A DNA stretch of 64,000 nucleotides, taken from positions 2,700-66,699 of the IMG/VR virus record IMGVR_UViG_3300023202_000102. One strand, given 5' to 3'. A model generated the notes under the pieces. It saw only the letters and a list, made by a program, of their open reading frames with translations, was not told the DNA's origin and did no database searches. Within the stretch, counting starts at the first letter, position 1. Each line of letters opens with the position of its first letter. The translations under genes were made by a program, and so were the position numbers. Shown one piece after another: positions 1-64,000 of this stretch. Origin of the DNA: a virus (lineage: Duplodnaviria > Heunggongvirae > Uroviricota > Caudoviricetes).

Positions 1-310
1 TTGTTTCTGTTACGAACGGAGAGCCTTCAGCCCCACCTGTTCTAATAGTAATAGCTCCCAGGGTGTAGCCGTCATCCTGACCACCACCTGTACGAAGGAA
101 GATGTCACCTAGATGAAAGTCAGTGCCTGTTCCACCACCAAAGTTCTCAATGAACATATCTCCACCAAGCGCTGACGTACTCCATCCTGCTTGAATTCTA
201 ACGGCACCAGCAATTGTTGCACCAGAACCTGCGGTAATATCAATGTTCTTTAAGGTGAGGACGTTGGTATCATTCGCCCCTCTAAGTGTATTGGATTTCT
301 TGAATGACAT
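1..310 (-). CDS. Glycine-rich repeat structural (fiber-like) protein, N-terminal part only; the C-terminus lies beyond the window edge
   Basis: Minus-strand ATG at 308-310 with AGAGGA Shine-Dalgarno; translation MSFKKSNTLRGANDTNVLTLKNIDITAGSGATIAGAV...GGGTGTDFHLGDIF...TGGGQDDGY shows the same G-rich TGG/SGA repeats as downstream paralogs. Confidence 0.5.
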   Translation of the reverse strand, partial: MSFKKSNTLRGANDTNVLTLKNIDITAGSGATIAGAVRIQAGWSTSALGGDMFIENFGGGTGTDFHLGDIFLRTGGGQDDGYTLGAITIRTGGAEGSPFVTET

Positions 311-319
311 AAATTCCTC

Positions 320-2110
320 TTAGAAAGCAAGCCAGGTGCTAAGCGTAGCGTCCCAGATGTAAGTGACCGCCGCTCTATCATCTGAGATAACATCATCAGA
401 TGCATCATTATCTATAGTGTTTCCATTACGACCAACGGTAATGTTAGAGATGCTTGCTTCACGTCCATAGTCCTTGATAACAATACGCTCTCCATCAACT
501 GGCGTCGTTGGTAGGTTAATTGTGGCTGGACCATTAGTTCCAGAAGCTGATGTGTCCACCGGAATAAGTCTGTACCCCGCTGAAGATGCGTCAGCTATTG
601 TTGTTGGGGTTGATGTAACTACCGTATCAACATCAATACCTCCAGACACATCATCAAAAGATAGATTACCAGCGCCATCTGTAACCATTGCCTGACCAGC
701 AGTACCATCTGCTGTTGGCCAGGTAAGTGCGGTTCCAGCATCAAGAATGATGTCACCCTGGTTTCCGTTGGCATTACCAGTAGTGAGTGTGATGTGTCCT
801 GAGTTAGAACCACCTGATGTTAACGCATCACCAGTATCAATACTTACACTGGCTGAGTCTCCCGCGCCATTAGATCCTGCTGTGGCTATCTGTATTGCGC
901 CAGAAGCAAACCCTCCAAAACCAGTACCGGATGTAAGAATTACATCACCACCAGCTGCGCTTCCAGATGTAGTGTTACCTCCAAGTAGTCTAACCCTACC
1001 CGCAGCACCACCTCCAGCAGTAGAAACATTACCACCTCTAATCTCTACGTACCCACTGAGACCTGGTGATACTACTGGAGCATCAGAGTCTCCAGCGAAT
1101 AGCTCTAAGTATCCACCGAAGCCTCCGCCGCGACCAAAGCCAGCATAAACTCCTGTGTTACCACCCTGACCAACGCCACCAACCGGCATGTCACCGCCAT
1201 GGATAGCTGCCTTGCCTGCACGACCACCGCCCACACCAGACGAAGCTCCGTCACCAGCATAAATGTAACCATCACCACCAATAATTTGAGGGCTTCCTGT
1301 CAGAGCATCGTTACAGAATACTAAGAAAGATCCTGTCTTTGGGGTGGGTGCACCACCTCCTGGCCAACCCATGTTAACACGAACATCACCAGTAGAAGAA
1401 CCGGTTGTAGTTCGTCCTGTATTCAAAAACAGATCTCCAGTGGTAGAAGAGCCAAAAGCACCAGACTCTACCGTCACTGGCCCTGTAGTTGTTCCACCAT
1501 ACTGAGAGCGAATAGTTACACCACCAGTTGTTCCAGAGCCACCATTAGATTGAATGGTAACAAACCCAGAGTCTGTAAGGCCAGCGCCAGAAGTAATAGT
1601 AATAGCACCACCGGTTGCTCCAGTAGATGTACCACCTGTAATTTGAACGGGCTCAGGAGAACCAGCAGCAACGGCCGTTGTAATGCTTGAAAGGATCCCC
1701 TCCTCTCTGGTAAGAACAATGTCATACCCATCTGATGTGTTACCGAGGAAAAGCGTGACTCCTAGTGTTTCATCTCCACCGCCGCCTACGAACAGATTGT
1801 TTAAGGCATCTGAAATAGTTGTTCCGGCAACCGAGGAGTCATTGAACAATAGGTCAGATGAGTTTCCACCTAGGGTGATAGTGGTACCGGCTGAGTCTGT
1901 AAACTTAGGAAGTGTAGGACCGGTATCCTCTACCCAGAATGCTCCTTTGCTAGCCCCTGTGGTTGGATCGCCGCCAGGAGATAGGGCACGAGCAGTGTGG
2001 TTGACGCCAGAAACATCCTGTATTTCGGCATCGCTGGCTGTTACGAAGCCAGTGCCATCTTCATCTAGTATTGTAATTGCTCCAAGAAGCTCTTCTCTAG
2101 GTAGTACCAT
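320..2110 (-). CDS. Glycine-rich beta-helix-type repeat fiber protein (596 aa), paralog family
   Basis: Long ORF; N-terminus MVLPREELLGAITILDEDG conserved with the 6429 and 9121 genes; body made of GG(T/S)xGxxTGG-type repeats; 'GDPTTGASKGAFWVEDTG' module. Confidence 0.6.
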   Translation of the reverse strand: MVLPREELLGAITILDEDGTGFVTASDAEIQDVSGVNHTARALSPGGDPTTGASKGAFWVEDTGPTLPKFTDSAGTTITLGGNSSDLLFNDSSVAGTTISDALNNLFVGGGGDETLGVTLFLGNTSDGYDIVLTREEGILSSITTAVAAGSPEPVQITGGTSTGATGGAITITSGAGLTDSGFVTIQSNGGSGTTGGVTIRSQYGGTTTGPVTVESGAFGSSTTGDLFLNTGRTTTGSSTGDVRVNMGWPGGGAPTPKTGSFLVFCNDALTGSPQIIGGDGYIYAGDGASSGVGGGRAGKAAIHGGDMPVGGVGQGGNTGVYAGFGRGGGFGGYLELFAGDSDAPVVSPGLSGYVEIRGGNVSTAGGGAAGRVRLLGGNTTSGSAAGGDVILTSGTGFGGFASGAIQIATAGSNGAGDSASVSIDTGDALTSGGSNSGHITLTTGNANGNQGDIILDAGTALTWPTADGTAGQAMVTDGAGNLSFDDVSGGIDVDTVVTSTPTTIADASSAGYRLIPVDTSASGTNGPATINLPTTPVDGERIVIKDYGREASISNITVGRNGNTIDNDASDDVISDDRAAVTYIWDATLSTWLAF

Positions 2111-2151
2111 GGGACCTCATTTGCTAGAACTATGCTGGATTATTCCCTTTC

Positions 2152-5100
2152 TCAGATGGTTACTACTCCGTATTGTTGCTTCAAATACTCTACGTTTTTA
2201 GCTATTGCTTCGTTAGAATGAGCGCCTTGGCAGGCAATAAATCTAGTTGAGGTTGATTCATATTTAGAAGTTAAAAACTGGTTAGTAAGGATTCTCATAC
2301 CATTAGCTGGTGTAAATGAATTAAGAGTTCCATCAACAAGATCGGCGGACTGACCGTCAGGGTGAAGTTCGAACCTAGAATTAGAGCCGTCTATCCTAGC
2401 AACCCATACACAAACGGGAGTTCCAGATGGCTCAGCTGCCTTAATAGCAGATGGCGGAATAGATACTCCCGGAGCGCCACCAGATGTAAACCTAGCCATT
2501 ATCCACGTAGAGTTAGTGGAAGAGAAGATACCACCAGATGATGCTATGTATTTAGCTACAATGTAGAGTGTCATCTGGTTGTAATTTGGAACAGAGTTGT
2601 TCTGAAACCCATCGTTGTTAGATGGTGGAGATGCCCATGATGCATTGCCTCTGAAATCAGAATCGGATTGGTTCAGACCGACAGGTCCGTTCAAATCTTC
2701 AAACAAATATGCATTGGTAGAGGCGTCTGTTACTTCGTCGGTTGTTGTGGTTCCAACAGCGTTGTTAGCGTCAAGATCGATAATTATTCCAGAGAACAAA
2801 TCGCTTACACTTACACGCCCTAGAGCCTTGTCAGTTTCTTTGTTGATATCATAATCTGAAAGTGCTCTGTCAATAATTTTGACGTTTGATATTATCCCTT
2901 CAGATGTGGCCGTGTTGTATCCAATGGTAAGCAACCCAGAAGAACCACCAGTAGGGTCTGTAAGAGTTCCAGATTCTCCCACCAAAACCCCATTAAGATA
3001 GAAAGAAACAACAGAGCTTTCTCTCTTCATTGTACAATGGTATAGCTTGCCCTCTTCTATTACACCGGCTGATGTGGTGTATGAAATATTTGTTCCACCC
3101 GAATGTTCTGCAAAGTATTGAAGAGCACCGGTTGAAAGAACTGATGATTGGTACAAAACATTATCAGCACTTGAGTCCGATGGACCACCCATTCTAACAA
3201 ACTGATCCTCGCCAGAAGATGGTAGCTGCCTACAATAGTATGTCCATTCAACAGTGATGTCTCCTGTAATTTGAAGGTCTGAATCTGTTGATGATTGTCC
3301 AAACTCATTAGTGCCATCCATGTACGCACCATGAGCGCCAGACTCATAGCGAACATAGCTTTCAGAACCAGCTTCAACAGATAAGGTTTCTCTTCCATTA
3401 CTAGATTCATCTATAAGGTTTGTGTCTAGTGGAAATAAAGCTAGCGGATCATAATCTGTACCAAGCTTGCCTGCAGAGATTGGTAGTGTGTATCTTTGAA
3501 TGTTATATTTTGGACTGTTCTCTAAACGAACAGCTGACGGGTATGATGGAACTATTAAGGTTTTAGGAGCGTCCTCAATAATATCTCCGGAATCCATATC
3601 GGTCATAATTGCTGGGTTTGAATTACCAGAATAATCTAACAATGTTGGGAAGGTATCATCATCACCCATGTACCAATACCCTATTAGGTTTGAGAAAGCT
3701 GTAGTGTCTGTTACATTTTTTGTTGTTCCTCCATTGTAAATGGAGGTTATTTCTGTACCTGACAGTGGTCTGTCAAACATGGCAACATCATCCATTTGCC
3801 CTGTAAGCGTTGATTCTCCATCTGATCTAGAGCCCAGGTTATGTACAGCAGATGCATCTATACATGTTGAAGTAATTGAATCAGTGTCATCATTATCCAG
3901 GCTCTCACTGCGACCATCAACCCATATCTCAAAATCTGAAGCAACAACTGGTGACGAGTTTGAAACCTTGTTAAATACAACATGGTGCCACTCTCCATCA
4001 TTCCATCCTCCAGAGGATGTTGTGACAGTGAAATCATTGCCATCTGATACTTGTTCTAAGTAAGTTCTAAATTTTCCAGAATCTCTCATCTGAACACCAC
4101 ACTGACCTTCTGATGAAACGGCATCTGGATGATTATAAGCCCATAAATAATTGATCCCAGAGTCTGTAGATTTTACCCACAATGATATTGCCCATGTTGT
4201 ATCATAATCAAAAACATCAAGCTCGGCTGGAGCATTCAAATCAACCCATCCAGTGTTATCAAAATTAATTGAATAATTTGAGTGCGGAATAATAAGAGGG
4301 TTGTTGCACCATGATGTTAGTAATCTATTTTCTTTTGGTGGTGGAGCGAGGGGGCCAGCAAGATACATAGCCTCTCTGTCTTCAAGAGAGATGGTTCCGT
4401 TATAAACGGCTACCCAATAAATATTTCCCTCAAAAGTAACAAGGCCAGTATCTCTTGCGCCAATGCTAATATCCGTTGTTCCTCCATATGAAGTAGGTGA
4501 GTCGTTGCTTACATTTACAGATCCAATATCTATATTGTCTGCAGAAAAACTCATTCCAGAAGAGTCAGAAGATCCATCGTATTCACATGTAATAAAATGA
4601 GGAAGGTTATCATCTGGAAAAGCATCCGCATCTGAATCTCTTCCTCTGAAGGAACCTCCATCTTCTTGAGAGTGACGTATCTCCCCATTAGGATAAATGT
4701 AAATGCCCCAACCATCTAGTGATGTATTTCTTTTAGCTATTATGTGACCATCAGCTCCGCTTGGTCTAGATGCCCAGAACACTATTGTATACGGATCTGC
4801 TGTATCAAATGTTAATGATGGATCATGTGGTATCTCCCCATACTGATTAGTCCCATTAAGAACTAGAGAGTATGGATTAGCTCTAGAATCTCCTCCAGAT
4901 CTCAGTCCGTTTTCAACTAAAGAGTTATTGTAGTTTACTGTAGCGCCATCAAGTTCATAACCATCTAGGTCATAACCATCAGCTAGATGAGTGTGAAGTG
5001 GTCCGTCTTTAAGAGGCCAGTATCCTACCGGCATGTTACCAGATAGCTCCAACCCTTTTACATCAATCATACGTCCGCCATTATAAATGACGTTTACATC

Positions 5101-5634
5101 TGATTGTACTAGTTCATAATCATAGTACTGACCATGCTTAAGGTAACCAGTAAAAAACCTATCAGAGTTTCTTGCACCAATGTTAAGTGGCTCTGTATTG
5201 AGTGTGCTTCCTGTTAGGTTATTAGTATCAGTTGATGTTGGTTGAGCTGTTCCGTCAACGTAAATTGTAAGACCTGACACGTCAGAGTTTCCAGAGTATG
5301 TGACTATACAACAATGCCATTGTCCATTATTAAACCCGGACGTAGTGGTTCTAATCTGAAGACGAGCCGCTCCACCACCTACTCCCTCAAATCTAAACCA
5401 AATGTTTCCAGGCGTTGTATCCCCAACACCCCAGTAATACCCTCTAAAATCTCCGGTATTTTCTGCCTTAGATATCAATGATCCAAAGTCTGGATTGGAT
5501 GTTCTAAACCAGCACACCAGTGAGAACGGATCTAATCTATCTGGAGTTAAAAGATCGTTGTGCGGCACCTCGATGTGCTGATTGCCATTAAAAGACATGG
5601 CATTAGATGGTCTGTGTTTGAAAGTTAAGCTCAT
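2152..5634 (-). CDS. Large structural protein (1160 aa) with repeated concanavalin-A/LamG-like jelly-roll domains (tail fiber/baseplate-like)
   Basis: Repeated blocks such as 'LVCWFRTSNPDFGSLISKAEN...WHCCIVTYSGNSDVSGLTIYVDG' and 'WAISLWVKSTDSGINYLWAYN...EWHHVVFNKVSNSS...EIWVDG' are typical of LamG/ConA-like lectin folds. Confidence 0.5.
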   Translation of the reverse strand: MSLTFKHRPSNAMSFNGNQHIEVPHNDLLTPDRLDPFSLVCWFRTSNPDFGSLISKAENTGDFRGYYWGVGDTTPGNIWFRFEGVGGGAARLQIRTTTSGFNNGQWHCCIVTYSGNSDVSGLTIYVDGTAQPTSTDTNNLTGSTLNTEPLNIGARNSDRFFTGYLKHGQYYDYELVQSDVNVIYNGGRMIDVKGLELSGNMPVGYWPLKDGPLHTHLADGYDLDGYELDGATVNYNNSLVENGLRSGGDSRANPYSLVLNGTNQYGEIPHDPSLTFDTADPYTIVFWASRPSGADGHIIAKRNTSLDGWGIYIYPNGEIRHSQEDGGSFRGRDSDADAFPDDNLPHFITCEYDGSSDSSGMSFSADNIDIGSVNVSNDSPTSYGGTTDISIGARDTGLVTFEGNIYWVAVYNGTISLEDREAMYLAGPLAPPPKENRLLTSWCNNPLIIPHSNYSINFDNTGWVDLNAPAELDVFDYDTTWAISLWVKSTDSGINYLWAYNHPDAVSSEGQCGVQMRDSGKFRTYLEQVSDGNDFTVTTSSGGWNDGEWHHVVFNKVSNSSPVVASDFEIWVDGRSESLDNDDTDSITSTCIDASAVHNLGSRSDGESTLTGQMDDVAMFDRPLSGTEITSIYNGGTTKNVTDTTAFSNLIGYWYMGDDDTFPTLLDYSGNSNPAIMTDMDSGDIIEDAPKTLIVPSYPSAVRLENSPKYNIQRYTLPISAGKLGTDYDPLALFPLDTNLIDESSNGRETLSVEAGSESYVRYESGAHGAYMDGTNEFGQSSTDSDLQITGDITVEWTYYCRQLPSSGEDQFVRMGGPSDSSADNVLYQSSVLSTGALQYFAEHSGGTNISYTTSAGVIEEGKLYHCTMKRESSVVSFYLNGVLVGESGTLTDPTGGSSGLLTIGYNTATSEGIISNVKIIDRALSDYDINKETDKALGRVSVSDLFSGIIIDLDANNAVGTTTTDEVTDASTNAYLFEDLNGPVGLNQSDSDFRGNASWASPPSNNDGFQNNSVPNYNQMTLYIVAKYIASSGGIFSSTNSTWIMARFTSGGAPGVSIPPSAIKAAEPSGTPVCVWVARIDGSNSRFELHPDGQSADLVDGTLNSFTPANGMRILTNQFLTSKYESTSTRFIACQGAHSNEAIAKNVEYLKQQYGVVTI

Positions 5635-5643
5635 TACAACCTC

Positions 5644-6414
5644 TTAGATATGTTTTATTATGTGGTTACCACTAGACATAGCTATGTTATTTATAGCTTT
5701 GATGCCCTCAAAAGCCGCCTTAGCATCTAGCTTAATGGGATTTGATTTGTCTGGAATTAATGTTAGTTTATCTTCTGACCACTCTCCCTGGTGATATCCG
5801 CTACAGTTCCATACATGAGGTAAAGCATCGCCTGGAACTGGATAGGTGTGCTGGTGCCCTGACCATCTTACAAACGCATAGTCCTTTGATGAGCGTGGTA
5901 GGATTTTATATCCCTCATCAATCATCTCAGATACCCATACAGAATCTTCACCCCATGGCTGTTCTGTTTCTTTGAAATAGATAGATTTATCTATTCTCCC
6001 AGCCAAAGTGCCACCACAAGCACCTCGGAAAACCCTCTTTGACTCACAGTAATATAGGCTTCCACTCTCAGCTCTCACATACACACTAGGAATGCCCGTC
6101 CCATCAGCGCCCATTTTTCTAACACTATCAATCTCTGGTAAGTACTCTGGCCCGTAGTAATCATCAACATCGATTCGTACAAACCAATCACCAGGAGCGG
6201 ACTCTTTTTTCAGATGGTCGAAAGCACTCTGTAAAAATGGAACAACACCAACCTTATCCTGAGTAATGGCGTCGTCAAACAACCCCATAGCTTCGCCTGT
6301 TTCAACCACAAGAACCTGAACATTTAGATTACTTTTGTTAAGTCTATCCAGGTTCTTGTGAAGTTGTTTTTCAAATACTTTATCTTTGATTCCGATAACT
6401 AACCAATACTTCAT
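5644..6414 (-). CDS. Hypothetical protein, possible GT-A fold glycosyltransferase (DxD-like 'RIDVDDY')
   Basis: 256 aa ORF between structural genes; N-terminal 'YWLVIGIKDK...NVQVLVVETGE' followed by 'IDVDDYYG' resembles a nucleotide-sugar transferase Rossmann-like N-half; weak. Confidence 0.35.
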   Translation of the reverse strand: MKYWLVIGIKDKVFEKQLHKNLDRLNKSNLNVQVLVVETGEAMGLFDDAITQDKVGVVPFLQSAFDHLKKESAPGDWFVRIDVDDYYGPEYLPEIDSVRKMGADGTGIPSVYVRAESGSLYYCESKRVFRGACGGTLAGRIDKSIYFKETEQPWGEDSVWVSEMIDEGYKILPRSSKDYAFVRWSGHQHTYPVPGDALPHVWNCSGYHQGEWSEDKLTLIPDKSNPIKLDAKAAFEGIKAINNIAMSSGNHIIKHI

Positions 6415-6428
6415 GTCTTTCCATTGCC

Positions 6429-9110
6429 TTAGTCATCAACCATAGTGATAAGGGTTAGCTCTATTTGTACAAAGTATCTTGGCTGATCTGCTGTTCCAGC
6501 AGATCCGATTTGAACCCTTGGAGCAGCAGGAGAGTCGCCATCATTTGTTGCAACAAAGGTTAATGATCCGGCTGATGCTGCAAGAAGTTCGTCATCAATC
6601 CTATCAGAGGTGCTAGAATATCCATTAGAATCTCCTCCCCATGTCCAGGAGGCAACCCATTTAGATACATCGTATGACGATCCGTCAGCTCTTTGAACAG
6701 ATACAGTTACTGCTGCCATGAGCTTGGCATCATCGCTTCCAATTGGGGTTACACCACCAATTACAAAAGGAAGATCATAGTTAACTGCATCTTCATTATT
6801 GTTTTCCAAAACCACAAACAATGTCTCAGTGCCAACCTGGGCCGTTGTGGATGGAACATAATTATCAACATAACCATCAGACTCAAATGCAACTACATTG
6901 TCATTACCAGACTGATCTGTGAAAACCATCTTCTCATCATCACGGACCCAGAGTGTTCCCTCGTCTCCAGCTCCAGATGATGGATCGTATGGTGTTGTTG
7001 ATTGTTCAGAGAAAACCATTCCGGTTGGGTCTATTAGACCACCAACCGTAAGTTTGTTTGTTATCTCAAGGCTACCATTTACAAGAACAATACCATCTGT
7101 TCCTGATGTTGACGCTCCTGGATTAAGTTCAATATTACCAGAGTCACCACCATTTGTATCACCTGTTGATAATACAATAGATCCAGAGTTGGAGCTTGCT
7201 GCAGCTCTTGAGTTATCTCCGGTTGTAACAGAGAAACCTCCGGTTACAGTTGCGTCTGTGTCATCCGAGTCTCCAGATGTAAAGGTAAACCCTCCAGAAT
7301 CTCCTCCCTGTGCATCTCCAGTTGTTACATCAAAACCACCAGAGCCGCCTGTGTTTCCCGCTCCGGAAGTAAAAGAGAAACCACCAGACGTACCGCTACC
7401 ACCGGCACCAGTTACAACATCAAAAGAACCAGATCCTACGCTGTCACCAGACCCTGTTGTAAGAGTAATAGAACCAGAACCTCCAGAGTTTCCTGCTCCG
7501 GTAGTGACCGATACAGATCCTGAAGCTCCGCTTTGACCTGCGCCAGTAAGAATATCAACATCGCCCGAGCCGTTGGCTGGAGAACCTCCCGTTAAAGTAA
7601 TTGTTGTTGGATTGCCACCGCCGCCGGTATTGTTTGTTCTAAGAACAACACTTCCAGAATCAGAGCCTCCGTCTATCTGAAGGGCTTCAAGCAATACCTG
7701 CCCACCAGTTCCGGAAACTCCATTGGCTGATGTTCTAAGTATGATATCACCACCTTCATTACCAGAAGCATCTGTTTGAATTCTAATATTACCGCCAGCG
7801 GCTGAGCCAACACTAGGCGTTGCTGTTCCCGTTGTATAGTTACGAATTAGAATTTCATCACCAGGGCCGCCCTGTGATTGAGCTTGAATGGAAATTGGTC
7901 CGGAACCGCCACCATCTCCTGTGCTTTCAATAGTAATCGGAGCGCCGGGGCCGCCGCCGCCAGCATCAGTTCTAATAGTAATCTCACCTGAGATGCCCGA
8001 ACCAGTTGTGATTAGATCAATGGTACCAGAAGTTCCTCCGGTTGATGTTGTGGTTAATGAAATGTCTCCAGAGTTACCACCGGTTGTGGTACTAAAGTTA
8101 AAGTTACCACCATTACCACCTGGATTTGTGTTGATAAAGGATACATCGCCACCTCCAGTACCAGAACCATCTAGAGTTACTGTGAAGTTTCCAGGAGATC
8201 CAGAGCCGTTGTTTGAATCAAATACAAAATCACCACCTGTGGTGCCAGATCCGGTGAGCGTAACGTTAAGGTTTCCAGATGGCCCACCACCATTTGTGGA
8301 CTTTAAGTTTAAGTTACCACCAGCTGGCGCTCCTCCAGAGTAAGAGAAGATATCAATATCTCCCGATGGACCACCATTTGCACTAGAGAATAGGCTTACA
8401 TTACCAGCGGTTGAAGAGCTGATAGATGCGACAACTACATCACCAGATGGTGCAGCCGTACACTCGGAGGAAAGCTTTACCTGTCCAGAGGTGTTAGATG
8501 TTGAGAACGATCCGTAATAACCATCTCCAGATCTACCATTAGTAGACTCTGCTCTAACGGTTAGGGTTCCACCAAATCCAGAGTTTCCACTACCTGTTGT
8601 GATAGAGACATCACCAGAGTCTCCTGTTCCAACACTGGACCCTGTGCTAACAATAAAATCTCCACCATTATTGGTTCCAGTACCTGTTGTAAGAAATAAA
8701 TTACCAGAACTTCCCGCTCCATTATCTTTGGTTCTAATGGTTACCGCATCTGTTGCAAGTTCGCCAGTAATAGTATCGCCCGTTGACAGTTCTATACTTG
8801 TTCCTCCGGTAACATTTCCAAGACTTAAGGTCTCTGCCAGGTCTTCGTTGCCACCTGTACCTCCAACACCCGGTCCACCGATTACAAAATCAGTAGCAGT
8901 ACGGTCAGTATAAACTAAGTAACCATCATCTCTGGTCCATACCAACCCTTCTGTTCCTGAGGCTGATGGATCGTAAGGCGCAGAACCTTGCTCATTCATT
9001 GCGTTACCCGCAACGTTAGTCATGTTTGCACCAGAGGCATTTACACTGCCACCGTTGTCCTTATCGAGGATTGTAATTGGACCTAGTTGTTCTTCAATAG
9101 GGCGTACCAT
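6429..9110 (-). CDS. Glycine-rich repeat fiber protein (paralog), start placed at internal ATG 9110
   Basis: ORF 6429..9143. The ATG at 9110 (GGAGA Shine-Dalgarno) gives MVRPIEEQLGPITILDKDNGG, matching the conserved N-terminus of paralogs and avoiding overlap with the gene ending at 9121. Contains two copies of the 'PYDPS..G.EG.LWVRDD' module. Confidence 0.6.
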   Translation of the reverse strand: MVRPIEEQLGPITILDKDNGGSVNASGANMTNVAGNAMNEQGSAPYDPSASGTEGLVWTRDDGYLVYTDRTATDFVIGGPGVGGTGGNEDLAETLSLGNVTGGTSIELSTGDTITGELATDAVTIRTKDNGAGSSGNLFLTTGTGTNNGGDFIVSTGSSVGTGDSGDVSITTGSGNSGFGGTLTVRAESTNGRSGDGYYGSFSTSNTSGQVKLSSECTAAPSGDVVVASISSSTAGNVSLFSSANGGPSGDIDIFSYSGGAPAGGNLNLKSTNGGGPSGNLNVTLTGSGTTGGDFVFDSNNGSGSPGNFTVTLDGSGTGGGDVSFINTNPGGNGGNFNFSTTTGGNSGDISLTTTSTGGTSGTIDLITTGSGISGEITIRTDAGGGGPGAPITIESTGDGGGSGPISIQAQSQGGPGDEILIRNYTTGTATPSVGSAAGGNIRIQTDASGNEGGDIILRTSANGVSGTGGQVLLEALQIDGGSDSGSVVLRTNNTGGGGNPTTITLTGGSPANGSGDVDILTGAGQSGASGSVSVTTGAGNSGGSGSITLTTGSGDSVGSGSFDVVTGAGGSGTSGGFSFTSGAGNTGGSGGFDVTTGDAQGGDSGGFTFTSGDSDDTDATVTGGFSVTTGDNSRAAASSNSGSIVLSTGDTNGGDSGNIELNPGASTSGTDGIVLVNGSLEITNKLTVGGLIDPTGMVFSEQSTTPYDPSSGAGDEGTLWVRDDEKMVFTDQSGNDNVVAFESDGYVDNYVPSTTAQVGTETLFVVLENNNEDAVNYDLPFVIGGVTPIGSDDAKLMAAVTVSVQRADGSSYDVSKWVASWTWGGDSNGYSSTSDRIDDELLAASAGSLTFVATNDGDSPAAPRVQIGSAGTADQPRYFVQIELTLITMVDD

Positions 9111-9120
9111 AGTTCTCCGC

Positions 9121-12100
9121 TTATGCGTTATCCTCAGTTTCAATAGAGGCAGTGATCACAGTATTGGTTGTTGCTGTGCCTGTGTTGTTTGTAAATGTAA
9201 GAGTGATAACGTCTGATGCTTCTGATGCTACCAATGTATAGTTAGTATCATTGAAATCTAACACTGCATTGTCTGCGTGAATTGTGGTTCCATCTCCGGA
9301 ATCATCTCTGTGTACGAGCACGATTCCTCTATAGAAATCTCTGACGTTACCAGTGGATGTGTGTGTCTTAACTTTTACGTTGTAAGTGACAGTGTCTCCA
9401 TCTGCTACTGTTGGTAATGCGAGCGTTAGGGTTCCACTTGATGCGGAGACGGCTCCAGAGTTTACTTGTGTGGATGATAGTTGATTGATCTCTCCGGAAA
9501 GACCGTGAGCTTGTATTGCGCCATCAGCTCCAGAAGATGCTGTACCTGGAATTAAATCAATATCACCAGCGTCTGAAGATCCTGCGGCTGTTCCTGTTTG
9601 TATGGTAATTCCACCAGATCCAGAACCTCCGGTATTGTTCCCTGTTGCTATGGTAATTTCACCAGTATCATCAGCTGAAGCAGTTCCTGTTGTTAGGGAT
9701 ATGTATCCAGACAATGCTCCCTGACCAACGCCAGTTGTAACTTCAAAGTTACCGGAACCTAAATCACCACCGGGTCCTGTTGTAAATGTAACATCACCAG
9801 AGCCTCCAAAGGTTCCTCCGGCACCGGTTACAACATCAAAACCTCCGGCTCCTCTTGGTCCAATACCCTGGCCTGTTTCGAAGTAAAATCCTCCAGAGCC
9901 TCCACCGGATGTTCCAAGGCCTGTTGTAAGTGTAAACCCTCCAGAGTACCCATCATTACCAGAGTGATCGCCGGTTGAGAATGTTACATCTCCAGAATCA
10001 TATCCATCTGCTGAAACATCACCAGATGTAAATGAAAAGCCTCCAGAAGACATAGATCCACCAGTGCCTGTAACAAAACCAACCCCTCCTGAGCCTCCAC
10101 TATTTCCTGCTCCAGAAGTAAATGAGAATCCGCCCGACTCTCCACCATTACCATCTCCTGATGTTAATGTGAACCCTCCAGATCCAAGAGTAGAGCCTGC
10201 TCCAGTTGTAAATGTAAATGCACCTGAACCACCAGAGTTACCATGACCAGTAGTAAGTGATATTGAACCGGAGTCTCCTCCTGTTTGACCATTACCAGTT
10301 ACAACTGAGAAGTCACCCCCTCCACCATAACCATCGAAAGATGCGCCCTCTCCAGTAGTAATGGTAATGTCTCCACCGCCGCCCATTGTTCCAGAATCAA
10401 GGGTAGCTCCACGTCCTGATGTGATTTCTATATTTCCTGGAGAACCATAGATACCATCTCCAGAATAAATAAATACTGATCCGGATCCTCCTCCGTCTGT
10501 TCCACCATCTCCGGTAAACAAACTTAGATCACCAGACAAACCTCCATTACCGGCTCCAGAAGATAATGATACATCGCCAGAGCCAGAATCAGCACCAGAT
10601 CCAGAACCAATAGTGACAGCACCAGATAGCCCTAAAGGTCCACCACCTCCTGATTCAAGTATTACATCTCCACCTGGTCCACCTGAGTTTGCAGATCCAG
10701 ATCTCAAAGTTAAAGAGCCAGCGGTTCCCAAGAAGTTTCCGCTATTACCAGCAGATATTGAAACGCTTCCCGGACCAGAGTTTACAGATCCAGAGCTTGC
10801 TGCATTGACTGTTACCGAGCCGCCTGTTCCAGTTCCCTGTGCTTGTCCTGCAAAAAGCTGTAAGGATCCTCCATCTCCAGAGGTAGCACCACCTTGGCCG
10901 CCATTCCAAATGATGCCTCCACCATCTCCCGTTACACCTCCAGCTCCAGAGTTAAAAGTGTAACCTCCTCCATTTCCAGAGCCATCACCGCTACCTGGTT
11001 GGAAAATAAGATCGTTTCCAGATCCGCCACCAGTTCCATCTGGTGTTCTAAAGTTTGTCCCTCCAATCATATAAACATTGGAGTTCATATTGATTTGACC
11101 ATTGGAGCCTGGACCTGTTCCAGCAGTAAGCTCAATACTTCCACCATCAGACGAACCAGAGCCATTACCAGCGGTTACGTTAACAGCACCACCGTTACCA
11201 TTTCCTCCAGGGTTGGCTCCTGCTGTAATGTTTACATCACCACCTACCGCGACATTTCCAGAGTCACCAGCTGTAAGGGTTACATCACCACCTCTAACCG
11301 TTCCTGACGATCCGTCTCCCGCTGTAAGGGTTATGTCTCCCGCGTCAAAGTTAGATGATGCTCCGACCGCTACGCTGAAACCACCTGATGGTCCGCCATT
11401 TCCAAGCCCAGTAACAAAAGATACAGCCCCAGATCCATTTGCATTACCATTACCGGTAGTGAAGGTCATTGAACCTGATGCGCCTGCGCCTGGTCCCGAA
11501 CCGGTAGTTACAGAAAAATCACCACCATCACCAGAGGTACCCCCTCCAAGGCCAGTTGTAATTTCTACGTTGCCACCATTGCCAGTTCCGCCTGTCGCGG
11601 CGGACCTACCAGAGTTAATGAACACACCACCACCAACATCACTGGCTGCGCCATCTCCAGCCGTAGCATTGATTGAACCGCCTTCACCTGATGTTGTAGC
11701 AGTGCCAGGCGTTATGTTTACAGAGCCAGCATTACCTCCGGTATTGCCACCAGCAAAAAGATTTAATGCTCCTCCTGTTGTTGCGTCAACCTGAATTGAT
11801 ATTGTGGATCCAACAATAGGAATGCCGCCAACATCATTTCCAATGGCTAGGGTTTCCGCGAGAGTTTCTCCACCACCCGAACCACCACCAATACCATTCA
11901 AATCAATTGTATTGTCCGCACCACCTTGATCGGTGAACATGAGGTAGCCATCATCGCGAACCCAAATTAATCCCTCTGTTCCGGTAACAGAAGGATCATA
12001 AGGGGCCGATGCCTGTTCGGAGAATACTAAACCTGGAGGATCGATGAGGCCATTTACTGTTAGTTTTCCGGTAATTAATAGGTCATCATCAATGGTTACA

Positions 12101-12612
12101 TACCCATCAGGAGATGAAATTACAGACCCAAGGGTAAGAAGAATGTCCTCACCATCTGTAGAGTTTCCAGTTTGCAGTGTCTGAAATAAATCCTGAGATG
12201 GTACAATGGTGGCCGCACCATCAATGTCAGCTAGGTACCAAAACTCTACATCATCTGATGTAAGAAGCGTTGGTGGATATGTTCCAATGTAAGTTACGGA
12301 GTTTCCAGACTGAGTATAGTCTACTCCTTCGGCTAGCTTGATTCCGTTCAGGAACATCTGAACATACCCATCGGCAACCGGAACCGATGACAATGTAAAG
12401 TTTACCTGTCCGTTAAATGTGACTGGAACTATCTCTTGTTGCTGACCAACTGAGACGTTCAAAGCATCTACATAAGCTTTTGTTGCCGCATCCTGCGGGT
12501 CAATTGGGTCTGTAAGGTTGACAATTCTGGCTGTAAATGCATCAACAGTAGATGCTCCATCTTTTGCCAACAGCGTAATTTGCTGTAGGAATTTTTCGCT
12601 AACACGAACCAT
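9121..12612 (-). CDS. Glycine-rich repeat fiber protein (1163 aa, paralog)
   Basis: N-terminus MVRVSEKFLQQITLLAKDGAS; module 'LIDPPGLVFSEQASAPYDPSVTGTEGLIWVRDDGYLMFTDQ'; long GGFSFTSGAGNSGGSGG-type cassettes shared with the 6429 gene. Confidence 0.6.
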   Translation of the reverse strand: MVRVSEKFLQQITLLAKDGASTVDAFTARIVNLTDPIDPQDAATKAYVDALNVSVGQQQEIVPVTFNGQVNFTLSSVPVADGYVQMFLNGIKLAEGVDYTQSGNSVTYIGTYPPTLLTSDDVEFWYLADIDGAATIVPSQDLFQTLQTGNSTDGEDILLTLGSVISSPDGYVTIDDDLLITGKLTVNGLIDPPGLVFSEQASAPYDPSVTGTEGLIWVRDDGYLMFTDQGGADNTIDLNGIGGGSGGGETLAETLAIGNDVGGIPIVGSTISIQVDATTGGALNLFAGGNTGGNAGSVNITPGTATTSGEGGSINATAGDGAASDVGGGVFINSGRSAATGGTGNGGNVEITTGLGGGTSGDGGDFSVTTGSGPGAGASGSMTFTTGNGNANGSGAVSFVTGLGNGGPSGGFSVAVGASSNFDAGDITLTAGDGSSGTVRGGDVTLTAGDSGNVAVGGDVNITAGANPGGNGNGGAVNVTAGNGSGSSDGGSIELTAGTGPGSNGQINMNSNVYMIGGTNFRTPDGTGGGSGNDLIFQPGSGDGSGNGGGYTFNSGAGGVTGDGGGIIWNGGQGGATSGDGGSLQLFAGQAQGTGTGGSVTVNAASSGSVNSGPGSVSISAGNSGNFLGTAGSLTLRSGSANSGGPGGDVILESGGGGPLGLSGAVTIGSGSGADSGSGDVSLSSGAGNGGLSGDLSLFTGDGGTDGGGSGSVFIYSGDGIYGSPGNIEITSGRGATLDSGTMGGGGDITITTGEGASFDGYGGGGDFSVVTGNGQTGGDSGSISLTTGHGNSGGSGAFTFTTGAGSTLGSGGFTLTSGDGNGGESGGFSFTSGAGNSGGSGGVGFVTGTGGSMSSGGFSFTSGDVSADGYDSGDVTFSTGDHSGNDGYSGGFTLTTGLGTSGGGSGGFYFETGQGIGPRGAGGFDVVTGAGGTFGGSGDVTFTTGPGGDLGSGNFEVTTGVGQGALSGYISLTTGTASADDTGEITIATGNNTGGSGSGGITIQTGTAAGSSDAGDIDLIPGTASSGADGAIQAHGLSGEINQLSSTQVNSGAVSASSGTLTLALPTVADGDTVTYNVKVKTHTSTGNVRDFYRGIVLVHRDDSGDGTTIHADNAVLDFNDTNYTLVASEASDVITLTFTNNTGTATTNTVITASIETEDNA

Positions 12613-12844
12613 TTATGCTCCGATTTTTGCAGTTCTGCGGGTCCGTGATGATGCAGAGATATGCCCGTGCTAAAGAAACACAGCTTAAAAACCAAATGCT
12701 TTTGACGATCTGTGTTATTTTGGTTTGCAAACTCCCAGAAAACAAAGAGTTCATGTCCAAACTCTTTGAAAAATAAAAAGCGGGGCACTCTCAAGCTCAT
12801 AGAACTTTTACGGAAAATATCCTGCTCGTCCGTGCAGAAAAATC

Positions 12845-12872
12845 TTGACGTACCGTTTGCCATGAGTAGGGT
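12845..12872 (+). promoter_or_regulatory. Sigma70-like promoter TTGACG-16-TAGGGT upstream of the tRNA
   Basis: TCTTGACG at 12843-12850, 16 nt spacer, TAGGGT at 12867-72; same TCTTGAC(A/G) -35 family seen at 23129, 41670 and 49907. Confidence 0.3.
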
Positions 12873-12998
12873 TCTGGGCTGTAGTCAGTTCTTTTACTGA
12901 AGCACCAGGGATGGAGTGCTGGGGGTAAGGTGTTTTCACACCTATGCGTACATGTACTCTGCTGTAGGTACGGATTTAGGTGCAGACTAAATACTCAT

Positions 12999-13071
12999 GG
13001 GCCGATAGCACAACGGTCAGTGCGCCGGTCTCATAAACCGGTGGTTCTCAGTTCAAATCTGAGTCGGCCCA
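12999..13071 (+). tRNA. tRNA with anticodon CAT, elongator type, probably tRNA-Ile2 (lysidine substrate) rather than tRNA-Met; no encoded CCA
   Basis: Canonical cloverleaf: acceptor GGGCCGA/TCGGCCC, D-stem GCAC/GTGC, anticodon stem CCGGT/ACCGG with loop CTCATAA, T-arm CTCAG-TTCAAAT-CTGAG, discriminator A. G1-C72 is paired, so not an initiator. C4-G69 and C5-G68 match the TilS identity elements. Confidence 0.9.
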
Positions 13072-13084
13072 CTTGGAGGAAAAG

Positions 13085-13387
13085 ATGGAGTTGATAGTTG
13101 TTTCAAAAGAAGAACTGACACGGTTTGGGTGTCCCCACTGTGGTGGAGCAACAGAGGATGACTTTCTATCCTTTGGTTCTTGCTCTATCATTTGCTGTGA
13201 TGCTTGTGGACATCAGTGTGCAACTGTCAAGAACTCATGTGATGAGTTGGTATCTGTTCGTTCTGGTACTGACATTCAGAATTTGATTGGTCAGCACCCG
13301 TACAAGCGGCAGAATGATCGCATGATTGCTGCCCCTCTATTTGTTATCCCCAAATATTTCCCTTGCGCTTTTCGGCCGAAAGCGTAG
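13085..13387 (+). CDS. Small cysteine-rich hypothetical protein (Zn-binding?)
   Basis: ATG at 13085 with GGAGGA Shine-Dalgarno; MELIVVSKEELTRFGCPHCGG...CCDACGHQC multiple CxxC pairs. Confidence 0.4.
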   Translation: MELIVVSKEELTRFGCPHCGGATEDDFLSFGSCSIICCDACGHQCATVKNSCDELVSVRSGTDIQNLIGQHPYKRQNDRMIAAPLFVIPKYFPCAFRPKA

Positions 13388-13476
13388 GGTACTGAGCGGT
13401 ATGGCCAAGGACTGCCCCTCTCCTCACGGGCCCTTCGTACAGGTTCGTGGGGAGAATCTATTAAAGGAAATAAAAC

Positions 13477-13857
13477 ATGAGCGAAGTTACCAAAGAACAG
13501 GTTGTTGATTATCTTTCCAACCTTCCAGTCATTCAGATTTCAGAGCTTGTCAAAGAGCTTGAAGAGAAGTGGGGAGTGTCTGCCGCTCCTGTGATTCAGG
13601 GTGGTGTTGGGCCCGGACCTACTGATGAAGGTCCATCTGATGAAAAGACTGAGTTCGATGTTGTTCTGACTTCGTTTGGTTCTTCTAAGATGCCTATCAT
13701 TAAAGAGGTTCGTGCTCTCACTGGTCTTGGTTTGAAAGAAGCCAAGGAAAAGGTTGAGAGTGTTCCTTCAGTTCTCAAGGAAGGTATCTCCAAAGAGGAA
13801 GCCGAAGAGATCAAGGGCAAGATTGTCACAGCCGGTGGAGAGGTAGAGATCAAGTGA
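13477..13857 (+). CDS. rplL: Ribosomal protein bL12 (L7/L12)
   Basis: Near-collinear with bacterial L7/L12: N-terminal dimerisation helix, hinge '[18 protein letters not shown]', C-terminal domain '[40 protein letters not shown]...LKEG(I)[17 protein letters not shown]'. Confidence 0.88.
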
Positions 13858-14186
13858 ACCCCTCTCGTCGTGCATTGATTTCTATTCTTCATTCGAGAAA
13901 AACATCTCAGGTCATTCACGGCGAGAACCTTCTCACAACAGAGAAGGCTATAGAAGATGCTGCGCGGGATGCTCTTGATGAGTTTTCAGATCAGATAGAA
14001 GACGTTAGTCATGAGCAGTTAATTTCAATTTGCCAAGGGCTGTTTGTTCGAAGCATTGCAATGCTAGCTGTAACTTCTGAAGAAGACCCAGAACGTGGTG
14101 AGATCATTAATGAACTCACCAAAGATATCTGTTCAAAAGTTCTTGATGAAGAAGAGAGTGTTCCGCACCTACGTTTGGTAAGGTAG
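13854..14186 (+). CDS. Hypothetical protein (acidic; possibly a sigma-associated N-terminal region)
   Basis: GTG start overlapping the rplL stop; 110 aa ORF ending immediately at the sigma-factor start. Confidence 0.35.
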
Positions 14187-14810
14187 ATGGAATCACAGAT
14201 AGAAATATTCAATAAATACAAGAGGCTAGCATACAAGATAGCAAATCAGTTCTCTTATATTTGGCCTCATTACAAAGACGAAATAGAATCCGCTGCGATG
14301 TTTGGTCTTTGGGAGGCCGCTAAGAAAACAGAGTGTGATAATCCAATCAGCCTTTACTCTGCGATTATCAAAAATCATATCTTATATGTCTCAACTAAGT
14401 TTGATCCTATTTCAAAATGGTATAAAAGGAAAATCGCAGATGGAGAGATGGACGAGATAAGTTTTGTTTCTACAGACTCTCATTCTCAGTCAGATGATAG
14501 CTCTGGTTTTGAAAGTAAACTTTTTACAGAGATTGACTCAGCAATTGGACACTCCGAGACCATAGAAGATCAGCTCATTCAAAAAGAAATTGAACTAGAG
14601 CGTAGTAAGATTGTTCGCAGTGCAATCAAACAGCTCCCTCAAAAACAAAGGTTCATTGTTAGGTCTATCTTTTTTAAAGGCAAGAGTGGTAATGAGCTTG
14701 CCAAAGAATGGAACTGCTCTGGTGAAAATGTTCTAAGGCAAAAAAGAAACGCATTAAAAACAATGAGCCAATCAAACTCACTAAAGAAACTAAATACCAA
14801 ACTCAACTAG
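14187..14810 (+). CDS. Sigma-70 family RNA polymerase sigma factor (small, regions 2 and 4)
   Basis: Region 2 'IESAAMFGLWEAAKKTECDNPISLYSAIIKNHI' (compare DLIQEGNIGLMKAVEKFDP..FSTYA.WWI) and region 4 HTH 'LPQKQRFIVRSIFFKGKSGNELAKEWNCSGENVLRQKRNALKTM'. Confidence 0.7.
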   Translation: MESQIEIFNKYKRLAYKIANQFSYIWPHYKDEIESAAMFGLWEAAKKTECDNPISLYSAIIKNHILYVSTKFDPISKWYKRKIADGEMDEISFVSTDSHSQSDDSSGFESKLFTEIDSAIGHSETIEDQLIQKEIELERSKIVRSAIKQLPQKQRFIVRSIFFKGKSGNELAKEWNCSGENVLRQKRNALKTMSQSNSLKKLNTKLN

Positions 14811-14817
14811 AGGTAAG

Positions 14818-15552
14818 ATGCCCAAGCTAAATCAAATTGTAGCCATCGAAGATGGTACCAAAAAGCGTGACCATAAAGAGATCTCTGCCATCTACAAGTC
14901 ACTTCAGAAGCCTGACTTGTTTAATGGGTTCTTCAGAACCTATACCCCCATCAATGATGAGGATATTGTTTATCCGGCCGAGCAAAAGAATGTTCAGCAA
15001 AAATGCCATGAGCTTCTTGAGCTTGTCAAGTCTAACAAAATTGAGCTTTGGAATGTCATTGCCACTAAGGATTACGCCAACTGTCAGGCTAAGGCTGATA
15101 TTGTTGTAGATGGTGTCGCTCTTGCGAGCGACGTTCCTGTAACTCATCTTCTCTTCTTAGAGAAGCAGTTGAATGATCTGAAAGATTTTATACTAAAGCT
15201 TCCGGTCTTGGACCCTACAAAGACATGGGGCTTTGATTCAAACAAAGACCTCTACGTCTCACAGTTTGTAGAGGAAAGACTCAAGACTAAGAAGATTCAC
15301 AAATCTGTAATCAAGTTCGAGCCTTCTGAGCATACTCCTGGCGATGCGGATGTTGTTACAGTAGATGAGCCAGAAGGTCGTTGGAAACAGGAAGATGTAT
15401 CAGCAGCCTTCCCTGCTAACAAGATTCGTGAGGTAATGACACGAGTCACTAAGCTTCAAGAGGCAGTAAAGTTTGCTCGTGAAGAGGCGAACTCTCTTGA
15501 AGTAGAGAAGCAAAAGATTGCCGAAGGAATGCTTGAATACATCTTTGGATAA
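14818..15552 (+). CDS. Hypothetical protein (244 aa)
   Basis: Good ORF with AGAGG Shine-Dalgarno; follows the sigma gene; no recognisable motif. Confidence 0.5.
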   Translation: MPKLNQIVAIEDGTKKRDHKEISAIYKSLQKPDLFNGFFRTYTPINDEDIVYPAEQKNVQQKCHELLELVKSNKIELWNVIATKDYANCQAKADIVVDGVALASDVPVTHLLFLEKQLNDLKDFILKLPVLDPTKTWGFDSNKDLYVSQFVEERLKTKKIHKSVIKFEPSEHTPGDADVVTVDEPEGRWKQEDVSAAFPANKIREVMTRVTKLQEAVKFAREEANSLEVEKQKIAEGMLEYIFG

Positions 15553-15558
15553 GATTTT

Positions 15559-15606
15559 CATCGGAGAGTAATCTCCGGTGAGGAACCGGCCCCCGATGTC
15601 TGGGGG
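15559..15606 (+). other. Cluster of nested hairpins directly after a stop codon (terminator-like or small RNA 5' element)
   Basis: CATCGG[GGAGA-GTAA-TCTCC][CCGG-TGAGGAA-CCGG]CCGATG, then CCCCC-GATGTCT-GGGGG; no clear U-tract. Confidence 0.3.
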
Positions 15607-15677
15607 TCTTAGCAGACAAACTAAACCTCAAACTAAAACTGAGACTAACAAGACGCCACTACTGGGGCTTTGCCCTT

Positions 15678-15728
15678 GCAGGTTCGAGTCCTGCCCCTAT
15701 CACCACCGAAAGGTTATCTATGATAGGG
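15678..15728 (+). ncRNA. tRNA-like element: T-arm + acceptor 3' strand + CCA, then an 18-nt loop and the complementary 5' strand (permuted/tRNA-like arrangement)
   Basis: GCAGG-TTCGAGT-CCTGC (G53, TTCGA, C61 consensus), then CCCTATC-A-CCA, loop, GATAGGG. No canonical 5' half upstream. Lies in a 445-bp ORF-free region. Confidence 0.3.
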
Positions 15729-15836
15729 TACCCAAACAGGCACAGGGAGTTGTGGTACTCAATCAAGTTATTCTGCTAATCTCGTAAGGACACCGTATGT
15801 AAACTAATCAAGCTGTGTGTACAATTTTGAGAGGAT

Positions 15837-15928
15837 GTCCGTTCGATTCGGATCCTGTGGGCAAGGGACATGAGCAAGTTGCTCTCTCCGAGAGGTCAAC
15901 TAAACCACTGTTGATGTCTCTTGCCCAC
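15837..15928 (+). ncRNA. Second T-arm-like hairpin plus a 15-bp long-range helix (structured RNA candidate)
   Basis: GTCCG-TTCGATT-CGGAT at 15837-53; GTGGGCAAGGGACAT (15857-71) pairs with ATGTCTCTTGCCCAC (15914-28) with one G.U. Confidence 0.3.
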
Positions 15929-15998
15929 GGGTAGCTTAAGGGAAAAGCGTCTCATTTAAAAATGATGCATACATTAAACGTCGTAGTTTATATTACGG

Positions 15999-16652
15999 AT
16001 GGGCAGTGGAGTAGATAGGCTATCAACATCTCCGCTGCCCTTTCTATATTTGGAGCAAATACGACCAATGAAAGAATTCATAGAGCTTGTTCTCATATCT
16101 CTAGAGCGTGATAACCTCATCAAATTAGGTAGCATTCTCTTCCTTCTCAGTTTCTGTCACTTTGTTGTTGACTGGGGTTTTCAGAGCCATAAGGAAGCAA
16201 TGAACAAAGCCACGAATCATAACATAAGGTTCGTGCATTGTTGCGTGTACACCATTGGAATGCTACCGTTGGTAGCTCTTCTTATTGGAGATCACACAAG
16301 GATAGGGCAGGCTGTCCTTACATGCGCAAGCGTCATGTGGATTAGCCACTTTCTCATTGATACATATATCCCAGTGTATCTGTGGGTCAAGTACATTAGA
16401 AGACCACCAAGCAAAGATGTAACAGAACTTGAGTACTTCAAAGATTTCGCATCAACTCCAATAGGCCTCTTCCTGGTAATAGCAATGGACCAGGTGTTTC
16501 ATTTACTATTTCTAATCCCAGTTGCGCTAACAATTATGTGGCCAACCTTTTATTATTATTGGGGATTGGTCTCTGGTTTCTTTGTTTTATTACTGTGTTG
16601 GTCGGTAGTGTTTGGAGTGAAAAAACTATATGCCATTCAAGAGAACAGATAA
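15999..16652 (+). CDS. Integral membrane protein (multi-pass), hypothetical
   Basis: 217 aa with about 5 hydrophobic helices (e.g. ILFLLSFCHFVV, LPLVALLIGD, IGLFLVIAMDQVFHLLFLIPVALTIMW, GLVSGFFVLLLCWSVVF). Confidence 0.5.
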   Translation: MGSGVDRLSTSPLPFLYLEQIRPMKEFIELVLISLERDNLIKLGSILFLLSFCHFVVDWGFQSHKEAMNKATNHNIRFVHCCVYTIGMLPLVALLIGDHTRIGQAVLTCASVMWISHFLIDTYIPVYLWVKYIRRPPSKDVTELEYFKDFASTPIGLFLVIAMDQVFHLLFLIPVALTIMWPTFYYYWGLVSGFFVLLLCWSVVFGVKKLYAIQENR

Positions 16653-17466
16653 AGGAAAAGTTCAATACCCAAATGGAATTTCCTCAGAAGATAGAAGGTT
16701 CTGTAGAAAAGTGTTCAACGAAATGGGTGAATACATCGATGTAGACGGCGATCCTAATGCACAAAAAGAACTTATCATTGCATGCTCTGGTGGTTTGGAC
16801 AGCACTGTGCTTGCGCATGTGTTTGCGCAAATGTGTATTATCTCTGGTCTAAAAAAGAATCGTGTTAAACTTGTGTATGTTGACCATGGGCTCCGAAATT
16901 TGGTTGAGTTACACCGGGATGCAACACACGTTATCAACCTTGCCGAAATGCTTGGATTCAATGGAGAGGTAATTAAGGTCACCCTTAATGAGGGTAATGT
17001 TCAAGAACAAGCTCGCATTGCTAGGTATGATGCCCTGGCAGCAATGGCTGTCCAAACAAGTTCGGGAGATTATGCCGATGTTTTACTGGCTCACCATGCC
17101 AATGACGTTGCAGAAACAAAGCTGTTTCAATTCCTTACAGGTCGAAAGGTTACCGGGATTGAATCAAATCTTTCTTGGTATATCAAATCTGAGCACGAAA
17201 AAGATCCCAACCCATTGGTGCCAAAGTGTGAATACACCATTGATTTTTTCAGACCCTTTCTAAATCTTACACGTTCTGATTTAGAAAGATACGCTAGGAT
17301 TTGGAACCTACAATGGGTGGAAGATTCTACCAATGGTACTAACAAGTACACACGAAACCGTATCCGTCATGAACTAATTCCATGGATTGAAAAAAATGTA
17401 AACCCAGGTGTTATCAACACACTAGTGGGGCTTCATGAAAAAGAAAGAGAAGCTGACGATACCTGA
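16630..17466 (+). CDS. tilS: tRNA(Ile)-lysidine synthetase TilS (PP-loop ATPase), short form
   Basis: PP-loop 'ACSGGLDSTVLAHVF'; TilS-specific 'AHHANDVAETKLFQFLTGRKVTGIE' (compare aHHxDDQaET..lRl.RG). Confidence 0.78.
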   Translation: MPFKRTDKGKVQYPNGISSEDRRFCRKVFNEMGEYIDVDGDPNAQKELIIACSGGLDSTVLAHVFAQMCIISGLKKNRVKLVYVDHGLRNLVELHRDATHVINLAEMLGFNGEVIKVTLNEGNVQEQARIARYDALAAMAVQTSSGDYADVLLAHHANDVAETKLFQFLTGRKVTGIESNLSWYIKSEHEKDPNPLVPKCEYTIDFFRPFLNLTRSDLERYARIWNLQWVEDSTNGTNKYTRNRIRHELIPWIEKNVNPGVINTLVGLHEKEREADDT

Positions 17467-17576
17467 GCTAACCCAAAAAATGCTATCTCTTCCGGTAAAA
17501 GAGAGGGGCTGGTATGCTCATCAAATTCGCATCTTACAATCTAAACAGATAAAAGATAGTAAGAAAAAGGCATAGT

Positions 17577-17984
17577 TTGGTATCATGTCGTGGAGGAACC
17601 GACATGCTCAATGTACTAGTAGCCGCACTCATGGAAGTTGTTGACACCAGCAACGATCTAAAAACAGGTAACGTCGAAGCTGGAGAACTTACAGCTGCGA
17701 AGAAGCGTTTCTTTTCTGCGCTTAACGAGTTTGTTGATTACCGAGTTAAAGTTGCCATGGACCAACGCAGAAGGAACATCAGCCAGGAAAGAATAGCTGT
17801 TGCTGACTCTATCAATGCTGCTGTAAAGTCCACTGCGAGTACAATCAAAAGTATCTCTGCTCTTAACTCGGCTCCCGCTCCGTTTCCACCAGCAGACGCC
17901 ACTAAAGAAGAGATTGAAATTTGGTTTGCGGCTTATAAAGATTGGTATGAAAACAAGAGAAGGGAAGGCATTACAATAGAATAA
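17577..17984 (+). CDS. Hypothetical protein
   Basis: 135 aa ORF; the true start may be the ATG at about 17604 (MLNVLVAAL). Confidence 0.4.
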   Translation: MVSCRGGTDMLNVLVAALMEVVDTSNDLKTGNVEAGELTAAKKRFFSALNEFVDYRVKVAMDQRRRNISQERIAVADSINAAVKSTASTIKSISALNSAPAPFPPADATKEEIEIWFAAYKDWYENKRREGITIE

Positions 17985-18013
17985 TGCATATAGCAAAGTT
18001 CTAGCATATCAAT

Positions 18014-18859
18014 ATGACTGATTGGTATGCACATGAACAGTTCCTCATTGATGAGGTTAAGAAGCTTGAAGAGGCCGAAGCGGCTTACGCTTTGCGCGAG
18101 GCCTGGAAGAAAATTTATGGACAGTATCCAAGTGATAAATCACTGGCGGTTCTTTGGGCAAAGTCTGCCCTTGAAACTGGTCGTTGGAAGATTATTCATT
18201 GTTACAACTTTGGTAACATTAAAAAGCTAGGAACTCATCGCGGTAATGATGACGGACATTACTTTACAATGTACAGGTGCTCTGAGATTCTAAATGGTAA
18301 AGAGGTTTGGTTTGATCCTCCGCATTACCAAACACATTTCAGAGCCTACAAGACAGTTGAAGCTGGTGCTGAAGATTACATTAGGTTTGTATCTCAAAAG
18401 AAAAGATACCTCAAGGCATGGCAAGAAGTCATTAACGGTGACCCACGGGCATACTCTCATGAGTTGAAAAAGGCGGGGTATTATACTGCGTCTGAGTCAT
18501 TGTATACCGCTGGTGTTGTTAGATTGTTTGATTCATTTATGAAAAGAAAGGATGAGCTTTTGTCTTGGGAACCAGAAGATAAAATTGATACCATTCCATC
18601 TCCGGCCCCTGAACCAGCCAATCCTATTGAAGAGGAACCTGTCAAAGAAGATCCAGAGGAAAAGATTGATACCAACATTGACAATGGGCCTCCACCATCA
18701 AAAGACTTTGATAATGACAATGAGATCACTGATGTTGATGCCGGGGTCGAGACGAGTGCTTCTAAAGAAATTGGCAAAAGTGCTAAGCCTATGTTCCTGA
18801 TGGCTGTGATTGTTGCTGCCATTGCTTGGGTTTCGCAATTCTTTCAAAGCTGCCAATAA
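18014..18859 (+). CDS. GH73-family N-acetylglucosaminidase (peptidoglycan hydrolase / endolysin-like) with C-terminal TM anchor
   Basis: 'LAVLWAKSALETGRW...NFGNIK' and 'LKKAGYYTASESLYTAGVVRLFD' resemble FlgJ/GH73 motifs (AQAALESGWG..N.FGIK; AGYATDP.Y); C-terminal 'MFLMAVIVAAIAWVSQFF'. Confidence 0.6.
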   Translation: MTDWYAHEQFLIDEVKKLEEAEAAYALREAWKKIYGQYPSDKSLAVLWAKSALETGRWKIIHCYNFGNIKKLGTHRGNDDGHYFTMYRCSEILNGKEVWFDPPHYQTHFRAYKTVEAGAEDYIRFVSQKKRYLKAWQEVINGDPRAYSHELKKAGYYTASESLYTAGVVRLFDSFMKRKDELLSWEPEDKIDTIPSPAPEPANPIEEEPVKEDPEEKIDTNIDNGPPPSKDFDNDNEITDVDAGVETSASKEIGKSAKPMFLMAVIVAAIAWVSQFFQSCQ

Positions 18860-18923
18860 ACCTTTACAGCTGCACCAATACGGGGTAGGCTGATGAGGCT
18901 CTGGCATAACCGGAGAAGATCGA

Positions 18924-19517
18924 ATGAAGTCAGCCACCTACGGCAAAAATAAGCAGGAAGGAAAACCCCCTGCGGTGATCCTTACGAACCCCAAGTACTC
19001 GTACAATGTGGGTGGCGCACAGCGTGCGTGCTCTTGTTGGGGTGTTTCTCAGCTGTGGTGGACGGGCAATCGTGTACGTTTTGAAGCAACTGAATCTGGA
19101 AAAGGCAACAAGAAAAGACTTCCAAGAGAAGAGCGAATGAAAGGATACATGGATGTTGAACTGCGACAGTTCGATTATCCATTTGATCAGTTCGACAAAA
19201 GCGTAACAACTGTTGCTATTGAACTGATACCTGGAGCCGAACCTCTACCAACATTCGAACACCCCGAAAACGCCGTGTATGTTTTCGGGCCAGAAGATGG
19301 TTCAATTGATTCTGTTACCAGAAAGCATTGCCATCGTTTTGTTTCCATTCCTGCTCATCACTGTATGAATCTTTCTATGGCTGTTGGGCTTGTTCTGTAT
19401 GATAGGTTCATTAAGATGAACCAAGATGTTAGACTTGAGGATATCCTCAAGGAGAATCGATATGATTTCACTGACCATAGGTTGGCAGCGAAAGAAATGG
19501 GATTAGTTTCAAGATGA
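18924..19517 (+). CDS. SpoU/TrmH-family RNA 2'-O-ribose methyltransferase
   Basis: SpoU motifs 'ILTNPKYSYNVGGAQRA', 'VYVFGPEDGSIDSV', 'VSIPAHHCMNLSMAVGLVLYD'. Confidence 0.6.
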   Translation: MKSATYGKNKQEGKPPAVILTNPKYSYNVGGAQRACSCWGVSQLWWTGNRVRFEATESGKGNKKRLPREERMKGYMDVELRQFDYPFDQFDKSVTTVAIELIPGAEPLPTFEHPENAVYVFGPEDGSIDSVTRKHCHRFVSIPAHHCMNLSMAVGLVLYDRFIKMNQDVRLEDILKENRYDFTDHRLAAKEMGLVSR

Positions 19518-19705
19518 AGATTACTAGTATTAAGATTGACAAGACCAAGCTGGTTAACTCTGCTAAGTCCGTTGGCAATGCAGCTTGGAAAGTTGCCAAG
19601 TCTGAAGAGGCTCTTGGTGCTTTGAAAATCATTGCAGCCACAGTTGCTTTGATTCATGCCGTTGAAGAGCTTAGGCAAACAAGAAATAAAATTGGCTTCA
19701 AGTAA
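19514..19705 (+). CDS. Small hypothetical protein (63 aa)
   Basis: Overlaps the neighbouring start and stop (ATGA); helical. Confidence 0.35.
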   Translation: MKITSIKIDKTKLVNSAKSVGNAAWKVAKSEEALGALKIIAATVALIHAVEELRQTRNKIGFK

Positions 19706-20192
19706 TGAAGAAGATTTATCTTGCTGGTCCTACGTATTCAGGTCAGACTCAAAAGAGATAGGTAAGTTTCTCAAAGGGCTTTGTGAGGCTTTTGGTTTTG
19801 AAGGTGTGTATCCATTAGACAACGAGATATCAAACATCGAATCGAAACCAAGGCAAGCTCTTGGTAAAGAGATTGCTGAAGCAAATGTCGAACTCATTCA
19901 TGGGTGTGATTATGTTTTAGCAAACCTTGAACCTTTTCGAGGGCCAAGCGCAGACTGTGGAACAGTCTGGGAGTGTGCCTATGCTAAAGGTTTGGGAAAG
20001 ATGGTTGCTGGATACTCAAAGACAAAATCATTACCATACAAAGACAAAGTCCTCAACGTACTTCCTCATGATGGAATGATGGTAGAAGACTTTCACGCTT
20101 GGGATAACATCATGTTAGTGCATGGTATTGATTTTATGTGTAGTGACCCTCGTGTTGGTTTACAATGGCTTAGAGAACAGGACAAGAAATGA
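19705..20192 (+). pseudogene. Nucleoside 2-deoxyribosyltransferase-like (PF05014) gene with an apparent -1 frameshift after codon about 17
   Basis: ATG at 19705 gives the family N-terminus MKKIYLAGPTYSGQTQKR then TAG. The remainder (…EIGKFLKGLCEAFGFEGVYPLDNE…DCGTVWECAYAKGLGKMVAGY) is in the -1 frame (track ORF 19656..20192). The junction is in an A-run 'ACTCAAAAGAGATAG'. Confidence 0.55.
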
Positions 20193-20782
20193 TTCAAGAC
20201 ATATACCCTCCGGTTGTTGTTGAAACAACAATGAAAGGTGAGAAACATTGGGATATCTTTAGCCGTTTGATGAGGGACCGCATCATCATTCTTGGTGATG
20301 TAATAGATGATGATGTTGCTAACATCATTATTGCGCAGATGTTGTACCTTCAAAACGAGGATTCGGAGAAGGACATCGATCTTTACATCAACTCTCCCGG
20401 TGGAATCGTTACATCAGGTATGGCCATACTTGATACGATGAATTACATCAAGTGTAATGTGAAGACTATCTGTATGGGTCAAGCCTCATCAATGGGCGCT
20501 CTGCTTCTTGCCGCAGGAACCAAAGGCAAAAGAAAAGCATTACCCAATGCACGAGTAATGATCCACCAACCGCTTGGGGGTGTGCGAGGACAGGCCTCAG
20601 ACATTAAGATCCAAGCCGACGAGATAGATAAGATCAAGAATAAAATCACAGATATTCTGGTAAAAGCTACCGGACAAAATCGTGACAAGGTCTACCAAGA
20701 TATAGACCGTGACTTCTATCTATCAGCCGAAGAGGCCAAAGAGTATGGCCTTATTGATGAAGTAATTTCTTCTGGTGACTAA
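20189..20782 (+). CDS. clpP: ATP-dependent Clp protease proteolytic subunit ClpP (copy 1)
   Basis: Collinear with ClpP; catalytic Ser in '[11 protein letters not shown]', His in '[10 protein letters not shown]', Asp in '[12 protein letters not shown]'. Confidence 0.9.
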
Positions 20783-20809
20783 CCAGAAAGCAACCCAAGA
20801 GATATAAAA

Positions 20810-21928
20810 ATGCTGGAGCTAAGTAACAACAGACTAAATTTTTCATTCCCTGACACTCATGGTGAAGCCAATGTTGGAGTAGACTTCCAGCGAACTCTGC
20901 GCATCCCTGATGACGACAAGCAGTATAGTCTCCCTCCTGGACTGGGAAGTTTTCCAACCCGAAAGGTAGATGACCTTGACGAGGAGAAGACCCCAAAAGA
21001 GTGGAGGGAGCATGGTGGTGTTGTTATTCCAATGTTTCAATCCGAAGCAATGTGGATCAACTTTCACCCTAACCACACATGGAAGCGTGGCTCGTCCTAT
21101 CCTTTTGCTATTAAGGTATCAACAGGAAAGGTGAGCGCTCTTACTGGAAACCCCTATGTCAAAGAGTTGAGTCCTGGTAACTATCTTGTTATCCCACAGC
21201 AGCCATGGCTTGATGGGTTCGTAGTTGATGAGGGTTTCATCCGTCAGTTCATAGCATCACCTCTCGGTTCTGGAGTGTCTGTTGAGCAACAGATGACTGG
21301 AGAAGATAAGGTGGGAGGTCTTCAGATTGAAGTCATTCCTATGAAGGCTGAGGTGTATGATAAGAAGTTCCCGAAACGAAAGATGAATGGAAACGTACTG
21401 CGCTCTCAGAGCATGTCAAAAGTTGGTGAGACTCTTGATGGAAACGAGTTGTATGCAACATCTGCAGGAGCAACCATGGATTTCATGGAACAGGGAACGG
21501 ATAGTGATCGAGAAGAGCTAACTAAAGGATCTCCTATTCAAGAGATGTCTCTCGCTGCTGGTGGTAAGATGAAGCAACAGGTATTCGATGACCCATTTGA
21601 CATCAATGATTGGGATATCGAAACCAGTGAGCGTTGCTTTGTCCATCTTGTTAACTCCATGACATGGGAGTACTTAACAGGGGAGAAGCCACCTTCTGTT
21701 CCTCTCACCGCCGCTGATTACAATCAGCGTGGGATGCCTTGGTTTGATTACTACTCGGAGTCTCCGACGGTAAAACCAACAGACAAGATGAAAGATCTCA
21801 AGAGCATGAAAGAGATGCCTGGCGGCGAACACATGCTTCCTGAGAACGAATCCCTTGAAGAGAAGAATGTCAAAGACCTTTCTCCGAAGAAAAAGAACCC
21901 AAAAGAAGTTCATGATGGTAAGTGGTAA
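20810..21928 (+). CDS. Hypothetical protein (372 aa)
   Basis: Clean ORF with AGATATAAAA ... ATG start; no motif recognised. Confidence 0.5.
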   Translation: MLELSNNRLNFSFPDTHGEANVGVDFQRTLRIPDDDKQYSLPPGLGSFPTRKVDDLDEEKTPKEWREHGGVVIPMFQSEAMWINFHPNHTWKRGSSYPFAIKVSTGKVSALTGNPYVKELSPGNYLVIPQQPWLDGFVVDEGFIRQFIASPLGSGVSVEQQMTGEDKVGGLQIEVIPMKAEVYDKKFPKRKMNGNVLRSQSMSKVGETLDGNELYATSAGATMDFMEQGTDSDREELTKGSPIQEMSLAAGGKMKQQVFDDPFDINDWDIETSERCFVHLVNSMTWEYLTGEKPPSVPLTAADYNQRGMPWFDYYSESPTVKPTDKMKDLKSMKEMPGGEHMLPENESLEEKNVKDLSPKKKNPKEVHDGKW

Positions 21929-22116
21929 TGTCTTGGATATCTGTTCATAAAGCTCTACCACCAAGCGGTGTCATTGTTGATACTAAAATAGATGATGCTT
22001 CTGGTCCCAGAAATGAACAGCCATTGAAAAGGCAGGGAAGGTTATACTTCCACCCAGATGGGTCAACGTATGTTTATTATGAGCCTACCCATTGGAAACT
22101 AAGGAATACAGAATGA
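21922..22116 (+). CDS. Small hypothetical protein
   Basis: 64 aa ORF overlapping the upstream stop. Confidence 0.3.
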   Translation: MVMSWISVHKALPPSGVIVDTKIDDASGPRNEQPLKRQGRLYFHPDGSTYVYYEPTHWKLRNTE

Positions 22117-22247
22117 GTGAAGACACACAAGAGACACCACAGAAAGTCAAGCACTGGAAGCGTTTGCGTCCAATATTAAAGAAGAAAAAGGCTGACAAAA
22201 AAGCCAAGCGGAAAGCTCAACGCCAAGCTAGAAAAGCTCAGCGCTGA
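22113..22247 (+). CDS. Very small highly basic protein (44 aa)
   Basis: MSEDTQETPQKVKHWKRLRPILKKKKADKKAKRKAQRQARKAQR; below the ORF-track size cutoff; ATGA overlap with the upstream gene. Confidence 0.3.
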   Translation: MSEDTQETPQKVKHWKRLRPILKKKKADKKAKRKAQRQARKAQR

Positions 22248-22288
22248 TGTTGACAGCGCCGTCAATGGACGTAGGTTGATTGGACGAC

Positions 22289-22318
22289 GCTTTGGGATGG
22301 CTTTCGTTATCCCAAAGC
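22289..22318 (+). other. Perfect 10-bp stem hairpin (GCTTTGGGAT / ATCCCAAAGC, 10-nt loop)
   Basis: Read directly from the sequence; no U-tract follows; lies between convergent genes. Confidence 0.4.
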
Positions 22319-22329
22319 ACCGATCAAAT

Positions 22330-22481
22330 AGCGTATGGTATCTGGGGAGATCCTGGAACAAAGGTTGTATGATACCTTTCATGAAACAAAGCTATTTGAT
22401 CACCAACTCAGCGTATGGTGTCTAGGGAGATCCTAGGACAAGGTTTTTCATTCTTCTTGTTTTACCTCATGAAACAAAGCT
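22330..22481. repeat. Two tandem ~80-bp imperfect direct repeats
   Basis: Unit 'AGCGTATGGT(A/G)TCT(G/A)GGGAGATCCT(G/A)GGACAA(A)GGTT ... CATGAAACAAAGCT' at 22330-22393 and 22410-22481; each contains CTGGG/CTAGG flanking GAGATC. Confidence 0.5.
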
Positions 22482-22525
22482 GCTGTTGGGCTTATACATT
22501 ATACACTGTCATTTTGTGACACGCA

Positions 22526-23080
22526 TTAAAGATTTTCTTTCCAGCTGTTGAGCTTCTCAAGAGTTCTTTCAATACTGTTGATAAGATCTTCTACAACAAT
22601 TCTAGAACGCAGTGGCTCTTCATCGGAAGCATTCTTCTTTCGATTGTCTCGCCACTCTTTTTGCTTTGTCTTGTAGGCATCAACACACTTCTTGCACCGA
22701 CATTCGTGCTTTCGATACATCCAGTACGTACCGTGTTTGGACTTTGGAGTAGAGAAGTCCCAGGAGTCTTTGGTCTTCTTCTTGTGGCACTCTGCACAAA
22801 GCAACTGCAGAGCCTTCAGCTCCTGCTCAAACTTCTGTGAGTTGACAGAGTGCAAGTCTGATGCTCTCATTGTTTTGTTCTTCTTCTTTTTGTGATCAAA
22901 ATGCCATGGACCCTTCTTGGTTCCACAAGAGTTGCACTTCCCTCCCAGGCGATTTGCGATCTCCTCTCTCTTTGAGTGGTACCGATTTTTCATATACTCA
23001 CGCATGTACTCAGCACGAGGATGATTCGCAGCTTCCAGGAATATTTCTGCATACTTCAAGAGATTCTTTTTTGACCCCAT
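22526..23080 (-). CDS. HNH endonuclease (free-standing, opposite strand to neighbours)
   Basis: 'CNSCGTKKGPWHFDHKKKKNKTMRASDLHSVNSQKFEQELKALQLLCAECHKKK' is an H-N-H motif with paired Cys; a lone minus-strand gene in a plus-strand block. Confidence 0.7.
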   Translation of the reverse strand: MGSKKNLLKYAEIFLEAANHPRAEYMREYMKNRYHSKREEIANRLGGKCNSCGTKKGPWHFDHKKKKNKTMRASDLHSVNSQKFEQELKALQLLCAECHKKKTKDSWDFSTPKSKHGTYWMYRKHECRCKKCVDAYKTKQKEWRDNRKKNASDEEPLRSRIVVEDLINSIERTLEKLNSWKENL

Positions 23081-23128
23081 AGTTCGTATGCGGGAATATT
23101 CGGAGAGGAACTCTTGAAAAAAGAAGTC

Positions 23129-23157
23129 TTGACAGCGAGGCTTTTTTTGACTAACCT
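23129..23157 (+). promoter_or_regulatory. Sigma70-like promoter TTGACA-17-TAACCT
   Basis: AGTCTTGACA...TAACCT 10 nt before the ATG of 23167 (leaderless-type spacing). Confidence 0.35.
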
Positions 23158-23166
23158 GGAACCTGT

Positions 23167-23550
23167 ATGGATAAAAATCCCACTGAAAAACCAGCGAGCA
23201 ATGTACCCGAGGAGCTTCGTGAGCTTCTCAGAAAGTACGGCTGTAGCCTTCGGAAAGAGCCTACCTACATCATTCTAGGAACCTTCATCCCCGAGAAAGG
23301 ACGCCGCTTTATGGGCATCCTTGCCGGGGTAGACAATGAATTTCACACCCACCTGATTGCCCGAGAGGTCCGCAAGACCGGGGGCAATTGCGAAATCCAC
23401 AGAACTGAACATCATCCTGATGGCATGACGTTCAGTGTTGCTGATTATATGCGCGATGTAAAAGAACTGCGCGAGAGAAGAGCAACAGCAAATGCGCAGA
23501 AAGAAAACCGGCCTGACATTCGGCTGGTCAATTCAGAGAAAGATTCCTGA
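23167..23550 (+). CDS. Hypothetical protein (127 aa)
   Basis: ORF upstream of and co-oriented with the ligase. Confidence 0.45.
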   Translation: MDKNPTEKPASNVPEELRELLRKYGCSLRKEPTYIILGTFIPEKGRRFMGILAGVDNEFHTHLIAREVRKTGGNCEIHRTEHHPDGMTFSVADYMRDVKELRERRATANAQKENRPDIRLVNSEKDS

Positions 23551-23552
23551 AC

Positions 23553-25493
23553 ATGACATTCGATAAGAAGGAGTTCAAGAAACTCCTTGATGATATCGAT
23601 AAATACGACGACGCCTATTACAATAAAGACACCCAAATCGTATCCGATCAGGAATACGATGGGGTGAAGGACCGTCTTATATATATCTTCAAGAACAACG
23701 AATTCGTCCCTAAAGCTGGAAGCAAGATGGACGAGAGGTTGTTCTTCCGTCTTGAAGATGCGGTCACCCGTGTTGGTGCACCACCCCCTCTTGATGGTAA
23801 GTGGCAAAGAGTTACACACGAAGTCCCAATGGGATCGCTTCACAAATGTAACACCCCAGATGAATTTGATACCTGGGCTGCGAAGTGTGGGCTCAAGGCT
23901 GATGACGATGTGTTTGATACCGAGAAGCTGGACGGCATCTCTGTTGGAATGCAATACGTCAATGGTGAATTCATCATGGGATACACCCGTGGCAATGGTA
24001 TCTATGGTGAAGACATCACCCGCAATGTCAAAAAGATGAAGGGCGTACCACACAAACTCACCGAAGACTTTACTGGTCATGTACGTGGCGAGATTGTGCT
24101 TCGACATTCGGATTGGAAGAAGCACCTATCCTCAATGGAAAACCCTCGCAACGGTGCCTCTGGCGTTGCGAAACGCATATCTGGTAAGGACTCAGAACAC
24201 CTGACAGTTCTATCATACACCATTGATGGTAAGGACTTTGCTACCGAAGTCGAGGCTATCGAGGGTATCGAGGCTTTGGGTTTCCAGGTTCCAAACTGGT
24301 GTGTAACTAATGTCGCTGGAGCTAAGAAGCTCTGGCAGATCTACATGGACAAAACCCGTGAGTCATTGGACTATGACATTGATGGTAAGGTCATCCGTGT
24401 CAATGATATGGCTAAGCAGCTTGCGCTTGGTGAAGAAAGCAAGCGTCCTGTAGGTGCCATTGCATTCAAGTTTGAATCTCCCAAGGCTCGCACGGAATGT
24501 ACTGACATCACCGATCAGGTTGGGGATACTGGACACATTACTCCAGTAGCCATCTTTGATCCTGTAGAACTCCTGGGAGCTAAAGTAAAAAGAGCCTCGC
24601 TTCACAACTATTCTTTAGTAAAGAAGCTAGGTATCAATATTGGTGCAGAGATTATAGTAGAACGAGCCAATGACGTAATTCCTTACATCTCTGAGGTTAC
24701 CAAGAAGAATGGTGACGCCTACAAAGCTCCTTCCAAGTGTCCCGCTTGCGGTGCTAAGACCCACTTCGTTGGCGAGTATCTCGTCTGTCCTAACAAGAAA
24801 GACTGTCCTCCTCAGGTTATTGGACGGCTTAACAAATGGATCAAAGAGCTGGGCATTTTGGAGTGGGGTGAGTCAGTTCTTACCAAGCTGATTGATGCAG
24901 GACTGGTGTCTGATGTGGGTGATATCTATCGTTTAACCGCAGATGATATTGCTGGTCTTGACAGAATGGGCAAGAAAAGTGCAGACAATCTTATCAAGGA
25001 ACTTGATAAGTTCAGAGCTATTCCTCTTGAGAATTTCCTAGGTGGGCTTTGTATCGATGGTGTTGCTACCTCAACTGTCAAGTCAATTATCAAAGAGGGT
25101 CATGATACATTGGATGCTATCCTTGGCCTCAGCACCAAGGAACTTGAAAGTGTTCCTGGCTTTGCAGAGAAGCGAGCGCTTGCCTTCCATAATGGGCTCA
25201 TTGATAATGCAGACCGTATTGAAGATATCATCGATGCCGGTGTTACCATCAAGGCAAGAGCAAAGGGTAAGCTCACTGGTGCTACGTTCTGTTTTACTGG
25301 AGCAATGAAAACTCCTCGTGCTAAACTTCAAAAGATTGTTGAGGACAATGGTGGTGAGGTAAAGAAATCGGTAGGTAAGGGTCTCAAGTATCTCGTCATT
25401 GCAGATCCAACATCCACATCTTCGAAAGCTTCGGCGGCGAGAAAGAATAATACTACATTGATTTCTGAGGAAGATTTCCTAGGAATGATCTGA
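23553..25493 (+). CDS. ligA: NAD-dependent DNA ligase LigA
   Basis: Adenylation 'EKLDGISVGMQY' (KxDG), Zn finger 'CPACGAKTHFVGEYLVCPNKKDCPPQ', HhH region, C-terminal BRCT 'FCFTGAMKTPRAKLQKIVEDNGGEV'. Confidence 0.85.
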   Translation: MTFDKKEFKKLLDDIDKYDDAYYNKDTQIVSDQEYDGVKDRLIYIFKNNEFVPKAGSKMDERLFFRLEDAVTRVGAPPPLDGKWQRVTHEVPMGSLHKCNTPDEFDTWAAKCGLKADDDVFDTEKLDGISVGMQYVNGEFIMGYTRGNGIYGEDITRNVKKMKGVPHKLTEDFTGHVRGEIVLRHSDWKKHLSSMENPRNGASGVAKRISGKDSEHLTVLSYTIDGKDFATEVEAIEGIEALGFQVPNWCVTNVAGAKKLWQIYMDKTRESLDYDIDGKVIRVNDMAKQLALGEESKRPVGAIAFKFESPKARTECTDITDQVGDTGHITPVAIFDPVELLGAKVKRASLHNYSLVKKLGINIGAEIIVERANDVIPYISEVTKKNGDAYKAPSKCPACGAKTHFVGEYLVCPNKKDCPPQVIGRLNKWIKELGILEWGESVLTKLIDAGLVSDVGDIYRLTADDIAGLDRMGKKSADNLIKELDKFRAIPLENFLGGLCIDGVATSTVKSIIKEGHDTLDAILGLSTKELESVPGFAEKRALAFHNGLIDNADRIEDIIDAGVTIKARAKGKLTGATFCFTGAMKTPRAKLQKIVEDNGGEVKKSVGKGLKYLVIADPTSTSSKASAARKNNTTLISEEDFLGMI

Positions 25494-25530
25494 TGAAGTA
25501 GCGACATACCAGCTGCTTCTCGGGATATTT

Positions 25531-26775
25531 ATGGCTAAGCATAAACGAAAAGCAGCTGCGTATGAATCGTTGTCAGGCGGAAAGCGCATCAGATCAGAGC
25601 GTACCCGGCGCAAGCTGGAACAAATAGAAGAAAGGGAAAGATCTATCATTAATTCCTTGCATAACAGCAAGGAGAGGGAGCGTCCTGATTTTAATGAGGA
25701 GCTAGAGTTCTATAAAGAGCTTAAGAAAAAAGCTCCACGCCTAATGGACAAGCACCACAAACGCCTCTTAGAAGTGCTGCGTAAGCTCCCTCAGCAGCGT
25801 GACATTAAACAATGGAAGCCCAGGGGCAAGGGAAAGAATACGCTCTTGGTTGACCTTGCAGAGCATGTCCTAGCTAAATATAAAACACCCAGATTCATTT
25901 GGTCTGCTATGTGGGATAACCAATTCTATCTTGAAGACACTGGTCTGAAAGATGTCATGGTAAGAATTGCCGCAGGGGATTCCTTTGCGAAGATGTGTAA
26001 GAACGGAGAGTTCAACGTTCCTCTTACCAAAAAACAGTGTCATGAGTTCATGCAAACATCGAACGACTGGTCGTTCATGCGTGCTCTTCGGCGTGTCCAG
26101 ATCAAAACTTACAACGGATCTTACGACCTGTTTGAGGTGTGGATGCGCAAGATTGGTGATGTCATCCGCAGCAAAGATGATGAGATTTTTTGGGACTCAG
26201 CCCTTGCTTGGTTCTCCAGAATACCTATGTTGGATGCAACTCAGGTTGGCCCACTAATTGATTACATCACTCACCGAAAAGAAGAAGATGAGAACTTTTC
26301 ACTCAAGGGTAGAACATTCCAATCTCTTTCGAGAGGAATGTTTGAGTGGCATGGTGAGCTGAACCAACAGAGGGTTTGGCAGCGTGATAAAGCCTATCAA
26401 GTTAAGGTCTATGAACGTTCTGGGTTCAAGAACTTTCACTTCCACGAAGGTAAGCAGAAAAAGAAATGGGAGAAAAAACAACAAAGAGTTTGGAACATTA
26501 CTGAAGTACTTACACAAACTGCTCTCAAAGAAGAAGGAAGAGTGCATGGTCACTGTGTGTTCTCTTACGCACGATCAATTGTATCTAGAAGAGTTTCTAT
26601 CTGGTCTCTTACAGTGAATGGAAATCCACAGATTACGATTGAAGTAAGAAACTCTGACAAATCAATTGTTCAAGCCCGAGGACTTCGCAACAGAGTGACT
26701 ACAAGAGATGAAGACCGCATTATTAAGTTATGGGCAGAGGAGAACGGCCTGGAAGTACGCGGAAACAGCTGGTAA
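25531..26775 (+). CDS. Hypothetical protein (414 aa), basic N-terminus
   Basis: Clean ORF; no confident family. Confidence 0.5.
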   Translation: MAKHKRKAAAYESLSGGKRIRSERTRRKLEQIEERERSIINSLHNSKERERPDFNEELEFYKELKKKAPRLMDKHHKRLLEVLRKLPQQRDIKQWKPRGKGKNTLLVDLAEHVLAKYKTPRFIWSAMWDNQFYLEDTGLKDVMVRIAAGDSFAKMCKNGEFNVPLTKKQCHEFMQTSNDWSFMRALRRVQIKTYNGSYDLFEVWMRKIGDVIRSKDDEIFWDSALAWFSRIPMLDATQVGPLIDYITHRKEEDENFSLKGRTFQSLSRGMFEWHGELNQQRVWQRDKAYQVKVYERSGFKNFHFHEGKQKKKWEKKQQRVWNITEVLTQTALKEEGRVHGHCVFSYARSIVSRRVSIWSLTVNGNPQITIEVRNSDKSIVQARGLRNRVTTRDEDRIIKLWAEENGLEVRGNSW

Positions 26776-26799
26776 ACAGCACTGAATGTAGGTCCAGGT

Positions 26800-27102
26800 G
26801 TGTACAATCTGCTTGACAGGTACAGACAAATGTGGCAGCTTTATGAAGGAGGAGGAATCTCTAAGATAAAAAGTATGAACAAATTCAATAACGGACTTTT
26901 GACATGTAGTATTTGTGACTCCGATCTGGTTCCAGAAGGAAAGGATGGAGCTTTACTAAAGACTAAGTGTCCCAATTGCGGCATTACATCTGGGGAAATG
27001 AACCCATCATATGCTGCACAGGAGTCTATTTCACCGGTTCAAAAAGAATCAAAGGTGGAGGTATATCATATTCGTAGGGCTCCCGCGAGCGTCACTGGAT
27101 AG
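26800..27102 (+). CDS. Small zinc-ribbon protein
   Basis: 'CSICDSD...CPNCG' CxxC pair. Confidence 0.4.
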   Translation: MYNLLDRYRQMWQLYEGGGISKIKSMNKFNNGLLTCSICDSDLVPEGKDGALLKTKCPNCGITSGEMNPSYAAQESISPVQKESKVEVYHIRRAPASVTG

Positions 27103-27132
27103 TTCTATGCGGAGTCGTGCTCCGGAGAATGC

Positions 27133-27927
27133 ATGGCTCAAACAACATTACAGCAAAGGCAGATAGGATATGAAAAGATTACTGACCAACGAATCATGGG
27201 GAGAGTTCCTGTGGTTATCTCATTGGATGCGAAGAAATTCCTCACAGTAACTAAGTCTGTTCAAAAACCTTTCTGTCACAAGACAATGGCCCTCCTAAAT
27301 GACACAATGCTTTCTATGGTAAAACAAATAGATGGCTGTGTGTTGGGGTACCAATATAGTGATAAGATCATTTTGATTCTGAAGAATGACAAGAACGCTG
27401 ACCCCTGGTATGGGAACCGCACATTGCCAATGGCAACAGTTGCATCCTCAATGGCTACCTGGGAGTTCATGAGTAACTTTTATCAGATGGACAACCCTCC
27501 CGATCTGGAAGGATCCATTCTATGGAAAGGTCATGCATTTGGTTTGCCTGATCATAATGAGGTTGTGAACTATCTCATTCATCATCAGTATCAGTGCATG
27601 CATCATTCTGTAAACAAAGCTGTCTACTCTTTACTTGAAACAAGGTATGGAGATCAAACGGCCGAACTTCTCAAAGAGAAGAACATGGATGATAGGAAGC
27701 GGATTCTGGAAGAGGCGGGGCTAGACCTGTCCGACTTTCCCAGCTCTTATCTTCATGGTTCCTTAGTGTATAAGATCCCCAAGATGGAAGAGACATCTGA
27801 GGGTCATATGCAGAGGACCCGATGGATGTTAGATATGAAAATCCCGCTGTTCACAGAGATGCGGGAGATGATTCATACCATCCTAGATACTGGCAGTGAT
27901 GTGTTCAAGCCGGAGCGCGATGCGTGA
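27133..27927 (+). CDS. Thg1-like protein (tRNA-His guanylyltransferase family, 3'-5' nucleotidyltransferase)
   Basis: 'GRVPVVISLDAKKF' (compare VVVRLDGRNF), 'QYSDKIILILK' (compare GQSDEYSFVFK), 'TLPMATVASSMATWEF' (compare ASKFMTHVASQFAS); length 264 aa fits. Confidence 0.55.
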   Translation: MAQTTLQQRQIGYEKITDQRIMGRVPVVISLDAKKFLTVTKSVQKPFCHKTMALLNDTMLSMVKQIDGCVLGYQYSDKIILILKNDKNADPWYGNRTLPMATVASSMATWEFMSNFYQMDNPPDLEGSILWKGHAFGLPDHNEVVNYLIHHQYQCMHHSVNKAVYSLLETRYGDQTAELLKEKNMDDRKRILEEAGLDLSDFPSSYLHGSLVYKIPKMEETSEGHMQRTRWMLDMKIPLFTEMREMIHTILDTGSDVFKPERDA

Positions 27928-28265
27928 CCAGTATTAAACTAAAAGAACATCAGATCCAAATCCTCAAGTTGGTTCTCCAGGAAGTATGCCGCGAAGGCCT
28001 TGTGGTCAAACGCTCAAAGATCTTTGAGGTCTTTGAAGAACAGGCGAAGTCTGGTCTGGAACTGTACCAATTTGAGCGAGATCTTTCAAAACTAATTAGA
28101 GAAAAGAAGATCGTCGGGTACGATCTTAAGGTCGGTCGTGGAGGTGGCGTAGTAAAGACTGAGTCCATTGAAAGGGTGAGCATTGTTTGCTCTTCTGGTA
28201 AGTACGTTGGCTGTGTGCCAGCAAGCCAGTTATCCTTGATATTGGAGTCGCTCAAACGAGGATGA
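27924..28265 (+). CDS. Hypothetical protein
   Basis: 113 aa ORF, ATGA overlap with the upstream gene. Confidence 0.45.
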   Translation: MTSIKLKEHQIQILKLVLQEVCREGLVVKRSKIFEVFEEQAKSGLELYQFERDLSKLIREKKIVGYDLKVGRGGGVVKTESIERVSIVCSSGKYVGCVPASQLSLILESLKRG

Positions 28266-28313
28266 ACAATTAACCCCTCATCCCAAGGAAAGACATGAAC
28301 AGAGGTACGTAAA

Positions 28314-28811
28314 ATGACATTCAAAGTTGACCCCGAGGCCAAGAGTAAAGTTGAACTGACAAGACAACGAGACAAAGAAGGCCACTCATTCTATATTGGT
28401 AAGCTGCAATTCCCCGGCACATTGGAGTTCGATAAAGGTGCGTCCTTTATGATCTTCTTAAGTGACGATGGTTTTGAAGAGCTTCAAATCGCCCCGCTGG
28501 ATCCGACAAGGAAGCCTTTGCCAAAGCGTCACAGAGAAACCGCTGGCGTCTCTGGTGGTAGATTCTCCATCGACCTTCACCCAATGGTGGACAAAGATGG
28601 CGAGACCTATTACATTGGAGAAGCTCTCGGACCAGTTTCTATGAAGCTTCGTAAGGGAATCTTCTTCCATGTATTTACCTCTAGACCTGGCGTAGAGGAG
28701 TTACAAATCAGCCAGTTGAATCATGACATCTCTTTTCGAAAGAAGCACAGCTATCAGCGTATAGAAAAGTCTCCGCAAGGATGGACACCAAAGCTAGCGG
28801 ATGTGATGTAG
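28314..28811 (+). CDS. Hypothetical protein with internal tandem duplication
   Basis: Halves 'HSFYIGKLQFPGTLEFDKGASFMIFLSDDGFEELQIAPLD' and 'ETYYIGEALGPVSMKLRKGIFFHVFTSRPGVEELQISQLN' align. Confidence 0.5.
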   Translation: MTFKVDPEAKSKVELTRQRDKEGHSFYIGKLQFPGTLEFDKGASFMIFLSDDGFEELQIAPLDPTRKPLPKRHRETAGVSGGRFSIDLHPMVDKDGETYYIGEALGPVSMKLRKGIFFHVFTSRPGVEELQISQLNHDISFRKKHSYQRIEKSPQGWTPKLADVM

Positions 28812-28939
28812 AATTATCAAAGAACCGCATAGGAAAACCTCAACCTACTTAACGCCATCCCGAGTAGTGTACCAAGTTGAGGCTGCGGTGATTGTACTCT
28901 TCAAACTATTCAAAGCGAGGTGGCTCTCGCTTTTTCATT

Positions 28940-29404
28940 ATGAAGATCATATTTCTAGACATCGATGGTGTCCTAAATAGCTTACCCTTTCTGAAAAAGA
29001 AAGCGGAAGAGTACAAAGACGGAGTATGGGATAGCAACAATCTTGACATGATAGATCCTCTTGCTGTCAATTTGCTCAACCAACTTGTGCAAGATACTGG
29101 TGCCAACATAGTTGTTTCTTCGTCATGGCGCATAGGTTACACTGTTGTTTACTTGCAAAACATACTAATGGCTTCTGGTCTTGAGCATCCAGAAAGAATA
29201 ATAGGGACAACATCATCTCAAACTCATAAAGATCGTGGGTTTGAAATATCACTTTGGTTACAACAAGTTTCAGTTGATTCATTTGTTGTACTCGACGATG
29301 ATTCTGACATGACAGGGGTCATGGATAATTTAGTTCAAACCTCATTGGATAAAGGTTTGACACAACAAGATATTGATAAGGCTAGAAAGATTCTAAATGC
29401 ATAA
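28940..29404 (+). CDS. HAD-superfamily phosphatase-like protein
   Basis: 'MKIIFLDIDGVLNS' is HAD motif I (DxDG); the track ORF starts at 28892 but the motif-bearing Met is at 28940. Confidence 0.5.
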   Translation: MKIIFLDIDGVLNSLPFLKKKAEEYKDGVWDSNNLDMIDPLAVNLLNQLVQDTGANIVVSSSWRIGYTVVYLQNILMASGLEHPERIIGTTSSQTHKDRGFEISLWLQQVSVDSFVVLDDDSDMTGVMDNLVQTSLDKGLTQQDIDKARKILNA

Positions 29405-30491
29405 GAAAATTGATTCTAACATTGGCATGAGCATGTTCGGAGTGGTGTACCAAGCCGGTTCTTATTGGGAAGAGGATGGGAAACGGGGCACCTCTCACCT
29501 TATGGAGCACCTGATGTGTAAACCATATGAACATCTCTACTCAAAGATGCGCGCACTAGGCGTAGGAGATAACGCCTCAACCTCTGATAACAGGGTTGCG
29601 TTCTATTGTTATGGTTTAGACGAATGTATTGCAGAGATCTCCCAGGTTATCCTGGACTCTCTTACCAAACAAGAGAGTTTGTGGACCAAAGAGCAGTTCG
29701 ATAACGAAAAGAACATTGTGCTACAAGAATACAATGACTACTTCAATCGCCAAGACTATGGCGCGTTACTGAACTTTTTCAGGAAGTACTACAACTATTG
29801 CGATCCTATTGGTATTCGCTGTGACATTGAGGGGTTTACTTATGAAGATTCACTTGCTGCGGCAAAGGAAGTCTTCTCAAAACCTAAGATGATTGTAGAG
29901 GTTGGCACGCACTCTGTTAAATACAATGGAGAGTATGCTGATAAACCACTGGGTTCTAGGTTATCATTTGGTAACTACGACATCGAGCTTGAAGATGTCC
30001 CCAAGGGAACTCAGAGTTTAGTTACTGTTCTTCGCAAGAGTCCTCTAGGTCTTGACGATGCATCAAAGATGAAACTTCTTAACACTTGCATTGGTGATGG
30101 TTTAGAATCGCCACTCTACCAGGAGTTACGTGAGAAGCGCGGTCTTATTTACGGTGTCTGGGTAGATAATCAAATCGTAGGATCTGATCTTGTTCCATAC
30201 TCTAGCGCTCAGACATCAGAAAAGAATGCATCTGAGGTAAAGGATGTGTACCGAGAGTTGCTGTCCAAAGACATGTCTGAACTGATCTCTGAAGAACGAT
30301 TTGACATTTGCAAGCAGGGCATGCTATACGAGAAGAAAAAGGCTGACATTCTTCCACACCAAGGGGTGTGGACAACCGTCATGGGGAACTATAATCCCTA
30401 TGAAAATATTGAAGATTTCTCGTATGAGCAGGCTCTTGAACTGGCCCAGCGGGCCTACAGCATTGATAATTTTGAAGTTGTAGATTACTAG
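29397..30491 (+). CDS. M16-family (pitrilysin-like) zinc peptidase homolog
   Basis: Inverted zincin motif 'GTSHLMEHLMCK' (HxxEH) near the N-terminus; about 360 aa. Confidence 0.5.
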   Translation: MHKKIDSNIGMSMFGVVYQAGSYWEEDGKRGTSHLMEHLMCKPYEHLYSKMRALGVGDNASTSDNRVAFYCYGLDECIAEISQVILDSLTKQESLWTKEQFDNEKNIVLQEYNDYFNRQDYGALLNFFRKYYNYCDPIGIRCDIEGFTYEDSLAAAKEVFSKPKMIVEVGTHSVKYNGEYADKPLGSRLSFGNYDIELEDVPKGTQSLVTVLRKSPLGLDDASKMKLLNTCIGDGLESPLYQELREKRGLIYGVWVDNQIVGSDLVPYSSAQTSEKNASEVKDVYRELLSKDMSELISEERFDICKQGMLYEKKKADILPHQGVWTTVMGNYNPYENIEDFSYEQALELAQRAYSIDNFEVVDY

Positions 30492-30492
30492 T

Positions 30493-30819
30493 ATGGACAA
30501 AACCCAAGTCAAAGAACTCATTGTTGAGTACGTCACTGAAGTCGAAGGGTGCAAAGCCACGGACCTCATCACTGACTTGCCTATTCGTCAAATAGATCAT
30601 GAGACACTCATTGCATTAGGAGAACATGATCTTTCTATTCTTGTTACCGAATTGGTTCAAGAGAAGAAGCTAATTGAGATTGGTTATCAGCTTCCTCTTG
30701 AGGTTCATTGGGTCTCTTCCACTCCAGAAGAAATGACTCATAGAATGAAGAAGCAGGAGAGAAGCTACTTGGTTCCGGCCAATTGCGAAATTGTTATCAA
30801 GGGTGTGCAGAAAAACTGA
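30493..30819 (+). CDS. Hypothetical protein
   Basis: 108 aa ORF. Confidence 0.45.
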   Translation: MDKTQVKELIVEYVTEVEGCKATDLITDLPIRQIDHETLIALGEHDLSILVTELVQEKKLIEIGYQLPLEVHWVSSTPEEMTHRMKKQERSYLVPANCEIVIKGVQKN

Positions 30820-31079
30820 TGGGTAATGTAAGTACAGAAGCCATGGAGTGTGCCCTACACTTTACTGGACTAATGAGAGATTACTTTCATGTAAAGTGGA
30901 AAGAATCTTCCGGTCTTACCGATGAAGAAATTAGAAACATCATGACAAAAGAGCTTAGTCCGGAGCACGCTGCTCAGGATTATTTAAGAGCCAGAGGCGA
31001 GCTTCGGCCTGGTATGTTTAAAGACTTAGAGGATGGTGTAGCTATTTCTATTTTTCCAAAGAGTCCGGGTGAGAGATAA
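30783..31079 (+). CDS. Hypothetical protein
   Basis: 98 aa ORF. Confidence 0.4.
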   Translation: MRNCYQGCAEKLMGNVSTEAMECALHFTGLMRDYFHVKWKESSGLTDEEIRNIMTKELSPEHAAQDYLRARGELRPGMFKDLEDGVAISIFPKSPGER

Positions 31080-31350
31080 AATGATACGAACCCCACCGAT
31101 TGAAATTAAAGTGGGGATGGTTATCAGCGAACTAACCGTAAAGGAGGTTCGTAACAAGAGCGCTGTGTGTGAGTGTTCCTGTGGAAACAAACCAGTTATT
31201 CGATCTGTTGCCACGCTGCAAACAACTCTTAAAAAGAAAACTATTAGTTGCTGTTCTATTTGTAAGAAAAGCCTCAGGTTTAAAAGAATTAAATTCAAAT
31301 CTACACCAGTAGAACATTCGACTCTTGTAATACCGTCAGCAAGATCGTGA
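31069..31350 (+). CDS. Zinc-ribbon protein, tandem paralog A
   Basis: 'VCECSCGNKPVIRSVATLQTTLKKKTISCCSICKK'. Confidence 0.45.
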   Translation: MRDKMIRTPPIEIKVGMVISELTVKEVRNKSAVCECSCGNKPVIRSVATLQTTLKKKTISCCSICKKSLRFKRIKFKSTPVEHSTLVIPSARS

Positions 31351-31610
31351 CCGATAAAACAATCATCAAAGAGGGCATGCATGTAAGCATGCTCTTTGTC
31401 TGTTCTATAGATGGAAACTATGCAGTTTGCAGATGCAAATGCGGTAAGTTTCCTGTACGTCGTAGTGTCTCTACACTGCAAGGAACACTTAGAAAACCGC
31501 TTGCCATATCTTGTTGCAAGCAATGTATGCGAGACATTAAGCGAAAGAAATTTTCGCCACATACAACAAGGCCTCCTGGTTTTACATTACCACCAAAGGA
31601 AACAATATGA
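31347..31610 (+). CDS. Zinc-ribbon protein, tandem paralog B
   Basis: 'VCRCKCGKFPVRRSVSTLQGTLRKPLAISCCKQCMRD' is collinear with paralog A. Confidence 0.45.
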   Translation: MTDKTIIKEGMHVSMLFVCSIDGNYAVCRCKCGKFPVRRSVSTLQGTLRKPLAISCCKQCMRDIKRKKFSPHTTRPPGFTLPPKETI

Positions 31611-32464
31611 AAAACATAATAAGTACTATTTTAATCACACTTTTTAGTATTCTAAGTATTGGGTGTGTTGGAGACCATGCACGAATAGGCACGGGAGAGG
31701 TTGGAAAAATCATTAGCTCCTCTGGGGCTAATGGTGGTATCATCAAAACCTCTGCGTTCCGTATGCCCTACTGCGGTATGTTTGAGGCATGTCCTTACCT
31801 AGTCAGACTCCAGACAACTAAGTCTATGGAAACTATTGCTATCAAGCAAGTGTTTATTACCAAGTCCAAGGTGGATCTTGATAACGTTGAGGTTGCTGTG
31901 CAGTTTCGCATTCGCCCTGACGAAGCTAGCATCAACAAAGTTTTCAATGAAATTCGCCCTGGAGAAGACAGGATCATTACTTCTGATGAGGTCTGGGCAA
32001 CATACCTGCAACGAAAGGTTCCAGATGCTGTTGTTGGTGTGCTTCGTAATTATTCTGTGGATGATATTCTTGGTAAGATTCCAGAGATCTCTGCCGCTTG
32101 TCACAAGAAGTTATCCGAAGAAACCAAAGACATTCCTGTTGAGATTGCAGAGCTGAGTTTTCCCAATGGTATTGGTGACATCCCCGAGCAAGTCATTTTG
32201 TCTTACCGTAAGCTCTATGCGGTTGAGGCTGACAAGCAACGCTCAATCAAAGAGCTAGAAGCTGAGCTTGAAGTTGAAAAACAACGGCTTGCAGTGCAGC
32301 GTGTACGCGCCAATAATGACAGAGCAATTGCTGGTGAGCTTGGGGTTCCTGTTCAAGCATACATGGGTCTGAAAATTGATGAGAAGTACTCTGATGCTGT
32401 GGCGGACGCGGCTGATAACAATCAGCCATTTGCACTCGGATCATTCCCTATGGGAGGTAAGTAA
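31607..32464 (+). CDS. SPFH/band-7 (stomatin/prohibitin-like) domain lipoprotein
   Basis: Signal peptide + lipobox 'LFSILSIGC'; SPFH-like core 'AIKQVFITKSKVDLDNVEVAVQFRIRPD...', C-terminal coiled coil. Confidence 0.5.
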   Translation: MKNIISTILITLFSILSIGCVGDHARIGTGEVGKIISSSGANGGIIKTSAFRMPYCGMFEACPYLVRLQTTKSMETIAIKQVFITKSKVDLDNVEVAVQFRIRPDEASINKVFNEIRPGEDRIITSDEVWATYLQRKVPDAVVGVLRNYSVDDILGKIPEISAACHKKLSEETKDIPVEIAELSFPNGIGDIPEQVILSYRKLYAVEADKQRSIKELEAELEVEKQRLAVQRVRANNDRAIAGELGVPVQAYMGLKIDEKYSDAVADAADNNQPFALGSFPMGGK

Positions 32465-32814
32465 TGTCCGTCCTCTTTGGTAAGACTCTACTTCTGTGTG
32501 TTCTTATCGGAAGCATCATTGCGTTTGTTAGGGCAAGGTCCAAAGCCAAAGATGACGAGCAAATGCGAAAAGCATTGCTCATCCCTATTGGGTTCTTGTC
32601 AGTTCTCCTTGTTGGGTTCGTACTGTATTCGTTTGAGGTCTTTGGATTCGCACCAGTGATTGCTGATCATTGGGACGGGCCAAAGGATAACAAGCTTCCC
32701 TCTGCAGTGCCTGAGGCCCCCGACCCTCCAGAAGACAAATCAAAAACAAACAAGGAAGAGACTGCGCAAGCTGTTGAAGAACAGAAAAAACTTCTAGATG
32801 ATTTCGAGAGATGA
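32464..32814 (+). CDS. Small membrane protein
   Basis: Two hydrophobic helices then an acidic/basic tail. Confidence 0.45.
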   Translation: MSVLFGKTLLLCVLIGSIIAFVRARSKAKDDEQMRKALLIPIGFLSVLLVGFVLYSFEVFGFAPVIADHWDGPKDNKLPSAVPEAPDPPEDKSKTNKEETAQAVEEQKKLLDDFER

Positions 32815-32817
32815 CAA

Positions 32818-33069
32818 GTGACATATCTAGAAATTATCTTTTGGGTACTGATTACTGTTGTGAACATTTTCCTAATGTATCTCAATAACAAACGATCCAA
32901 TAAACTGTTCTTACGAGAGAAGAAGCTTATGGATGCAGAGTATGCCGTTGCCATAATGCAGGCCTCTGGAATTACACCAGAAGAGTTCATAAAAAGAGCC
33001 GCTGAAGCTGCGCCAAGAATGGAGAGAACATTCATCACTGCAGCTTTGGGAGACACTCTTAAGCACTAA
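32818..33069 (+). CDS. Small membrane protein
   Basis: N-terminal TM 'IIFWVLITVVNIFLMYL'. Confidence 0.4.
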   Translation: MTYLEIIFWVLITVVNIFLMYLNNKRSNKLFLREKKLMDAEYAVAIMQASGITPEEFIKRAAEAAPRMERTFITAALGDTLKH

Positions 33070-33123
33070 TGTCAGCGCTTCAAATCATCGAGGAGTCTAT
33101 TGTAGAAGTACAGCGCCGAGAGA

Positions 33124-33363
33124 TTGCAATCTGTCGTGGGGCCTTATATGTTTGGGGTCAGGCGTAACTTTCCTGAGGGCTGGCTCAAAGAGCTGCTAGA
33201 GATACTTGGAGAGGATTGGATATGGTTCTATAAATTCAACTATGGGTTCTACCAAAGACATATTCTTGAAACATATACTGTGCTCAAGGGTGGAGAGCGC
33301 AAATACCTTGAAGACAAAGTCAGCAAATCAGCCATTGAACTGGCCAAGAAATTAAATGTGTGA
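33124..33363 (+). CDS. Hypothetical protein
   Basis: 79 aa ORF. Confidence 0.4.
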   Translation: MQSVVGPYMFGVRRNFPEGWLKELLEILGEDWIWFYKFNYGFYQRHILETYTVLKGGERKYLEDKVSKSAIELAKKLNV

Positions 33364-34919
33364 TGCATAAAACAAAACTACAGCGTAGAAAGAAAAGTTG
33401 GTTAAATACTTTAAAGAAGGGTATTGATTTTACTCATAAGCTTGGGCGACTTGTTCCTGGTAAAGATGAAACTCGTCTTCAGACAACCATGAAAGCGATT
33501 GATTTTCTCAGCTCTTTCATTCCAAAAGAAGATGAAGATAAATTGCTTGTGGATTCCGGGTTTTCAATTAGAGATGATATACAGTTCGTGTCTATGTTCA
33601 AATCTCTTGACCTGGACAAGATGTTTGATAGTGAGATTGTAGAAGAAAACTCCAACTCAAGAATGTTAGAGAAGGTTCTTTACAATAAAGAGGTAGGAAC
33701 TCTTCTTTTGAGGTTTGGTGTAGAGTCTGGCATACAATCTCCGCTAACCAAGTTCTTCTACTCTCCGGATTTTGACTTTGAAAAGCTTGCAGAGGCTGCA
33801 TGGAAAGCTTGTGAAAGTCATATCCTTGTGTTCATTGAAAAAGAGAACTCACCTTCTAGAGTTGAGTTTAAATACCAACAGTTTAAACCTATTCTTGGTA
33901 AGCAATTTGGATCTTCCAAACAAAAGATGGAAGACTTCATCAAGCGTCATATCTCTTTCAAGGACAAGAAAATTTCTCGCTCTTATCTGTTCCTTGGCGA
34001 GCCAGGAACTGGAAAGAGTACCATGGCTCAGAGGTTTGCTACGGACAATCATAATAAGATTCTCCGCATGGAAGCCAAAACTCTACACAACATCTCAATG
34101 TGTTCACTGATGAATTTATTTGAGTTCCTCAAACCTGACTGCCTCATTGTAGATGAGATTGACAAGAGTGGTTTCTATTCTAACTACCAGACCGGTAATG
34201 ATATGCTTCAATTACTTGAAGCAATCAAAGAAAGCCATCCTGATGTAACCATGCTGTTCACTGCGAACTCCATTATGTCACTGCCAGAACCAATGATTCG
34301 TCCTGGTAGAATTGATGACATCATTGAGTTTGATCTTCCAGATGAAGAAGATCGTAAACAGATTCTTATAGGATATCTTGAGGGGTTAGAGGTTGATAAC
34401 AAGTTCCTTAATGAAATCGTTAAAGAGTGCGTTGGTCTTTCTCCAGCATACATCAAAGAGATTGCTCAGCTGATTCTCTCTGGTAACTCTAATGAAGCAC
34501 TACAAATGATTCACAAGCAGGTAAAGTTTATTCAGCGTCATCGAGGGAACAGGCACAAGTACAACTCTCTTGCTGACGAATACGAAGAACTTCAAGCAGA
34601 AGATGTTAACAGGTTCAAAAAGAACAGAAGAGAGAAAAACAAATCCAAAAATGCAGGAGATGAATCAAAGTCTTCCTTCGCAAACGTAGTTGGCGATTTT
34701 GTGCTAATGAACAAAATCCTTGATGGAAACAAGAAGGTTAGCATAAGTGAAATCAAAAAAGCTATCAAAGAGGCGAAGCGTCTTACAGGGGTAGAGGTAA
34801 CTCTTTCCGATGAGGATATTGAAAGGCTTTCATTGATTTCAGAGACTAAAGAGATGATTAAAGAAAGCGAAGAGCTAAATGAAGATAAGGAAGATAAGCG
34901 CCCTGGTAACTGGAACTAA
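33360..34919 (+). CDS. AAA+ ATPase
   Basis: Walker A 'LFLGEPGTGKST', Walker B 'CLIVDEIDK', sensor/arginine region 'MIRPGRIDDIIEF'. Confidence 0.7.
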   Translation: MMHKTKLQRRKKSWLNTLKKGIDFTHKLGRLVPGKDETRLQTTMKAIDFLSSFIPKEDEDKLLVDSGFSIRDDIQFVSMFKSLDLDKMFDSEIVEENSNSRMLEKVLYNKEVGTLLLRFGVESGIQSPLTKFFYSPDFDFEKLAEAAWKACESHILVFIEKENSPSRVEFKYQQFKPILGKQFGSSKQKMEDFIKRHISFKDKKISRSYLFLGEPGTGKSTMAQRFATDNHNKILRMEAKTLHNISMCSLMNLFEFLKPDCLIVDEIDKSGFYSNYQTGNDMLQLLEAIKESHPDVTMLFTANSIMSLPEPMIRPGRIDDIIEFDLPDEEDRKQILIGYLEGLEVDNKFLNEIVKECVGLSPAYIKEIAQLILSGNSNEALQMIHKQVKFIQRHRGNRHKYNSLADEYEELQAEDVNRFKKNRREKNKSKNAGDESKSSFANVVGDFVLMNKILDGNKKVSISEIKKAIKEAKRLTGVEVTLSDEDIERLSLISETKEMIKESEELNEDKEDKRPGNWN

Positions 34920-35254
34920 TGTCAGACGATCATCAAGTAGAATGGGTAAGGGCTGCCGAGGCTAAGAGAAACCCTGGGCCGGTCGAGAAATCCAATAGCG
35001 AAAAGTTTAAGGAAATTGACGATAAAGATCCTTGGTGCCTTGCGCGTAAAGCTTTACCTGATGGTCGTGTGGTTCGTCTTTATCAAATCATTGATGGTGT
35101 AAGTATTAATCTAGCGAAGGACGGTGAGGTTTTGGTATTTGATAGAACTTGGCACTACTTTGGAAAAGATATTAGACAGGGACTTGTTGAGTACATTAAG
35201 TACAACGGAGATTATGAACCAGAAGGGTGGACAAGAAAAAATGGAACTTCTTAG
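34919..35254 (+). CDS. Hypothetical protein, member of a two-copy family (paralog at 62155..62478)
   Basis: 'DPWCLARKALPDGRVVRLYQIIDGVSINLAKDGE...DYEPEGWTRKNG' aligns with 'DPFLLVRRVLADGRVVRLHKMLGNNTRITLAKDED...DPEGWYRHINSG'. Confidence 0.5.
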   Translation: MSDDHQVEWVRAAEAKRNPGPVEKSNSEKFKEIDDKDPWCLARKALPDGRVVRLYQIIDGVSINLAKDGEVLVFDRTWHYFGKDIRQGLVEYIKYNGDYEPEGWTRKNGTS

Positions 35255-35432
35255 CAAGGAAGAGTTTGATCGTTTGAACAACTCTCAGACAGCTGATGAA
35301 TGGAACACAATATGTGACGAAGTAAAAAAGAAAAGAGGTGGACATTATCCTCCTGATTGGTATCAGAAAATAATTGCAAGCGGTCTTGCTGGTAAGGCCA
35401 CATTAAAGTTCGTTAAACACACAGGGTGCTAG
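35241..35432 (+). CDS. Small hypothetical protein
   Basis: MELLSKEEFDRLNNSQTADEWNTICDEVKKKRGGHYPPDWYQK...; start taken at the first ATG after the upstream stop. Confidence 0.35.
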   Translation: MELLSKEEFDRLNNSQTADEWNTICDEVKKKRGGHYPPDWYQKIIASGLAGKATLKFVKHTGC

Positions 35433-35438
35433 TGGAAT

Positions 35439-37187
35439 ATGAAAAACAAGAAGGCACTGTGGATTGTTGGCTCTATGATTGCTATGTTACTGGTTGTTTA
35501 TCTATCAGTTCCAAGCATCATTAGGGCCATCATCGCATCAAAAGCGGAGGGTGTTGTCGTCAAAGATATCTCCTGGTCTTTGACATCGTTGACTCTCAAA
35601 AACATTTTCATCGATAGGAAAGAAGCAAAGGGTGCTGTCACCAAGGTTGAGGCTCGGTTCTCATGGGATAGCCTGAAGCCATCTGTAAGTGATATTCAGG
35701 TTCATGGTGGTAAGCTCACGGCCTTTATCTCAAAGCCCTCTGTGAAGCCCGCTGAGGCCAAGGACAAGGCCGAGCACCAAGAGCTGTCGGACAAGCTCAA
35801 AGAGCTGCCTGTATCGATAGTTGAGCTGGATGAGGTCAGTCTTGACCATAACTTTGGCCAGGCTCGGGTTCTGAAGCTGCAATACTTTCGTGACGCCCCC
35901 GTGATTCAAAAGTCAGGATTTGATCGTAAGCCCCTCACGGTTATGGCTGAACAAGTTATTGTAAAGCCCAAGTCTATATTCGGAGAGTTAAGTATTAACA
36001 ATGTAGAGTACTCTTTAGTAACGGAGTACTTGGACATTGGTGTAGTCCAGGGGAGTGTGCTCAACGTTGATCTTCCTGGACTACCAAAGGATGAGCTTGG
36101 GTTTACTCTCAATGAGGCCGAGATTGATCTTGCTCTCAAGACAGTTAACGCTGAACGTGCCACGATTCCTGGAGTTGGTGTTGCGGAGAAGATTACCTTC
36201 CGTGCATTTGATGAACACGCTCCTGCCTTTGCTATTGGCGAGCTACGTTCCGAACACCCTTGGTTCACAACTAACGTAAAGTTCATCTCAGGATCTGTTA
36301 GTTCTAGTGGCGAGTTCTTGATCGATGTTGGAGGGGTAAGAACAGAAGGCAACTACAAGAAGCTCCAAGTAAAAGGTTCGGGTTCCTGCTTTGATTGGAA
36401 CGAAGCTATCATGACAGGTGTGAATGATAGCATCTACAGTCACGCTGTGCATCCCCCTTTGTTTGAAAGTGGCAACATTGAGTTTGAGATTGACCCAACT
36501 AAATTAAAGCTAAGTCTCAAACAGGATTGTAAAGCTAGCTGCTCCAATCCTTTGATGACACAGCTGCGTCGAAGGAAGGGTAATGGGCCATCACATCTCA
36601 AAGGCCATGACGGGTTTGCTCATCTCACCTACACACCCGATGGTAAACCATCTAAGATGCGCAGCACTGGTAGGGGACATGTAAGATGGGCGTCTCTATC
36701 GCTCATGTCTCCACAAGTAAGGAATGCTTTTATTACGCTGGAGGACCCTACTTTCAATATACATGACGGCATTGTCATGGCTTCTGTTATTGCCTCGTTC
36801 AAGCAGAACATCAAGCTGGGTAAGTTTCATGTTGGTGGATCAACAATCACACAGCAACTTGCAAAAAACATCTGGCTCACCCGAGATAAAAATATTGTCC
36901 GTAAAGCTAAGGAAGCTTTGCTTGCCTGGGCATTAGAGGATTGCTTTTCCAAGGATGAGATCCTCGAACTGTATCTCAACGTGGTTGAGTTTGGTCCTAA
37001 TGTGTACGGTATCTATGATGGTGCGCAGTATCGGTTCGATAAATCATTCGTTGATCTTACCGAAGAGGAAGCTTTTTATCTCGCCAGTATTTTGCCACAA
37101 CCCAACTCTGCTCAACCTCCTGGTGATCTGTCTAGGACACAGAAGTTGATGACTAAGGTTGCTATTTTATTCGAAGATAATGAATAG
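35439..37187 (+). CDS. Membrane-anchored protein with a C-terminal GT51 peptidoglycan glycosyltransferase (MtgA / PBP transglycosylase) domain
   Basis: N-terminal TM 'LWIVGSMIAMLLVVYLSV'. C-terminal 'ITLEDPTFNIHDG', 'GGSTITQQLAKNIWL', 'EALLAWALEDCFSKDEILELYLNVVEFGPNVYGI', 'LTEEEAFYLASILPQPN' match all GT51 signature blocks. Confidence 0.8.
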   Translation: MKNKKALWIVGSMIAMLLVVYLSVPSIIRAIIASKAEGVVVKDISWSLTSLTLKNIFIDRKEAKGAVTKVEARFSWDSLKPSVSDIQVHGGKLTAFISKPSVKPAEAKDKAEHQELSDKLKELPVSIVELDEVSLDHNFGQARVLKLQYFRDAPVIQKSGFDRKPLTVMAEQVIVKPKSIFGELSINNVEYSLVTEYLDIGVVQGSVLNVDLPGLPKDELGFTLNEAEIDLALKTVNAERATIPGVGVAEKITFRAFDEHAPAFAIGELRSEHPWFTTNVKFISGSVSSSGEFLIDVGGVRTEGNYKKLQVKGSGSCFDWNEAIMTGVNDSIYSHAVHPPLFESGNIEFEIDPTKLKLSLKQDCKASCSNPLMTQLRRRKGNGPSHLKGHDGFAHLTYTPDGKPSKMRSTGRGHVRWASLSLMSPQVRNAFITLEDPTFNIHDGIVMASVIASFKQNIKLGKFHVGGSTITQQLAKNIWLTRDKNIVRKAKEALLAWALEDCFSKDEILELYLNVVEFGPNVYGIYDGAQYRFDKSFVDLTEEEAFYLASILPQPNSAQPPGDLSRTQKLMTKVAILFEDNE

Positions 37188-37334
37188 GGCAGGATACATA
37201 GTACTTCTCATCGCTTTGTTGATGGGTTTGTGGACGTTTAGTTACACAGGAATTTTCATGTTGTACCGCTTCGGACTTTTGCTTGGCGGGTTCGCCACTG
37301 GGTTTTTGGTGCACAAGATATTCTTTTCAAGGTA
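37182..37334 (+). CDS. Tiny membrane protein (50 aa) overlapping the GT51 stop
   Basis: MNRAGYIVLLIALLMGLWTFSYTGIFMLYRFGLLLGGFATGFLVHKIFFSR; below the track cutoff. Confidence 0.3.
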
Positions 37335-37385
37335 ATTGTGTTTAAGGAAATGATATGACTGATAAAGCAAAACAAACAGAGCAAG

Positions 37386-37904
37386 TTGTTGAACAGGTGC
37401 AACAGGCGCAGAAGACTTGGCCTGATGTTGCTGACAAAACTGTTGACAAAGTCTCTGACATGGTTGTTGCTATTAGAGACACTCTCACAAGCTCCTCAGG
37501 TATGGAATGGTCTGGTTAAGTACCACCAGACCATAGCCATTACTGAACTCATTACCGATCTTGCTATTATCAGTATCATCTTGGCCTTAATGTTCGGCGC
37601 ACGGAATATTATCAAGAAGGGTGATGAACGTCAAAAGGTCTATGATGAGATCTGGGATGACTACAAAGAAAGACTAGCTGCTGCCAAAAAAGAAGCAGAT
37701 GATACTGGCGTGCCAGCTCACAATGTAAGCGTTGATCGAAATACCTGTGAAGATGGTTTGGGCTATCACATTGGTGGATGGCTTCTGTTTGTAGCCATGA
37801 CTGTACTGTTTATGTTTAGGCTGAATGCTCTTAATGATTCAGTAGCTAAAATAATGGTTCCTGAACGAGCTGCTGCTTACGAGATTATCAAGTCTGTTCG
37901 CTAA
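37386..37904 (+). CDS. Membrane protein, start uncertain
   Basis: The track ORF N-terminus (RRRRLG...) looks out-of-frame; the credible part is 'TDLAIISIILALMFG...GWLLFVAMTVLFMF'. A separate 54-aa ORF (37355..37519) overlaps in another frame. Confidence 0.35.
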   Translation: MLNRCNRRRRLGLMLLTKLLTKSLTWLLLLETLSQAPQVWNGLVKYHQTIAITELITDLAIISIILALMFGARNIIKKGDERQKVYDEIWDDYKERLAAAKKEADDTGVPAHNVSVDRNTCEDGLGYHIGGWLLFVAMTVLFMFRLNALNDSVAKIMVPERAAAYEIIKSVR

Positions 37905-38152
37905 GGTAGAAGTTCAAGGATGTCAGAGTCATGAAGCTCGGTAACATCAGAGGGGTCGTACAACAAGAATCCTTTCTCAAATTTTGTTAACTGATTTGTT
38001 TTCTTGATGATGGTTATCAAATCATCTTTTCCAGTCACCTTTATATGACTTGTCATAATTCTGACAATTAATCCTCCCTCAGGGAAAAGTAAAAGCAGCT
38101 TGTCCGCTATCTTTTTTAGGAAAAACAAGTCAACATTCATAACAATATACAA
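37901..38152 (-). CDS. Small hypothetical protein on the minus strand
   Basis: 83 aa ORF in a gap on the plus strand. Confidence 0.3.
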   Translation of the reverse strand: MYIVMNVDLFFLKKIADKLLLLFPEGGLIVRIMTSHIKVTGKDDLITIIKKTNQLTKFEKGFLLYDPSDVTELHDSDILELLP

Positions 38153-38156
38153 AACT

Positions 38157-38954
38157 ATGTGTACTCTATCTGTAGCCTTCTATCCAAGAACTCCTCGGCC
38201 ATTTACTATTGTCGCTAATAGAGATGAAAATCCTGAGCGTCCATCTGAACCCTGGGGGTGGAGAAATTTTGGCGCTATTAATGGGTATATGGGTGGGGCC
38301 GGAGAGATGGTAAGAATATTTTCTCCTCTTGATGTTCTTGGTGGTACTTGGATTGGTGTAAATGACAGGGGTATGTTCTGCGCCATTACTAATTGGGATA
38401 TCGATCTTGATTGGGAAAGGCCAGCAGAAGGGTTCATATCAAGGGGTTATTTTGTTAACGACACACTGAGATGTACGTCTGTTTCTAACGCTAAGAATAT
38501 GTGGAACAAGCTTGACCATAAAAAATACAAACCATTCAATGCGATCTTTGGGTGGGTATCGAAAGAAGGATATACATCTGCCTGGTCAATTACCAATGAC
38601 ACTCAAAGTATAGTTTGTAAACGCCTGAATGCTGGTCTTCACATCTCCACTGGTGAGGGGTTAAATGTTTCAACAAATGAGCGTGATAAATACATTCGTA
38701 AAAGCATTAGGTTTGAAAGTTGGGAACAGCCTATTGATGTGGATGATCTGAAGGGCGTTCTAAAATCTCATCATATGGGTATCGGTGATGATAGGTCTGT
38801 GTGTCAGCATGACGAATCTCATAAATGGGAAACCAGATCACAATCAAGCATCATAATAATGCAAAGCACCATTTTAGTGGGTCATGTTGATGGTCACCCA
38901 TGTGAAGCTCAAGAGAAGGATTGGACACATGAAAGTCTTAGTGACGGCAGGTAG
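38157..38954 (+). CDS. NRDE/TANGO2-family protein
   Basis: Starts MCTLSV (the family's N-terminal Met-Cys) and carries the eponymous 'IVANRDENPERPS' motif. Confidence 0.5.
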   Translation: MCTLSVAFYPRTPRPFTIVANRDENPERPSEPWGWRNFGAINGYMGGAGEMVRIFSPLDVLGGTWIGVNDRGMFCAITNWDIDLDWERPAEGFISRGYFVNDTLRCTSVSNAKNMWNKLDHKKYKPFNAIFGWVSKEGYTSAWSITNDTQSIVCKRLNAGLHISTGEGLNVSTNERDKYIRKSIRFESWEQPIDVDDLKGVLKSHHMGIGDDRSVCQHDESHKWETRSQSSIIIMQSTILVGHVDGHPCEAQEKDWTHESLSDGR

Positions 38955-39630
38955 TACACAAACACCCATTGATAAGGTTCGGTGTATCTCTAACATCTTC
39001 AAAGGAAGTACTGGGTTTAATATTGCTAAGGCAATTGGTTACGCTGGAAACGAGGTTGTTCTGATTGCAAACAAAAAAGTTCTGTATGAATACCTCGGTG
39101 ATCTTCCAAACCGCTTTGACATACATACATATAAAACGTATGATGAACTTGCTGAATTAATGGCTAGACTAATTCCTGATGGAGAGTTTGATGCCATCAT
39201 TCATTCAGCAGCTGTGTCTGATTACAAAGCAACAGACGTAATGGTTGGTGAAAAGGTTACTATTGATGGGGTAACCAAACCGGTATACATGAAGTCTGTC
39301 ATGAAGGGTAAGGTTAAATCTGACCACGATGAATTGTACATCAAGCTTGAACGTACAGAGAAGCTTATAGATAAAATTAGAACTGAGTGGGGCTTCGAAG
39401 GAAAGCTCATCAAGTTCAAGCTTGAGGTAGATGTCACAGACGAAGAGTTGCTTTCCATCGCAAAGTCCAGTCGAGAGCACTCCGGCGCGGACTATATTGT
39501 TGCAAACGCTCTTGACACTTTCAAGGATTGGGACACGCCAAGTATGTTCATCCTTGGTAATGAACTGCAAGAAAAGACATCTCGTAGAGAGCTGCCAATG
39601 AAACTGCACAAACTTCTTGAAAAGAAATGA
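38929..39630 (+). CDS. coaB: Phosphopantothenate-cysteine ligase (CoaB domain, stand-alone)
   Basis: 'MKVLVTAGSTQTPIDKVRCISNIFKGSTGFNIAKA' (compare [29 protein letters not shown]), 'SAAVSDYKA', 'IVANAL'. Confidence 0.75.
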   Translation: MKVLVTAGSTQTPIDKVRCISNIFKGSTGFNIAKAIGYAGNEVVLIANKKVLYEYLGDLPNRFDIHTYKTYDELAELMARLIPDGEFDAIIHSAAVSDYKATDVMVGEKVTIDGVTKPVYMKSVMKGKVKSDHDELYIKLERTEKLIDKIRTEWGFEGKLIKFKLEVDVTDEELLSIAKSSREHSGADYIVANALDTFKDWDTPSMFILGNELQEKTSRRELPMKLHKLLEKK

Positions 39631-40244
39631 CAAACATTGTACTAGGTGTTTCTGGATCGATTGCCAGCATCATGACTCCAGAGATTGTAAAAGCTCTGAG
39701 ACCTATTGGTAATGTGAAGGTTGTACTGACAAAGTCTGCGCTCACTCTCATGCAAAAAGCTCCTGAGAAATTGCAGCATGAGATGGCCACATCTCTAGAA
39801 GAGCAAGACCTGTATGATGATCATGTTGAGTGGAAGTGGAAGAGGCTGGGTGATCCTATTCAGCATGTTGAGTTAAAGAAGTGGGGAGATGTTCTTGTTA
39901 TGGCTCCGCTTAGTGCTAATACATTGGCCAAGATGGCGGCCGGAATGTGTGATAATCTTTTGACTTCTGTGTACAGGGCCTGGCAAAGGAACAAGCCGAT
40001 TGTACTAGCTCCAGCAATGAACACAGATATGTGGGAACATCCCGTCACCGAAGAGAGCTTGTACAGACTTAGAAGCAGACATCACATTACAGTGCAAGAT
40101 GATGGGGTTTATCGATACTATGATAAGCTTAAAATTGTTAACCCTATCGTAAAGAAACTTGCGTGTGGAGATACTGGTACTGGTGCTTTGGCTAATGCAG
40201 AAGATATAGCCGGGGTTGTGAGGGAGGTTGTGAGTGCCCGTTAG
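39627..40244 (+). CDS. coaC: Phosphopantothenoylcysteine decarboxylase flavoprotein (CoaC domain)
   Basis: 'IVLGVSGSIASIMTPEIVKAL', 'VLVMAPLSANTLAKMAAGMCDNLLTSV', 'ACGDTGTGAL' match the CoaC/Dfp N-domain. Confidence 0.75.
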   Translation: MTNIVLGVSGSIASIMTPEIVKALRPIGNVKVVLTKSALTLMQKAPEKLQHEMATSLEEQDLYDDHVEWKWKRLGDPIQHVELKKWGDVLVMAPLSANTLAKMAAGMCDNLLTSVYRAWQRNKPIVLAPAMNTDMWEHPVTEESLYRLRSRHHITVQDDGVYRYYDKLKIVNPIVKKLACGDTGTGALANAEDIAGVVREVVSAR

Positions 40245-40653
40245 TACAGATGCAATATTGTTTTATGGGATTACATCCCAGGATGATGCAGATTCACCGG
40301 CAGAAGTTTGTCGTAGGTTGGATCTAATTACAGATGAAGAAGCTTTCGAAAAAGAAGGTGGTTCTTATGAAGAAACTCTCAAAGATTACCTCAAGCCAAA
40401 AGGTTTGGATTTCGGGATTCATGGTTCTAACAGCGCTGGGATTGTATACATATTCCCGTTGGATGAAAAAGAAGAAGCCAACCGATACTGCATTGTATCA
40501 GTTCGCGGATACTTCAACGAAATAGATTCATTAAAGCTTGGTAACTTAGCTAAAATATTATCACCAAAGATCATAAAGGCAATGAATGAAATTGCTCAAG
40601 AGCTTGGTTACTGGGCACCTTCTTGGAAGTTAGTAAGTTACTGGGAAGTATAA
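40234..40653 (+). CDS. Hypothetical protein
   Basis: 139 aa ORF. Confidence 0.45.
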   Translation: MPVSTDAILFYGITSQDDADSPAEVCRRLDLITDEEAFEKEGGSYEETLKDYLKPKGLDFGIHGSNSAGIVYIFPLDEKEEANRYCIVSVRGYFNEIDSLKLGNLAKILSPKIIKAMNEIAQELGYWAPSWKLVSYWEV

Positions 40654-40654
40654 T

Positions 40655-41170
40655 ATGATTTATATAGAAGATGAATACTCATACAATGGAACAGTACAAA
40701 TAGTAACATCATTGTATCGATACTACACAGACAAAGATGGAAAATACATTAGCGATCCTTCCGGTTCTAAAATACAAAATGGCGAGCTAATCCCACAGGA
40801 TCTTGCCTTTGGGTATGACTCAATCAACCAGGATTATGTCGCACTAAATACAGAGGCATGTGATAAGATTAAAGATCTTGCAGAAGGTCTTGATGATAAG
40901 ATATTCAATAAGTCCTTCAAAATAAAGAAGGTGTACGGTGAGCTTGAAATTTCTTCTATGATGAATGTTGATGATCAACCAGAGCAGAAGATTGACAACA
41001 AGCATTTCAAAAAGCTTGCCATGCAATATCTGAACGTGTCTGAGTTAGATATGAGAGCGGCAACTCCAATTGAAAAGAAACCCAAACCAATACAAAGCAT
41101 TCGTTTTAGTACCTCTTCATCAACAACACTTAATTATGTGACTTTTACATATGGAACGAATCAAAATTGA
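40655..41170 (+). CDS. Hypothetical protein
   Basis: 171 aa ORF. Confidence 0.45.
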   Translation: MIYIEDEYSYNGTVQIVTSLYRYYTDKDGKYISDPSGSKIQNGELIPQDLAFGYDSINQDYVALNTEACDKIKDLAEGLDDKIFNKSFKIKKVYGELEISSMMNVDDQPEQKIDNKHFKKLAMQYLNVSELDMRAATPIEKKPKPIQSIRFSTSSSTTLNYVTFTYGTNQN

Positions 41171-41408
41171 TGCCGAATCTCAATGGAAAGACAAACCATG
41201 TTGCTATTGTGCATCTGCAATGGCAATTGGTGACCGTGGTCTTGTGATTCCATTCTCAAAAGGAACTCCTGAAAAACCTGAGTGTTTATTAGAGCCTTGG
41301 CATGTAAACTGTTTCCTTCATTCTTGTGGTATCGATAAAAAACTTTCCGATGGTGGACCACAAGACCCAGAGAAAACATTTTTAGATAGAAACTCCAATG
41401 AAGATTAA
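41151..41408 (+). CDS. Small Cys-containing hypothetical protein
   Basis: 85 aa; CCYCAS...C..C. Confidence 0.4.
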
Positions 41409-41673
41409 ACCAATATTTGCATGGTACGATCTGTGGATTGGTTTCTTTTGGGATCAGCACAAGCGCAAGCTGTACTTCTTTCCAGTACCATGTCTTGGTC
41501 TTGTCTTTGAGTTCAAGAAAAAAGAACTCTCAGATTCGTACAGTCATCTAAAAGCAATTGGAAACCCAAAGCTAAAACCAGTCAAGCTTTCTGAAGAGTA
41601 CAAGAAGACTAAGGGAAATGTTCACGATGCATATTCACAAGTGCAAAAAGGCGCAATGAAAAAAAGATCTTGA
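41398..41673 (+). CDS. Hypothetical protein
   Basis: 91 aa ORF. Confidence 0.4.
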
Positions 41674-41698
41674 CAAGACTTCATGAGCCATGTACTAT
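41670..41698 (+). promoter_or_regulatory. Sigma70-like promoter TTGACA-17-TACTAT
   Basis: Best match to consensus in the window; followed by AGGAGA Shine-Dalgarno and the ATG at 41716. Confidence 0.45.
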
Positions 41699-41715
41699 GA
41701 CAGGAGATACTAGAG

Positions 41716-41994
41716 ATGCACTTTGAAACACTATGGAACATGGCTGAAAGCCTGGCCAAGTCCTACACAGACCTAGACCGCAAAGAGATTCTAAAGCTAT
41801 GTCGAAGCGGGATGGATGGTCTGGTAGACGGCACCGAACCTCAAGAGTTGCACGAAGCAATGGGAGATGTTCTTCTTGGACTGTGCGCTCTTTCGGCTCA
41901 CTTCGAAGAAAAGAAAGACATCCAAGTGAATTCATTTCTAGCTCTCAAAGATGCGATTGAAAGAAAACGAGCAGAACTATTAGACCCTGAATGA
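41716..41994 (+). CDS. MazG-like nucleotide pyrophosphohydrolase domain protein (tentative)
   Basis: All-helical 92 aa with 'ELHEAMGDVLLGLCALSAHF' resembling the MazG EExxE/D metal helix; weak. Confidence 0.4.
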   Translation: MHFETLWNMAESLAKSYTDLDRKEILKLCRSGMDGLVDGTEPQELHEAMGDVLLGLCALSAHFEEKKDIQVNSFLALKDAIERKRAELLDPE

Positions 41995-42563
41995 AATTCA
42001 TCACTACACTCCTTGCGATCCTTTTCGTTGCCAGCACGGCCCTTGCTGATCAGCGTATCGTTGGCCACATGACACCGCTCGATTCTGAGCGCCTTGCCAA
42101 CCCTGTGACCCTGGACTGTGGCGTAACGCTACAAGAAATCCGTGGTGGGCATCCGGACATTGCCAAGCTCAATGCTTTGTGTACCCATGCCATGTCGAAC
42201 TTCTTTGCATTCGTACAGCACAAAGGGCTCAAGGTGAGCCGCAAAGATAAGTTCAATTGGGATGCTTCCCTTCTTCCTATTGATAATAGGTATCGTTCGC
42301 TCAATGATGAAACGTACCGTTTCCGAAACCGTTTTGTTAAGGGAAACATCATCGGTTACACCGATTACGACACCAGATATATGTTCTCTATGGTAAATGC
42401 GAACCATCGTGAATTCAATACCACGTTTGTTCATGAGTTGTTCCATTCAATGAGCATGTACTATGGCGTTTATGACAATCATCCTGGCCCTCTCTCAGCT
42501 AAAACAAATGCGGATGAGGTGCTCGCCCAAGACTTTACAGAGGCACTCGGATACGGAAGGTAA
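41991..42563 (+). CDS. Secreted HExxH zinc metallopeptidase-like protein
   Basis: Signal peptide 'MKFITTLLAILFVASTALA'; 'FVHELFHSM' HExxH. Confidence 0.5.
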   Translation: MKFITTLLAILFVASTALADQRIVGHMTPLDSERLANPVTLDCGVTLQEIRGGHPDIAKLNALCTHAMSNFFAFVQHKGLKVSRKDKFNWDASLLPIDNRYRSLNDETYRFRNRFVKGNIIGYTDYDTRYMFSMVNANHREFNTTFVHELFHSMSMYYGVYDNHPGPLSAKTNADEVLAQDFTEALGYGR

Positions 42564-42686
42564 TTTCTTCTGCTGCGGTAAGTACGAACCTTATCGCGAG
42601 GGTGGTGAGTATCCCAATGGGGTATTCATTGACCCCTATGTGGACTTGATGGTATCCGGTCCTGACTCAACGCTTTGTAAAAAAGT

Positions 42687-43397
42687 ATGCAAACAATACA
42701 AGTGCCAAGAGGCAAAGAAGTAGTATTTATTGGTGACATCCATGAAAAGGAATGGCACTTCGATGAGATGGTAAGACGTACCGAGATTGGTACAAAAAGG
42801 ATCGGCGTCTTTGTTGGAGACTTTCTCGACAAAGGTGATGGACTTGAGGTAGGTAACTCAATTATTCGTAAGGTTACGACCCTGGCTAGAGACGGCTGGG
42901 CCTATGCAGTCCGTGGAAACCACGAAGCAAAACACATCAGACATTCTGAACGTGAAGGTGAGAAGCTCTCCGATGAACTCAAGTGGTGCCAGGGTCTACC
43001 CCTGGCGTTGTCATTTTTATTCTCTAATCAAAATAGAATCACAGTACTTCATGCCGGAGTCACTCCCAAACATACCTGGGCAGATCTCTCCAGCAATACC
43101 GAGCTGATGTACATCCGAACATTGGATGAAAAGAACAGGCCCATTCCACTCATCTGGGTAGAAGAAGACGGCAATCGTAAGCTCATTCCCAAGGACGAGA
43201 ATGGCGTACAATGGCACGAAAGATATGACGGGCGGTTCGGGTTCATCATATCTGGTCACGATTCTCAGAAGGATGGAGTACCTAAGTTCTACAAGCATTC
43301 CTGCAATCTTGATACAAGATGCTATGAAACCGGCATTTTGACTGGTCAAATCGTATCTGATGGTAAGTTAACAGAACTTGTAACTGTTCAAAAATAG
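42687..43397 (+). CDS. PPP-family (calcineurin-like) Ser/Thr/Tyr metallophosphatase
   Basis: 'VVFIGDIHE', 'GDFLDKGD', 'VRGNHE', 'VLHAGV', 'SGHD' motifs in canonical order. Confidence 0.7.
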   Translation: MQTIQVPRGKEVVFIGDIHEKEWHFDEMVRRTEIGTKRIGVFVGDFLDKGDGLEVGNSIIRKVTTLARDGWAYAVRGNHEAKHIRHSEREGEKLSDELKWCQGLPLALSFLFSNQNRITVLHAGVTPKHTWADLSSNTELMYIRTLDEKNRPIPLIWVEEDGNRKLIPKDENGVQWHERYDGRFGFIISGHDSQKDGVPKFYKHSCNLDTRCYETGILTGQIVSDGKLTELVTVQK

Positions 43398-43428
43398 CCA
43401 GACATTAGGCAATATCTAGCATTTAAAT

Positions 43429-45717
43429 ATGCTAGACAAGACCGGCAAACCATACAAGAAAGCATCCGGGGAACCAGATTGGCTTACAGAGTCAGAGGGT
43501 TTTCTAGATGATCTGTTTCCCTCTGAGCCCGATTACTCAGCACAGCAAGAGGAGGGTGCGTTCGAAGGTCCAACCACCCCAACTGCCCAGCCGGAGACTC
43601 AGCCACAAGAACAGCCTCAGACAGCTCCAGCTGCCCCTGAGTTGAGCGAGTTCAATGAGCTAGGGCTGGACAACCTCTTTGAAGAGGACGGCTCTGAGCC
43701 AGCGGCTGAGGAGCAGCCCGCTCAGACTGAATGGACGCGTCCAGAATGGTTGCCAAAAGAAAACTACATCTACTCTGATGAAGAGAAGGCCACGCTTCAA
43801 GAGGCGTTCAAAACAGACATCGTTCAGCTTCCTCCTCCGGATCTTTCCAAGGTCAAGAATCTTAAATCTGGTATCCGATATCTAAGCTCTCTTGGTGACA
43901 GAGGCGAGATCGTAGCGCAAAACGTACAAGAGGCCATGACTATGGTGGACTCTGCTACTGCGGATAGAGATAAAGAAGCAGTTAAGCGAGCAGCTCAAGC
44001 TGCCGCCTCGGCATCTATCAACCTACACACCCTTGCCAAAGAGGCTGAGAATGTCTTTGGTGATAAGGATACTGTGGGTAAGGTTCGTACCGCTGTTGAT
44101 ACAATGATTGCTCTCATTGCGGAAGAGGTAGGTTCAAAGCTCTCTGATAGGGGTCAGGATTTCTACAACAAGATGTTTGATAAGGAGACCATGGAGAGAG
44201 TAAGAAAGCGCAAGCCTCTTACTGGTCAGTACTATCCAGAGTGGTACATCAACCGTGACCTTCGCACCATCCAAATCATGGAGAACCAAGGCCTTACTGA
44301 GGACAAAGCCCTTGAAAAAGCAAAGAAAGAAACTGAACGAGCTGAAATTCTTATCGATCAGAACCTGAAAGACGCCTCAGTTAATGACAAAGAGCGATAC
44401 AAAGCTGAGTTTTCTCGTCAGCTTGTCTCTGGTTCTTCAATTGAAGATGCCGAGGAACACCTTATCAACCTAATGACTCGTGGTTCAAACGAAAAAATCT
44501 TTAGTGAGATTAACCTTCGACCATTTGTAGACAATGATGAGGCAATTCAAGATAAGATAGATCTTATCAAGGAACCTGAGGGTTTTGTTATTGACCTTAC
44601 AGAAGAGGGTATTGATACCAATGTGGCCACCAAGATTGGTGATCAGATTAGGGACTTCGCTCGTGCCGCTGATAGAACTTTGAAGTACATACTAAACGTA
44701 CCTGATACTGGTGCTGAATATGGTTCAGAAGAAAATGTCATGGGTAGAACTAACCTGGCTAGGGCCCATGCTTTGTTCAGTAAGCTCATGATGACTCCTA
44801 AGGAAATCATTGAGAACGAATATGTCAGAGAAACTTTTGATGACATTTACATCATTGATAGAACGCTCAGTGACTATGCTAAGAATGAAAGGTATGGACT
44901 TGGTGGTGCTGCCGGTCAGGAAACACCGGGTGGAGTCAGTTCTACCCTGAAAGATTTTGATGAGGACGTGAAGGGTCCAGAGGTTAATGAACAAACTCTG
45001 CAGGGTGGAACAGAAGACACTGGCTTTCAAGAGATTGGAACCAAGCCTTCGGGTGGTTCCACCACCACACCTCGTCCTAAAGAGAAGCGTGAGCAACATG
45101 ACAAGGACTATCAACGCCGTCAGCGCGAGTCTGGTGCGTACCAAGCTAAGCTTGAAAGAGATAAGAAAAAATTAGAGGCAGATGCTGAGCGAGCTGCAGC
45201 TCACAATGAGCGTGCCTTCTTGGATGGAACCATCTCTAGAGACAACTACAACAACTCAAAGAGATGGCTCAACCTAACTCGTGGCAGAAAACTACGAGGC
45301 TCTGATGAATACGTTGAGTTTGAGAACCTAGCTAAGCTAGACTCTGCAATTGCAAAGAACACAGCAAAGACTAGAGATTTGATTAGTAAGTACGTTCAAA
45401 AGGTTACTGGCTCTTGGTTTGATGAAGAAGAGAAGAAAAGAAGAATAGTCAATATGGTTGCAAAACTAATTGGCTCTCTTGAAAAAACAAAGGAAAAGAT
45501 AGATGGATCTGAAAAATATGCATCGGAAGTTTCCACAGCTATTGACTCTCTTATTCAAAACATACCAATACTCACAGCTCAAGTTAAAGAAAAAGCAAAC
45601 AAACTAGACATACCAGTAAGAGAGAAAGATTTCAAGGTTAGAGATGGTAGAAAGAAAAGATCAGACGATCTCTTTCGGTTAATTGATATGTTTGCAAAGT
45701 ATGCTGAGACCATATAA
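43429..45717 (+). CDS. Large hypothetical protein (762 aa), PQ/E-rich N-terminus, coiled-coil regions
   Basis: Clean ORF; possibly an ejected or virion protein; no motif recognised. Confidence 0.5.
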   Translation: MLDKTGKPYKKASGEPDWLTESEGFLDDLFPSEPDYSAQQEEGAFEGPTTPTAQPETQPQEQPQTAPAAPELSEFNELGLDNLFEEDGSEPAAEEQPAQTEWTRPEWLPKENYIYSDEEKATLQEAFKTDIVQLPPPDLSKVKNLKSGIRYLSSLGDRGEIVAQNVQEAMTMVDSATADRDKEAVKRAAQAAASASINLHTLAKEAENVFGDKDTVGKVRTAVDTMIALIAEEVGSKLSDRGQDFYNKMFDKETMERVRKRKPLTGQYYPEWYINRDLRTIQIMENQGLTEDKALEKAKKETERAEILIDQNLKDASVNDKERYKAEFSRQLVSGSSIEDAEEHLINLMTRGSNEKIFSEINLRPFVDNDEAIQDKIDLIKEPEGFVIDLTEEGIDTNVATKIGDQIRDFARAADRTLKYILNVPDTGAEYGSEENVMGRTNLARAHALFSKLMMTPKEIIENEYVRETFDDIYIIDRTLSDYAKNERYGLGGAAGQETPGGVSSTLKDFDEDVKGPEVNEQTLQGGTEDTGFQEIGTKPSGGSTTTPRPKEKREQHDKDYQRRQRESGAYQAKLERDKKKLEADAERAAAHNERAFLDGTISRDNYNNSKRWLNLTRGRKLRGSDEYVEFENLAKLDSAIAKNTAKTRDLISKYVQKVTGSWFDEEEKKRRIVNMVAKLIGSLEKTKEKIDGSEKYASEVSTAIDSLIQNIPILTAQVKEKANKLDIPVREKDFKVRDGRKKRSDDLFRLIDMFAKYAETI

Positions 45718-45881
45718 ATTTCCTGTCGAGTCCTCCCTGGATGATCGGCTTACAGCAGTGGTCATGTGTCATAGTGTCATAGTGGATCTAAATATAAGAT
45801 CAAATAGATCATATATACTAGGGTAGCTTTTACAATTAAGTTATTTATTACAAAAAAGATCCTGAAACATTAGAAACAAAA

Positions 45882-46214
45882 ATGGAAGAGTTTGAGGGGT
45901 TACCAGGAATAAAAGAATACCTTTCGGCGCAAGGAGACGGGGTTCCCGTCGAGGTGCCCGAGCTTGAACATGTTGCAGATGAACTTGTAGCATACACAGG
46001 ACTTACCAAAGAACAATCATACAGAATCATATCTCTGTTATTTCAAGAGATCAGATCAACTATGCTCAATGGTGATCAAGTAGACATAAGAGGGTTTGGA
46101 ACTTTTCTCGTGTCGAGTCCGGCTACTACTGGAAATGCTAAGCGGGTATTTCCAAAATTCAAACCCAAGAAATCTCTACTGCAACGTATCAATAATGACA
46201 GAAAAGACACTTGA
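45882..46214 (+). CDS. HU/IHF-family DNA-binding protein with about 35-aa N-terminal extension
   Basis: 'TKEQSYRIISLLFQEIRSTMLNGDQVDIRGFGTFLV...KRVFPKFKPKK' (GFGxF arm); AT-rich promoter-like region upstream. Confidence 0.7.
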   Translation: MEEFEGLPGIKEYLSAQGDGVPVEVPELEHVADELVAYTGLTKEQSYRIISLLFQEIRSTMLNGDQVDIRGFGTFLVSSPATTGNAKRVFPKFKPKKSLLQRINNDRKDT

Positions 46215-46518
46215 ACAACTTAACATAGTGGATGAGGGAGATCCTCCACAGTCAATGCCACCTGATAAAGAACCAGGTGATGAGAGATCATCAGAAGCAT
46301 TAGCGGCTATCATAGTTGCTCATCGTGCTCTTGGTGCATTCAAAGAAGAATCTAGATCGGCAATGATTGAACTCATGAAACGTAAGAAAGCTGGTGATGA
46401 TTTTGATTTTGATGGATATATTACTAAAAGATTAGGGGAAGTTCCTAAGTCTAAGTTCTCACCAGAGATAGCTAGGTTTATGAATAACCTTTCACGAATG
46501 GGAGGAGTGGGTAAATGA
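46195..46518 (+). CDS. Hypothetical acidic protein
   Basis: MTEKTLEQLNIVDEGDPPQ...; start taken at the internal Met of track ORF 46096..46518 to avoid overlapping the HU gene. Confidence 0.4.
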   Translation: MTEKTLEQLNIVDEGDPPQSMPPDKEPGDERSSEALAAIIVAHRALGAFKEESRSAMIELMKRKKAGDDFDFDGYITKRLGEVPKSKFSPEIARFMNNLSRMGGVGK

Positions 46519-47054
46519 CTGACAAAGTTCTATGTAATGAGTTGACAAAGAAGTTTTTGAAAGACATTGGTGGCACTCCTTATTCTTTTGGTAAAGCTGG
46601 TCTGACACATAAAGATCTCAGAAGAAAAGAGACACTGAAACTTTCTGAAGAAAAAGGGGTTGTGCAAACAGTTCCGATGTGGTACGGTGAAGCTCAAGGT
46701 CTTTCTGCAAAGACTTGTGCACTGATTTGTTCTCTGTCACATCAGGGCGATGATCTCGAAGTTGCCGGTGTTGTTGGCTTTCGTTCTGGTACTGGTGAGA
46801 TCATGAAAGGATCTGGGTGTATTGGTTTTTACTTTGACTGGAAAAATGAACAAGAACTTTTGAAGATAAAGCTTCAAGACAAATGGTTGCCACTAGATAT
46901 GTCTGCCCGTCTTCGGCTTGGGCTGGGGTTCGAAACTATGGTACAGGAAGGTGTGCTGTGGAACACTTCTCCCTCGATCCCAGAACCTTTCCTCAAGAAT
47001 CTTCAAGAGATGATTGAGGTTGACGAAGAGGTTGACGAAGAGGTTGAAGAGTGA
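46515..47054 (+). CDS. Hypothetical protein
   Basis: 179 aa; C-terminal 'EVDEEVDEEVEE' acidic repeat. Confidence 0.5.
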   Translation: MTDKVLCNELTKKFLKDIGGTPYSFGKAGLTHKDLRRKETLKLSEEKGVVQTVPMWYGEAQGLSAKTCALICSLSHQGDDLEVAGVVGFRSGTGEIMKGSGCIGFYFDWKNEQELLKIKLQDKWLPLDMSARLRLGLGFETMVQEGVLWNTSPSIPEPFLKNLQEMIEVDEEVDEEVEE

Positions 47055-47087
47055 TAGGGTCGCCATCCGGTTGCTTTTGCAGCACAT

Positions 47088-47327
47088 ATGAAGATGGTAT
47101 TCTATATTCTCACTCCCAATAAGATCACTGAGTTTGATTGCTCTCAGGAAGACTTTCTCCCTGATGCGATCATGTATGCCCTTCAATCGGCAAACAATAA
47201 GATTGCTACTAATGAGCAATCTTTTGCTGCGCTGCAGGAAGCGTATCCAAGTTTCCATCAATACCGAATACAAGTCGGACAAGTAGAAAAAAAGATAGAT
47301 GTCATCACACAATCGTTTTATCGTTAA
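47088..47327 (+). CDS. Hypothetical protein
   Basis: 79 aa ORF. Confidence 0.4.
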   Translation: MKMVFYILTPNKITEFDCSQEDFLPDAIMYALQSANNKIATNEQSFAALQEAYPSFHQYRIQVGQVEKKIDVITQSFYR

Positions 47328-47739
47328 GTACATTGCTGATGCGGTAAAAAACAATCTCGATCCTACTGATGCTGCTATTGCAGAAATAGAAGAGATCGAT
47401 GAGAAGCTGCACGCTGCGGAAGAACTTAAGATTCGCCGCATGAAAGTCCTCAAGGTACTTGATCATTTTGGTAACGATACCTTTCGAAGGAGGCGTACCG
47501 TATCTGTTCCGGCATCAGAAGATGTTGATGAGGATGAGCAGCTTCAAGAATTGCAGAAGAAGATTCTGGATGTACTTTCACAGTACCCTGATCGTGCATT
47601 GGATATGCGAACGATTATCCAGAAGGTTGGATCTTATGATAAGGATGCGCTTGTCATCCGTGCTGTGAAAAACCTTGGTGATGAAGAGCTTGTTACTCGC
47701 GATGATGAGAAGCGAGTAATGCTGTCACCTCAAAAATGA
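47299..47739 (+). CDS. Hypothetical protein
   Basis: 146 aa ORF. Confidence 0.45.
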   Translation: MSSHNRFIVKYIADAVKNNLDPTDAAIAEIEEIDEKLHAAEELKIRRMKVLKVLDHFGNDTFRRRRTVSVPASEDVDEDEQLQELQKKILDVLSQYPDRALDMRTIIQKVGSYDKDALVIRAVKNLGDEELVTRDDEKRVMLSPQK

Positions 47740-47758
47740 AACAAGAAAGAATACAAAT

Positions 47759-48586
47759 ATGTCACAAGTAGTTATCATTGGAGATGTAGATTGGCTTCGT
47801 AACGATTACGTTTCACCAATCAAACTCAATGGGATTACATATCCCACTGCGGAGCATGCCTACCAGGCATCCAAGTTCAATGACAATAATCTGAAGCAAG
47901 ACATTGCTGATATGGATCTTCGCAGGGCGCGGCACACTGGCCGACACGCCAAGATCCGTGATGATTGGATGTCTATCCGTGAGATTGTTATGGAAACAAT
48001 CTTGCGTGAGAAGTTCTCAGATGATCTTCTCGGTGATCGTTTGGCCAAGACTGGCAGTGATGACATTGTAATGACTGGTTACGATGACTTCTGGGGCCAA
48101 GATGATAATGGTAGCGGCTCCAATCGTCTAGGTGAAATTCTTCAGAACATTCGTCGAGAGATTCAGTTCAAGAGGAACATCAACCCAGATGATTATTCGT
48201 CTACCGCATCAAGCGTGCGAGATACATCGCTCTCTGATGAGCTTCGTGATGAGCCTTCGGAAGATCTTTTCGATGTCGTTCAGGACCTGTTTACCTCTGT
48301 AAAAGATGTTCTTTCGCTGGTAGATGCAGATGATACTAATGTGGACCTGATGTCCAGAATGACAGGGCAGCCATCCTCTGTTGTGCAGGATGCTATCTCT
48401 AAGGTAAGGGAGCTGAAGTCCTCGGTGAATGCGATTCGTTCGCTCCTCGGTGAAGATGTTAATGATGTCAGCGTAGCTGACGATCATTCACAATCAACCT
48501 CATTTGATCCTAGAGGTTTTGGTAACATGGAGCAGAATGATATCGATGACATCGACAATTTCGACTTCCATGGTTACCTAGATTAA
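47759..48586 (+). CDS. NADAR (YbiA/DUF1768) domain protein with acidic C-terminal tail
   Basis: 'ITYPTAEHAYQASKF', 'RARHTGRHAKIRDDWMSIREIVMETILREKF', 'GDRLAKTGSDDIVMTGYDDFWG' match the NADAR/N-glycosidase fold signature. Confidence 0.6.
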   Translation: MSQVVIIGDVDWLRNDYVSPIKLNGITYPTAEHAYQASKFNDNNLKQDIADMDLRRARHTGRHAKIRDDWMSIREIVMETILREKFSDDLLGDRLAKTGSDDIVMTGYDDFWGQDDNGSGSNRLGEILQNIRREIQFKRNINPDDYSSTASSVRDTSLSDELRDEPSEDLFDVVQDLFTSVKDVLSLVDADDTNVDLMSRMTGQPSSVVQDAISKVRELKSSVNAIRSLLGEDVNDVSVADDHSQSTSFDPRGFGNMEQNDIDDIDNFDFHGYLD

Positions 48587-48708
48587 GTTGGGTAGTGTAA
48601 GGCGTGGGGTTTGGAGCAGGGTAGCTCTCCACCACACAAGTTTCGGCTCGCCTCCTTTCCGTCTTGCGCGGTATCTAGGCAAGAAATAAGCGCCCACTGG
48701 ATACATTA

Positions 48709-48758
48709 GGAACCCTGACCAATACTGTGATGCAGCCACAGGGTCAGGGTTCTTTTTT
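48709..48758 (+). terminator. Rho-independent terminator
   Basis: GAACCCTGACC...GGTCAGGGTTC (11-bp stem) followed by TTTTTT, then GGAGGAG Shine-Dalgarno and the next ATG. Confidence 0.6.
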
Positions 48759-48767
48759 GGAGGAGTC

Positions 48768-49211
48768 ATGAAGATAGCAGAGTTTCCAAAGTTTTGTCAT
48801 GAGGTGTATGCGGTTCATGAATCGTTCATGCGTTTCGGATTTAAGTCAGATGATATCTTTGTTGTGGTTAACAATGTGATAGGTCTGGGTAAAAACATTC
48901 TATGTGTTGAGCTTCGTGCTCAGGGTAAGAAGTTTGTTGTTCCGATAACTCCGTGTATGGATGGAAAAGATAGAATGTTTAATGATTGGCGTGCGTTCAT
49001 CAATTGTGTTGCTGATGAGAATACAACTGATGAGGAGCTTGATGCCTCTTTCAGATCTACCACCATGGGAGTATCACCCATGGGGATGGGTATTCTTGCT
49101 GGTACACTATCTAAGCGTGGGTTTGTGGTTCCTTCGCTTGTAGATGGTGGTAAGTCCATGGAGGTTTTTGCCGGAGAACAACCAGGTTTGAGTAAGGGTG
49201 GCGATGCTTGA
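48768..49211 (+). CDS. Hypothetical protein
   Basis: 147 aa ORF with a strong Shine-Dalgarno. Confidence 0.5.
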   Translation: MKIAEFPKFCHEVYAVHESFMRFGFKSDDIFVVVNNVIGLGKNILCVELRAQGKKFVVPITPCMDGKDRMFNDWRAFINCVADENTTDEELDASFRSTTMGVSPMGMGILAGTLSKRGFVVPSLVDGGKSMEVFAGEQPGLSKGGDA

Positions 49212-49380
49212 TGATTTCAATTATGAAGTAAACAATCATCAAGCAAAATCTATTTGGTGGTATCGGCGTAGGTTGTTGTGGGAGAAAGCTTTGCCATTTA
49301 GATTGTGGTATGGAAGAACTATATGGAAGCTTAGGTATTATCGAGCCTGTCTCAAACGAGCTTACAGAGACGATGATTAA
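49198..49380 (+). CDS. Small hypothetical protein (W/R-rich)
   Basis: 60 aa ORF. Confidence 0.3.
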   Translation: MAMLDDFNYEVNNHQAKSIWWYRRRLLWEKALPFRLWYGRTIWKLRYYRACLKRAYRDDD

Positions 49381-49401
49381 TGGATATAGTCACATTAGTA
49401 T

Positions 49402-49910
49402 ATGCAGTCTTATGTTCCAGGGGTTGGGGAAGTGCCTAGAGACTTATCTGAAATCTCCGAAGAGGAGTTGAAGCGTTGGAGACGAACGTTATACGGGCAG
49501 AAACAAAAGCACCGTAGAGAGATGGACAACATAGATACTGAGCTGATTGGGATTAAGGAGGAGTTACGAAAGCGAAACGAAAGAACGTTGGCCGAACAGA
49601 GCTTACCCAGAAACTACACGAAAGATTAGGCTGTGCCATTTCTTATCGTAAGGTTCATCAAGCCGTTCAGCTGATATTCAATTCGTTATCTTTGGATCTT
49701 ATAGAGGATCATGTAATAACCGTTAAGAACTTTGGTACTTTATCTCCTCATACCAGAGCATCGCACTCTGCACATGACGTTTCTTCTGGACAGATTCGTA
49801 CCATATCTGCTAAAAGGGCGGTCAAGTTTCACCCACATGAGTCCTTCCTCTCTTTGCTGAAGGATCGGGAGGAACTATTTCGAGAGAAAGAAGACGAAAA
49901 AAAGTCTTGA
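49402..49910 (+). pseudogene. Second HU/IHF-family paralog split across two frames (apparent -1 frameshift or 1-nt loss)
   Basis: Frame 1 (49402..49629) gives MQSYVPGVGEVPRDL..., resembling the HU1 N-extension 'GVPVEVPEL'. Frame 0, open from 49557, reads ...RTELTQKLHERLGCAISYRKVHQAVQLIFNSLSLDLIEDHVITVKNFGTL...KRAVKFHPHESF, a complete HU fold with no in-frame canonical start until a TTG at 49692. The junction lies in 'CGAAAGCGAAACGAAAGAACG'. Confidence 0.4.
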
Positions 49911-49935
49911 CGGGAATGATTCCCTGATGTACCTT
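49907..49935 (+). promoter_or_regulatory. Sigma70-like promoter TTGACG-17-TACCTT
   Basis: GTCTTGACG ... TACCTT; the spacer contains the palindrome GGGAATGATTCCC; precedes the gene at 50003. Confidence 0.35.
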
Positions 49936-50002
49936 CGGCTTCTCTTCAAAGGGCAAGGCCCCACACCAACACACTCATTCAATCAAGAAAGAGCTATACC
50001 AA

Positions 50003-50545
50003 ATGTCAAAGCAAAACCCCGCAGAAGCAGCAGTTGAACAGACTGAAGCTGAGAACAACCCCCGTGCACGTAACCGATACTACATGCTTGCGGCACAGTC
50101 AGGTGAAAAGAAGAACCCCATCATCCTTGATTGCCTTTGCGCAAACTCTCTCGATGAAGCCAAGGAGTCTTTTGAAGACCTTCATGGGAAGGCTCCTATG
50201 GCCTGGCATGACGGCTCTGATGTCGAGAAGGGCAAGGGAGGCAATGGTTTCTATCTAGCAATGGGAACCGGCGCATCTGCCGCTCAGCGCATCTCTGTGA
50301 CTGTCACTCCGAAGCAGCTTGCTAAGCGCACCGACTATGCTTTCGAGGCTCACTTCCAGGGATGGAAGGTGTATGGAAATGGACTTGCAGCATGTACCAT
50401 TAACAAGACTGAGTATGATGACAATGAGTTGGTCTCAATCGAGTTCGATGAACTTGTTGACAAGAACAACAAGGTGGACAAGCCCAAGCTCAAGAAGAAG
50501 GAGGTTGTGCGCCTCTCTTCTCTGAGCAACATCGAGCAGCTCTAA
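50003..50545 (+). CDS. Hypothetical protein (180 aa) in a stand-alone transcription unit
   Basis: Own promoter upstream and a perfect terminator downstream; no motif recognised. Confidence 0.55.
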   Translation: MSKQNPAEAAVEQTEAENNPRARNRYYMLAAQSGEKKNPIILDCLCANSLDEAKESFEDLHGKAPMAWHDGSDVEKGKGGNGFYLAMGTGASAAQRISVTVTPKQLAKRTDYAFEAHFQGWKVYGNGLAACTINKTEYDDNELVSIEFDELVDKNNKVDKPKLKKKEVVRLSSLSNIEQL

Positions 50546-50569
50546 AGAAGTCCCATCCGTCACAGGATC

Positions 50570-50603
50570 AAAGCCCCTTGGTAATCCAAGGGGCTTTTTT
50601 TGT
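50570..50603 (+). terminator. Rho-independent terminator (perfect 12-bp stem, TAAT loop, U-tract)
   Basis: AAAGCCCCTTGG-TAAT-CCAAGGGGCTTT-TTTTTGTT. Confidence 0.85.
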
Positions 50604-50619
50604 TCAGAATACGTTCTAT

Positions 50620-50865
50620 TTAGTCGAATAATCCAGTTCTACATTGGACCGGGTGTTTCTTTATGAAGCCATCTAGATAGTCTCTGAGTTCTATCACCTT
50701 GTCAGTATTGAGCATGACCTTCCCCAACGCCCGATTATCGTAGTCATAAATAACCAAGATGATCTGCTCATCTTCGTTGTTCTTGTACGTCTCGGCGCGA
50801 AGGGTGCTGCCATGCTTTTTGCTGTGTTTCCAGCTCGGCGGAAATGTGCTATTTACTCGAATCAT
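50620..50865 (-). CDS. Small hypothetical protein (minus strand)
   Basis: 81 aa ORF divergent from the dksA-like gene. Confidence 0.4.
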   Translation of the reverse strand: MIRVNSTFPPSWKHSKKHGSTLRAETYKNNEDEQIILVIYDYDNRALGKVMLNTDKVIELRDYLDGFIKKHPVQCRTGLFD

Positions 50866-50870
50866 ATTTA

Positions 50871-50965
50871 CCTACATGTAGGATATCTACATACCGTATC
50901 CCACATTATGCCTAGAAAGTCAACTTGCTACTTGAACATTTAGTTGCGACCTGAGCTTTCTAGGC
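50871..50965. promoter_or_regulatory. Divergent intergenic region with a 12-bp palindrome and a 10-bp inverted repeat (operator-like)
   Basis: CCTACATGTAGG (50871-82); GCCTAGAAAG (50910-19) ... CTTTCTAGGC (50956-65) flanking TTGCTA/TTGCGA hexamers. Confidence 0.4.
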
Positions 50966-51017
50966 ATGATTTCTCATTGTGGTCGAGCGCGCCAAGGATG
51001 CGTGCAGAGAGGTCACG

Positions 51018-51368
51018 ATGAAAACGAAAGAAATAAAGGCTTTGCAGGACAAGTATCACCTCATCATTGATGAGCTGGTTATGTCAATCAATAAGTCAGA
51101 CTGTGAAATAGACATTGCAGGAGATTCGGTGGATAAGATCCAAGGAAGTTCTCTTGCAAGTATACACAACACTATTCTTCGTAAGAATATAGTAAGACTG
51201 GAACTGTTAAAAGCAGCGGTCGAGAGGATTGAAGACGGCACATTTGATGGTGCCTGTGAAGAATGCGGAGAGGATATTGGAATCAAAAGACTTGAGGTTC
51301 TTCCTGGAGCTGTAATGTGCATTAAATGTGCAGAGCAAGCTGAATATTATCAGAGAAATTCAGTGTAA
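51018..51368 (+). CDS. DksA/TraR-family C4 zinc-finger transcription factor
   Basis: 'CEECGEDIGIKRLEVLPGAVMCIKCAE' is the DksA/TraR C4 finger; coiled-coil N-terminus; ATG at 51018 with AGAGAGG Shine-Dalgarno (the track ORF starts at GTG 50979). Confidence 0.65.
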   Translation: MKTKEIKALQDKYHLIIDELVMSINKSDCEIDIAGDSVDKIQGSSLASIHNTILRKNIVRLELLKAAVERIEDGTFDGACEECGEDIGIKRLEVLPGAVMCIKCAEQAEYYQRNSV

Positions 51369-51416
51369 GTACAACTCGTACCAGTGAATATCACTGTATA
51401 GTACGGGAGCCTAAGT

Positions 51417-52085
51417 ATGCGAAAAACCAATCTTAATCCGATATTCTTTGAGAAAACAAAAGACGGCGAGGCGATGTATGATGTATCATCTCGTCTAGTA
51501 AAAGACAGAGTCATCTACATTGACTGTGAGATAGATGAAGAGATAGCTGCACAAGTGACTGCATTGTTATTCCTACTTGATAGAGAAGCTGATGATAAGC
51601 CAATCAAGATGTGGATCAATTCACCTGGTGGCGACCTTACAGGTTTCTTTGCTATCTATGACATGATGCATCGAGTCAGGGCTCCTATTAGAACTGTTTG
51701 TGTTGGGCAGGCGTGCTCTGCCAGTGCCCTTCTCTTAGCCTCAGGTTCTCCTGGGATGCGATATGTAATGCCTAACTCCCGTATTATGATTCATCAGATT
51801 CAGATTGGTGGGCTGGAAGGGTCTAACGCAGAGATTGAGATAGAAACAAAAGAATTGAACCAGGTTCAAGATCGTCTTACAGAAATCCTTGCTCGTCATT
51901 CTGGTCATACCAAAGCAAAGATTAAGAGAGATACCAAGATGGATAAGTGGTTCAGTGCGGAAAGAGCTATTGAGTATGGGCTGGCAGATAAAATTCTTAA
52001 TCCCATCAAGGAAGCTCCCGACCTCATTACCAGAGAGCCTAAGAGAGGTAAAAAGGTTGAGGTAGATGATGGTACAGAGGAATGA
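51417..52085 (+). CDS. clpP: ClpP protease subunit (copy 2, divergent paralog)
   Basis: 'WINSPGGDLTGFFAIYD', Ser in 'VGQACSASALLLA', His in 'SRIMIHQ', Asp in 'KIKRDTKMDKWFSAERAIEYGLAD'. Confidence 0.85.
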   Translation: MRKTNLNPIFFEKTKDGEAMYDVSSRLVKDRVIYIDCEIDEEIAAQVTALLFLLDREADDKPIKMWINSPGGDLTGFFAIYDMMHRVRAPIRTVCVGQACSASALLLASGSPGMRYVMPNSRIMIHQIQIGGLEGSNAEIEIETKELNQVQDRLTEILARHSGHTKAKIKRDTKMDKWFSAERAIEYGLADKILNPIKEAPDLITREPKRGKKVEVDDGTEE

Positions 52086-52359
52086 TCTGAAGCCTAAGAT
52101 ACGACTCCAGGCGAACCGATTGCGGTGTCCTGAATGTCATGCAGGGGCTGATGATTTTGTCTTTATCATTGGGGATGATTTACGTTTTCGATTTGTTATC
52201 AGACAGGGTGGGTTAAAATCTCCCGTGTATATCCGGGATGGTAAGTATCGAAAAGTAATGGGTGTGAACAAAGCTCAAGCACTAGACACTGGTAAGTTTC
52301 TTACCATGATTTGTTTGCAGTGTGGCCACTCAAGAAAGACTGGAATACCGAATATCTAG
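52066..52359 (+). CDS. Small zinc-ribbon protein
   Basis: 'CPECHAGADDF...CLQCGH'. Confidence 0.4.
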   Translation: MMVQRNDLKPKIRLQANRLRCPECHAGADDFVFIIGDDLRFRFVIRQGGLKSPVYIRDGKYRKVMGVNKAQALDTGKFLTMICLQCGHSRKTGIPNI

Positions 52360-54325
52360 GCATTGTAGTATGATTGAGAAGTCCGCTATCAGACAGAGAG
52401 CAAGGCGTATTGAACCGGCTCAGGAGGAGATTGTTTCTGGCAAGGATGCCTTAAATGAAAGGATCTCTAAACTCATCACGTTCCTTATTGAGTTGAAGCG
52501 TGGGATGAATGGTGGACCTGCGCCAGGAATTGGCGTACCAAAGTATAAACTTACTCAACCTATGCCTGACCAGGTGGTATCATCAGGTGATCGTGCATCT
52601 CAAGAACTAGATGCCATCATCCAAGAGCTGAAGGGTATTGATACCAAGCAAGATCAGTATGCTAAGAATAAGTTTGAGCAGTTGAACCAGCGAGTTCAGC
52701 AGTTTCAGAACCTTCAAGAGCAGGCTCAAGAGCGGCAGGCGGTTGCATCTATTGAGCACGAGTTGAAGAAGCTTGCCTCTTCAAAGTTATCACGGCTATG
52801 GGCACACATTGCTGGTCCATTTACTTTCTCTGAGAAGGGTGTTCAGGAAAGATTAGCCCTTCTTCGTACCCTGGCAAGGATGAATTCTAACCTAAAAGAC
52901 CTTGAAGACAAGGTTCTAAGCGGGTCTTCTTCCTCATTAGACGCCGTTGAAGAGGCTAAGGCTTTGTATCTTGATGCGAGAATAAATTTCTTTCAAGAGT
53001 ACCGTGAGAACCTTAACAGAATGCTCTCAACCACAGAAAGAGAGGCCAAGAAGTTAGAGTTAGAGGCTGATAACCTTCTTGATTATGCTAAGGCTACCCT
53101 TTCTGGCGACAAAAACCAACCAGAGGGCAAGGGAACTATCGATTTAAGCGGTAAGAAAGACAAGACTCCTACCAATAAAGGGCTCCAAGGCAAGCCAGAA
53201 GCTTCAACCACCAGGTCAACACCTCTTTCTGGTACAGATCAGGGTGTAGTAGATGCTTTAGAGGGTATTGTTAACACACTTTCTGGAATGCAGAATCGAA
53301 TTGACACATTACAAAGCACCCAGCACCCAGATGTTGTCTCAGATACTGAAGGTGAGGGTACTGAAACCGCAGATCCACCACCAGAAACCACTTCCGAAGC
53401 ACCAGAAGCCGGTGAAGAGGCATCAACACAGCCGGAAGAGGTCTCAGTTCCACAGGGAGAAGAGTTCAAAGCCGCTCAGTACGTCGCAGACTCAGCAAAA
53501 AGAATCTACGAAGGAGTAAAACAACAGATCGGAGACTCTTACGAAGAAGAAGAGCCATGGGGACCAAGGGTTTACCACCAATGGAACGCTATCAATGAGA
53601 GATTCCAAGCTCTAGGACAGATAGGCGAGCGTGATGACCTTGTTAGGAACTATGATATGTACACCAAAGCTGTTGGTGACCTTCTTCAAACGCTTAATAA
53701 GCTCAATGAGGAGCGACAGGCGAGAGAAAGCAAGCCTGATCTCTCACTTGGAGTGAGCATTGATGAGAATGAGATGCACAACCAGGCTCTTAAGTACATG
53801 CAGGCACGTAATGCAGAGCTGCAACGAGTATATGCCGGTGATGTTTTACAGGCAAACGCTTCAAGGTTTGGTCGTTGGTTCAAGAGGATGATGACTAACC
53901 TGTCCGGATCAAAGGACAAGCACATCAGACTTAAGATTGCTAAGGATATTAAAGATGCTCGTTCCGGATTGTCACGTATGATGGACAGCTTAGAGAAGAG
54001 ACACCTAAATTTCAGGTCTTTGTTTGATGATAGCAATGCTTTCTACAACTCAATCATCAATGTATTTGGTAACATGGCAGACCTTGCTGAGCATTACAAC
54101 TCTCAAATGAGAATTGACAAGGCAAAGCACAAGTACGATAAAGAAAGGTTCAAGTACGATTTGATTCCATCGGGTGATATCAACTTTCTACGTAAGGTTC
54201 GCACTGGGTTTTATCATGACACTCGTAAGATTCTTGAACTGGCTCAGGCAGAGAACAGATTGGAGAAAGCAACGACTTATCTTGATAAACTTAAGAAGAG
54301 AATGGGAGTACAAGATGCTGCATGA
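52322..54325 (+). CDS. Large coiled-coil protein (667 aa) with acidic/PE-rich central segment
   Basis: Q/E/K/L-rich heptad-like stretches; 'TEGEGTETADPPPETTSEAPEAGEEASTQPEE'. Confidence 0.5.
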   Translation: MATQERLEYRISRHCSMIEKSAIRQRARRIEPAQEEIVSGKDALNERISKLITFLIELKRGMNGGPAPGIGVPKYKLTQPMPDQVVSSGDRASQELDAIIQELKGIDTKQDQYAKNKFEQLNQRVQQFQNLQEQAQERQAVASIEHELKKLASSKLSRLWAHIAGPFTFSEKGVQERLALLRTLARMNSNLKDLEDKVLSGSSSSLDAVEEAKALYLDARINFFQEYRENLNRMLSTTEREAKKLELEADNLLDYAKATLSGDKNQPEGKGTIDLSGKKDKTPTNKGLQGKPEASTTRSTPLSGTDQGVVDALEGIVNTLSGMQNRIDTLQSTQHPDVVSDTEGEGTETADPPPETTSEAPEAGEEASTQPEEVSVPQGEEFKAAQYVADSAKRIYEGVKQQIGDSYEEEEPWGPRVYHQWNAINERFQALGQIGERDDLVRNYDMYTKAVGDLLQTLNKLNEERQARESKPDLSLGVSIDENEMHNQALKYMQARNAELQRVYAGDVLQANASRFGRWFKRMMTNLSGSKDKHIRLKIAKDIKDARSGLSRMMDSLEKRHLNFRSLFDDSNAFYNSIINVFGNMADLAEHYNSQMRIDKAKHKYDKERFKYDLIPSGDINFLRKVRTGFYHDTRKILELAQAENRLEKATTYLDKLKKRMGVQDAA

Positions 54326-54686
54326 TGTTGTTTCACTTAAAGGTAAATCATTTAAAACTCTTGTTGTAGAGTCGGAACAGGAACATCAGACAGGATTGAT
54401 GTGGCAACAGTGGCCACCACCAGTCATGACATTCCCATATAAGTATGCATCTTACAGAAAGTTCTGGATGAAGAACACTGTGTCTCCATTGGACATCATC
54501 TTTTGCAGAGCAGGAAAGATAGTTGGAATCTTCAAGGGAGAACCTCTTAGTACAACAATGGTTGGTCCTGAAGAGATGTCCGATCTGGTTATCGAATTGC
54601 CTCATGGAACGGCAAAAGACCTGGGTCTTGAAGTGGGGGACTATGTAGGTTTCAACCCTACTGAACAGAAAAACACGACACTATAA
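54315..54686 (+). CDS. DUF192 (COG1430) family protein
   Basis: 'GLMWQ', 'FWMKNTVSPLDIIFCRAGKIVGI', 'IELPHGTAKDLGLEVGDYV' match the DUF192 pattern (GLM...WMKNT.iPLDiiF...vLE...G.....G.). Confidence 0.5.
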   Translation: MLHDVVSLKGKSFKTLVVESEQEHQTGLMWQQWPPPVMTFPYKYASYRKFWMKNTVSPLDIIFCRAGKIVGIFKGEPLSTTMVGPEEMSDLVIELPHGTAKDLGLEVGDYVGFNPTEQKNTTL

Positions 54687-54912
54687 GATGTAGTTTTTCT
54701 GGGTATGGTTTTTGAAAACAATCCGAGATTCTTTAAAAAAAAACATACGATCTTGCATACTTGGTTGCGCTCTGGCAGGTTGGTTTAACCTGGGAGGCTG
54801 AGGGAATGTCACACAGATTATACTCAACTGGCTACTCCCTCCTGGATATGTCCACTGAATACAATCGGTGGTCGAGGTTTGCAGCCGCTGTGCATACAGA
54901 CCTCTATATTAA

Positions 54913-56409
54913 ATGCTGGAGAGTAAATTGGATAGTCCCGTAAAGAGGGTGAACGCACAAGCGTCCACATTAAAGGAAGAAGACGTAGACTGGATTGTAT
55001 CAGAGATGATGGATCATTTCTCCGGAAAGATTCATTCTCTTGCAACATATGTGTATGGTTCCGAACAAGGAGTTGCACTTGCTGCATTCAAAGAATACGC
55101 TTCTCAAACATTAGAGAATGGAACAAAAACATTTCTCTTTAAGTCTGAGCATTGGCGAACGGGCCGCTCTATTGGGCCATATCTATCCGCATGTCTTGGA
55201 AAGCTAGCCGACTCTTTGAAGTCAGACATTGACTTTGTCAAGAAGGTTTCGATTCCCATCTGTCCCGCATGCAAGACATTAAGCAGTAGAGAGTACCTTA
55301 CCTATGAAGGCAAGCTGTTGCGCTGCCCAACATGCACTAAGGAAAGTATTCGTCTTGCTGATAAGGAACGCTCCTCAAGGGAGGAATATGAGTACAGACT
55401 TCGTAAGGTTTTTTCACTGCATTCTCGTAAGGGTTATCGGTGCCCTGACTGTGAGCGTTTCGTACCTCACTCAACAATAGATGGGGCAGAGAGAACTTCA
55501 TGTCCTTACGATGACTGCGGTTGGTTTGGTAAGGCAACCGATCTTAAGTTGATGTCTCACCCCGTTGGGCAAAGCTCAGGTGTAACTGTGAGCTTGAATG
55601 CCACGGTGGGCGAAGGCTCTGAAGCCATGTCTCAGAAGTTCCAAGAGTTTGGAGACATGCTCGATGCAAACGAAGTAACTCCAGACATTCGCATTGAGCA
55701 AGCTGAGAAGTATTTGCGAGAGCTTGAAGTAACTCGTGCCGTTCTCTCAACTCAGAGAGAGCGCCTGTCACGCCAGCCAAGTCCGAAGACCATCAAAAAG
55801 TACTTGATGTATAAAGCGTTTGAGTCATTACTTGAGCACGACCCAGAGGGAATGATTGCGTATCTTATCCATGGTAAGTCCAGAGGTGAGCGTCCAATAC
55901 AATCTCTTATCTTTCAGAGATACATTCAGTTGGTTGAGAACCATCTGCCTTTTGATGTATATGGAGAAGATGGTATACTGGAAGCTTATTCACTGCTAGA
56001 TCCTAACCTAGATCTGTTCCTGGGGGTGAGCGAGTACCAAACTCATGTGCGTGAAAGTGGTTTCGTAGCTAACAATACCCACGAAATCTTTCAGGGAAGC
56101 AAGTGCAACGGCCCATGTTTTATTGGAATGTTGTGTGATATCACTGACGGAGATGACAATTCTCTGATGTCAGAGGTGGAGTACTATACATTCTCAAGCA
56201 TTAAGATGAAGGATACGGTGCAGCCGAACACCCTAGTGAAGGTAACTCATTTCAGGATTCCACCACACTATGAAATGTATTCTTTGGTAAATTTACAGCG
56301 TGTACGGCGCAAAGTAGTTGATTCTATCTACAAGCGTTTGCATGGTGAGAAGAGGCCACTCAAGAGTAATGAAAGCAGTAAAGTCATTTCCCAGGTATCT
56401 GATCGATAA
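54913..56409 (+). CDS. Hypothetical protein (498 aa) with several zinc-ribbon-like CxxC pairs
   Basis: 'CPACKTL...CPTCTKE', 'CPDCERF...CPYDDCGW'. Confidence 0.5.
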   Translation: MLESKLDSPVKRVNAQASTLKEEDVDWIVSEMMDHFSGKIHSLATYVYGSEQGVALAAFKEYASQTLENGTKTFLFKSEHWRTGRSIGPYLSACLGKLADSLKSDIDFVKKVSIPICPACKTLSSREYLTYEGKLLRCPTCTKESIRLADKERSSREEYEYRLRKVFSLHSRKGYRCPDCERFVPHSTIDGAERTSCPYDDCGWFGKATDLKLMSHPVGQSSGVTVSLNATVGEGSEAMSQKFQEFGDMLDANEVTPDIRIEQAEKYLRELEVTRAVLSTQRERLSRQPSPKTIKKYLMYKAFESLLEHDPEGMIAYLIHGKSRGERPIQSLIFQRYIQLVENHLPFDVYGEDGILEAYSLLDPNLDLFLGVSEYQTHVRESGFVANNTHEIFQGSKCNGPCFIGMLCDITDGDDNSLMSEVEYYTFSSIKMKDTVQPNTLVKVTHFRIPPHYEMYSLVNLQRVRRKVVDSIYKRLHGEKRPLKSNESSKVISQVSDR

Positions 56410-56674
56410 AGGACTCATCTTCCAGATCAATAAGGAAGTTCTGCATAAGTTCGGCCTGGCTCTGGTGGTGGACATCGATCCTAACAACAAGAAGCAGCTA
56501 GCGATTACAGCACTGCTTGAGACAGAAGACCCGGAAGGGTTTCTGTATGAGACTGATGCTTATAATGTTGGTCAGCAGAACTATGAGCGCTTCCTGAAAA
56601 AGGAAGGTCAAGAGAAACTGGATGCCAGAAAGGAGAAGTATGGGTTCCTTGTTCAGGAGTCTGACGATGTTTGA
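56369..56674 (+). CDS. Hypothetical protein (start uncertain)
   Basis: Track ORF 56318..56674 overlaps the upstream gene; an internal Met was chosen. Confidence 0.3.
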   Translation: MKAVKSFPRYLIDKGLIFQINKEVLHKFGLALVVDIDPNNKKQLAITALLETEDPEGFLYETDAYNVGQQNYERFLKKEGQEKLDARKEKYGFLVQESDDV

Positions 56675-57038
56675 GCATCCAGTTTACCAGAGAATGGTCG
56701 AGTTTCTTAAGAAGAAAGAAGAGAATGATATGGCAGATACACTTGGAAGTTTAATTGATAAGTTGATTACAGCAGACCTTAAGATGTGGAACGGACAGGA
56801 AGTTCTATATGAAATTAGGCGCATGACATTTGATGAGTTCAAAGAAAAATATTGGACTGATGAAGATGGGGCTGAAAAATTATGGGAAATATTGAAGCGT
56901 GCATGTGATCTTAATGTTCAGCGTAATCAATTGATTGACGAAATTGACCAAAAGATTGTTGAGATAGCAAGTGACGCTGCGGCTGGAGAAGATTTGGATG
57001 CCGGAAAGCATATCCAACGAAAGCACAAGACATACTGA
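56622..57038 (+). CDS. Hypothetical protein
   Basis: 138 aa ORF. Confidence 0.4.
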   Translation: MPERRSMGSLFRSLTMFEHPVYQRMVEFLKKKEENDMADTLGSLIDKLITADLKMWNGQEVLYEIRRMTFDEFKEKYWTDEDGAEKLWEILKRACDLNVQRNQLIDEIDQKIVEIASDAAAGEDLDAGKHIQRKHKTY

Positions 57039-57546
57039 GCTTCCACTCGGAAAGATAAGGCAGGTACAAGAGGGTGATGTTGACTCTCTTGTACTTGTGT
57101 ATGACGAGATAGTTTCTTCTGGAGCTTACGAGTTCTTTCATCCACACGAGATGAGTGCTGAGTATGCTGAGGGAATTTGTCGTTACAACAAGTACAATAA
57201 TGATAGATACTATCTATGGATACATGATGGTGTTCCGGTAGCCTACGGCATGATGAGGTACTTCGGGTACGATGTTCCTTCTCTCGGCATCTATGTCTGT
57301 GAAGAGTTTCGAGGCAAGGGTGTTGGAAGAGCATTGATGCTAGAGATGCATAGACAGTCTGAGATTCTTGGAGATAATAGTATTCGTCTCACTGTTGAAA
57401 AAGGAAATGAAAAAGCTATATCTCTGTATAAGTCTCTCGGATATTCAATGCAAGATTGCGGAGACTATCTCCTTGGAATGAAGTACTTCCAAGGTGAAGA
57501 GTTGGCAGAGGAAGAAAGATTTGACATAGAGGAAAATCCCTGCTAG
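56971..57546 (+). CDS. GNAT-family N-acetyltransferase
   Basis: Motif A 'VCEEFRGKGVGRALMLEM' and motif B 'LTVEKGNEKAISLYKSLGY'. Confidence 0.6.
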   Translation: MTLRLEKIWMPESISNESTRHTELPLGKIRQVQEGDVDSLVLVYDEIVSSGAYEFFHPHEMSAEYAEGICRYNKYNNDRYYLWIHDGVPVAYGMMRYFGYDVPSLGIYVCEEFRGKGVGRALMLEMHRQSEILGDNSIRLTVEKGNEKAISLYKSLGYSMQDCGDYLLGMKYFQGEELAEEERFDIEENPC

Positions 57547-57594
57547 AACCCCGCTGGGTTTCGGCCCATCATATTCAATTTAGCAAAGGGTCAG

Positions 57595-57804
57595 ATGGAT
57601 GATCTGATTGAAGCTTTGGGCATCTTTCGCAAGTATATTTCTGATACGAACGAAAGGTCACCCCTGAACTGTGTCCACGATGAGCTGTGGATTATGACCG
57701 TCGATCCAGAGGACGTGTCAGAGGCGGACCTCAAGAAGCTGAAGGAACTTGGTTTCTTTGTTGACGAAGGTGCATTCAAATCTTTCAGGTTTGGTTCGGC
57801 GTAA
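57595..57804 (+). CDS. Small hypothetical protein
   Basis: 69 aa acidic ORF. Confidence 0.35.
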   Translation: MDDLIEALGIFRKYISDTNERSPLNCVHDELWIMTVDPEDVSEADLKKLKELGFFVDEGAFKSFRFGSA

Positions 57805-57808
57805 AGCC

Positions 57809-58033
57809 ATGGAAAAAGTATTTGTCGTGTTTGTTGCACTGTTTTGCTGTGCGTGTGAGGATAGCCCACGCAACAAAGGTGAGCAGCCAATGACGAAATT
57901 TGATTATATCAAAGATGATGCCACTGGCCTGTGTTTTGCCATGACAAGAGTAAACTTAACATCAGCAGTGTATGGTGAGGGATCGTCTATTGCTCACGTT
58001 CCGTGTGAAAAGGTAGAGAAATTCATCAAATGA
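57809..58033 (+). CDS. Small secreted/lipoprotein-like protein
   Basis: MEKVFVVFVALFCCACEDSPRNK signal peptide with Cys (lipobox-like LFCC-AC). Confidence 0.4.
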   Translation: MEKVFVVFVALFCCACEDSPRNKGEQPMTKFDYIKDDATGLCFAMTRVNLTSAVYGEGSSIAHVPCEKVEKFIK

Positions 58034-58046
58034 TTGGTTTAATATA

Positions 58047-58241
58047 ATGGTGCATGTAATACCACGACTAGGCACTTCTAAAGGAACAACCATTGCGGTT
58101 TCATTTATTCTTATTTCTGTGGTGGTGTGGTCATGCTCCTCAGTTGTAAAGTCTGTGGCTGGTATCTATCGAGACGTAGCGAAAGCTGAACAGTTAGAAG
58201 CTGAGATTGAAAAACTCAAGGCAGAAAAAGAAGCTCAATGA
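58047..58241 (+). CDS. Small membrane protein with C-terminal coiled coil
   Basis: TM 'IAVSFILISVVVWSCSSVV' then 'AEQLEAEIEKLKAEKEAQ'. Confidence 0.4.
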   Translation: MVHVIPRLGTSKGTTIAVSFILISVVVWSCSSVVKSVAGIYRDVAKAEQLEAEIEKLKAEKEAQ

Positions 58242-58332
58242 TAATCATTGGATTGGATTGGAAAACAACAATTGCCCTGATGGCATTCGCGTTTGTGATT
58301 GCCGTCATTGCTAAGGCGCTTGGAGCAAACGA

Positions 58333-59445
58333 ATGATTCTTTTCGTACAGTTATTCATTCCAGCAATCATTGCGCTCGTTGGTTTCTTTTTCCTGAAGGA
58401 CAAGGGCGGCAAGCAAACCATTGATTGGAAAGAGTTCTTGGCACAGATGGCGGCACAGCTTTTGATTGCTGGCATCACTGTGGCAATCATTCTAAGCTCT
58501 AATACTTCTGACGTTGAAACCATCTCCGGTTACGTTACTGACAAAAAGAAGAATAAGGTTTCATGTGAACACTCTTATGATTGTAATTGTCGTGAAGAGT
58601 GTACCGGATCTGGTGAGAGTAAAAGTTGTTATCAAGTATGTGATACCTGTTATGATCACTCTTATGATTGGGACTGGGATGTGTATACAACGGTGGGAGG
58701 GTTTACAATTTCCCGCATTGATAGTCGGGGCACTCGCCAACCATCGCGCTGGAGTGCTGTAAGGATTTCTGAGCCTGTTGTAAGACATCACTCATTCACA
58801 AATTACATCAAATCTGCGCCGGATACTTTGTTTCGCCAGGAGGGTTACAAAGGAATCGCTGTTCCTGCCTATCCTGATAACATATACGATTACTGGCATA
58901 TCAATCGGTTCGTAGGAGATGCACCTGTTCGTAATGCCAAGGCATGGAACAATGATCTGATGAAGATCAATGCAGACATTGGAGCGAAGAAGCAGGTAAA
59001 CATGATCATTGTCACGACCACTAAAGGTCATGACTTTTACTTTGCCCTCAAACAAGCTTGGCTTGGCGGCAAGAAGAACGATGTTGTTCTTGTCTTGGGC
59101 TTGCAGGGTGAGGAGATTGCCTGGGCTGATGCCTTGGCATGGTCACAAGATGAATCTATCAAGGTGGAGCTTCGTGAAGCCATGATGGAGATTGGTGTAA
59201 TGGACCGAACGAAAGTCATTAGTGCTTTCAAAGCGAACGTTCTCAACCACTACAAGCGTAAACCCATGAAGGACTTTGAATACTTGAAGTCCTCAATCAC
59301 ACCAACAACAACCCAGTGGATTGTGTCCCTTGTTATTGGGATCATTGTCTCGGTGGGTCTAACAATTCTATTCCACATTTACGATCCCTTTGAACCAAAT
59401 AGGCGTTTCGGCTATCGTTCAAGGCTTTACAGAAGAAGGTACTAA
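58333..59445 (+). CDS. Bitopic membrane protein with Cys-rich extracytoplasmic domain
   Basis: N-terminal TMs, '[39 protein letters not shown]', C-terminal TM + basic tail; directly upstream of the LemA-like gene. Confidence 0.5.
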
Positions 59446-60020
59446 TGTCAAAAGGTTTAATGATTGCACTTGGTCTCGGCGTATTCGTACTGCTTTTTGG
59501 AGCAGTCGGTTGCGGGACTGTAGTCTCTTTTAACAATGGTTGTGTTCGGCAAGAGGCTGGGCTTGAAGCCCAGTACAAGCAGAACCAGAATAACTATGCT
59601 TCGTACTTCAACAAGATCAAAGAAATGGCTCAGGTTCCTGAGATGTATTCAGATGATCTTAAGAAGGTTTACGACTCAGCCATCCAAGGTCGTTACGGTC
59701 AGGACGGCTCCAAAGCGATGTTCAATTGGATCCAGGAGCACAACCCGAACTTTGATGCAAGCCTGTACAAGCAGCTTCAGCGCGCCATGGAGTCTGGTCG
59801 TGATTCATTTGAGGCGAATCAAAAAATGCTTCTTGACAAGAAGCAGGTTTATGAGGTTAAATTGCAGTCATTCCCCGGCAATATTTTGGCCGGATTCTTG
59901 GGGTGGCCGAAGAAGGACATCTCCAAGTTTGATATTGTGATTAATGAACAGACTGAGAAGGCCTTTGAGACAAAGAAGGCCGGACCAATCTCACTACGAG
60001 ATGAAACCAAGTCAGATTAA
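59445..60020 (+). CDS. LemA-family membrane protein (tentative)
   Basis: N-terminal TM; C-terminal '[19 protein letters not shown]' resembles the LemA '...FPnnlvA..fGF' end motif. Confidence 0.45.
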
Positions 60021-60237
60021 GTCTATCAAGATGACCTGTGTATCATGTGATAACACAGAGGTTGTTGATTTAGAGGATAGAGTACGGAATGCACTTCGGG
60101 ATCTTACTGATGATGCAGCTTGTACTGTTCTAAAATCTTTGCATATAGAGGAAGCGCCAGATGGAGAATACATTTTTACTGGCGTTTGTCCTTTGTGTGA
60201 AAAGAGAAACAAACAAAAGAAAGTTGTGTGGAATTAA
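59944..60237 (+). CDS. Small zinc-ribbon protein
   Basis: 'CVSCDNT...CPLCEK'. Confidence 0.4.
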
Positions 60238-60358
60238 TGTTCAAGAAACTATTGATTGCTGGTGGTGTTATTGCTGCTGTAGTGGTTGCTGCAAAGGTCT
60301 TGGCGGTGGAAAAGACCAAGGATGAAAATAAAGATCAAGAAGATCAAGCTTAAAGGAG

Positions 60359-60547
60359 ATGGACATGTCTATCTCTAATATGATCAGTTCTGGTCATATG
60401 TGTAAGAGATGTAAAGGTATGCTTCCATCTGTAAAAGGATACCCAGCTCTTTGTGTTAAATGTGTTAGGAAAAAGATAGATGCACTTGAAAAAGAAGGCA
60501 AAGTCTATTCTGGAACAGGGAAAAGAAGAGACAAGAAAATCTTTTAG
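60359..60547 (+). CDS. Small zinc-ribbon protein
   Basis: 'CKRCKGM...CVKCVRKK'. Confidence 0.35.
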   Translation: MDMSISNMISSGHMCKRCKGMLPSVKGYPALCVKCVRKKIDALEKEGKVYSGTGKRRDKKIF

Positions 60548-60836
60548 AGCTGGTGATGCAAGCATTATTGTTTCCTGGTGTTACACAAGTGGCTATATTA
60601 TCAGTGAAAATTCTTGTGAGCCAGCCAAGCAAATGTTTGAAAAGGTTTTTGAGCACGGAGAAGATGCTGCAGTAGATACATTCGAAGCAGTATTTGCAAT
60701 GCCAATTAATGCTTTTGTTGAAGACGAACAATTTGCATATGCAAGAAATTTGATACTCAAAGGTGGCGGCATAGCACTTCTTATTCTTGGTGTCTTCCTA
60801 TTGTTTACCACCTGTACAGCGTTGATGAGTTTATAA
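60480..60836 (+). CDS. Hypothetical protein with C-terminal TM (start uncertain)
   Basis: Overlaps the previous ORF in another frame; C-terminal 'GIALLILGVFLLFTTCTALM'. Confidence 0.35.
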   Translation: MHLKKKAKSILEQGKEETRKSFRAGDASIIVSWCYTSGYIISENSCEPAKQMFEKVFEHGEDAAVDTFEAVFAMPINAFVEDEQFAYARNLILKGGGIALLILGVFLLFTTCTALMSL

Positions 60837-61423
60837 TGAGAGAGTTTCAAGAGATTAGGCTGAACATTTCAAACCCTCCACAAAATGGTTCGTCTTTAAC
60901 CAAGGTTCGTACAATCGATCCAAAGGAGGACATGTATGAAATAGCTAAATCTATTGAAGATCATTACCTTGATGCATGTAATATTTTGTCAAAGATGACA
61001 GAGTATCCTCTGCTTTCTAAGATTGGTATCGATACCAAGAACCTGATTGAAGCTGGACATCTCAGAGTTTCCATATCTCAAAACTTTCCATCGCTTACAT
61101 TCTTCATGATTGGAATGGGAGGCAAGACCATGGCAAGAATTGCAAGCCCTATGAATTGGATTGATATGAGTTTGGAAAATCCACTTCATGAATTTGGAGC
61201 GGTGGTATTCACAGGCTCTCAGGGAATTGATATTCATCATGGTAGGCTTCTAATCGATGGCTCTGACAAGATAAAGCAAAGAGCTTTGTCTTATGAGTCA
61301 GAGTATGTGAAAACAATATCTCCTGAACATAGAAATGATCATCATAAAAAAGTTATTGAGATGTATCCAAATGGATTTGATAGCAAACTCAAATACTCAC
61401 TAGACACTTCGAACATGAACTAA
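60836..61423 (+). CDS. Hypothetical protein (195 aa)
   Basis: Clean ORF with ATGA overlap. Confidence 0.5.
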   Translation: MREFQEIRLNISNPPQNGSSLTKVRTIDPKEDMYEIAKSIEDHYLDACNILSKMTEYPLLSKIGIDTKNLIEAGHLRVSISQNFPSLTFFMIGMGGKTMARIASPMNWIDMSLENPLHEFGAVVFTGSQGIDIHHGRLLIDGSDKIKQRALSYESEYVKTISPEHRNDHHKKVIEMYPNGFDSKLKYSLDTSNMN

Positions 61424-61629
61424 TGACAGAGGAAGAGAAAAGGGCAGTGGTAAAGACCTACACCCCTGTGTTAGAGAGCATGGTTAACTTGACGGCAAAG
61501 GATTCAAGCCTTGAACACGATCCTGGTCGAGCACTTCCCCAGGACGATGGAGCTTTTCAATGAAGGAGGGTGAAGGAACTGACATGAAAACCTGTGACTG
61601 CTGGATCGAAGCTTCGAAGGAGCTGGTCA

Positions 61630-61842
61630 ATGCCTGACGAGACGCTACCTGACCGACTACTTCGCATGCGGGACTACACCCGAGACGAGGTACTGAAGAA
61701 CTACGAGAGCATAGGGGTCCTCAATGGGATCGTAGGGGTCATCCAGGACGGTCCCAAAAAGGACTGGGGGTTTGTCACGGCGTTCTACGACGATGAGACT
61801 GGCGACCTCTTGAGGTTTGAGCGTACAAATGAAAACACCTGA
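61630..61842 (+). CDS. Small hypothetical protein in the GC-rich island
   Basis: MPDETLPDRLLRMRDYTRDEVLKNYESIGVLNGIVGVIQDGPKKDWGFVTAFYDDETGDLLRFERTNENT; GC3-rich codons. Confidence 0.35.
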   Translation: MPDETLPDRLLRMRDYTRDEVLKNYESIGVLNGIVGVIQDGPKKDWGFVTAFYDDETGDLLRFERTNENT

Positions 61843-62164
61843 AGAAGACCCGCCCGAAGCACTCGGGCCTGAAGACAGGTGGGAATACGATACCCATAAA
61901 ACGAACGTCTACCTGTCGTGGAGCACCATCGTTGGTGCGTTGGGCCGCATGGAGGTCAGCAAATACTACTACTACCTCTACCCTACCGGGGAGGTGCGTA
62001 GCATCTCATGGAGCTACTCCATCAAGAAGGAAAACGTCTCTGGAGGAGCTGCAACCAAAGAGCAGGCGGTTCAGTACCTCAAGAGCTACATCGAAGACTC
62101 CATCGATGAGCTGCTTGCCTATGCGGGTGTCGGCCCCTGCCTCCAGGAGCTGCGGGATGCTTGA
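61826..62164 (+). CDS. Hypothetical protein in the GC-rich island
   Basis: MKTPEEDPPEALGPEDRWEYDTHKTNVYLSWSTIVGALGRMEVSKYYYYLYPTGE... Confidence 0.4.
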   Translation, partial: QMKTPEEDPPEALGPEDRWEYDTHKTNVYLSWSTIVGALGRMEVSKYYYYLYPTGEVRSISWSYSIKKENVSGGAATKEQAVQYLKSYIEDSIDELLAYAGVGPCLQELRDA

Positions 62165-62478
62165 CCCGGCGGATAACTACCCCGCCACCGGTGAGTACGA
62201 CAAGAGCGACCCGTTCCTGTTGGTCAGGCGTGTCCTGGCTGACGGACGAGTGGTGCGGCTTCACAAGATGCTGGGGAACAACACGCGCATCACGCTGGCC
62301 AAGGACGAGGACGACTACTGCTTCGAGCAGATGTACTGCTACCACGACGTGGCTCGGTCCATCAAAGAAGCGAACACCTGGGACGGCAACGGCGACCCGG
62401 AAGGGTGGTACCGACACATCAACTCAGGAAGGCGTCGCCCCCACGGTGACCCAGAACAGGAGTACGTTGCGTCGTAAA
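62155..62478 (+). CDS. Hypothetical protein, GC-rich paralog of 34919..35254
   Basis: MLDPADNYPATGEYDKSDPFLLVRRVLADGRVVRLHKMLGNNTRITLAKDED...DPEGWYRHINSG. The track's longer overlapping ORFs (61932.., 62161.., 62079.. minus) are GC-skew artefacts. Confidence 0.45.
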
Positions 62479-62659
62479 TACAACAAACACAACCTGATGG
62501 GCACAGAGAAGAACGAAGACAAGCATTGGACAAAACAACAAGCCGACCCGAAAACTGCGCCCGAGCGAGTGGTTGTCCCTAGTGATTTGTAAGTCAATCA
62601 AAGATACAAGCAAAGGGTGGTCTGCCAGGACTTCCTGATGCATAAAACAAAGGAAGAAA

Positions 62660-63334
62660 ATGTCAGACCTAAAATCTCGTGTGAAAAGAATCATCACCGG
62701 AAGTGCAAGCGCTTTGATCTCAAGCATCGAAGACATGGCACCAGAGATGATCATGGAAGAAGCAATCCGTGAGATTGAACTTGCTGCTGAAGATGTTCGA
62801 GCAGAACACGGAAAGGAGATGTCATCTAGACATCTAGTAAGGCTTCGTCTTGAGGAAGAGCAGACCAAGCATGAAGAGCTTCAGAAAGAGATTGCTCTTG
62901 CTGCCAAGGAAGGGCGTGATGATCTTGCTGAGGCAGGCATCGAGAAGCAGCTGAGTATTGAAGCACAGTTTCCTATCCTGGAAACCTCCATTCAAGAACA
63001 CACGAACAACATTGCTGAGCTTGAAGGGTTCACCGATGCGCTCAAAGGTAAGCGTTCAGAGATGCAGGCAGACTTAATCACCTTCCGTAAGGAGAACAAA
63101 AAGGTGAAGGCTCTTGAGTCCAGTGGTCAGTCTGGAGACAAAAAGATCACAGCACATGTCAAGGCAGAGAAAGCATCAAATGTTTTTGATAGAATGCTTG
63201 CTCGGCAGGCAAACCTTCCCAGTAGGTCAGAGACTGGTAATGCAAAGCAACTTGCAGAACTGAGCGAGCTGTCTCGAAAGAACAAGATCAAGGAACGTCT
63301 CGCTCAGGTCAAAGCCTTACCATCAGCAGAGTGA
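62660..63334 (+). CDS. pspA: PspA/IM30/Vipp1-family (ESCRT-III-like) membrane-stress protein
   Basis: Collinear with PspA: 'RVKRIITGSASALISSIED', 'RDDLAEAGIEKQ' (compare REDLARAALIEKQ), 'ILETSIQEHTNNIAELEGFTDALKGKRSEMQ'; all-helical coiled coil of about 220 aa. Confidence 0.7.
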   Translation: MSDLKSRVKRIITGSASALISSIEDMAPEMIMEEAIREIELAAEDVRAEHGKEMSSRHLVRLRLEEEQTKHEELQKEIALAAKEGRDDLAEAGIEKQLSIEAQFPILETSIQEHTNNIAELEGFTDALKGKRSEMQADLITFRKENKKVKALESSGQSGDKKITAHVKAEKASNVFDRMLARQANLPSRSETGNAKQLAELSELSRKNKIKERLAQVKALPSAE

Positions 63335-63888
63335 AGACTCTCATATTAACTGTAGGTTTACCTCGTTCTGGTAAATCAACATGGGCTAAGAGACAGGGTG
63401 TTCCCGTTGTTAGTCCTGATTCGATACGCTTGGCATTACACGGCCAGGCATGGGAACCCTTAGCTGAGGGTTTTGTGTGGGCCATTGCGAAGGTGATGGT
63501 CCGCGCTCTATTTATCTCTGGGCATGATGTGGTCATTCTTGACAGCACTGGTAATACAGTAGCGCGCAGAGGTGACTTTAGATCCAAGAGCTGGAGCAGG
63601 ATGTACAAGGTGATTGATACAGATAAGGAGACTTGTATGGTCAGAGCCAAAGACACTGACCAAGAATATCTGATACCAGTTATCGAGAAGATGGTGGAAG
63701 AACATAACCCCGTTCGATATGATGAGCTTGAAGTGTATGACGAGGAGGTCTGTTCAGCTTGTAGCGGCAATGGTGGTCGTACCGAACCAGCAATAGCTCA
63801 TACAGATATGTGGATTCCATGTGATCGGTGCGATAAAGGCAAGGCAAGGATTCAAAAACCGCTTCCGATAGGTGAAGACAATGGGTGA
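63331..63888 (+). CDS. P-loop kinase (AAA_33 / polynucleotide-kinase-like) with C-terminal zinc ribbon
   Basis: Walker A 'TVGLPRSGKSTWA'; 'CSACSGNGG...CDRCDKGKA'. Confidence 0.55.
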   Translation: MKTLILTVGLPRSGKSTWAKRQGVPVVSPDSIRLALHGQAWEPLAEGFVWAIAKVMVRALFISGHDVVILDSTGNTVARRGDFRSKSWSRMYKVIDTDKETCMVRAKDTDQEYLIPVIEKMVEEHNPVRYDELEVYDEEVCSACSGNGGRTEPAIAHTDMWIPCDRCDKGKARIQKPLPIGEDNG

Positions 63889-63897
63889 AAAACTACG

Positions 63898-64000
63898 ACA
63901 TCATGTAACCATGAATGAGATCTGGGAAGCGATCTATCTTTATTGGGAGACAAAGGGCTTTAAAATTAACAAGTTCTCATACTGGGTTAGGAATCGTAAT
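63898..64000 (+). CDS. Start of a further hypothetical gene (truncated by the window end)
   Basis: ATG at 63898 after GAAGACA/GGGTGA Shine-Dalgarno-like context; MGEKLRHHVTMNEIWEAIYLYWETKGF... Confidence 0.3.

What the first reader, a model, noticed from the sequence alone, without database searches (positions are those of the whole stretch)
35439..37334. Phage-encoded biosynthetic peptidoglycan glycosyltransferase (GT51/MtgA-like) on a long membrane-anchored protein
The C-terminal ~170 aa of this 582-aa protein contain every GT51 signature block in order: EDxxFxxHxG ('LEDPTFNIHDG'), 'GGSTITQQLAKN', '…EILELYLNVVEFGPNVYGI', 'EEEAFYLASILPQPN'. They are preceded by a TM helix and ~400 aa of unrelated sequence. 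Phages routinely carry peptidoglycan-degrading enzymes; a lipid II-polymerising transglycosylase is not an expected phage function. It could rebuild or redirect septal or lateral wall synthesis, act as a superinfection-exclusion or 'healing' factor after entry, or supply non-crosslinked glycan. A tiny membrane ORF (37182..37334) overlaps the stop and may be a partner. The same window also carries a GH73 hydrolase, an SPFH lipoprotein, a PspA homolog, a LemA-like protein and an AAA+ ATPase, suggesting a coordinated envelope-remodelling module.
Basis: partly seen in the sequence, partly recalled or inferred. Interest (0 to 1): 0.82.

Follow-up and report, generated by a model that had tools for sequence, protein, structure and literature searches.

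The report
Huge-phage wall polymerase with lipid groove
Very large bacteriophages encode their own cell-wall-building enzyme, fused to a domain shaped like the lipid-carrying bridges of bacterial and eukaryotic cells, which suggests these viruses build or repair the host wall as well as destroying it.

Summary

- **Conservation:** both catalytic glutamates (E435, E492) and motifs 1-4 are invariant in 126 divergent family representatives.
- **Correction:** the second catalytic Glu lies in RKxxE (VRKAKEALLA).
- **The 'unrelated' ~355 aa:** two structure-comparison methods match them best to lipid-groove 'beta-taco' proteins (LPD-3/BLTP1, Vps13 and Atg2 N-termini, LptC/LptD, TamB). The domain is inserted exactly between the membrane anchor and the GT51 domain.
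- **Cysteines:** two covarying cysteines (C368, C502) suggest a disulfide that locks the two domains together.
- **Distribution:** the fusion occurs on huge-phage contigs (20 of 37 IMG/VR contigs exceed 200 kb). It was not found in 185,579 cellular species genomes or 50,697 GenBank phage records.
- **Context:** no neighbour is conserved, so the 'envelope module' idea is not supported. The small downstream ORF recurs only in the closest relative.

My best reading is an active, phage-made lipid II polymerase whose groove domain handles the polyprenyl substrate. The activity and the lipid binding are inferred, not shown.

The parts
35439..37187 (+). Complete CDS of 582 aa plus stop codon: membrane anchor, beta-taco domain and GT51 glycosyltransferase.
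   Evidence: ORF list. Identical protein P0001 occurs on a 193.8-kb metagenome contig. Coordinates verified.
35439..35543 (+). Residues 1-35: basic N-terminus (MKNKK) and a single transmembrane helix, N-terminus inside, continuing as a helix to about residue 35.
   Evidence: Hydropathy of all 11 close homologues. AF2 helix 2-35. A weak match in the same position to the TamB N-terminus covers residues 17-69 (hhalign probability 59%).
35544..36608 (+). Residues 36-390: all-beta N-domain with about 22 strands and a lipid-groove (beta-taco, chorein-N/LptC/TamB-like) fold. It has no Pfam family.
36387..36389 (+). Codon of C317, invariant in 126 of 126 representatives. Predicted disulfide partner of C364.
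   Evidence: Family census. The pairing is inferred from joint invariance. Proximity in the model could not be checked because no coordinates are exposed.
36528..36530 (+). Codon of C364, invariant in 126 of 126 representatives.
36540..36542 (+). Codon of C368. It covaries with C502, giving a predicted inter-domain disulfide.
   Evidence: Both present in 104, both absent in 20, discordant in 2. Fisher p = 2.7e-21. The joint loss falls in about 9 clades on a crude tree.
36609..37184 (+). Residues 391-582: GT51 peptidoglycan glycosyltransferase module. It includes the N-terminal beta-hairpin that follows the membrane anchor in canonical PBPs.
36738..36770 (+). GT51 motif 1, LEDPTFNIHDG. It holds catalytic E435 (nt 36741-36743) and D436.
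   Evidence: E435 and D436 are conserved in 126 of 126 family members and 109 of 109 bacterial GT51 domains. The equivalent residue E100 is the one mutated (E100Q) in the moenomycin-bound S. aureus MGT structure (PMC6053601). Its catalytic role is recalled from the GT51 literature.
36834..36869 (+). GT51 motif 2, GGSTITQQLAKN.
   Evidence: G466, S468, T469 and Q473 are invariant.
36897..36926 (+). GT51 motif 3, VRKAKEALLA. It holds the second catalytic Glu, E492 (nt 36912-36914).
   Evidence: R488, K489 and E492 are conserved in 126 of 126 family members. K489 and E492 are also conserved in 109 of 109 bacterial GT51 domains.
36942..36944 (+). Codon of C502, a family-specific cysteine inside the GT51 domain and predicted partner of C368.
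   Evidence: Cys in 106 of 126 family members. Bacterial GT51 domains have mostly R, K or N at this position.
36951..37010 (+). GT51 motif 4, KDEILELYLNVVEFGPNVYG, with the family-specific signature NVVEFGP (E517, nt 36987-36989).
   Evidence: K505, Y512 and N514 are invariant or nearly so. E517 is Glu in 125 of 126 family members, against Tyr in 79 of 109 bacterial GT51 domains.
37125..37166 (+). Degenerate motif-5-like segment, DLSRTQKLMTKVAI.
   Evidence: It aligns with LQRRNLVLKRM of Aquifex PBP1a in the profile alignment. Only the first Arg and the hydrophobic positions are kept.
37180..37335 (+). Small ORF of 51 aa with two hydrophobic helices. Its ATG overlaps the GT51 stop codon. Whether it is a real gene is uncertain.
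   Evidence: Sequence. The gene caller of the near-identical contig did not call it. The other family loci examined have no counterpart. The closest homologue has a hydrophobic ORF at the same position, but the similarity is not significant, p about 0.09. A terminator-like hairpin lies inside it at 37284-37297.

Best explanation
The gene encodes an enzymatically active, monofunctional peptidoglycan glycosyltransferase (GT51, a lipid II polymerase). The phage makes it inside the infected cell and inserts it into the host inner membrane with its bulk outside the cytoplasm.

In every cellular GT51 checked here, the catalytic domain directly follows the membrane anchor. This huge-phage family instead has a ~355-residue beta-taco domain between the anchor and the enzyme. 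That domain has the fold of lipid-groove carriers (chorein-N of Vps13/Atg2/BLTP1, LptC/LptD, TamB).

I propose the following:
- The groove domain binds the undecaprenyl tail of lipid II, of the growing chain, or both.
- It hands the substrate to the catalytic cleft, to which it is probably locked by a C368-C502 disulfide.
- It thereby replaces the membrane and anchor-helix contact that normal GT51 enzymes use.
- This could let the polymerase work some nanometres above the membrane, close to the sacculus.

The likely benefit to the phage is to maintain, patch or reinforce the host wall during the long infection cycle of a very large phage.

**Shown:** the domain identities, intact catalytic residues under strong constraint, the insertion point, the topology, the cysteine covariation, and the restriction to phage contigs.

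**Inferred:** catalytic activity, lipid binding by the groove, off-membrane operation, and the biological role.
For: **GT51 identity and completeness.**
- PF00912 at 156 bits.
- Colinear alignment to the Aquifex and P. aeruginosa PBP1a GT domains, including the jaw region and motif 5.

**Constraint on catalysis.**
- E435, D436 and E492, plus the key positions of motifs 1-4, are invariant or at least 96% conserved in 126 representatives. These share only about 50% identity in the GT domain and about 20% in the N-domain.

**Fold of the N-domain.**
- Foldseek gives high probability only to LPD-3, the Vps13 N-terminus, the PE-bound Atg2 N-terminus, LptD and LptC.
- A weak sequence match in the same position to the TamB N-terminal profile has probability 59% and E = 9e-5.

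**Insertion point.** The family profile aligns from residue 21 of the P. aeruginosa PBP1a chain. From my knowledge of class A PBPs, that hairpin directly follows the anchor.

**Coupling and location.**
- C368 and C502 covary (104 both, 20 neither, 2 discordant), with the joint loss in several clades.
- C317 and C364 are invariant.
- The N-terminus-inside anchor is present in all members checked.

**Architecture is obligatory.** All 126 members of 500-700 aa carry both domains. The N-domain was never found alone.

**Phage restriction.**
- 37 IMG/VR contigs carry the fusion, 20 of them over 200 kb.
- Homologue contexts look like phage genomes.
- The best 80 of 596 cellular-genome hits cover only the GT51 part.
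- No GenBank phage record has a full-length match.

**A host with an outer membrane is likely**.
Against: - No biochemical data exist, so activity is inferred from conservation only.
- The structural models are predictions from shallow alignments (11 and 24 sequences, pLDDT about 79).
- Pfam finds no AsmA, DUF748, Chorein_N or LptC domain. Only 1 of 11 members shows DUF748, at E = 0.33.
- hhalign to E. coli AsmA and LptC is negative, at probability 0.3% and 1.8%.
- The strand-amphipathicity test for a hydrophobic face was inconclusive: 1.64 against a shuffled value of 1.36 +/- 0.22.
Groove hydrophobicity, domain geometry and Cys-Cys distances were therefore not measured.
- About 355 residues is too short to bridge a whole periplasm.
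- No conserved partner genes point to a pathway.
- The host is unknown. The Myxococcota hint conflicts with the window's 43% GC.
Confidence: 0.55

Rival explanations
1. The GT51 domain is an active polymerase, but the beta-rich N-domain is only a rigid stalk, spacer or protein/peptidoglycan-binding scaffold. It positions the enzyme or recruits host partners and does not bind lipid. Lipid II is reached at the membrane in the usual way, with the protein lying along the membrane or flexing.
For: - There is no sequence-level membership in any lipid-transfer family.
- The N-domain profile also matches vertebrate AHNAK2 repeats, so part of its signal is generic periodic beta-strand sequence.
- The amphipathicity test was inconclusive.
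- The jaw subdomain is canonical in length and sequence, so membrane contact may still be used.
Against: - Foldseek gives high probability only to lipid-groove proteins and under 0.25 to everything else.
- The N-terminal helix followed by the first hairpin aligns in the same position with the TamB N-terminus.
- A rigid, disulfide-locked rod between the anchor and the enzyme makes simultaneous membrane contact of both ends geometrically awkward. This is inference, not measurement.
Confidence: 0.2
2. The enzyme is active but works against the host. An unregulated polymerase with no transpeptidase drains lipid II and undecaprenyl phosphate into uncross-linked strands. That would block growth or division as part of host takeover, or weaken the wall to time lysis.
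For: - The protein has no transpeptidase domain.
- It is a stand-alone gene with no conserved synthetic partners.
- From established knowledge: several small phages lyse cells by starving the wall of lipid II (PMC12596118 mentions phiX174 protein E and MraY). Uncross-linked glycan synthesis creates a futile cycle under beta-lactam treatment.
Against: - From established knowledge: cellular monofunctional GT51 enzymes (MtgA, SgtA, SgtB) are tolerated, and their strands are cross-linked by other PBPs.
- The same window carries membrane-protective gene types (PspA, SPFH, LemA-like), which fits envelope maintenance thematically.
- A sink would not need an elaborate, strictly conserved 355-residue groove domain disulfide-locked to the enzyme.
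- The window has its own candidate endolysin.
Confidence: 0.12
3. The GT51 domain does not polymerise. It acts as a lipid II-binding or PBP-partner-binding decoy, or exploits its lysozyme-like head subdomain to cut glycan strands.
For: The GT51 head subdomain resembles lambda lysozyme (PMC6053601). Family-specific substitutions near motif 4 (E517, P520, V515, W479) show that the active-site surroundings differ from cellular enzymes.
Against: - Every residue known to be needed for polymerisation and for pyrophosphate and lipid II binding is invariant across 126 divergent sequences. A binder or a hydrolase would not require that.
- No lytic transglycosylase or glycoside hydrolase family matches.
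Confidence: 0.05
4. The locus is not viral. It is a bacterial or other mobile-element gene on misclassified contigs.
For: - No terminase or major capsid gene was identified inside this window.
- IMG/VR and GenBank 'phage' sets contain host DNA. Examples are the MaAM05 mtgA region and the GT51-only class A PBP loci L047-L078.
Against: - The window has a PHROG virion structural protein (1.7e-65), head-maturation proteases, HNH endonucleases, tail-fibre-like giant ORFs and a very low Pfam hit rate.
- Homologue contexts are dense arrays of small unknown ORFs with homing endonucleases.
- None of the best 80 hits in 185,579 species genomes extends into the N-domain.
Confidence: 0.03

Closest known systems
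Monofunctional peptidoglycan glycosyltransferases (MtgA of E. coli; MGT/SgtB of S. aureus; GT51, PF00912)
   Same: - A single N-terminus-inside membrane anchor and a GT51 domain with no transpeptidase.
- All catalytic and substrate-binding motifs are present.
   Different: - In these enzymes the GT51 domain follows the anchor directly. Here about 355 residues of beta-taco are inserted between them.
- The score is below the NCBIfam MtgA equivalog cutoff, 132 against 183.
- Family-specific residues are E517, C502, P520, W479 and V515.
- The gene is carried by huge phages, not cells.
GT domain of class A penicillin-binding proteins (Aquifex aeolicus PBP1a 2oqo/3nb6; P. aeruginosa PBP1a 4oon)
   Same: These are the closest by sequence: E = 1e-26 for the single sequence and 3e-46 for the family profile. 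The alignment is colinear from the post-anchor beta-hairpin to motif 5.
   Different: There is no transpeptidase domain (PF00905 absent) and no OB/UB2H-type insert. The extra domain is N-terminal to the GT domain, not C-terminal.
AsmA-like proteins of bacteria with an outer membrane (TamB, YhdP, AsmA) and eukaryotic bridge-like lipid-transfer proteins (Vps13, Atg2, BLTP1/LPD-3)
   Same: - An N-terminal hydrophobic helix is followed by an elongated beta-sheet groove.
- These are the best fold matches for the N-domain by two methods.
- A weak match in the same position to the TamB N-terminus has probability 59%.
   Different: - The N-domain is much shorter: about 355 aa against 600 to over 4000.
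- It has no membrane-contact domain at the far end. It ends in an enzyme instead.
- No Pfam or confident profile-level homology was found.
- I know of no member of these families fused to a glycosyltransferase. That statement rests on my own knowledge plus literature searches.
Lpt bridge components LptC, LptA and the LptD N-terminal domain (OstA-like beta-jellyroll)
   Different: There is no sequence relationship (hhalign probability 1.8%). The Lpt proteins form a multi-protein relay powered by an ABC transporter. Here the groove is fused to an enzyme and no transporter is linked.
Virus-encoded surface-glycan synthases such as chlorovirus hyaluronan and chitin synthases (recalled from the literature; a conceptual analogue only)
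   Same: A virus brings its own polymerase to build, not degrade, a polysaccharide on the infected cell's envelope.
   Different: The enzyme family is unrelated (GT2 against GT51). The substrate is a nucleotide sugar, not lipid II, and the host is eukaryotic. This was not tested here.

Membership tests
GT51 peptidoglycan glycosyltransferase (Pfam PF00912 Transgly) | Profile score above the curated gathering threshold | tested here: met
   156.4 bits against a cutoff of 27, E = 6.4e-46, residues 413-569. All 11 close homologues and all 126 representatives of 500-700 aa match.
GT51 peptidoglycan glycosyltransferase (Pfam PF00912 Transgly) | Motif 1 EDxxFxxHxG with the catalytic Glu | tested here: met
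   LEDPTFNIHDG. E435 and D436 are conserved in 126 of 126, H442 in 125 of 126 and G444 in 126 of 126.
GT51 peptidoglycan glycosyltransferase (Pfam PF00912 Transgly) | Motif 2 GxSTxTQQ | tested here: met
   GGSTITQQ. G466, S468, T469 and Q473 are invariant.
GT51 peptidoglycan glycosyltransferase (Pfam PF00912 Transgly) | Motif 3 RKxxE with the second catalytic Glu | tested here: met
   VRKAKEALLA. R488, K489 and E492 are conserved in 126 of 126.
GT51 peptidoglycan glycosyltransferase (Pfam PF00912 Transgly) | Motif 4 KxxILxxYxN | tested here: met
   KDEILELYLN. K505 is 99% conserved; Y512 and N514 are 100% conserved.
GT51 peptidoglycan glycosyltransferase (Pfam PF00912 Transgly) | Motif 5 RRxxVL | tested here: inconclusive
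   Only a degenerate version, SRTQKLMTKV, aligns with RRNLVLKRM of Aquifex PBP1a.
GT51 peptidoglycan glycosyltransferase (Pfam PF00912 Transgly) | Lysozyme-like head plus jaw fold | tested here: met
GT51 peptidoglycan glycosyltransferase (Pfam PF00912 Transgly) | Moenomycin-sensitive polymerisation of lipid II | not testable with these tools
   Requires a biochemical assay.
MtgA orthologue group (NCBIfam TIGR02070, equivalog) | Score above the equivalog cutoff, and a GT51 domain immediately after the membrane anchor | tested here: not met
   132.4 bits against a cutoff of 182.65. About 355 residues separate the anchor from the GT51 module.
Class A penicillin-binding protein (TIGR02074; PF00912 plus PF00905) | A C-terminal transpeptidase domain | tested here: not met
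   There is no PF00905 hit. The protein ends 13 residues after the Pfam GT51 match. The score is 143 bits against a cutoff of 508.75.
AsmA-like / chorein-N / bridge-like lipid-transfer (repeating beta-groove) superfamily | An N-terminal hydrophobic helix followed by an elongated open beta-sheet groove (fold level) | tested here: met
   - Foldseek probability 0.99-1.00 to LPD-3, the Vps13 N-terminus and the Atg2 N-terminus. All unrelated folds score under 0.25.
AsmA-like / chorein-N / bridge-like lipid-transfer (repeating beta-groove) superfamily | Detectable sequence or profile homology to AsmA, DUF748, TamB_N or Chorein_N families | tested here: inconclusive
   - Pfam: none, apart from DUF748 at E = 0.33 in 1 of 11 members.
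- hhalign against AsmA: probability 0.3%.
- hhalign against the TamB N-terminal profile: probability 59%, E = 9e-5, 48 columns in the same position.
AsmA-like / chorein-N / bridge-like lipid-transfer (repeating beta-groove) superfamily | A hydrophobic lining of the groove | tested here: inconclusive
   The alternate-residue hydropathy difference is 1.64 against a shuffled value of 1.36 +/- 0.22.
AsmA-like / chorein-N / bridge-like lipid-transfer (repeating beta-groove) superfamily | Bridges two membranes, with a distal membrane- or partner-binding end | tested here: not met
   The distal end is a GT51 enzyme. The domain is only about 355 residues and about 22 strands long.
AsmA-like / chorein-N / bridge-like lipid-transfer (repeating beta-groove) superfamily | Binds and transfers lipid | not testable with these tools
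   Needs lipid-binding, crosslinking or transfer assays.
LptC/LptA/OstA-like beta-jellyroll | Sequence-family membership | tested here: not met
   None appears in Pfam, NCBIfam or PHROGs. The top fold matches are biosynthetic GT51 enzymes.

The most novel reading that the evidence does not exclude
The beta-taco is a dedicated polyprenyl-lipid conduit. It lifts lipid II out of the inner membrane and feeds it to a polymerase held off the membrane, next to the sacculus.

If so, this would be the first bridge-like lipid-transfer domain specialised for a cell-wall precursor, and the first fused directly to the enzyme that consumes its cargo. It would give huge phages a self-contained wall-synthesis device that bypasses the host's membrane-bound, partner-regulated synthases.
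Probability: 0.3. Interest if true: 0.92.

Novelty: new variant of a known kind. Interest (0 to 1): 0.8.

Why it matters
- **Phage biology.** Phages are known for destroying peptidoglycan or blocking its synthesis. A widespread family (at least 126 clusters at 50% identity) found only on phage contigs, mostly huge ones, that carries a fully conserved lipid II polymerase would mean these viruses also build wall. That points to active maintenance or re-engineering of the host envelope during long infections.
- **Cell-wall enzymology.** The architecture poses a sharp question. GT51 enzymes are thought to need direct membrane contact through the jaw subdomain and the anchor helix. Here that position is taken by a lipid-groove domain. 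This offers a natural experiment on how lipid II is captured and whether glycan polymerisation can be uncoupled from the membrane surface.
- **Lipid transport.** It would extend bridge-like groove domains to viruses, to polyprenyl-linked substrates and to direct enzyme coupling.
- **Practical use.** The protein is small, stand-alone and easy to express. The activity, moenomycin sensitivity, lipid binding and predicted disulfide are all directly testable.

Tried and rejected
1. **Giant proteins.** Proteins of 3,000-6,200 aa matched the N-domain profile at E down to 1e-107. I first took them for giant phage or bacterial groove proteins. They are vertebrate AHNAK2, so the match reflects periodic amphipathic beta-strand repeats. 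I rejected it as evidence of homology.
2. **Microcystis phage MaAM05.** Its annotated mtgA looked like a jumbo-phage precedent. The gene lies among secF, glyS, fabI and engB, which is bacterial DNA. Rejected.
3. **GT51-only hits in viral collections.** IMG/VR loci L047-L078 and short GenBank 'phage' contigs carry ordinary class A PBPs or fragments without the N-domain. They are not members of this family.
4. **Conserved synteny.** All-against-all clustering of neighbours in 41 loci found nothing shared by more than 9 of 33 dereplicated groups. The recurrent neighbours are a dNMP kinase, a nucleoside deoxyribosyltransferase-like protein, VWA and SWIM proteins, and unknowns.
5. **SLT-like neighbour.** An exported protein recurs in 10 loci and shows ES...CLMQ...YASG motifs by eye. 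It has no Pfam or PDB support and no homologue in the window. I kept it only as a lead.
6. **Small downstream ORF as a conserved partner.** It is absent downstream in the other family loci examined. In the closest homologue a similar ORF sits at the same position, but the alignment is not significant.
7. **Sequence-level placement of the N-domain.** Pfam, PHROGs, NCBIfam and a PDB profile search found nothing. hhalign to AsmA and LptC was negative. Only TamB gave a weak signal.
8. **Strand amphipathicity** as a proxy for a hydrophobic groove was inconclusive.
The afdb50 library was unavailable.
10. **Promoter, terminator and Rfam scans** around the gene found nothing above chance.
11. **Literature searches** for phage GT51, phage mtgA, AsmA-like proteins in phages, jumbo phage with lipid II, and PF00912 with phage found no precedent.
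12. **DNA-level search** of 30-45 kb of the window against GenBank phages found no match.

Full report

Yes. An ATG-initiated ORF runs from 35439 to 37187 on the + strand and encodes 582 aa (codon positions verified). The quoted motif strings are all present and in order.

- The C-terminal part matches Pfam PF00912 (Transgly) at E = 6.4e-46 and 156 bits, against a gathering score of 27. The match covers profile positions 12-168 of 178.
- NCBIfam places it nearest the PBP1a-family and MtgA models but below every curated cutoff. It is a GT51 domain but not an orthologue of any named cellular enzyme.
- By sequence, the closest solved structures are the Aquifex aeolicus PBP1a glycosyltransferase domain (E about 1e-26) and other class A PBPs and MtgA.

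**2. Is the enzyme likely to be active?**

I collected the family with one word-indexed search and one exhaustive profile search that used only the N-terminal 405 residues. The profile search returned 195 representatives at 50% identity.

- All 126 distinct representatives of 500-700 aa also carry the C-terminal GT51 domain.
- Across these 126, E435, D436, F439, G444, S468, T469, Q473, N477, R488, K489, E492, Y512, N514 and G524 are 100% conserved.
- Identity to the window protein is about 50% in the GT domain and about 20% in the N-domain.
- The same catalytic and substrate-binding positions are invariant in 109 bacterial GT51 domains aligned to the same model.
- A study of the GT51 jaw subdomain lists the equivalent conserved residues of motifs I-III around the deep pocket below the catalytic site of S. 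aureus MGT. The moenomycin-bound structure it re-refines is the E100Q mutant, and E100 corresponds to E435 here (PMC6053601).

From established GT51 literature, that residue is in motif 3 (RKxxE), here E492 in VRKAKEALLA. E517 in NVVEFGP is a family-specific signature: 125 of 126 family members have Glu, while bacterial GT51 domains have Tyr in 79 of 109. Other family-specific residues are C502, P520, W479 and V515. Together these argue for a single origin of the phage clade.

**3. What are the 'unrelated' ~400 residues?**

No Pfam, NCBIfam or informative PHROG family matches them. Both the full-length model and a second model of residues 1-411 show the same layout. The second model was built on 24 diverse homologues (pLDDT 79.2). 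A long N-terminal helix (residues 2-35, containing the membrane span) is followed by about 22 beta-strands up to about residue 362.

- **Foldseek, an independent method.** It separates the candidates more cleanly. Only LPD-3, the Vps13 N-terminal fragment, the PE-bound Atg2 N-terminal domain, LptD and LptC have high probability (0.84-1.00). All other folds score under 0.25.
- **Sequence level.** hhalign finds nothing against E. coli AsmA or LptC. Against the TamB N-terminus it finds a weak match in the same position. The segment just after the membrane helix aligns with TamB residues 29-76. Probability is 31% with one TamB sequence and 59% (E = 9e-5) with a 20-sequence TamB profile.
- **Hydrophobic face.** A test for alternating hydrophobic and polar faces on the strands was inconclusive. 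Model coordinates are not exposed, so I could not inspect the groove directly.

My conclusion is that the N-domain has the fold class of lipid-groove (beta-taco, chorein-N/LptC-like) proteins. Membership of the AsmA-like sequence superfamily is unproven.

**4. How are the two domains joined?**

The family profile aligns to P. aeruginosa PBP1a from residue 21 of the crystallised chain. The family segment 'YeaYdkkgklfeRevg...' pairs with 'LKVYSEDGKLISEFG...'. From my knowledge of class A PBPs, that hairpin directly follows the membrane anchor. The GT51 module therefore starts at about residue 391. The beta-taco is inserted exactly between the anchor and the enzyme, so its far end sits where the anchor helix normally is.

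The GT51 literature states that the hydrophobic base of the jaw subdomain embeds in the membrane to reach lipid II. From memory of the membrane-bound S. aureus MGT structure, the anchor helix also contributes to substrate binding. Replacing that environment with a lipid groove is therefore mechanistically suggestive.

Four cysteines add to the picture.

- C317 and C364 are invariant.
- C368, at the end of the N-domain, and C502, inside the GT51 domain where bacteria mostly have R, K or N, covary. Both are present in 104 sequences and both absent in 20. Two are discordant, one of which is an alignment slip. Fisher p = 2.7e-21.
- The joint loss is spread over about 9 clades on a crude identity tree, so it is not a single inherited event.

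I infer an intradomain disulfide and an inter-domain disulfide. That implies an oxidising extracytoplasmic location and a rigid coupling of the groove to the enzyme. Proximity in the model could not be checked.

**5. Where does the gene live?**

*The window.* It has little similarity to known phages at the DNA level, but its content is phage-like:

- tail-fibre-like giant ORFs;
- a PHROG virion structural protein (1.7e-65), head-maturation/ClpP-type proteases, HNH endonucleases, a sigma factor and an endolysin;
- an NAD-dependent ligase;
- a tRNA;
- a ribosomal protein L7/L12 gene.

*The contig.* The identical protein lies on a 193.8-kb metagenome contig.

*Homologue contexts.* Contigs of 130-458 kb carry dense arrays of small ORFs with no Pfam hits, together with GIY-YIG homing endonucleases.

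*Viral collection.* Scanning IMG/VR with the family alignment returned 71 loci. Of these, 37 encode the complete anchor, N-domain and GT51 architecture. Their contigs are over 200 kb in 20 cases and 100-200 kb in 7, with a maximum of 529 kb.

*Cellular genomes and isolated phages.* The same scan of one genome for each of 185,579 bacterial and archaeal species returned only ordinary GT51 domains. None of 50,697 GenBank phage records has a match covering more than 35% of the protein. The one annotated 'jumbo phage mtgA' among them lies in bacterial DNA.

So the fusion appears restricted to uncultivated phage contigs, most of them very large.

*Host.* The host is unknown, but a bacterium with an outer membrane is likely.

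- The named nearest relatives of the L7/L12 gene are all Myxococcota.
- A conserved membrane protein of the window has about 500 relatives, and the hosts tabulated are Gram-negative genera.
- The paired cysteines fit a periplasm.
- The 43% GC of the window argues against Myxococcota specifically.

**6. Gene neighbourhood**

- The gene sits in a tight co-directional array. The upstream ORF stops 7 nt before its ATG.
- There are no promoter, terminator or RNA-family signals above chance.
- Across 41 loci (33 dereplicated groups), no neighbour is shared by more than 9 groups. None of the shared neighbours occurs in the window. Representatives of the recurrent neighbours have no cell-wall domain.
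They lie 3 to 25 kb away, so there is a shared theme but no demonstrated module.
- The 51-aa two-helix ORF that overlaps the stop codon (37180-37335) has no counterpart downstream in the other family loci examined.
- The closest homologue (39% identity) does have a small hydrophobic ORF with the same overlapping start. The sequence similarity between the two is not significant: no BLASTP alignment, and p about 0.09 against shuffles.
- A terminator-like hairpin lies inside the window's copy. Whether this ORF is a real gene is open.

**7. Mechanism**

*Shown:*
- a bitopic protein with the N-terminus inside;
- a complete GT51 domain under strong constraint;
- a lipid-groove-type fold inserted at the anchor-enzyme junction;
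- covarying cysteines linking the two domains;
- an obligatory fusion;
- restriction to phage contigs, most of them very large.

*Inferred, with my estimated probability:*
- The protein polymerises host lipid II in the periplasm (about 0.8).
- The groove binds the polyprenyl tail of the substrate or product and presents it to the cleft (about 0.35-0.4).
- This lets polymerisation occur off the membrane, nearer the sacculus. About 22 strands at about 0.48 nm each would give up to roughly 10 nm. That figure is a rough estimate from general beta-sheet geometry, not a measurement.
- The purpose is to maintain or reinforce the wall during a long infection (about 0.3).

*Rivals:* a passive stalk or scaffold role for the N-domain, a lipid II-draining sabotage role, a non-polymerising role, and misclassified non-viral DNA. 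Each is scored in its own section.

**8. Novelty**

Literature searches for phage-encoded GT51 or mtgA, AsmA-like proteins in phages, jumbo phages with lipid II, and PF00912 with phage found no description of such a protein. The catalytic domain is a known kind. The architecture (lipid-groove domain between anchor and GT51, with a disulfide lock) and its distribution on phage contigs are new. I therefore rate it a new variant of a known kind, with high interest.

Noticed in passing
window 13477-13857 (+): Phage-encoded ribosomal protein L7/L12 (Pfam Ribosomal_L12 3e-28 plus the N-terminal dimerisation domain). The nearest named cellular relatives, at 63-67% identity, are all Myxococcales or Polyangiaceae. 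That is a possible host clue but conflicts with the window's 43% GC.
   Followed up: partly
window 38100-40244 (+): Directly downstream of the GT51 region lie a TANGO2-family protein (38100-38954), a CoaB-like DFP domain protein (38884-39630) and a CoaC-like flavoprotein (39627-40244). This looks like a split phage-borne coenzyme A (phosphopantothenoylcysteine) pathway step.
   Followed up: no
window 20189-20782 and 51417-52085 (+): Two ClpP-family protease paralogues sit about 30 kb apart in one phage window (Pfam CLP_protease 1.6e-80 and 2.6e-61). They also hit PHROG head-maturation protease families.
   Followed up: no
window 16630-17466, 18924-19517, 27133-27927, 28892-29404 (+): A cluster of tRNA/RNA modification and repair functions: a PP-loop (TilS-like) protein, a SpoU methylase, a Thg1-like tRNA-His guanylyltransferase and HAD_SAK_2. 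A tRNA-Met lies at 12999-13072.
   Followed up: no
window 58333-60020 (+): A 370-aa protein with three membrane helices lies immediately before a LemA-like lipoprotein (lipobox LLFGAVGCG). The 370-aa protein has about 500 relatives (39-40% identity) in isolated phages. The hosts tabulated are Gram-negative genera (Xanthomonas, Aeromonas, Salmonella, Klebsiella, Prevotella and others), and all copies are annotated as hypothetical.
   Followed up: partly
window 18014-18859 (+): A GH73-like (glucosaminidase) protein with a C-terminal hydrophobic segment. It is probably the window's endolysin candidate (Pfam 1.8e-8; PHROG endolysin 6.3e-10). The assignment of these hits to this particular ORF was made by eye from the translation.
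   Followed up: partly
proteins P0121, P0174, P0262 and 10 others (not in the window): The N-domain profile matches the central repeats of vertebrate AHNAK2, up to 25 repeats and E = 1e-107. This is a striking convergence of periodic amphipathic beta-strand sequence, and it could mislead automated annotation of either family.
   Followed up: yes
L006 (GenBank MW495066.1, 'Microcystis phage MaAM05', 112467-124877): The annotated mtgA of this 274-kb 'phage' record is flanked by secF, glyS, gatD, engB and fabI. The region, and perhaps the whole record, looks like bacterial chromosome.
   Followed up: partly
L001 14922-15773, L013 9150-9848 and 8 other family loci: An exported protein of 216-304 aa recurs near the GT51 gene in 10 loci, from 55 bp to 6.8 kb away. 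It has conserved 'ES.FR..VD.G.GK...GD.G.SWCLMQ' and 'YASG' motifs that by eye resemble SLT-type lytic transglycosylases. It has no Pfam or PDB support and no homologue in the window.
   Followed up: partly
L001 11690-12775; L160 59-1126: A DUF4419 protein lies next to the GT51 gene in two separate lineages (33% identity between them) but not in the window.
   Followed up: partly
window 37284-37297 (+): A terminator-like GC hairpin followed by a T-run lies about 100 nt after the GT51 stop codon, inside the small hydrophobic ORF. It is either the terminator of the GT51 transcript or a coincidence. Terminator-like sites in the region are within the chance range.
   Followed up: partly
window 320-12612 (-): A block of four very large minus-strand ORFs of 596, 1160, 904 and 1163 aa, with a 256-aa ORF between the second and third. 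One carries four Laminin_G_3 domains. The others have essentially no database matches. They are probably tail-fibre or receptor-binding proteins.
   Followed up: no
L002 19091-21620: A related huge-phage contig carries DUF444 (YeaH-like) and SpoVR (YcgB-like) genes side by side. These are the partners of the PrkA kinase stress module of bacteria.
   Followed up: no

What the first reader, a model, noticed from the sequence alone, without database searches (positions are those of the whole stretch)
38157..40244. Split coenzyme A biosynthesis genes (coaB + coaC) co-located with an NRDE/TANGO2-family gene
CoaB (phosphopantothenate-cysteine ligase) and CoaC (PPC decarboxylase) are encoded as separate, overlapping genes immediately after an NRDE-motif protein (MC… 'NRDENPERPS'). 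NRDE/TANGO2 proteins have no established biochemical function. Their placement directly upstream of CoA genes in a compact phage operon is a functional hint, and phage boosting of CoA synthesis is itself unusual.
Basis: partly seen in the sequence, partly recalled or inferred. Interest (0 to 1): 0.6.

Follow-up and report, generated by a model that had tools for sequence, protein, structure and literature searches.

The report
TANGO2 linked to CoA synthesis genes
A huge bacteriophage carries a relative of the human disease gene TANGO2 directly in front of two coenzyme A synthesis genes; the same trio recurs in other huge phages and in small-genome bacteria, once as a fused protein, so TANGO2 probably works at this step of coenzyme A metabolism.

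Summary
Window 38157-40244 (+) holds three overlapping genes. They are a TANGO2/NRDE homolog (PF05742, E 2e-18), a monofunctional CoaB (PF04127, E 4e-28) and a monofunctional, eukaryote-like CoaC (PF02441, E 3e-30). All expected catalytic residues are present. The surrounding DNA is a huge phage (source contig 194 kb).

The linkage is not a one-off:
- The trio is syntenic in at least seven related large phage contigs (121-453 kb).
- It forms a tight TrmB|TANGO2-coaB-coaC operon in Patescibacteria-like bacterial contigs.
- It occurs in the reverse order, coaB-coaC-TANGO2, in two other contigs.
- One bacterial MAG protein (488 aa) is a full-length TANGO2-CoaB fusion.

All linked TANGO2 genes fall in one subfamily (17 linked of 20 informative loci, against 0 of 39 elsewhere). 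The active-site residues are nevertheless shared by the whole family and, over the N-terminal half that could be aligned, with human TANGO2.

A TANGO2-CoA connection is already proposed from vitamin B5 rescue and acyl-CoA binding. I found no report of this prokaryotic or phage operon evidence.

Best reading: a 4'-phosphopantetheine-making module in which TANGO2, a Cys-Ntn amidohydrolase, feeds or proofreads the CoaB step. That biochemical role is inferred, not shown.

The parts
38157..38954 (+). TANGO2/NRDE-family gene (265 aa), a predicted Cys N-terminal-nucleophile (Ntn) hydrolase. Features: Met-Cys start, NRDE motif at residues 21-24, and Arg28 and Arg96 at the positions of the human phosphate/sulfate-binding Arg32 and Arg88.
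   Evidence: PF05742 E 2e-18. 29 homologs at 36-46% identity with invariant C2, N21-R22-D23-E24, R28, G63-T64-W65 and T78-N79. A profile hits human TANGO2 structures at E 1e-12. The AF2 model has pLDDT 88; its top Foldseek hits are human TANGO2 (E 8e-13), then Cys-Ntn hydrolases.
38929..39630 (+). Monofunctional CoaB (phosphopantothenate-cysteine ligase, 233 aa). Its start overlaps the TANGO2 stop region by 26 nt.
   Evidence: PF04127 E 4e-28. NCBIfam PPC-ligase models are the best hits. Best solved relatives are S. pneumoniae 2gk4 (E 2e-34) and E. coli CoaB 1u7u (E 1e-12). Asn22, the IHSAAVSD motif and Lys128 are invariant.
39627..40244 (+). Monofunctional CoaC (phosphopantothenoylcysteine decarboxylase, 205 aa) of the eukaryote/CPR type. 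It overlaps coaB by 4 nt (ATGA).
   Evidence: PF02441 E 3e-30. A profile hits AtHAL3a at E 7e-63 and human PPCDC at E 1e-55, against bacterial CoaBC at E 4e-21. His80, Asn98 (PLSANT), PAMNTDMW and Cys180 are invariant. Named homologs at 41-46% identity are eukaryotic PPCDCs and a Candidatus Vogelbacteria protein.

Best explanation
The three genes form one functional module acting at the cysteine-adding step of coenzyme A biosynthesis. The phage most likely inherited it as a block from a small-genome (Patescibacteria-like) bacterium.

Shown:
- The genes are real, intact and translationally overlapped.
- The linkage recurs across diverged phages and cellular genomes, in two gene orders, and once as a TANGO2-CoaB fusion.

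Inferred with high confidence: CoaB ligates cysteine to 4'-phosphopantothenate. CoaC decarboxylates the product to 4'-phosphopantetheine. This raises or protects the infected cell's supply of CoA precursor.

Hypothesis (about 0.35): TANGO2 loses Met1 and uses the exposed Cys2 as an Ntn nucleophile. It hydrolyses a 4'-phosphopantothenoyl amide and so regenerates 4'-phosphopantothenate, the CoaB substrate. The substrate could be damaged or unwanted 4'-phosphopantetheine, or a mis-ligated CoaB product such as a non-cysteine adduct. That would be a salvage or editing step, analogous to the editing domains of aminoacyl-tRNA synthetases. It would explain three things: why only coaB and coaC, and no other CoA genes, travel with TANGO2; why a fusion to CoaB exists; and why vitamin B5 helps TANGO2-deficient cells.
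For: 1. HMM, motif and structure evidence supports all three proteins.

2. Phage synteny. TANGO2..coaB..coaC..metallophosphatase is kept in L002, L004 (453 kb), L006 (121 kb), L007 (173 kb), L011 (124 kb), L012 (151 kb) and L050. TANGO2 identity across these is only 28-44%, and unrelated small ORFs are inserted between the genes in some of them.

3. Cellular operons. TrmB<-|->TANGO2-coaB-coaC with overlapping stops and starts occurs in L015 (1.52 Mb contig), L092 (143 kb), L176 and L177. L174 shows TrmB, then an Aldolase_II gene, then TANGO2-coaB up to the contig end. L093 shows TANGO2-coaB-coaC on a short contig. Flanking genes in L015, L092, L174 and L176 are cellular, and one relative is named Patescibacteria by NCBI.

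4. The reversed order coaB-coaC-TANGO2, again with overlaps, occurs in L099 and L100, which sit on separate TANGO2 branches.

5. P0236 (NCBI MDO8583589.1, 488 aa) is TANGO2 (residues 1-236, 127 bits) plus a complete CoaB (residues 255-480, 259 bits).

6. In a tree of 99 TANGO2 loci, every linked gene falls in one subfamily: 17 linked and 3 unlinked informative loci, against 0 of 39 elsewhere.

7. Active-site and pocket residues are conserved in linked and unlinked subfamilies alike: C2, NRDE, R28, D59, GTW, N79, SRG95-97, H218 and T226. Over the N-terminal half they align with human C2, N25-E28, R32 and R88.

8. Literature. Human R32, K56 and R88 bind a sulfate about 10.8 A from Cys2 (PMC13044924). 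Docking placed the pantothenate-cysteamine amide of palmitoyl-CoA on Cys2 (PMC12359130). TANGO2 binds acyl-CoA through the NRDE motif (PMC11867700). Vitamin B5 rescues deficiency models (bioRxiv 10.1101/2022.11.04.514597).
Against: - No biochemical activity has been shown for any TANGO2, and hydrolysis of a pantothenoyl amide is untested.
- Most TANGO2 homologs sampled (39 of 39 informative loci outside the subfamily, and 31 of 32 loci in the bacterial genome scan) are not near coaBC. The link could therefore be subfamily-specific.
- Most huge-phage coaB-coaC pairs lack TANGO2.
- TANGO2 has decayed in some phages: the L051 relic, a copy truncated to 195 aa in L007, and the P0076 deletion product. 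It is therefore dispensable to the phage.
- The phage cases are phylogenetically related, so the counts are not independent.
- The fusion protein is a singleton from one MAG, and I could not inspect its DNA.
- The trees are uncorrected neighbour-joining trees without support values.
Confidence: 0.6

Rival explanations
1. TANGO2 in this module is an acyl-CoA (or acyl-phosphopantetheine) thioesterase, acyltransferase or binding protein. It frees or buffers CoASH rather than cleaving an amide, and it cooperates with CoaBC only in the general sense of raising free CoA.
For: Human TANGO2 binds C16:0- and C18:1-CoA through the NRDE pocket (PMC11867700). The structurally related C45 enzyme acyl-CoA:isopenicillin N acyltransferase uses acyl-CoA as donor (PMC13044924, PMC12359130). 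The window protein gives a weak C45_proenzyme hit (E 1.4e-4). Foldseek lists Cys-Ntn acyl-transfer and hydrolase enzymes.
Against: It does not explain why the partners are specifically CoaB and CoaC, never CoaA, CoaD, CoaE or acyl-CoA enzymes. It also does not explain a physical fusion to CoaB. Known Cys-Ntn hydrolases cleave amides.
Confidence: 0.2
2. The linkage is historical only. TANGO2 was picked up together with coaB-coaC as a block from a bacterial donor and does something unrelated, for example the heme trafficking proposed for HtpA and TANGO2.
For: Many TANGO2 homologs are unlinked to coaBC. TANGO2 is lost or decayed in several phages that keep coaB-coaC. Bacterial HtpA has been reported as a heme-trafficking protein (PMC10470608).
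Against: The linkage survives divergence to 28-44% TANGO2 identity in the phage contigs, insertions between the genes, and a change of gene order. It also occurs as a fusion. No heme-related gene was seen near any linked copy. The heme role is contested (PMC12782551, PMC13044924).
Confidence: 0.12
3. The phage CoaB- and CoaC-like proteins, and with them TANGO2, act on a substrate other than 4'-phosphopantothenate. An example would be a peptide or cell-envelope carboxylate that receives a cysteamine group, so the module would not be CoA biosynthesis.
For: In a sister clade of huge-phage contigs, CoaC is fused to a Peptidase_M23-like domain (P0091). HFCD flavoproteins include the peptidyl-cysteine decarboxylases EpiD and MrsD. 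No other CoA gene is present in the 64 kb window.
Against: The window CoaC is 41-46% identical to genuine eukaryotic PPCDCs. It keeps His, Cys and the PXMNXXMW signature, and it scores far higher against AtHAL3a (215 bits) than against EpiD (71 bits). CoaB keeps the Asn and Lys needed for the PPC ligase reaction. In the Patescibacteria-like genomes these were the only coaB/coaC copies seen in the loci examined.
Confidence: 0.08

Closest known systems
Human TANGO2 (PDB 8sv7, 9bwa), the TANGO2 deficiency disorder gene
   Same: Same Pfam family. Shared features are the Met-Cys N-terminus, the NRDE motif, Arg at the positions of R32 and R88, GTW, TN, and a C-terminal WETR-like motif. The predicted fold matches (TM 0.66, E 8e-13).
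   Different: Only about 21% identity. The phage protein lacks the eukaryotic mitochondrial-targeting context, and Lys56 is not conserved in it. Above all, it is encoded in an operon with CoaB and CoaC, and no such context exists in eukaryotes.
Shewanella oneidensis HtpA (SO0126), a bacterial TANGO2 homolog reported as a heme-trafficking protein (PMC10470608)
   Same: A bacterial member of PF05742 (formerly DUF833).
   Different: HtpA lies next to a metal transporter gene and was tied to cytochrome c maturation. The subfamily here is tied to coaB and coaC, with no heme genes nearby. I did not compare the sequences directly.
Monofunctional (type III) CoaB of Streptococcus/Enterococcus (PDB 2gk4; TIGR02114), and the E. 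coli CoaBC CoaB domain (1u7u)
   Same: Same fold and family. The ligase Asn and Lys and the AAVSDY motif are conserved, and the protein is about 230 aa and stands alone.
   Different: It scores below the NCBIfam equivalog cut-offs (128 against 265 bits). It has a lineage-specific insertion before the Lys motif. It is phage-encoded.
Eukaryotic PPC decarboxylases AtHAL3a (1e20, 1mvl) and human PPCDC (1qzu)
   Same: These are the best solved relatives (E 7e-63 and 1e-55). The catalytic His, Cys and Asn motifs are identical, and the enzyme is monofunctional.
   Different: It is encoded by a phage and by Patescibacteria-like bacteria. It has a 20-30 aa insertion before the substrate-clamp Cys in several phage copies.
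Cys-Ntn hydrolases and peptidase C45 (penicillin V acylase, bile salt hydrolase, NAAA, acyl-CoA:isopenicillin N acyltransferase, CV2077 3gvz)
   Same: The alpha-beta-beta-alpha fold with an N-terminal Cys nucleophile, and a weak C45 HMM hit.
   Different: No propeptide, since Cys follows Met1 directly. Sequence identity is 9-14%. The substrate is unknown.

Membership tests
TANGO2 / NRDE family (PF05742) | Pfam model matched above the gathering score | tested here: met
   67.9 bits against a cut-off of 22.6, E 2e-18, residues 1-233. Precomputed PF05742 on the identical protein.
TANGO2 / NRDE family (PF05742) | Met-Cys N-terminus (Cys2 nucleophile) and NRDE motif | tested here: met
   'MCTL...' and N21-R22-D23-E24. 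Both are invariant in 29 homologs and conserved across 88 further loci.
TANGO2 / NRDE family (PF05742) | Four-layer alpha-beta-beta-alpha Ntn fold like the human crystal structures | tested here: met
   AF2 model with pLDDT 88.4 and pTM 0.88. Top Foldseek hits are 9bwa and 8sv7 at E about 1e-12 and TM 0.66. This is a prediction, not an experiment.
TANGO2 / NRDE family (PF05742) | Acyl-CoA or CoA binding, or hydrolase activity | not testable with these tools
   Needs purified protein. Only binding has been reported for the human protein (PMC11867700).
CoaB, phosphopantothenate-cysteine ligase (PF04127; TIGR02114, NF005231) | Family HMM matched | tested here: met
   PF04127: 98.8 bits against a cut-off of 22.
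CoaB, phosphopantothenate-cysteine ligase (PF04127; TIGR02114, NF005231) | NCBIfam equivalog cut-off reached | tested here: not met
   NF005231: 128 bits against 265. TIGR02114: 120 bits against 217. It is therefore a divergent member, and the name rests on Pfam, motifs and context.
CoaB, phosphopantothenate-cysteine ligase (PF04127; TIGR02114, NF005231) | Catalytic Asn (E. coli N210) and Lys (E. coli K289; numbering from memory) | tested here: met
   Asn22 aligns with the mutated N210D position of 1u7u. Invariant Lys128 aligns with the last Lys of 'EKIKK'.
CoaC, PPC decarboxylase (HFCD flavoproteins, PF02441; TIGR02113) | Family HMM matched | tested here: met
   PF02441: 105.2 bits against a cut-off of 22.7.
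CoaC, PPC decarboxylase (HFCD flavoproteins, PF02441; TIGR02113) | NCBIfam equivalog cut-off reached | tested here: not met
   The bacterial equivalog cut-offs are not reached: coaC_strep gives 112 bits against 261. This fits a eukaryote-like type.
CoaC, PPC decarboxylase (HFCD flavoproteins, PF02441; TIGR02113) | Active-site His, the PXMNXXMW motif and the substrate-clamp Cys that separate PPC decarboxylases from other HFCD enzymes | tested here: met
   His80, P129-A-M-N-T-D-M-W136 and Cys180 are invariant in 8 sequences. Cys180 falls in the column of AtHAL3a Cys175, where the 1mvl C175S mutant carries Ser.
Phage auxiliary metabolic gene | Located inside a phage genome, flanked by phage genes | tested here: met
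   Virion structural protein phrog_1383 (E 2e-65) and phrog_2087 (E 2e-106) at 58333-60020. Weak tail-fibre/tail-type PHROG hits on two of the giant - strand ORFs (320-5634). Relatives are IMG/VR viral contigs. The source contig is 193.8 kb.

The most novel reading that the evidence does not exclude
TANGO2 is a so-far unrecognised enzyme of coenzyme A metabolism, conserved from phages and Patescibacteria to humans. It would be a Cys-Ntn amidohydrolase that regenerates 4'-phosphopantothenate from damaged 4'-phosphopantetheine or from mis-ligated CoaB (PPCS) products. That is an editing or salvage step at the PPCS/PPCDC stage. Its loss would trap vitamin B5 in dead-end compounds, which would explain vitamin B5-responsive TANGO2 deficiency disorder.
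Probability: 0.3. Interest if true: 0.92.

Novelty: new variant of a known kind. Interest (0 to 1): 0.75.

Why it matters
TANGO2 deficiency is a lethal childhood disorder, and the biochemical function of the protein is disputed among heme chaperone, acyl-CoA binder and hydrolase. Conserved operons, alternative gene orders and a domain fusion are the classical comparative-genomic signs of a shared pathway. Here they point to one precise place, the CoaB/CoaC (PPCS/PPCDC) step of CoA synthesis.

This turns a vague 'CoA-related' idea into a short list of testable substrates. It also offers small, soluble prokaryotic and phage orthologs for enzymology. Separately, it shows that huge phages repeatedly carry eukaryote-like split coaB and coaC genes, an under-described class of auxiliary metabolic gene.

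Tried and rejected
- Megablast of 37300-41200 against 50,697 phage records gave no match.
- PHROGs gave no family for any of the three proteins.
- tblastn of the TANGO2 protein against the phage records gave no match.
- The first IMG/VR scan with the single TANGO2 protein found nothing. An alignment was needed.
- The sigma-70 promoter and terminator scan of 37000-43500 was no better than shuffles for promoters and gave no clear operon boundaries.
- I suspected that the conserved 190-aa ORF at window 41991-42563 (HExxH motif) was the gene inserted between TANGO2 and coaB in L004. BLASTP shows no similarity, so I rejected this.
- P0076 (Pfam TANGO2 + Flavoprotein) looked like a Rosetta-stone fusion. 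It is an in-frame deletion product: TANGO2 residues 1-~116 are joined to CoaC from about residue 13, and coaB is lost. I do not count it as fusion evidence.
- The overlapping stop-to-stop ORFs in L159 looked like a fusion but are two separate genes.
- Neighbour clustering in high-GC Eisenbacteria loci is dominated by shadow ORFs and was ignored.
- The look-up of window 54913-56409 found no record.
Full report
**1. The observation**

Window 38157-40244 carries three + strand genes:
- A 265-aa protein beginning MCTLSV...ANRDENPERPS (38157-38954).
- A 233-aa protein beginning MKVLVTAGST (38929-39630). It overlaps the first gene by 26 nt.
- A 205-aa protein (39627-40244). It overlaps the second gene by the 4-nt ATGA.

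Pfam assigns them to TANGO2 (PF05742, E 2e-18), DFP/CoaB (PF04127, E 4e-28) and Flavoprotein/CoaC (PF02441, E 3e-30). All three are far above the gathering scores. The best NCBIfam models are phosphopantothenate-cysteine ligase and PPC decarboxylase. Both score below the equivalog cut-offs, so these are divergent members.

**2. Context**

The window is phage DNA:
- A virion structural protein (phrog_1383, E 2e-65) and phrog_2087 (E 2e-106) lie at 58333-60020.
- Four giant ORFs lie on the - strand at 320-12612; two of them (320-2110, 2152-5634) give weak tail-fibre/tail-type PHROG hits, and one carries Laminin_G_3 domains.
- It also has the gene set typical of huge phages: ribosomal protein L7/L12, two ClpP, NAD-dependent ligase, Thg1, a TilS-like protein, SpoU, HU and NADAR.

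The identical TANGO2 protein sits on a 193.8-kb contig. I saw no CoaA, CoaD, CoaE, ACP or PPTase gene in the 64 kb.

**3. Are the proteins intact?**

TANGO2:
- 29 homologs (36-46% identity) keep C2, T3, N21-R22-D23-E24, R28, G63-T64-W65, T78-N79-W80-D81, G97, T165-G166, R176 and H218.
- A profile of them hits the human TANGO2 crystal structures at E 1e-12 over residues 1-125. It aligns C2, NRDE, R28 with R32, GTW, TN, and R96-G97 with R88-G89.
- The AlphaFold2 model (pLDDT 88.4, pTM 0.88) has human TANGO2 as its best PDB match (E 8e-13, TM 0.66). Next come CV2077, penicillin V acylases, bile-salt hydrolases and NAAA, all Cys-Ntn hydrolases.
- Cys follows Met1 directly, so ordinary methionine removal would expose the nucleophile. 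That step is an inference.

CoaB:
- The best solved relative is the monofunctional S. pneumoniae protein 2gk4 (E 2e-34), followed by E. coli CoaB (E 1e-12).
- Asn22 aligns with the N210D position of 1u7u.
- The invariant Lys128 aligns with the last Lys of EKIKK, which I recall as K289.

CoaC:
- The best relatives are Arabidopsis AtHAL3a (E 7e-63) and human PPCDC (E 1e-55), far ahead of bacterial CoaBC (E 4e-21).
- His80, PLSANT, PAMNTDMW and Cys180 are invariant. Cys180 lies in the column where the 1mvl C175S mutant carries Ser.
- Named homologs at 41-46% identity are algal, oomycete and animal PPCDCs and a Candidatus Vogelbacteria protein.

**4. Is the linkage more than one operon?**

*Phages.* TANGO2..coaB..coaC..metallophosphatase is syntenic in several contigs. 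These are L002, L004 (453 kb), L006 (121 kb), L007 (173 kb) and L011 (IMG/VR, 124 kb), plus L012 (151 kb) and L050 (38 kb) with more distant TANGO2 copies (34% and 28% identity). In several of them unrelated small ORFs are inserted between the three genes.

*Bacterial genome scan.* In a scan of one genome per species, 32 TANGO2 loci were recovered, mostly Eisenbacteria. Only one had coaB and coaC. This was L015, a 1.52-Mb contig of 'bacterium FK3.bin42', with TANGO2-coaB-coaC overlapping end to start. Its neighbours are cellular genes: CofD/YvcK, glycosyltransferases, TrmB and a CDP-alcohol transferase.

*Metagenome scan.* A scan seeded on L015-like TANGO2 returned 80 loci, of which 8 had coaB and/or coaC adjacent:
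- L092 (143 kb) is syntenic with L015 and has PRPP synthetase and RecQ nearby.
- L099 and L100 have the order coaB-coaC-TANGO2, again with overlapping ends.

*Further contexts.* Relatives at 50-53% identity show the same arrangement. L176 and L177 have TrmB<-|->TANGO2-coaB (plus coaC in L176). L174 has TrmB, an Aldolase_II gene, then TANGO2-coaB up to the contig end. NCBI names one of these proteins as from the Patescibacteria group.

*Fusion.* An exhaustive HMM search of 1.84 billion representatives found 6961 family members at E <= 1e-3. Among them is P0236 (NCBI MDO8583589.1, a bacterial MAG, 488 aa). It is a complete TANGO2 domain (residues 1-236), an 18-residue linker, and a complete CoaB (residues 255-480).

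**5. Distribution**

- In a neighbour-joining tree of 99 TANGO2 loci, all coaBC-linked genes lie in one subfamily that mixes phage and cellular sequences.
- Among loci with enough flanking DNA, 17 are linked and 3 unlinked in that subfamily. Elsewhere the count is 0 of 39. The Fisher test gives 4e-12, but it is not corrected for relatedness.
- The residues that line the active site are conserved equally in linked and unlinked subfamilies. Only D81 is subfamily-specific. The chemistry is therefore probably shared across the family.
- From the CoaB/CoaC side, about 30 IMG/VR contigs (38-527 kb) carry split coaB plus coaC, in two clades.
- TANGO2 occurs only in the clade that contains the window and L015. 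In that clade it has been lost several times. L051 (459 kb) keeps an internally deleted, frameshifted relic directly upstream of coaB. The L007 copy is truncated to 195 aa. P0076 is a deletion joining half of TANGO2 to CoaC.
- The most economical history is an ancestral TANGO2-coaB-coaC block, transferred between Patescibacteria-like cells and huge phages, with later losses of TANGO2.

**6. Mechanism**

The canonical part is that CoaB and CoaC convert 4'-phosphopantothenate, cysteine and CTP into 4'-phosphopantetheine. This follows from established pathway knowledge and the intact motifs.

For TANGO2 the evidence supports a catalytic Cys-Ntn amidohydrolase with a conserved anion site. Arg28 and Arg96 match human R32 and R88, and PMC13044924 reports that these residues, together with K56, bind a sulfate about 10.8 A from Cys2.

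That distance is roughly the extended length from the 4'-phosphate to the terminal carbonyl of 4'-phosphopantothenate. This is my own estimate from bond lengths, not a computed result.

Together with the exclusive partnership with CoaB and CoaC and the fusion to CoaB, I propose that TANGO2 hydrolyses a 4'-phosphopantothenoyl amide. This would return 4'-phosphopantothenate to CoaB. The role would be either salvage of damaged phosphopantetheine or editing of mis-ligated CoaB products.

PMC12359130 already docked the pantothenate-cysteamine amide of palmitoyl-CoA onto Cys2. PMC11179719 speculated about a CoA-salvage defect. The model would also explain vitamin B5 rescue (bioRxiv 10.1101/2022.11.04.514597).

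This step is hypothesis, at about 0.35. The alternatives are a thioesterase or acyl-CoA-buffering role, pure hitch-hiking, or a non-CoA substrate.

**7. Comparison with what is known, and novelty**

Each protein belongs to a known family. The TANGO2-CoA connection is known from eukaryotic genetics and binding studies. In the searchable literature I found none of the following:
- a paper linking TANGO2 to phages
- a paper on prokaryotic gene neighbourhoods involving coaB or coaC
- a paper linking TANGO2 to PPCS, PPCDC or pantetheine chemistry

The bacterial work (PMC10470608) argues for heme trafficking.

No deposited phage genome among 50,697 records encodes a TANGO2 homolog. Phage coaB and coaC matches there are at most 34% identical, and some of them lie in the huge-phage genomes LR756500-LR756503.

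I therefore rate this as a new variant of a known kind: a CoA-biosynthesis gene cluster with TANGO2 as an added, recurrent component.

**8. Verdict**

The value lies less in the phage itself than in the comparative-genomic pointer it gives to the function of a human disease protein.

Caveats:
- The counts are not phylogenetically independent.
- The fusion is a singleton.
- The trees are approximate.
- No biochemistry exists yet.

Noticed in passing
L063 7977-9113, L072 7995-9038, L081 7992-9128 (IMG/VR contigs of 212-527 kb); P0091: In a second clade of huge-phage contigs, CoaC (PF02441) is fused to a C-terminal Peptidase_M23-like domain (E 2e-8 to 4e-5), with coaB just upstream and no TANGO2. 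The purpose of a PPC-decarboxylase-M23 fusion is unexplained.
   Followed up: partly
L051 7737-8001 (IMGVR_UViG_3300028920_000022, 459 kb): An internally deleted, frameshifted TANGO2 relic (the N-terminal 38 aa and the C-terminal 64 aa) lies immediately upstream of an intact coaB. This is direct evidence of TANGO2 loss from the module.
   Followed up: yes
P0076 (L172 681-1547; L173 425-1291): A 288-aa protein seen in two samples joins TANGO2 residues 1-~116 in frame to CoaC from about residue 13. The TANGO2 C-terminal half and all of coaB are deleted.
   Followed up: yes
L008 984-3201 (also L009, L010): A phage-clade TANGO2 (36% identity) without coaBC is followed by a PDZ protein, a small ORF and a SIR2-family (NAD-dependent deacylase) gene.
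   Followed up: no
L108 7041-8048, L139 2485-4380 and 7 related metagenome loci: Another bacterial TANGO2 subfamily sits next to an Amidohydro_2 gene and a metallo-beta-lactamase plus double-rhodanese protein, which resembles a persulfide dioxygenase. This hints at thiol or sulfur chemistry.
   Followed up: partly
window 13477-13857, 20189-20782, 51417-52085, 16630-17466, 27133-27927: The phage encodes ribosomal protein L7/L12, two ClpP proteases, a TilS-like ATP_bind_3 protein and Thg1. There is also a tRNA-Met at 12999-13072. This is a typical huge-phage translation and proteostasis gene load.
   Followed up: no
window 56971-57546: A GNAT acetyltransferase, an acetyl-CoA-using enzyme, lies about 17 kb downstream of the CoA genes. 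It is a possible consumer of the boosted CoA pool.
   Followed up: no
window 41991-42563: A 190-aa ORF with a signal-peptide-like N-terminus and an HELFH (HExxH) motif has no Pfam or PHROG hit. ORFs of the same size precede the metallophosphatase gene in related phages.
   Followed up: partly
window 62660-63334 and 59445-60020: A PspA/IM30-family protein lies at 62660-63334. The ORF at 59445-60020 is a strong virion-structural PHROG hit and also gives a weak LemA match. Both are membrane-stress-type proteins in a phage.
   Followed up: no
window 38140-38156, 38915-38928, 39612-39626: No clear Shine-Dalgarno sequence precedes any of the three genes. The host may be a lineage that does not rely on Shine-Dalgarno sequences. 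The host was not identified.
   Followed up: no
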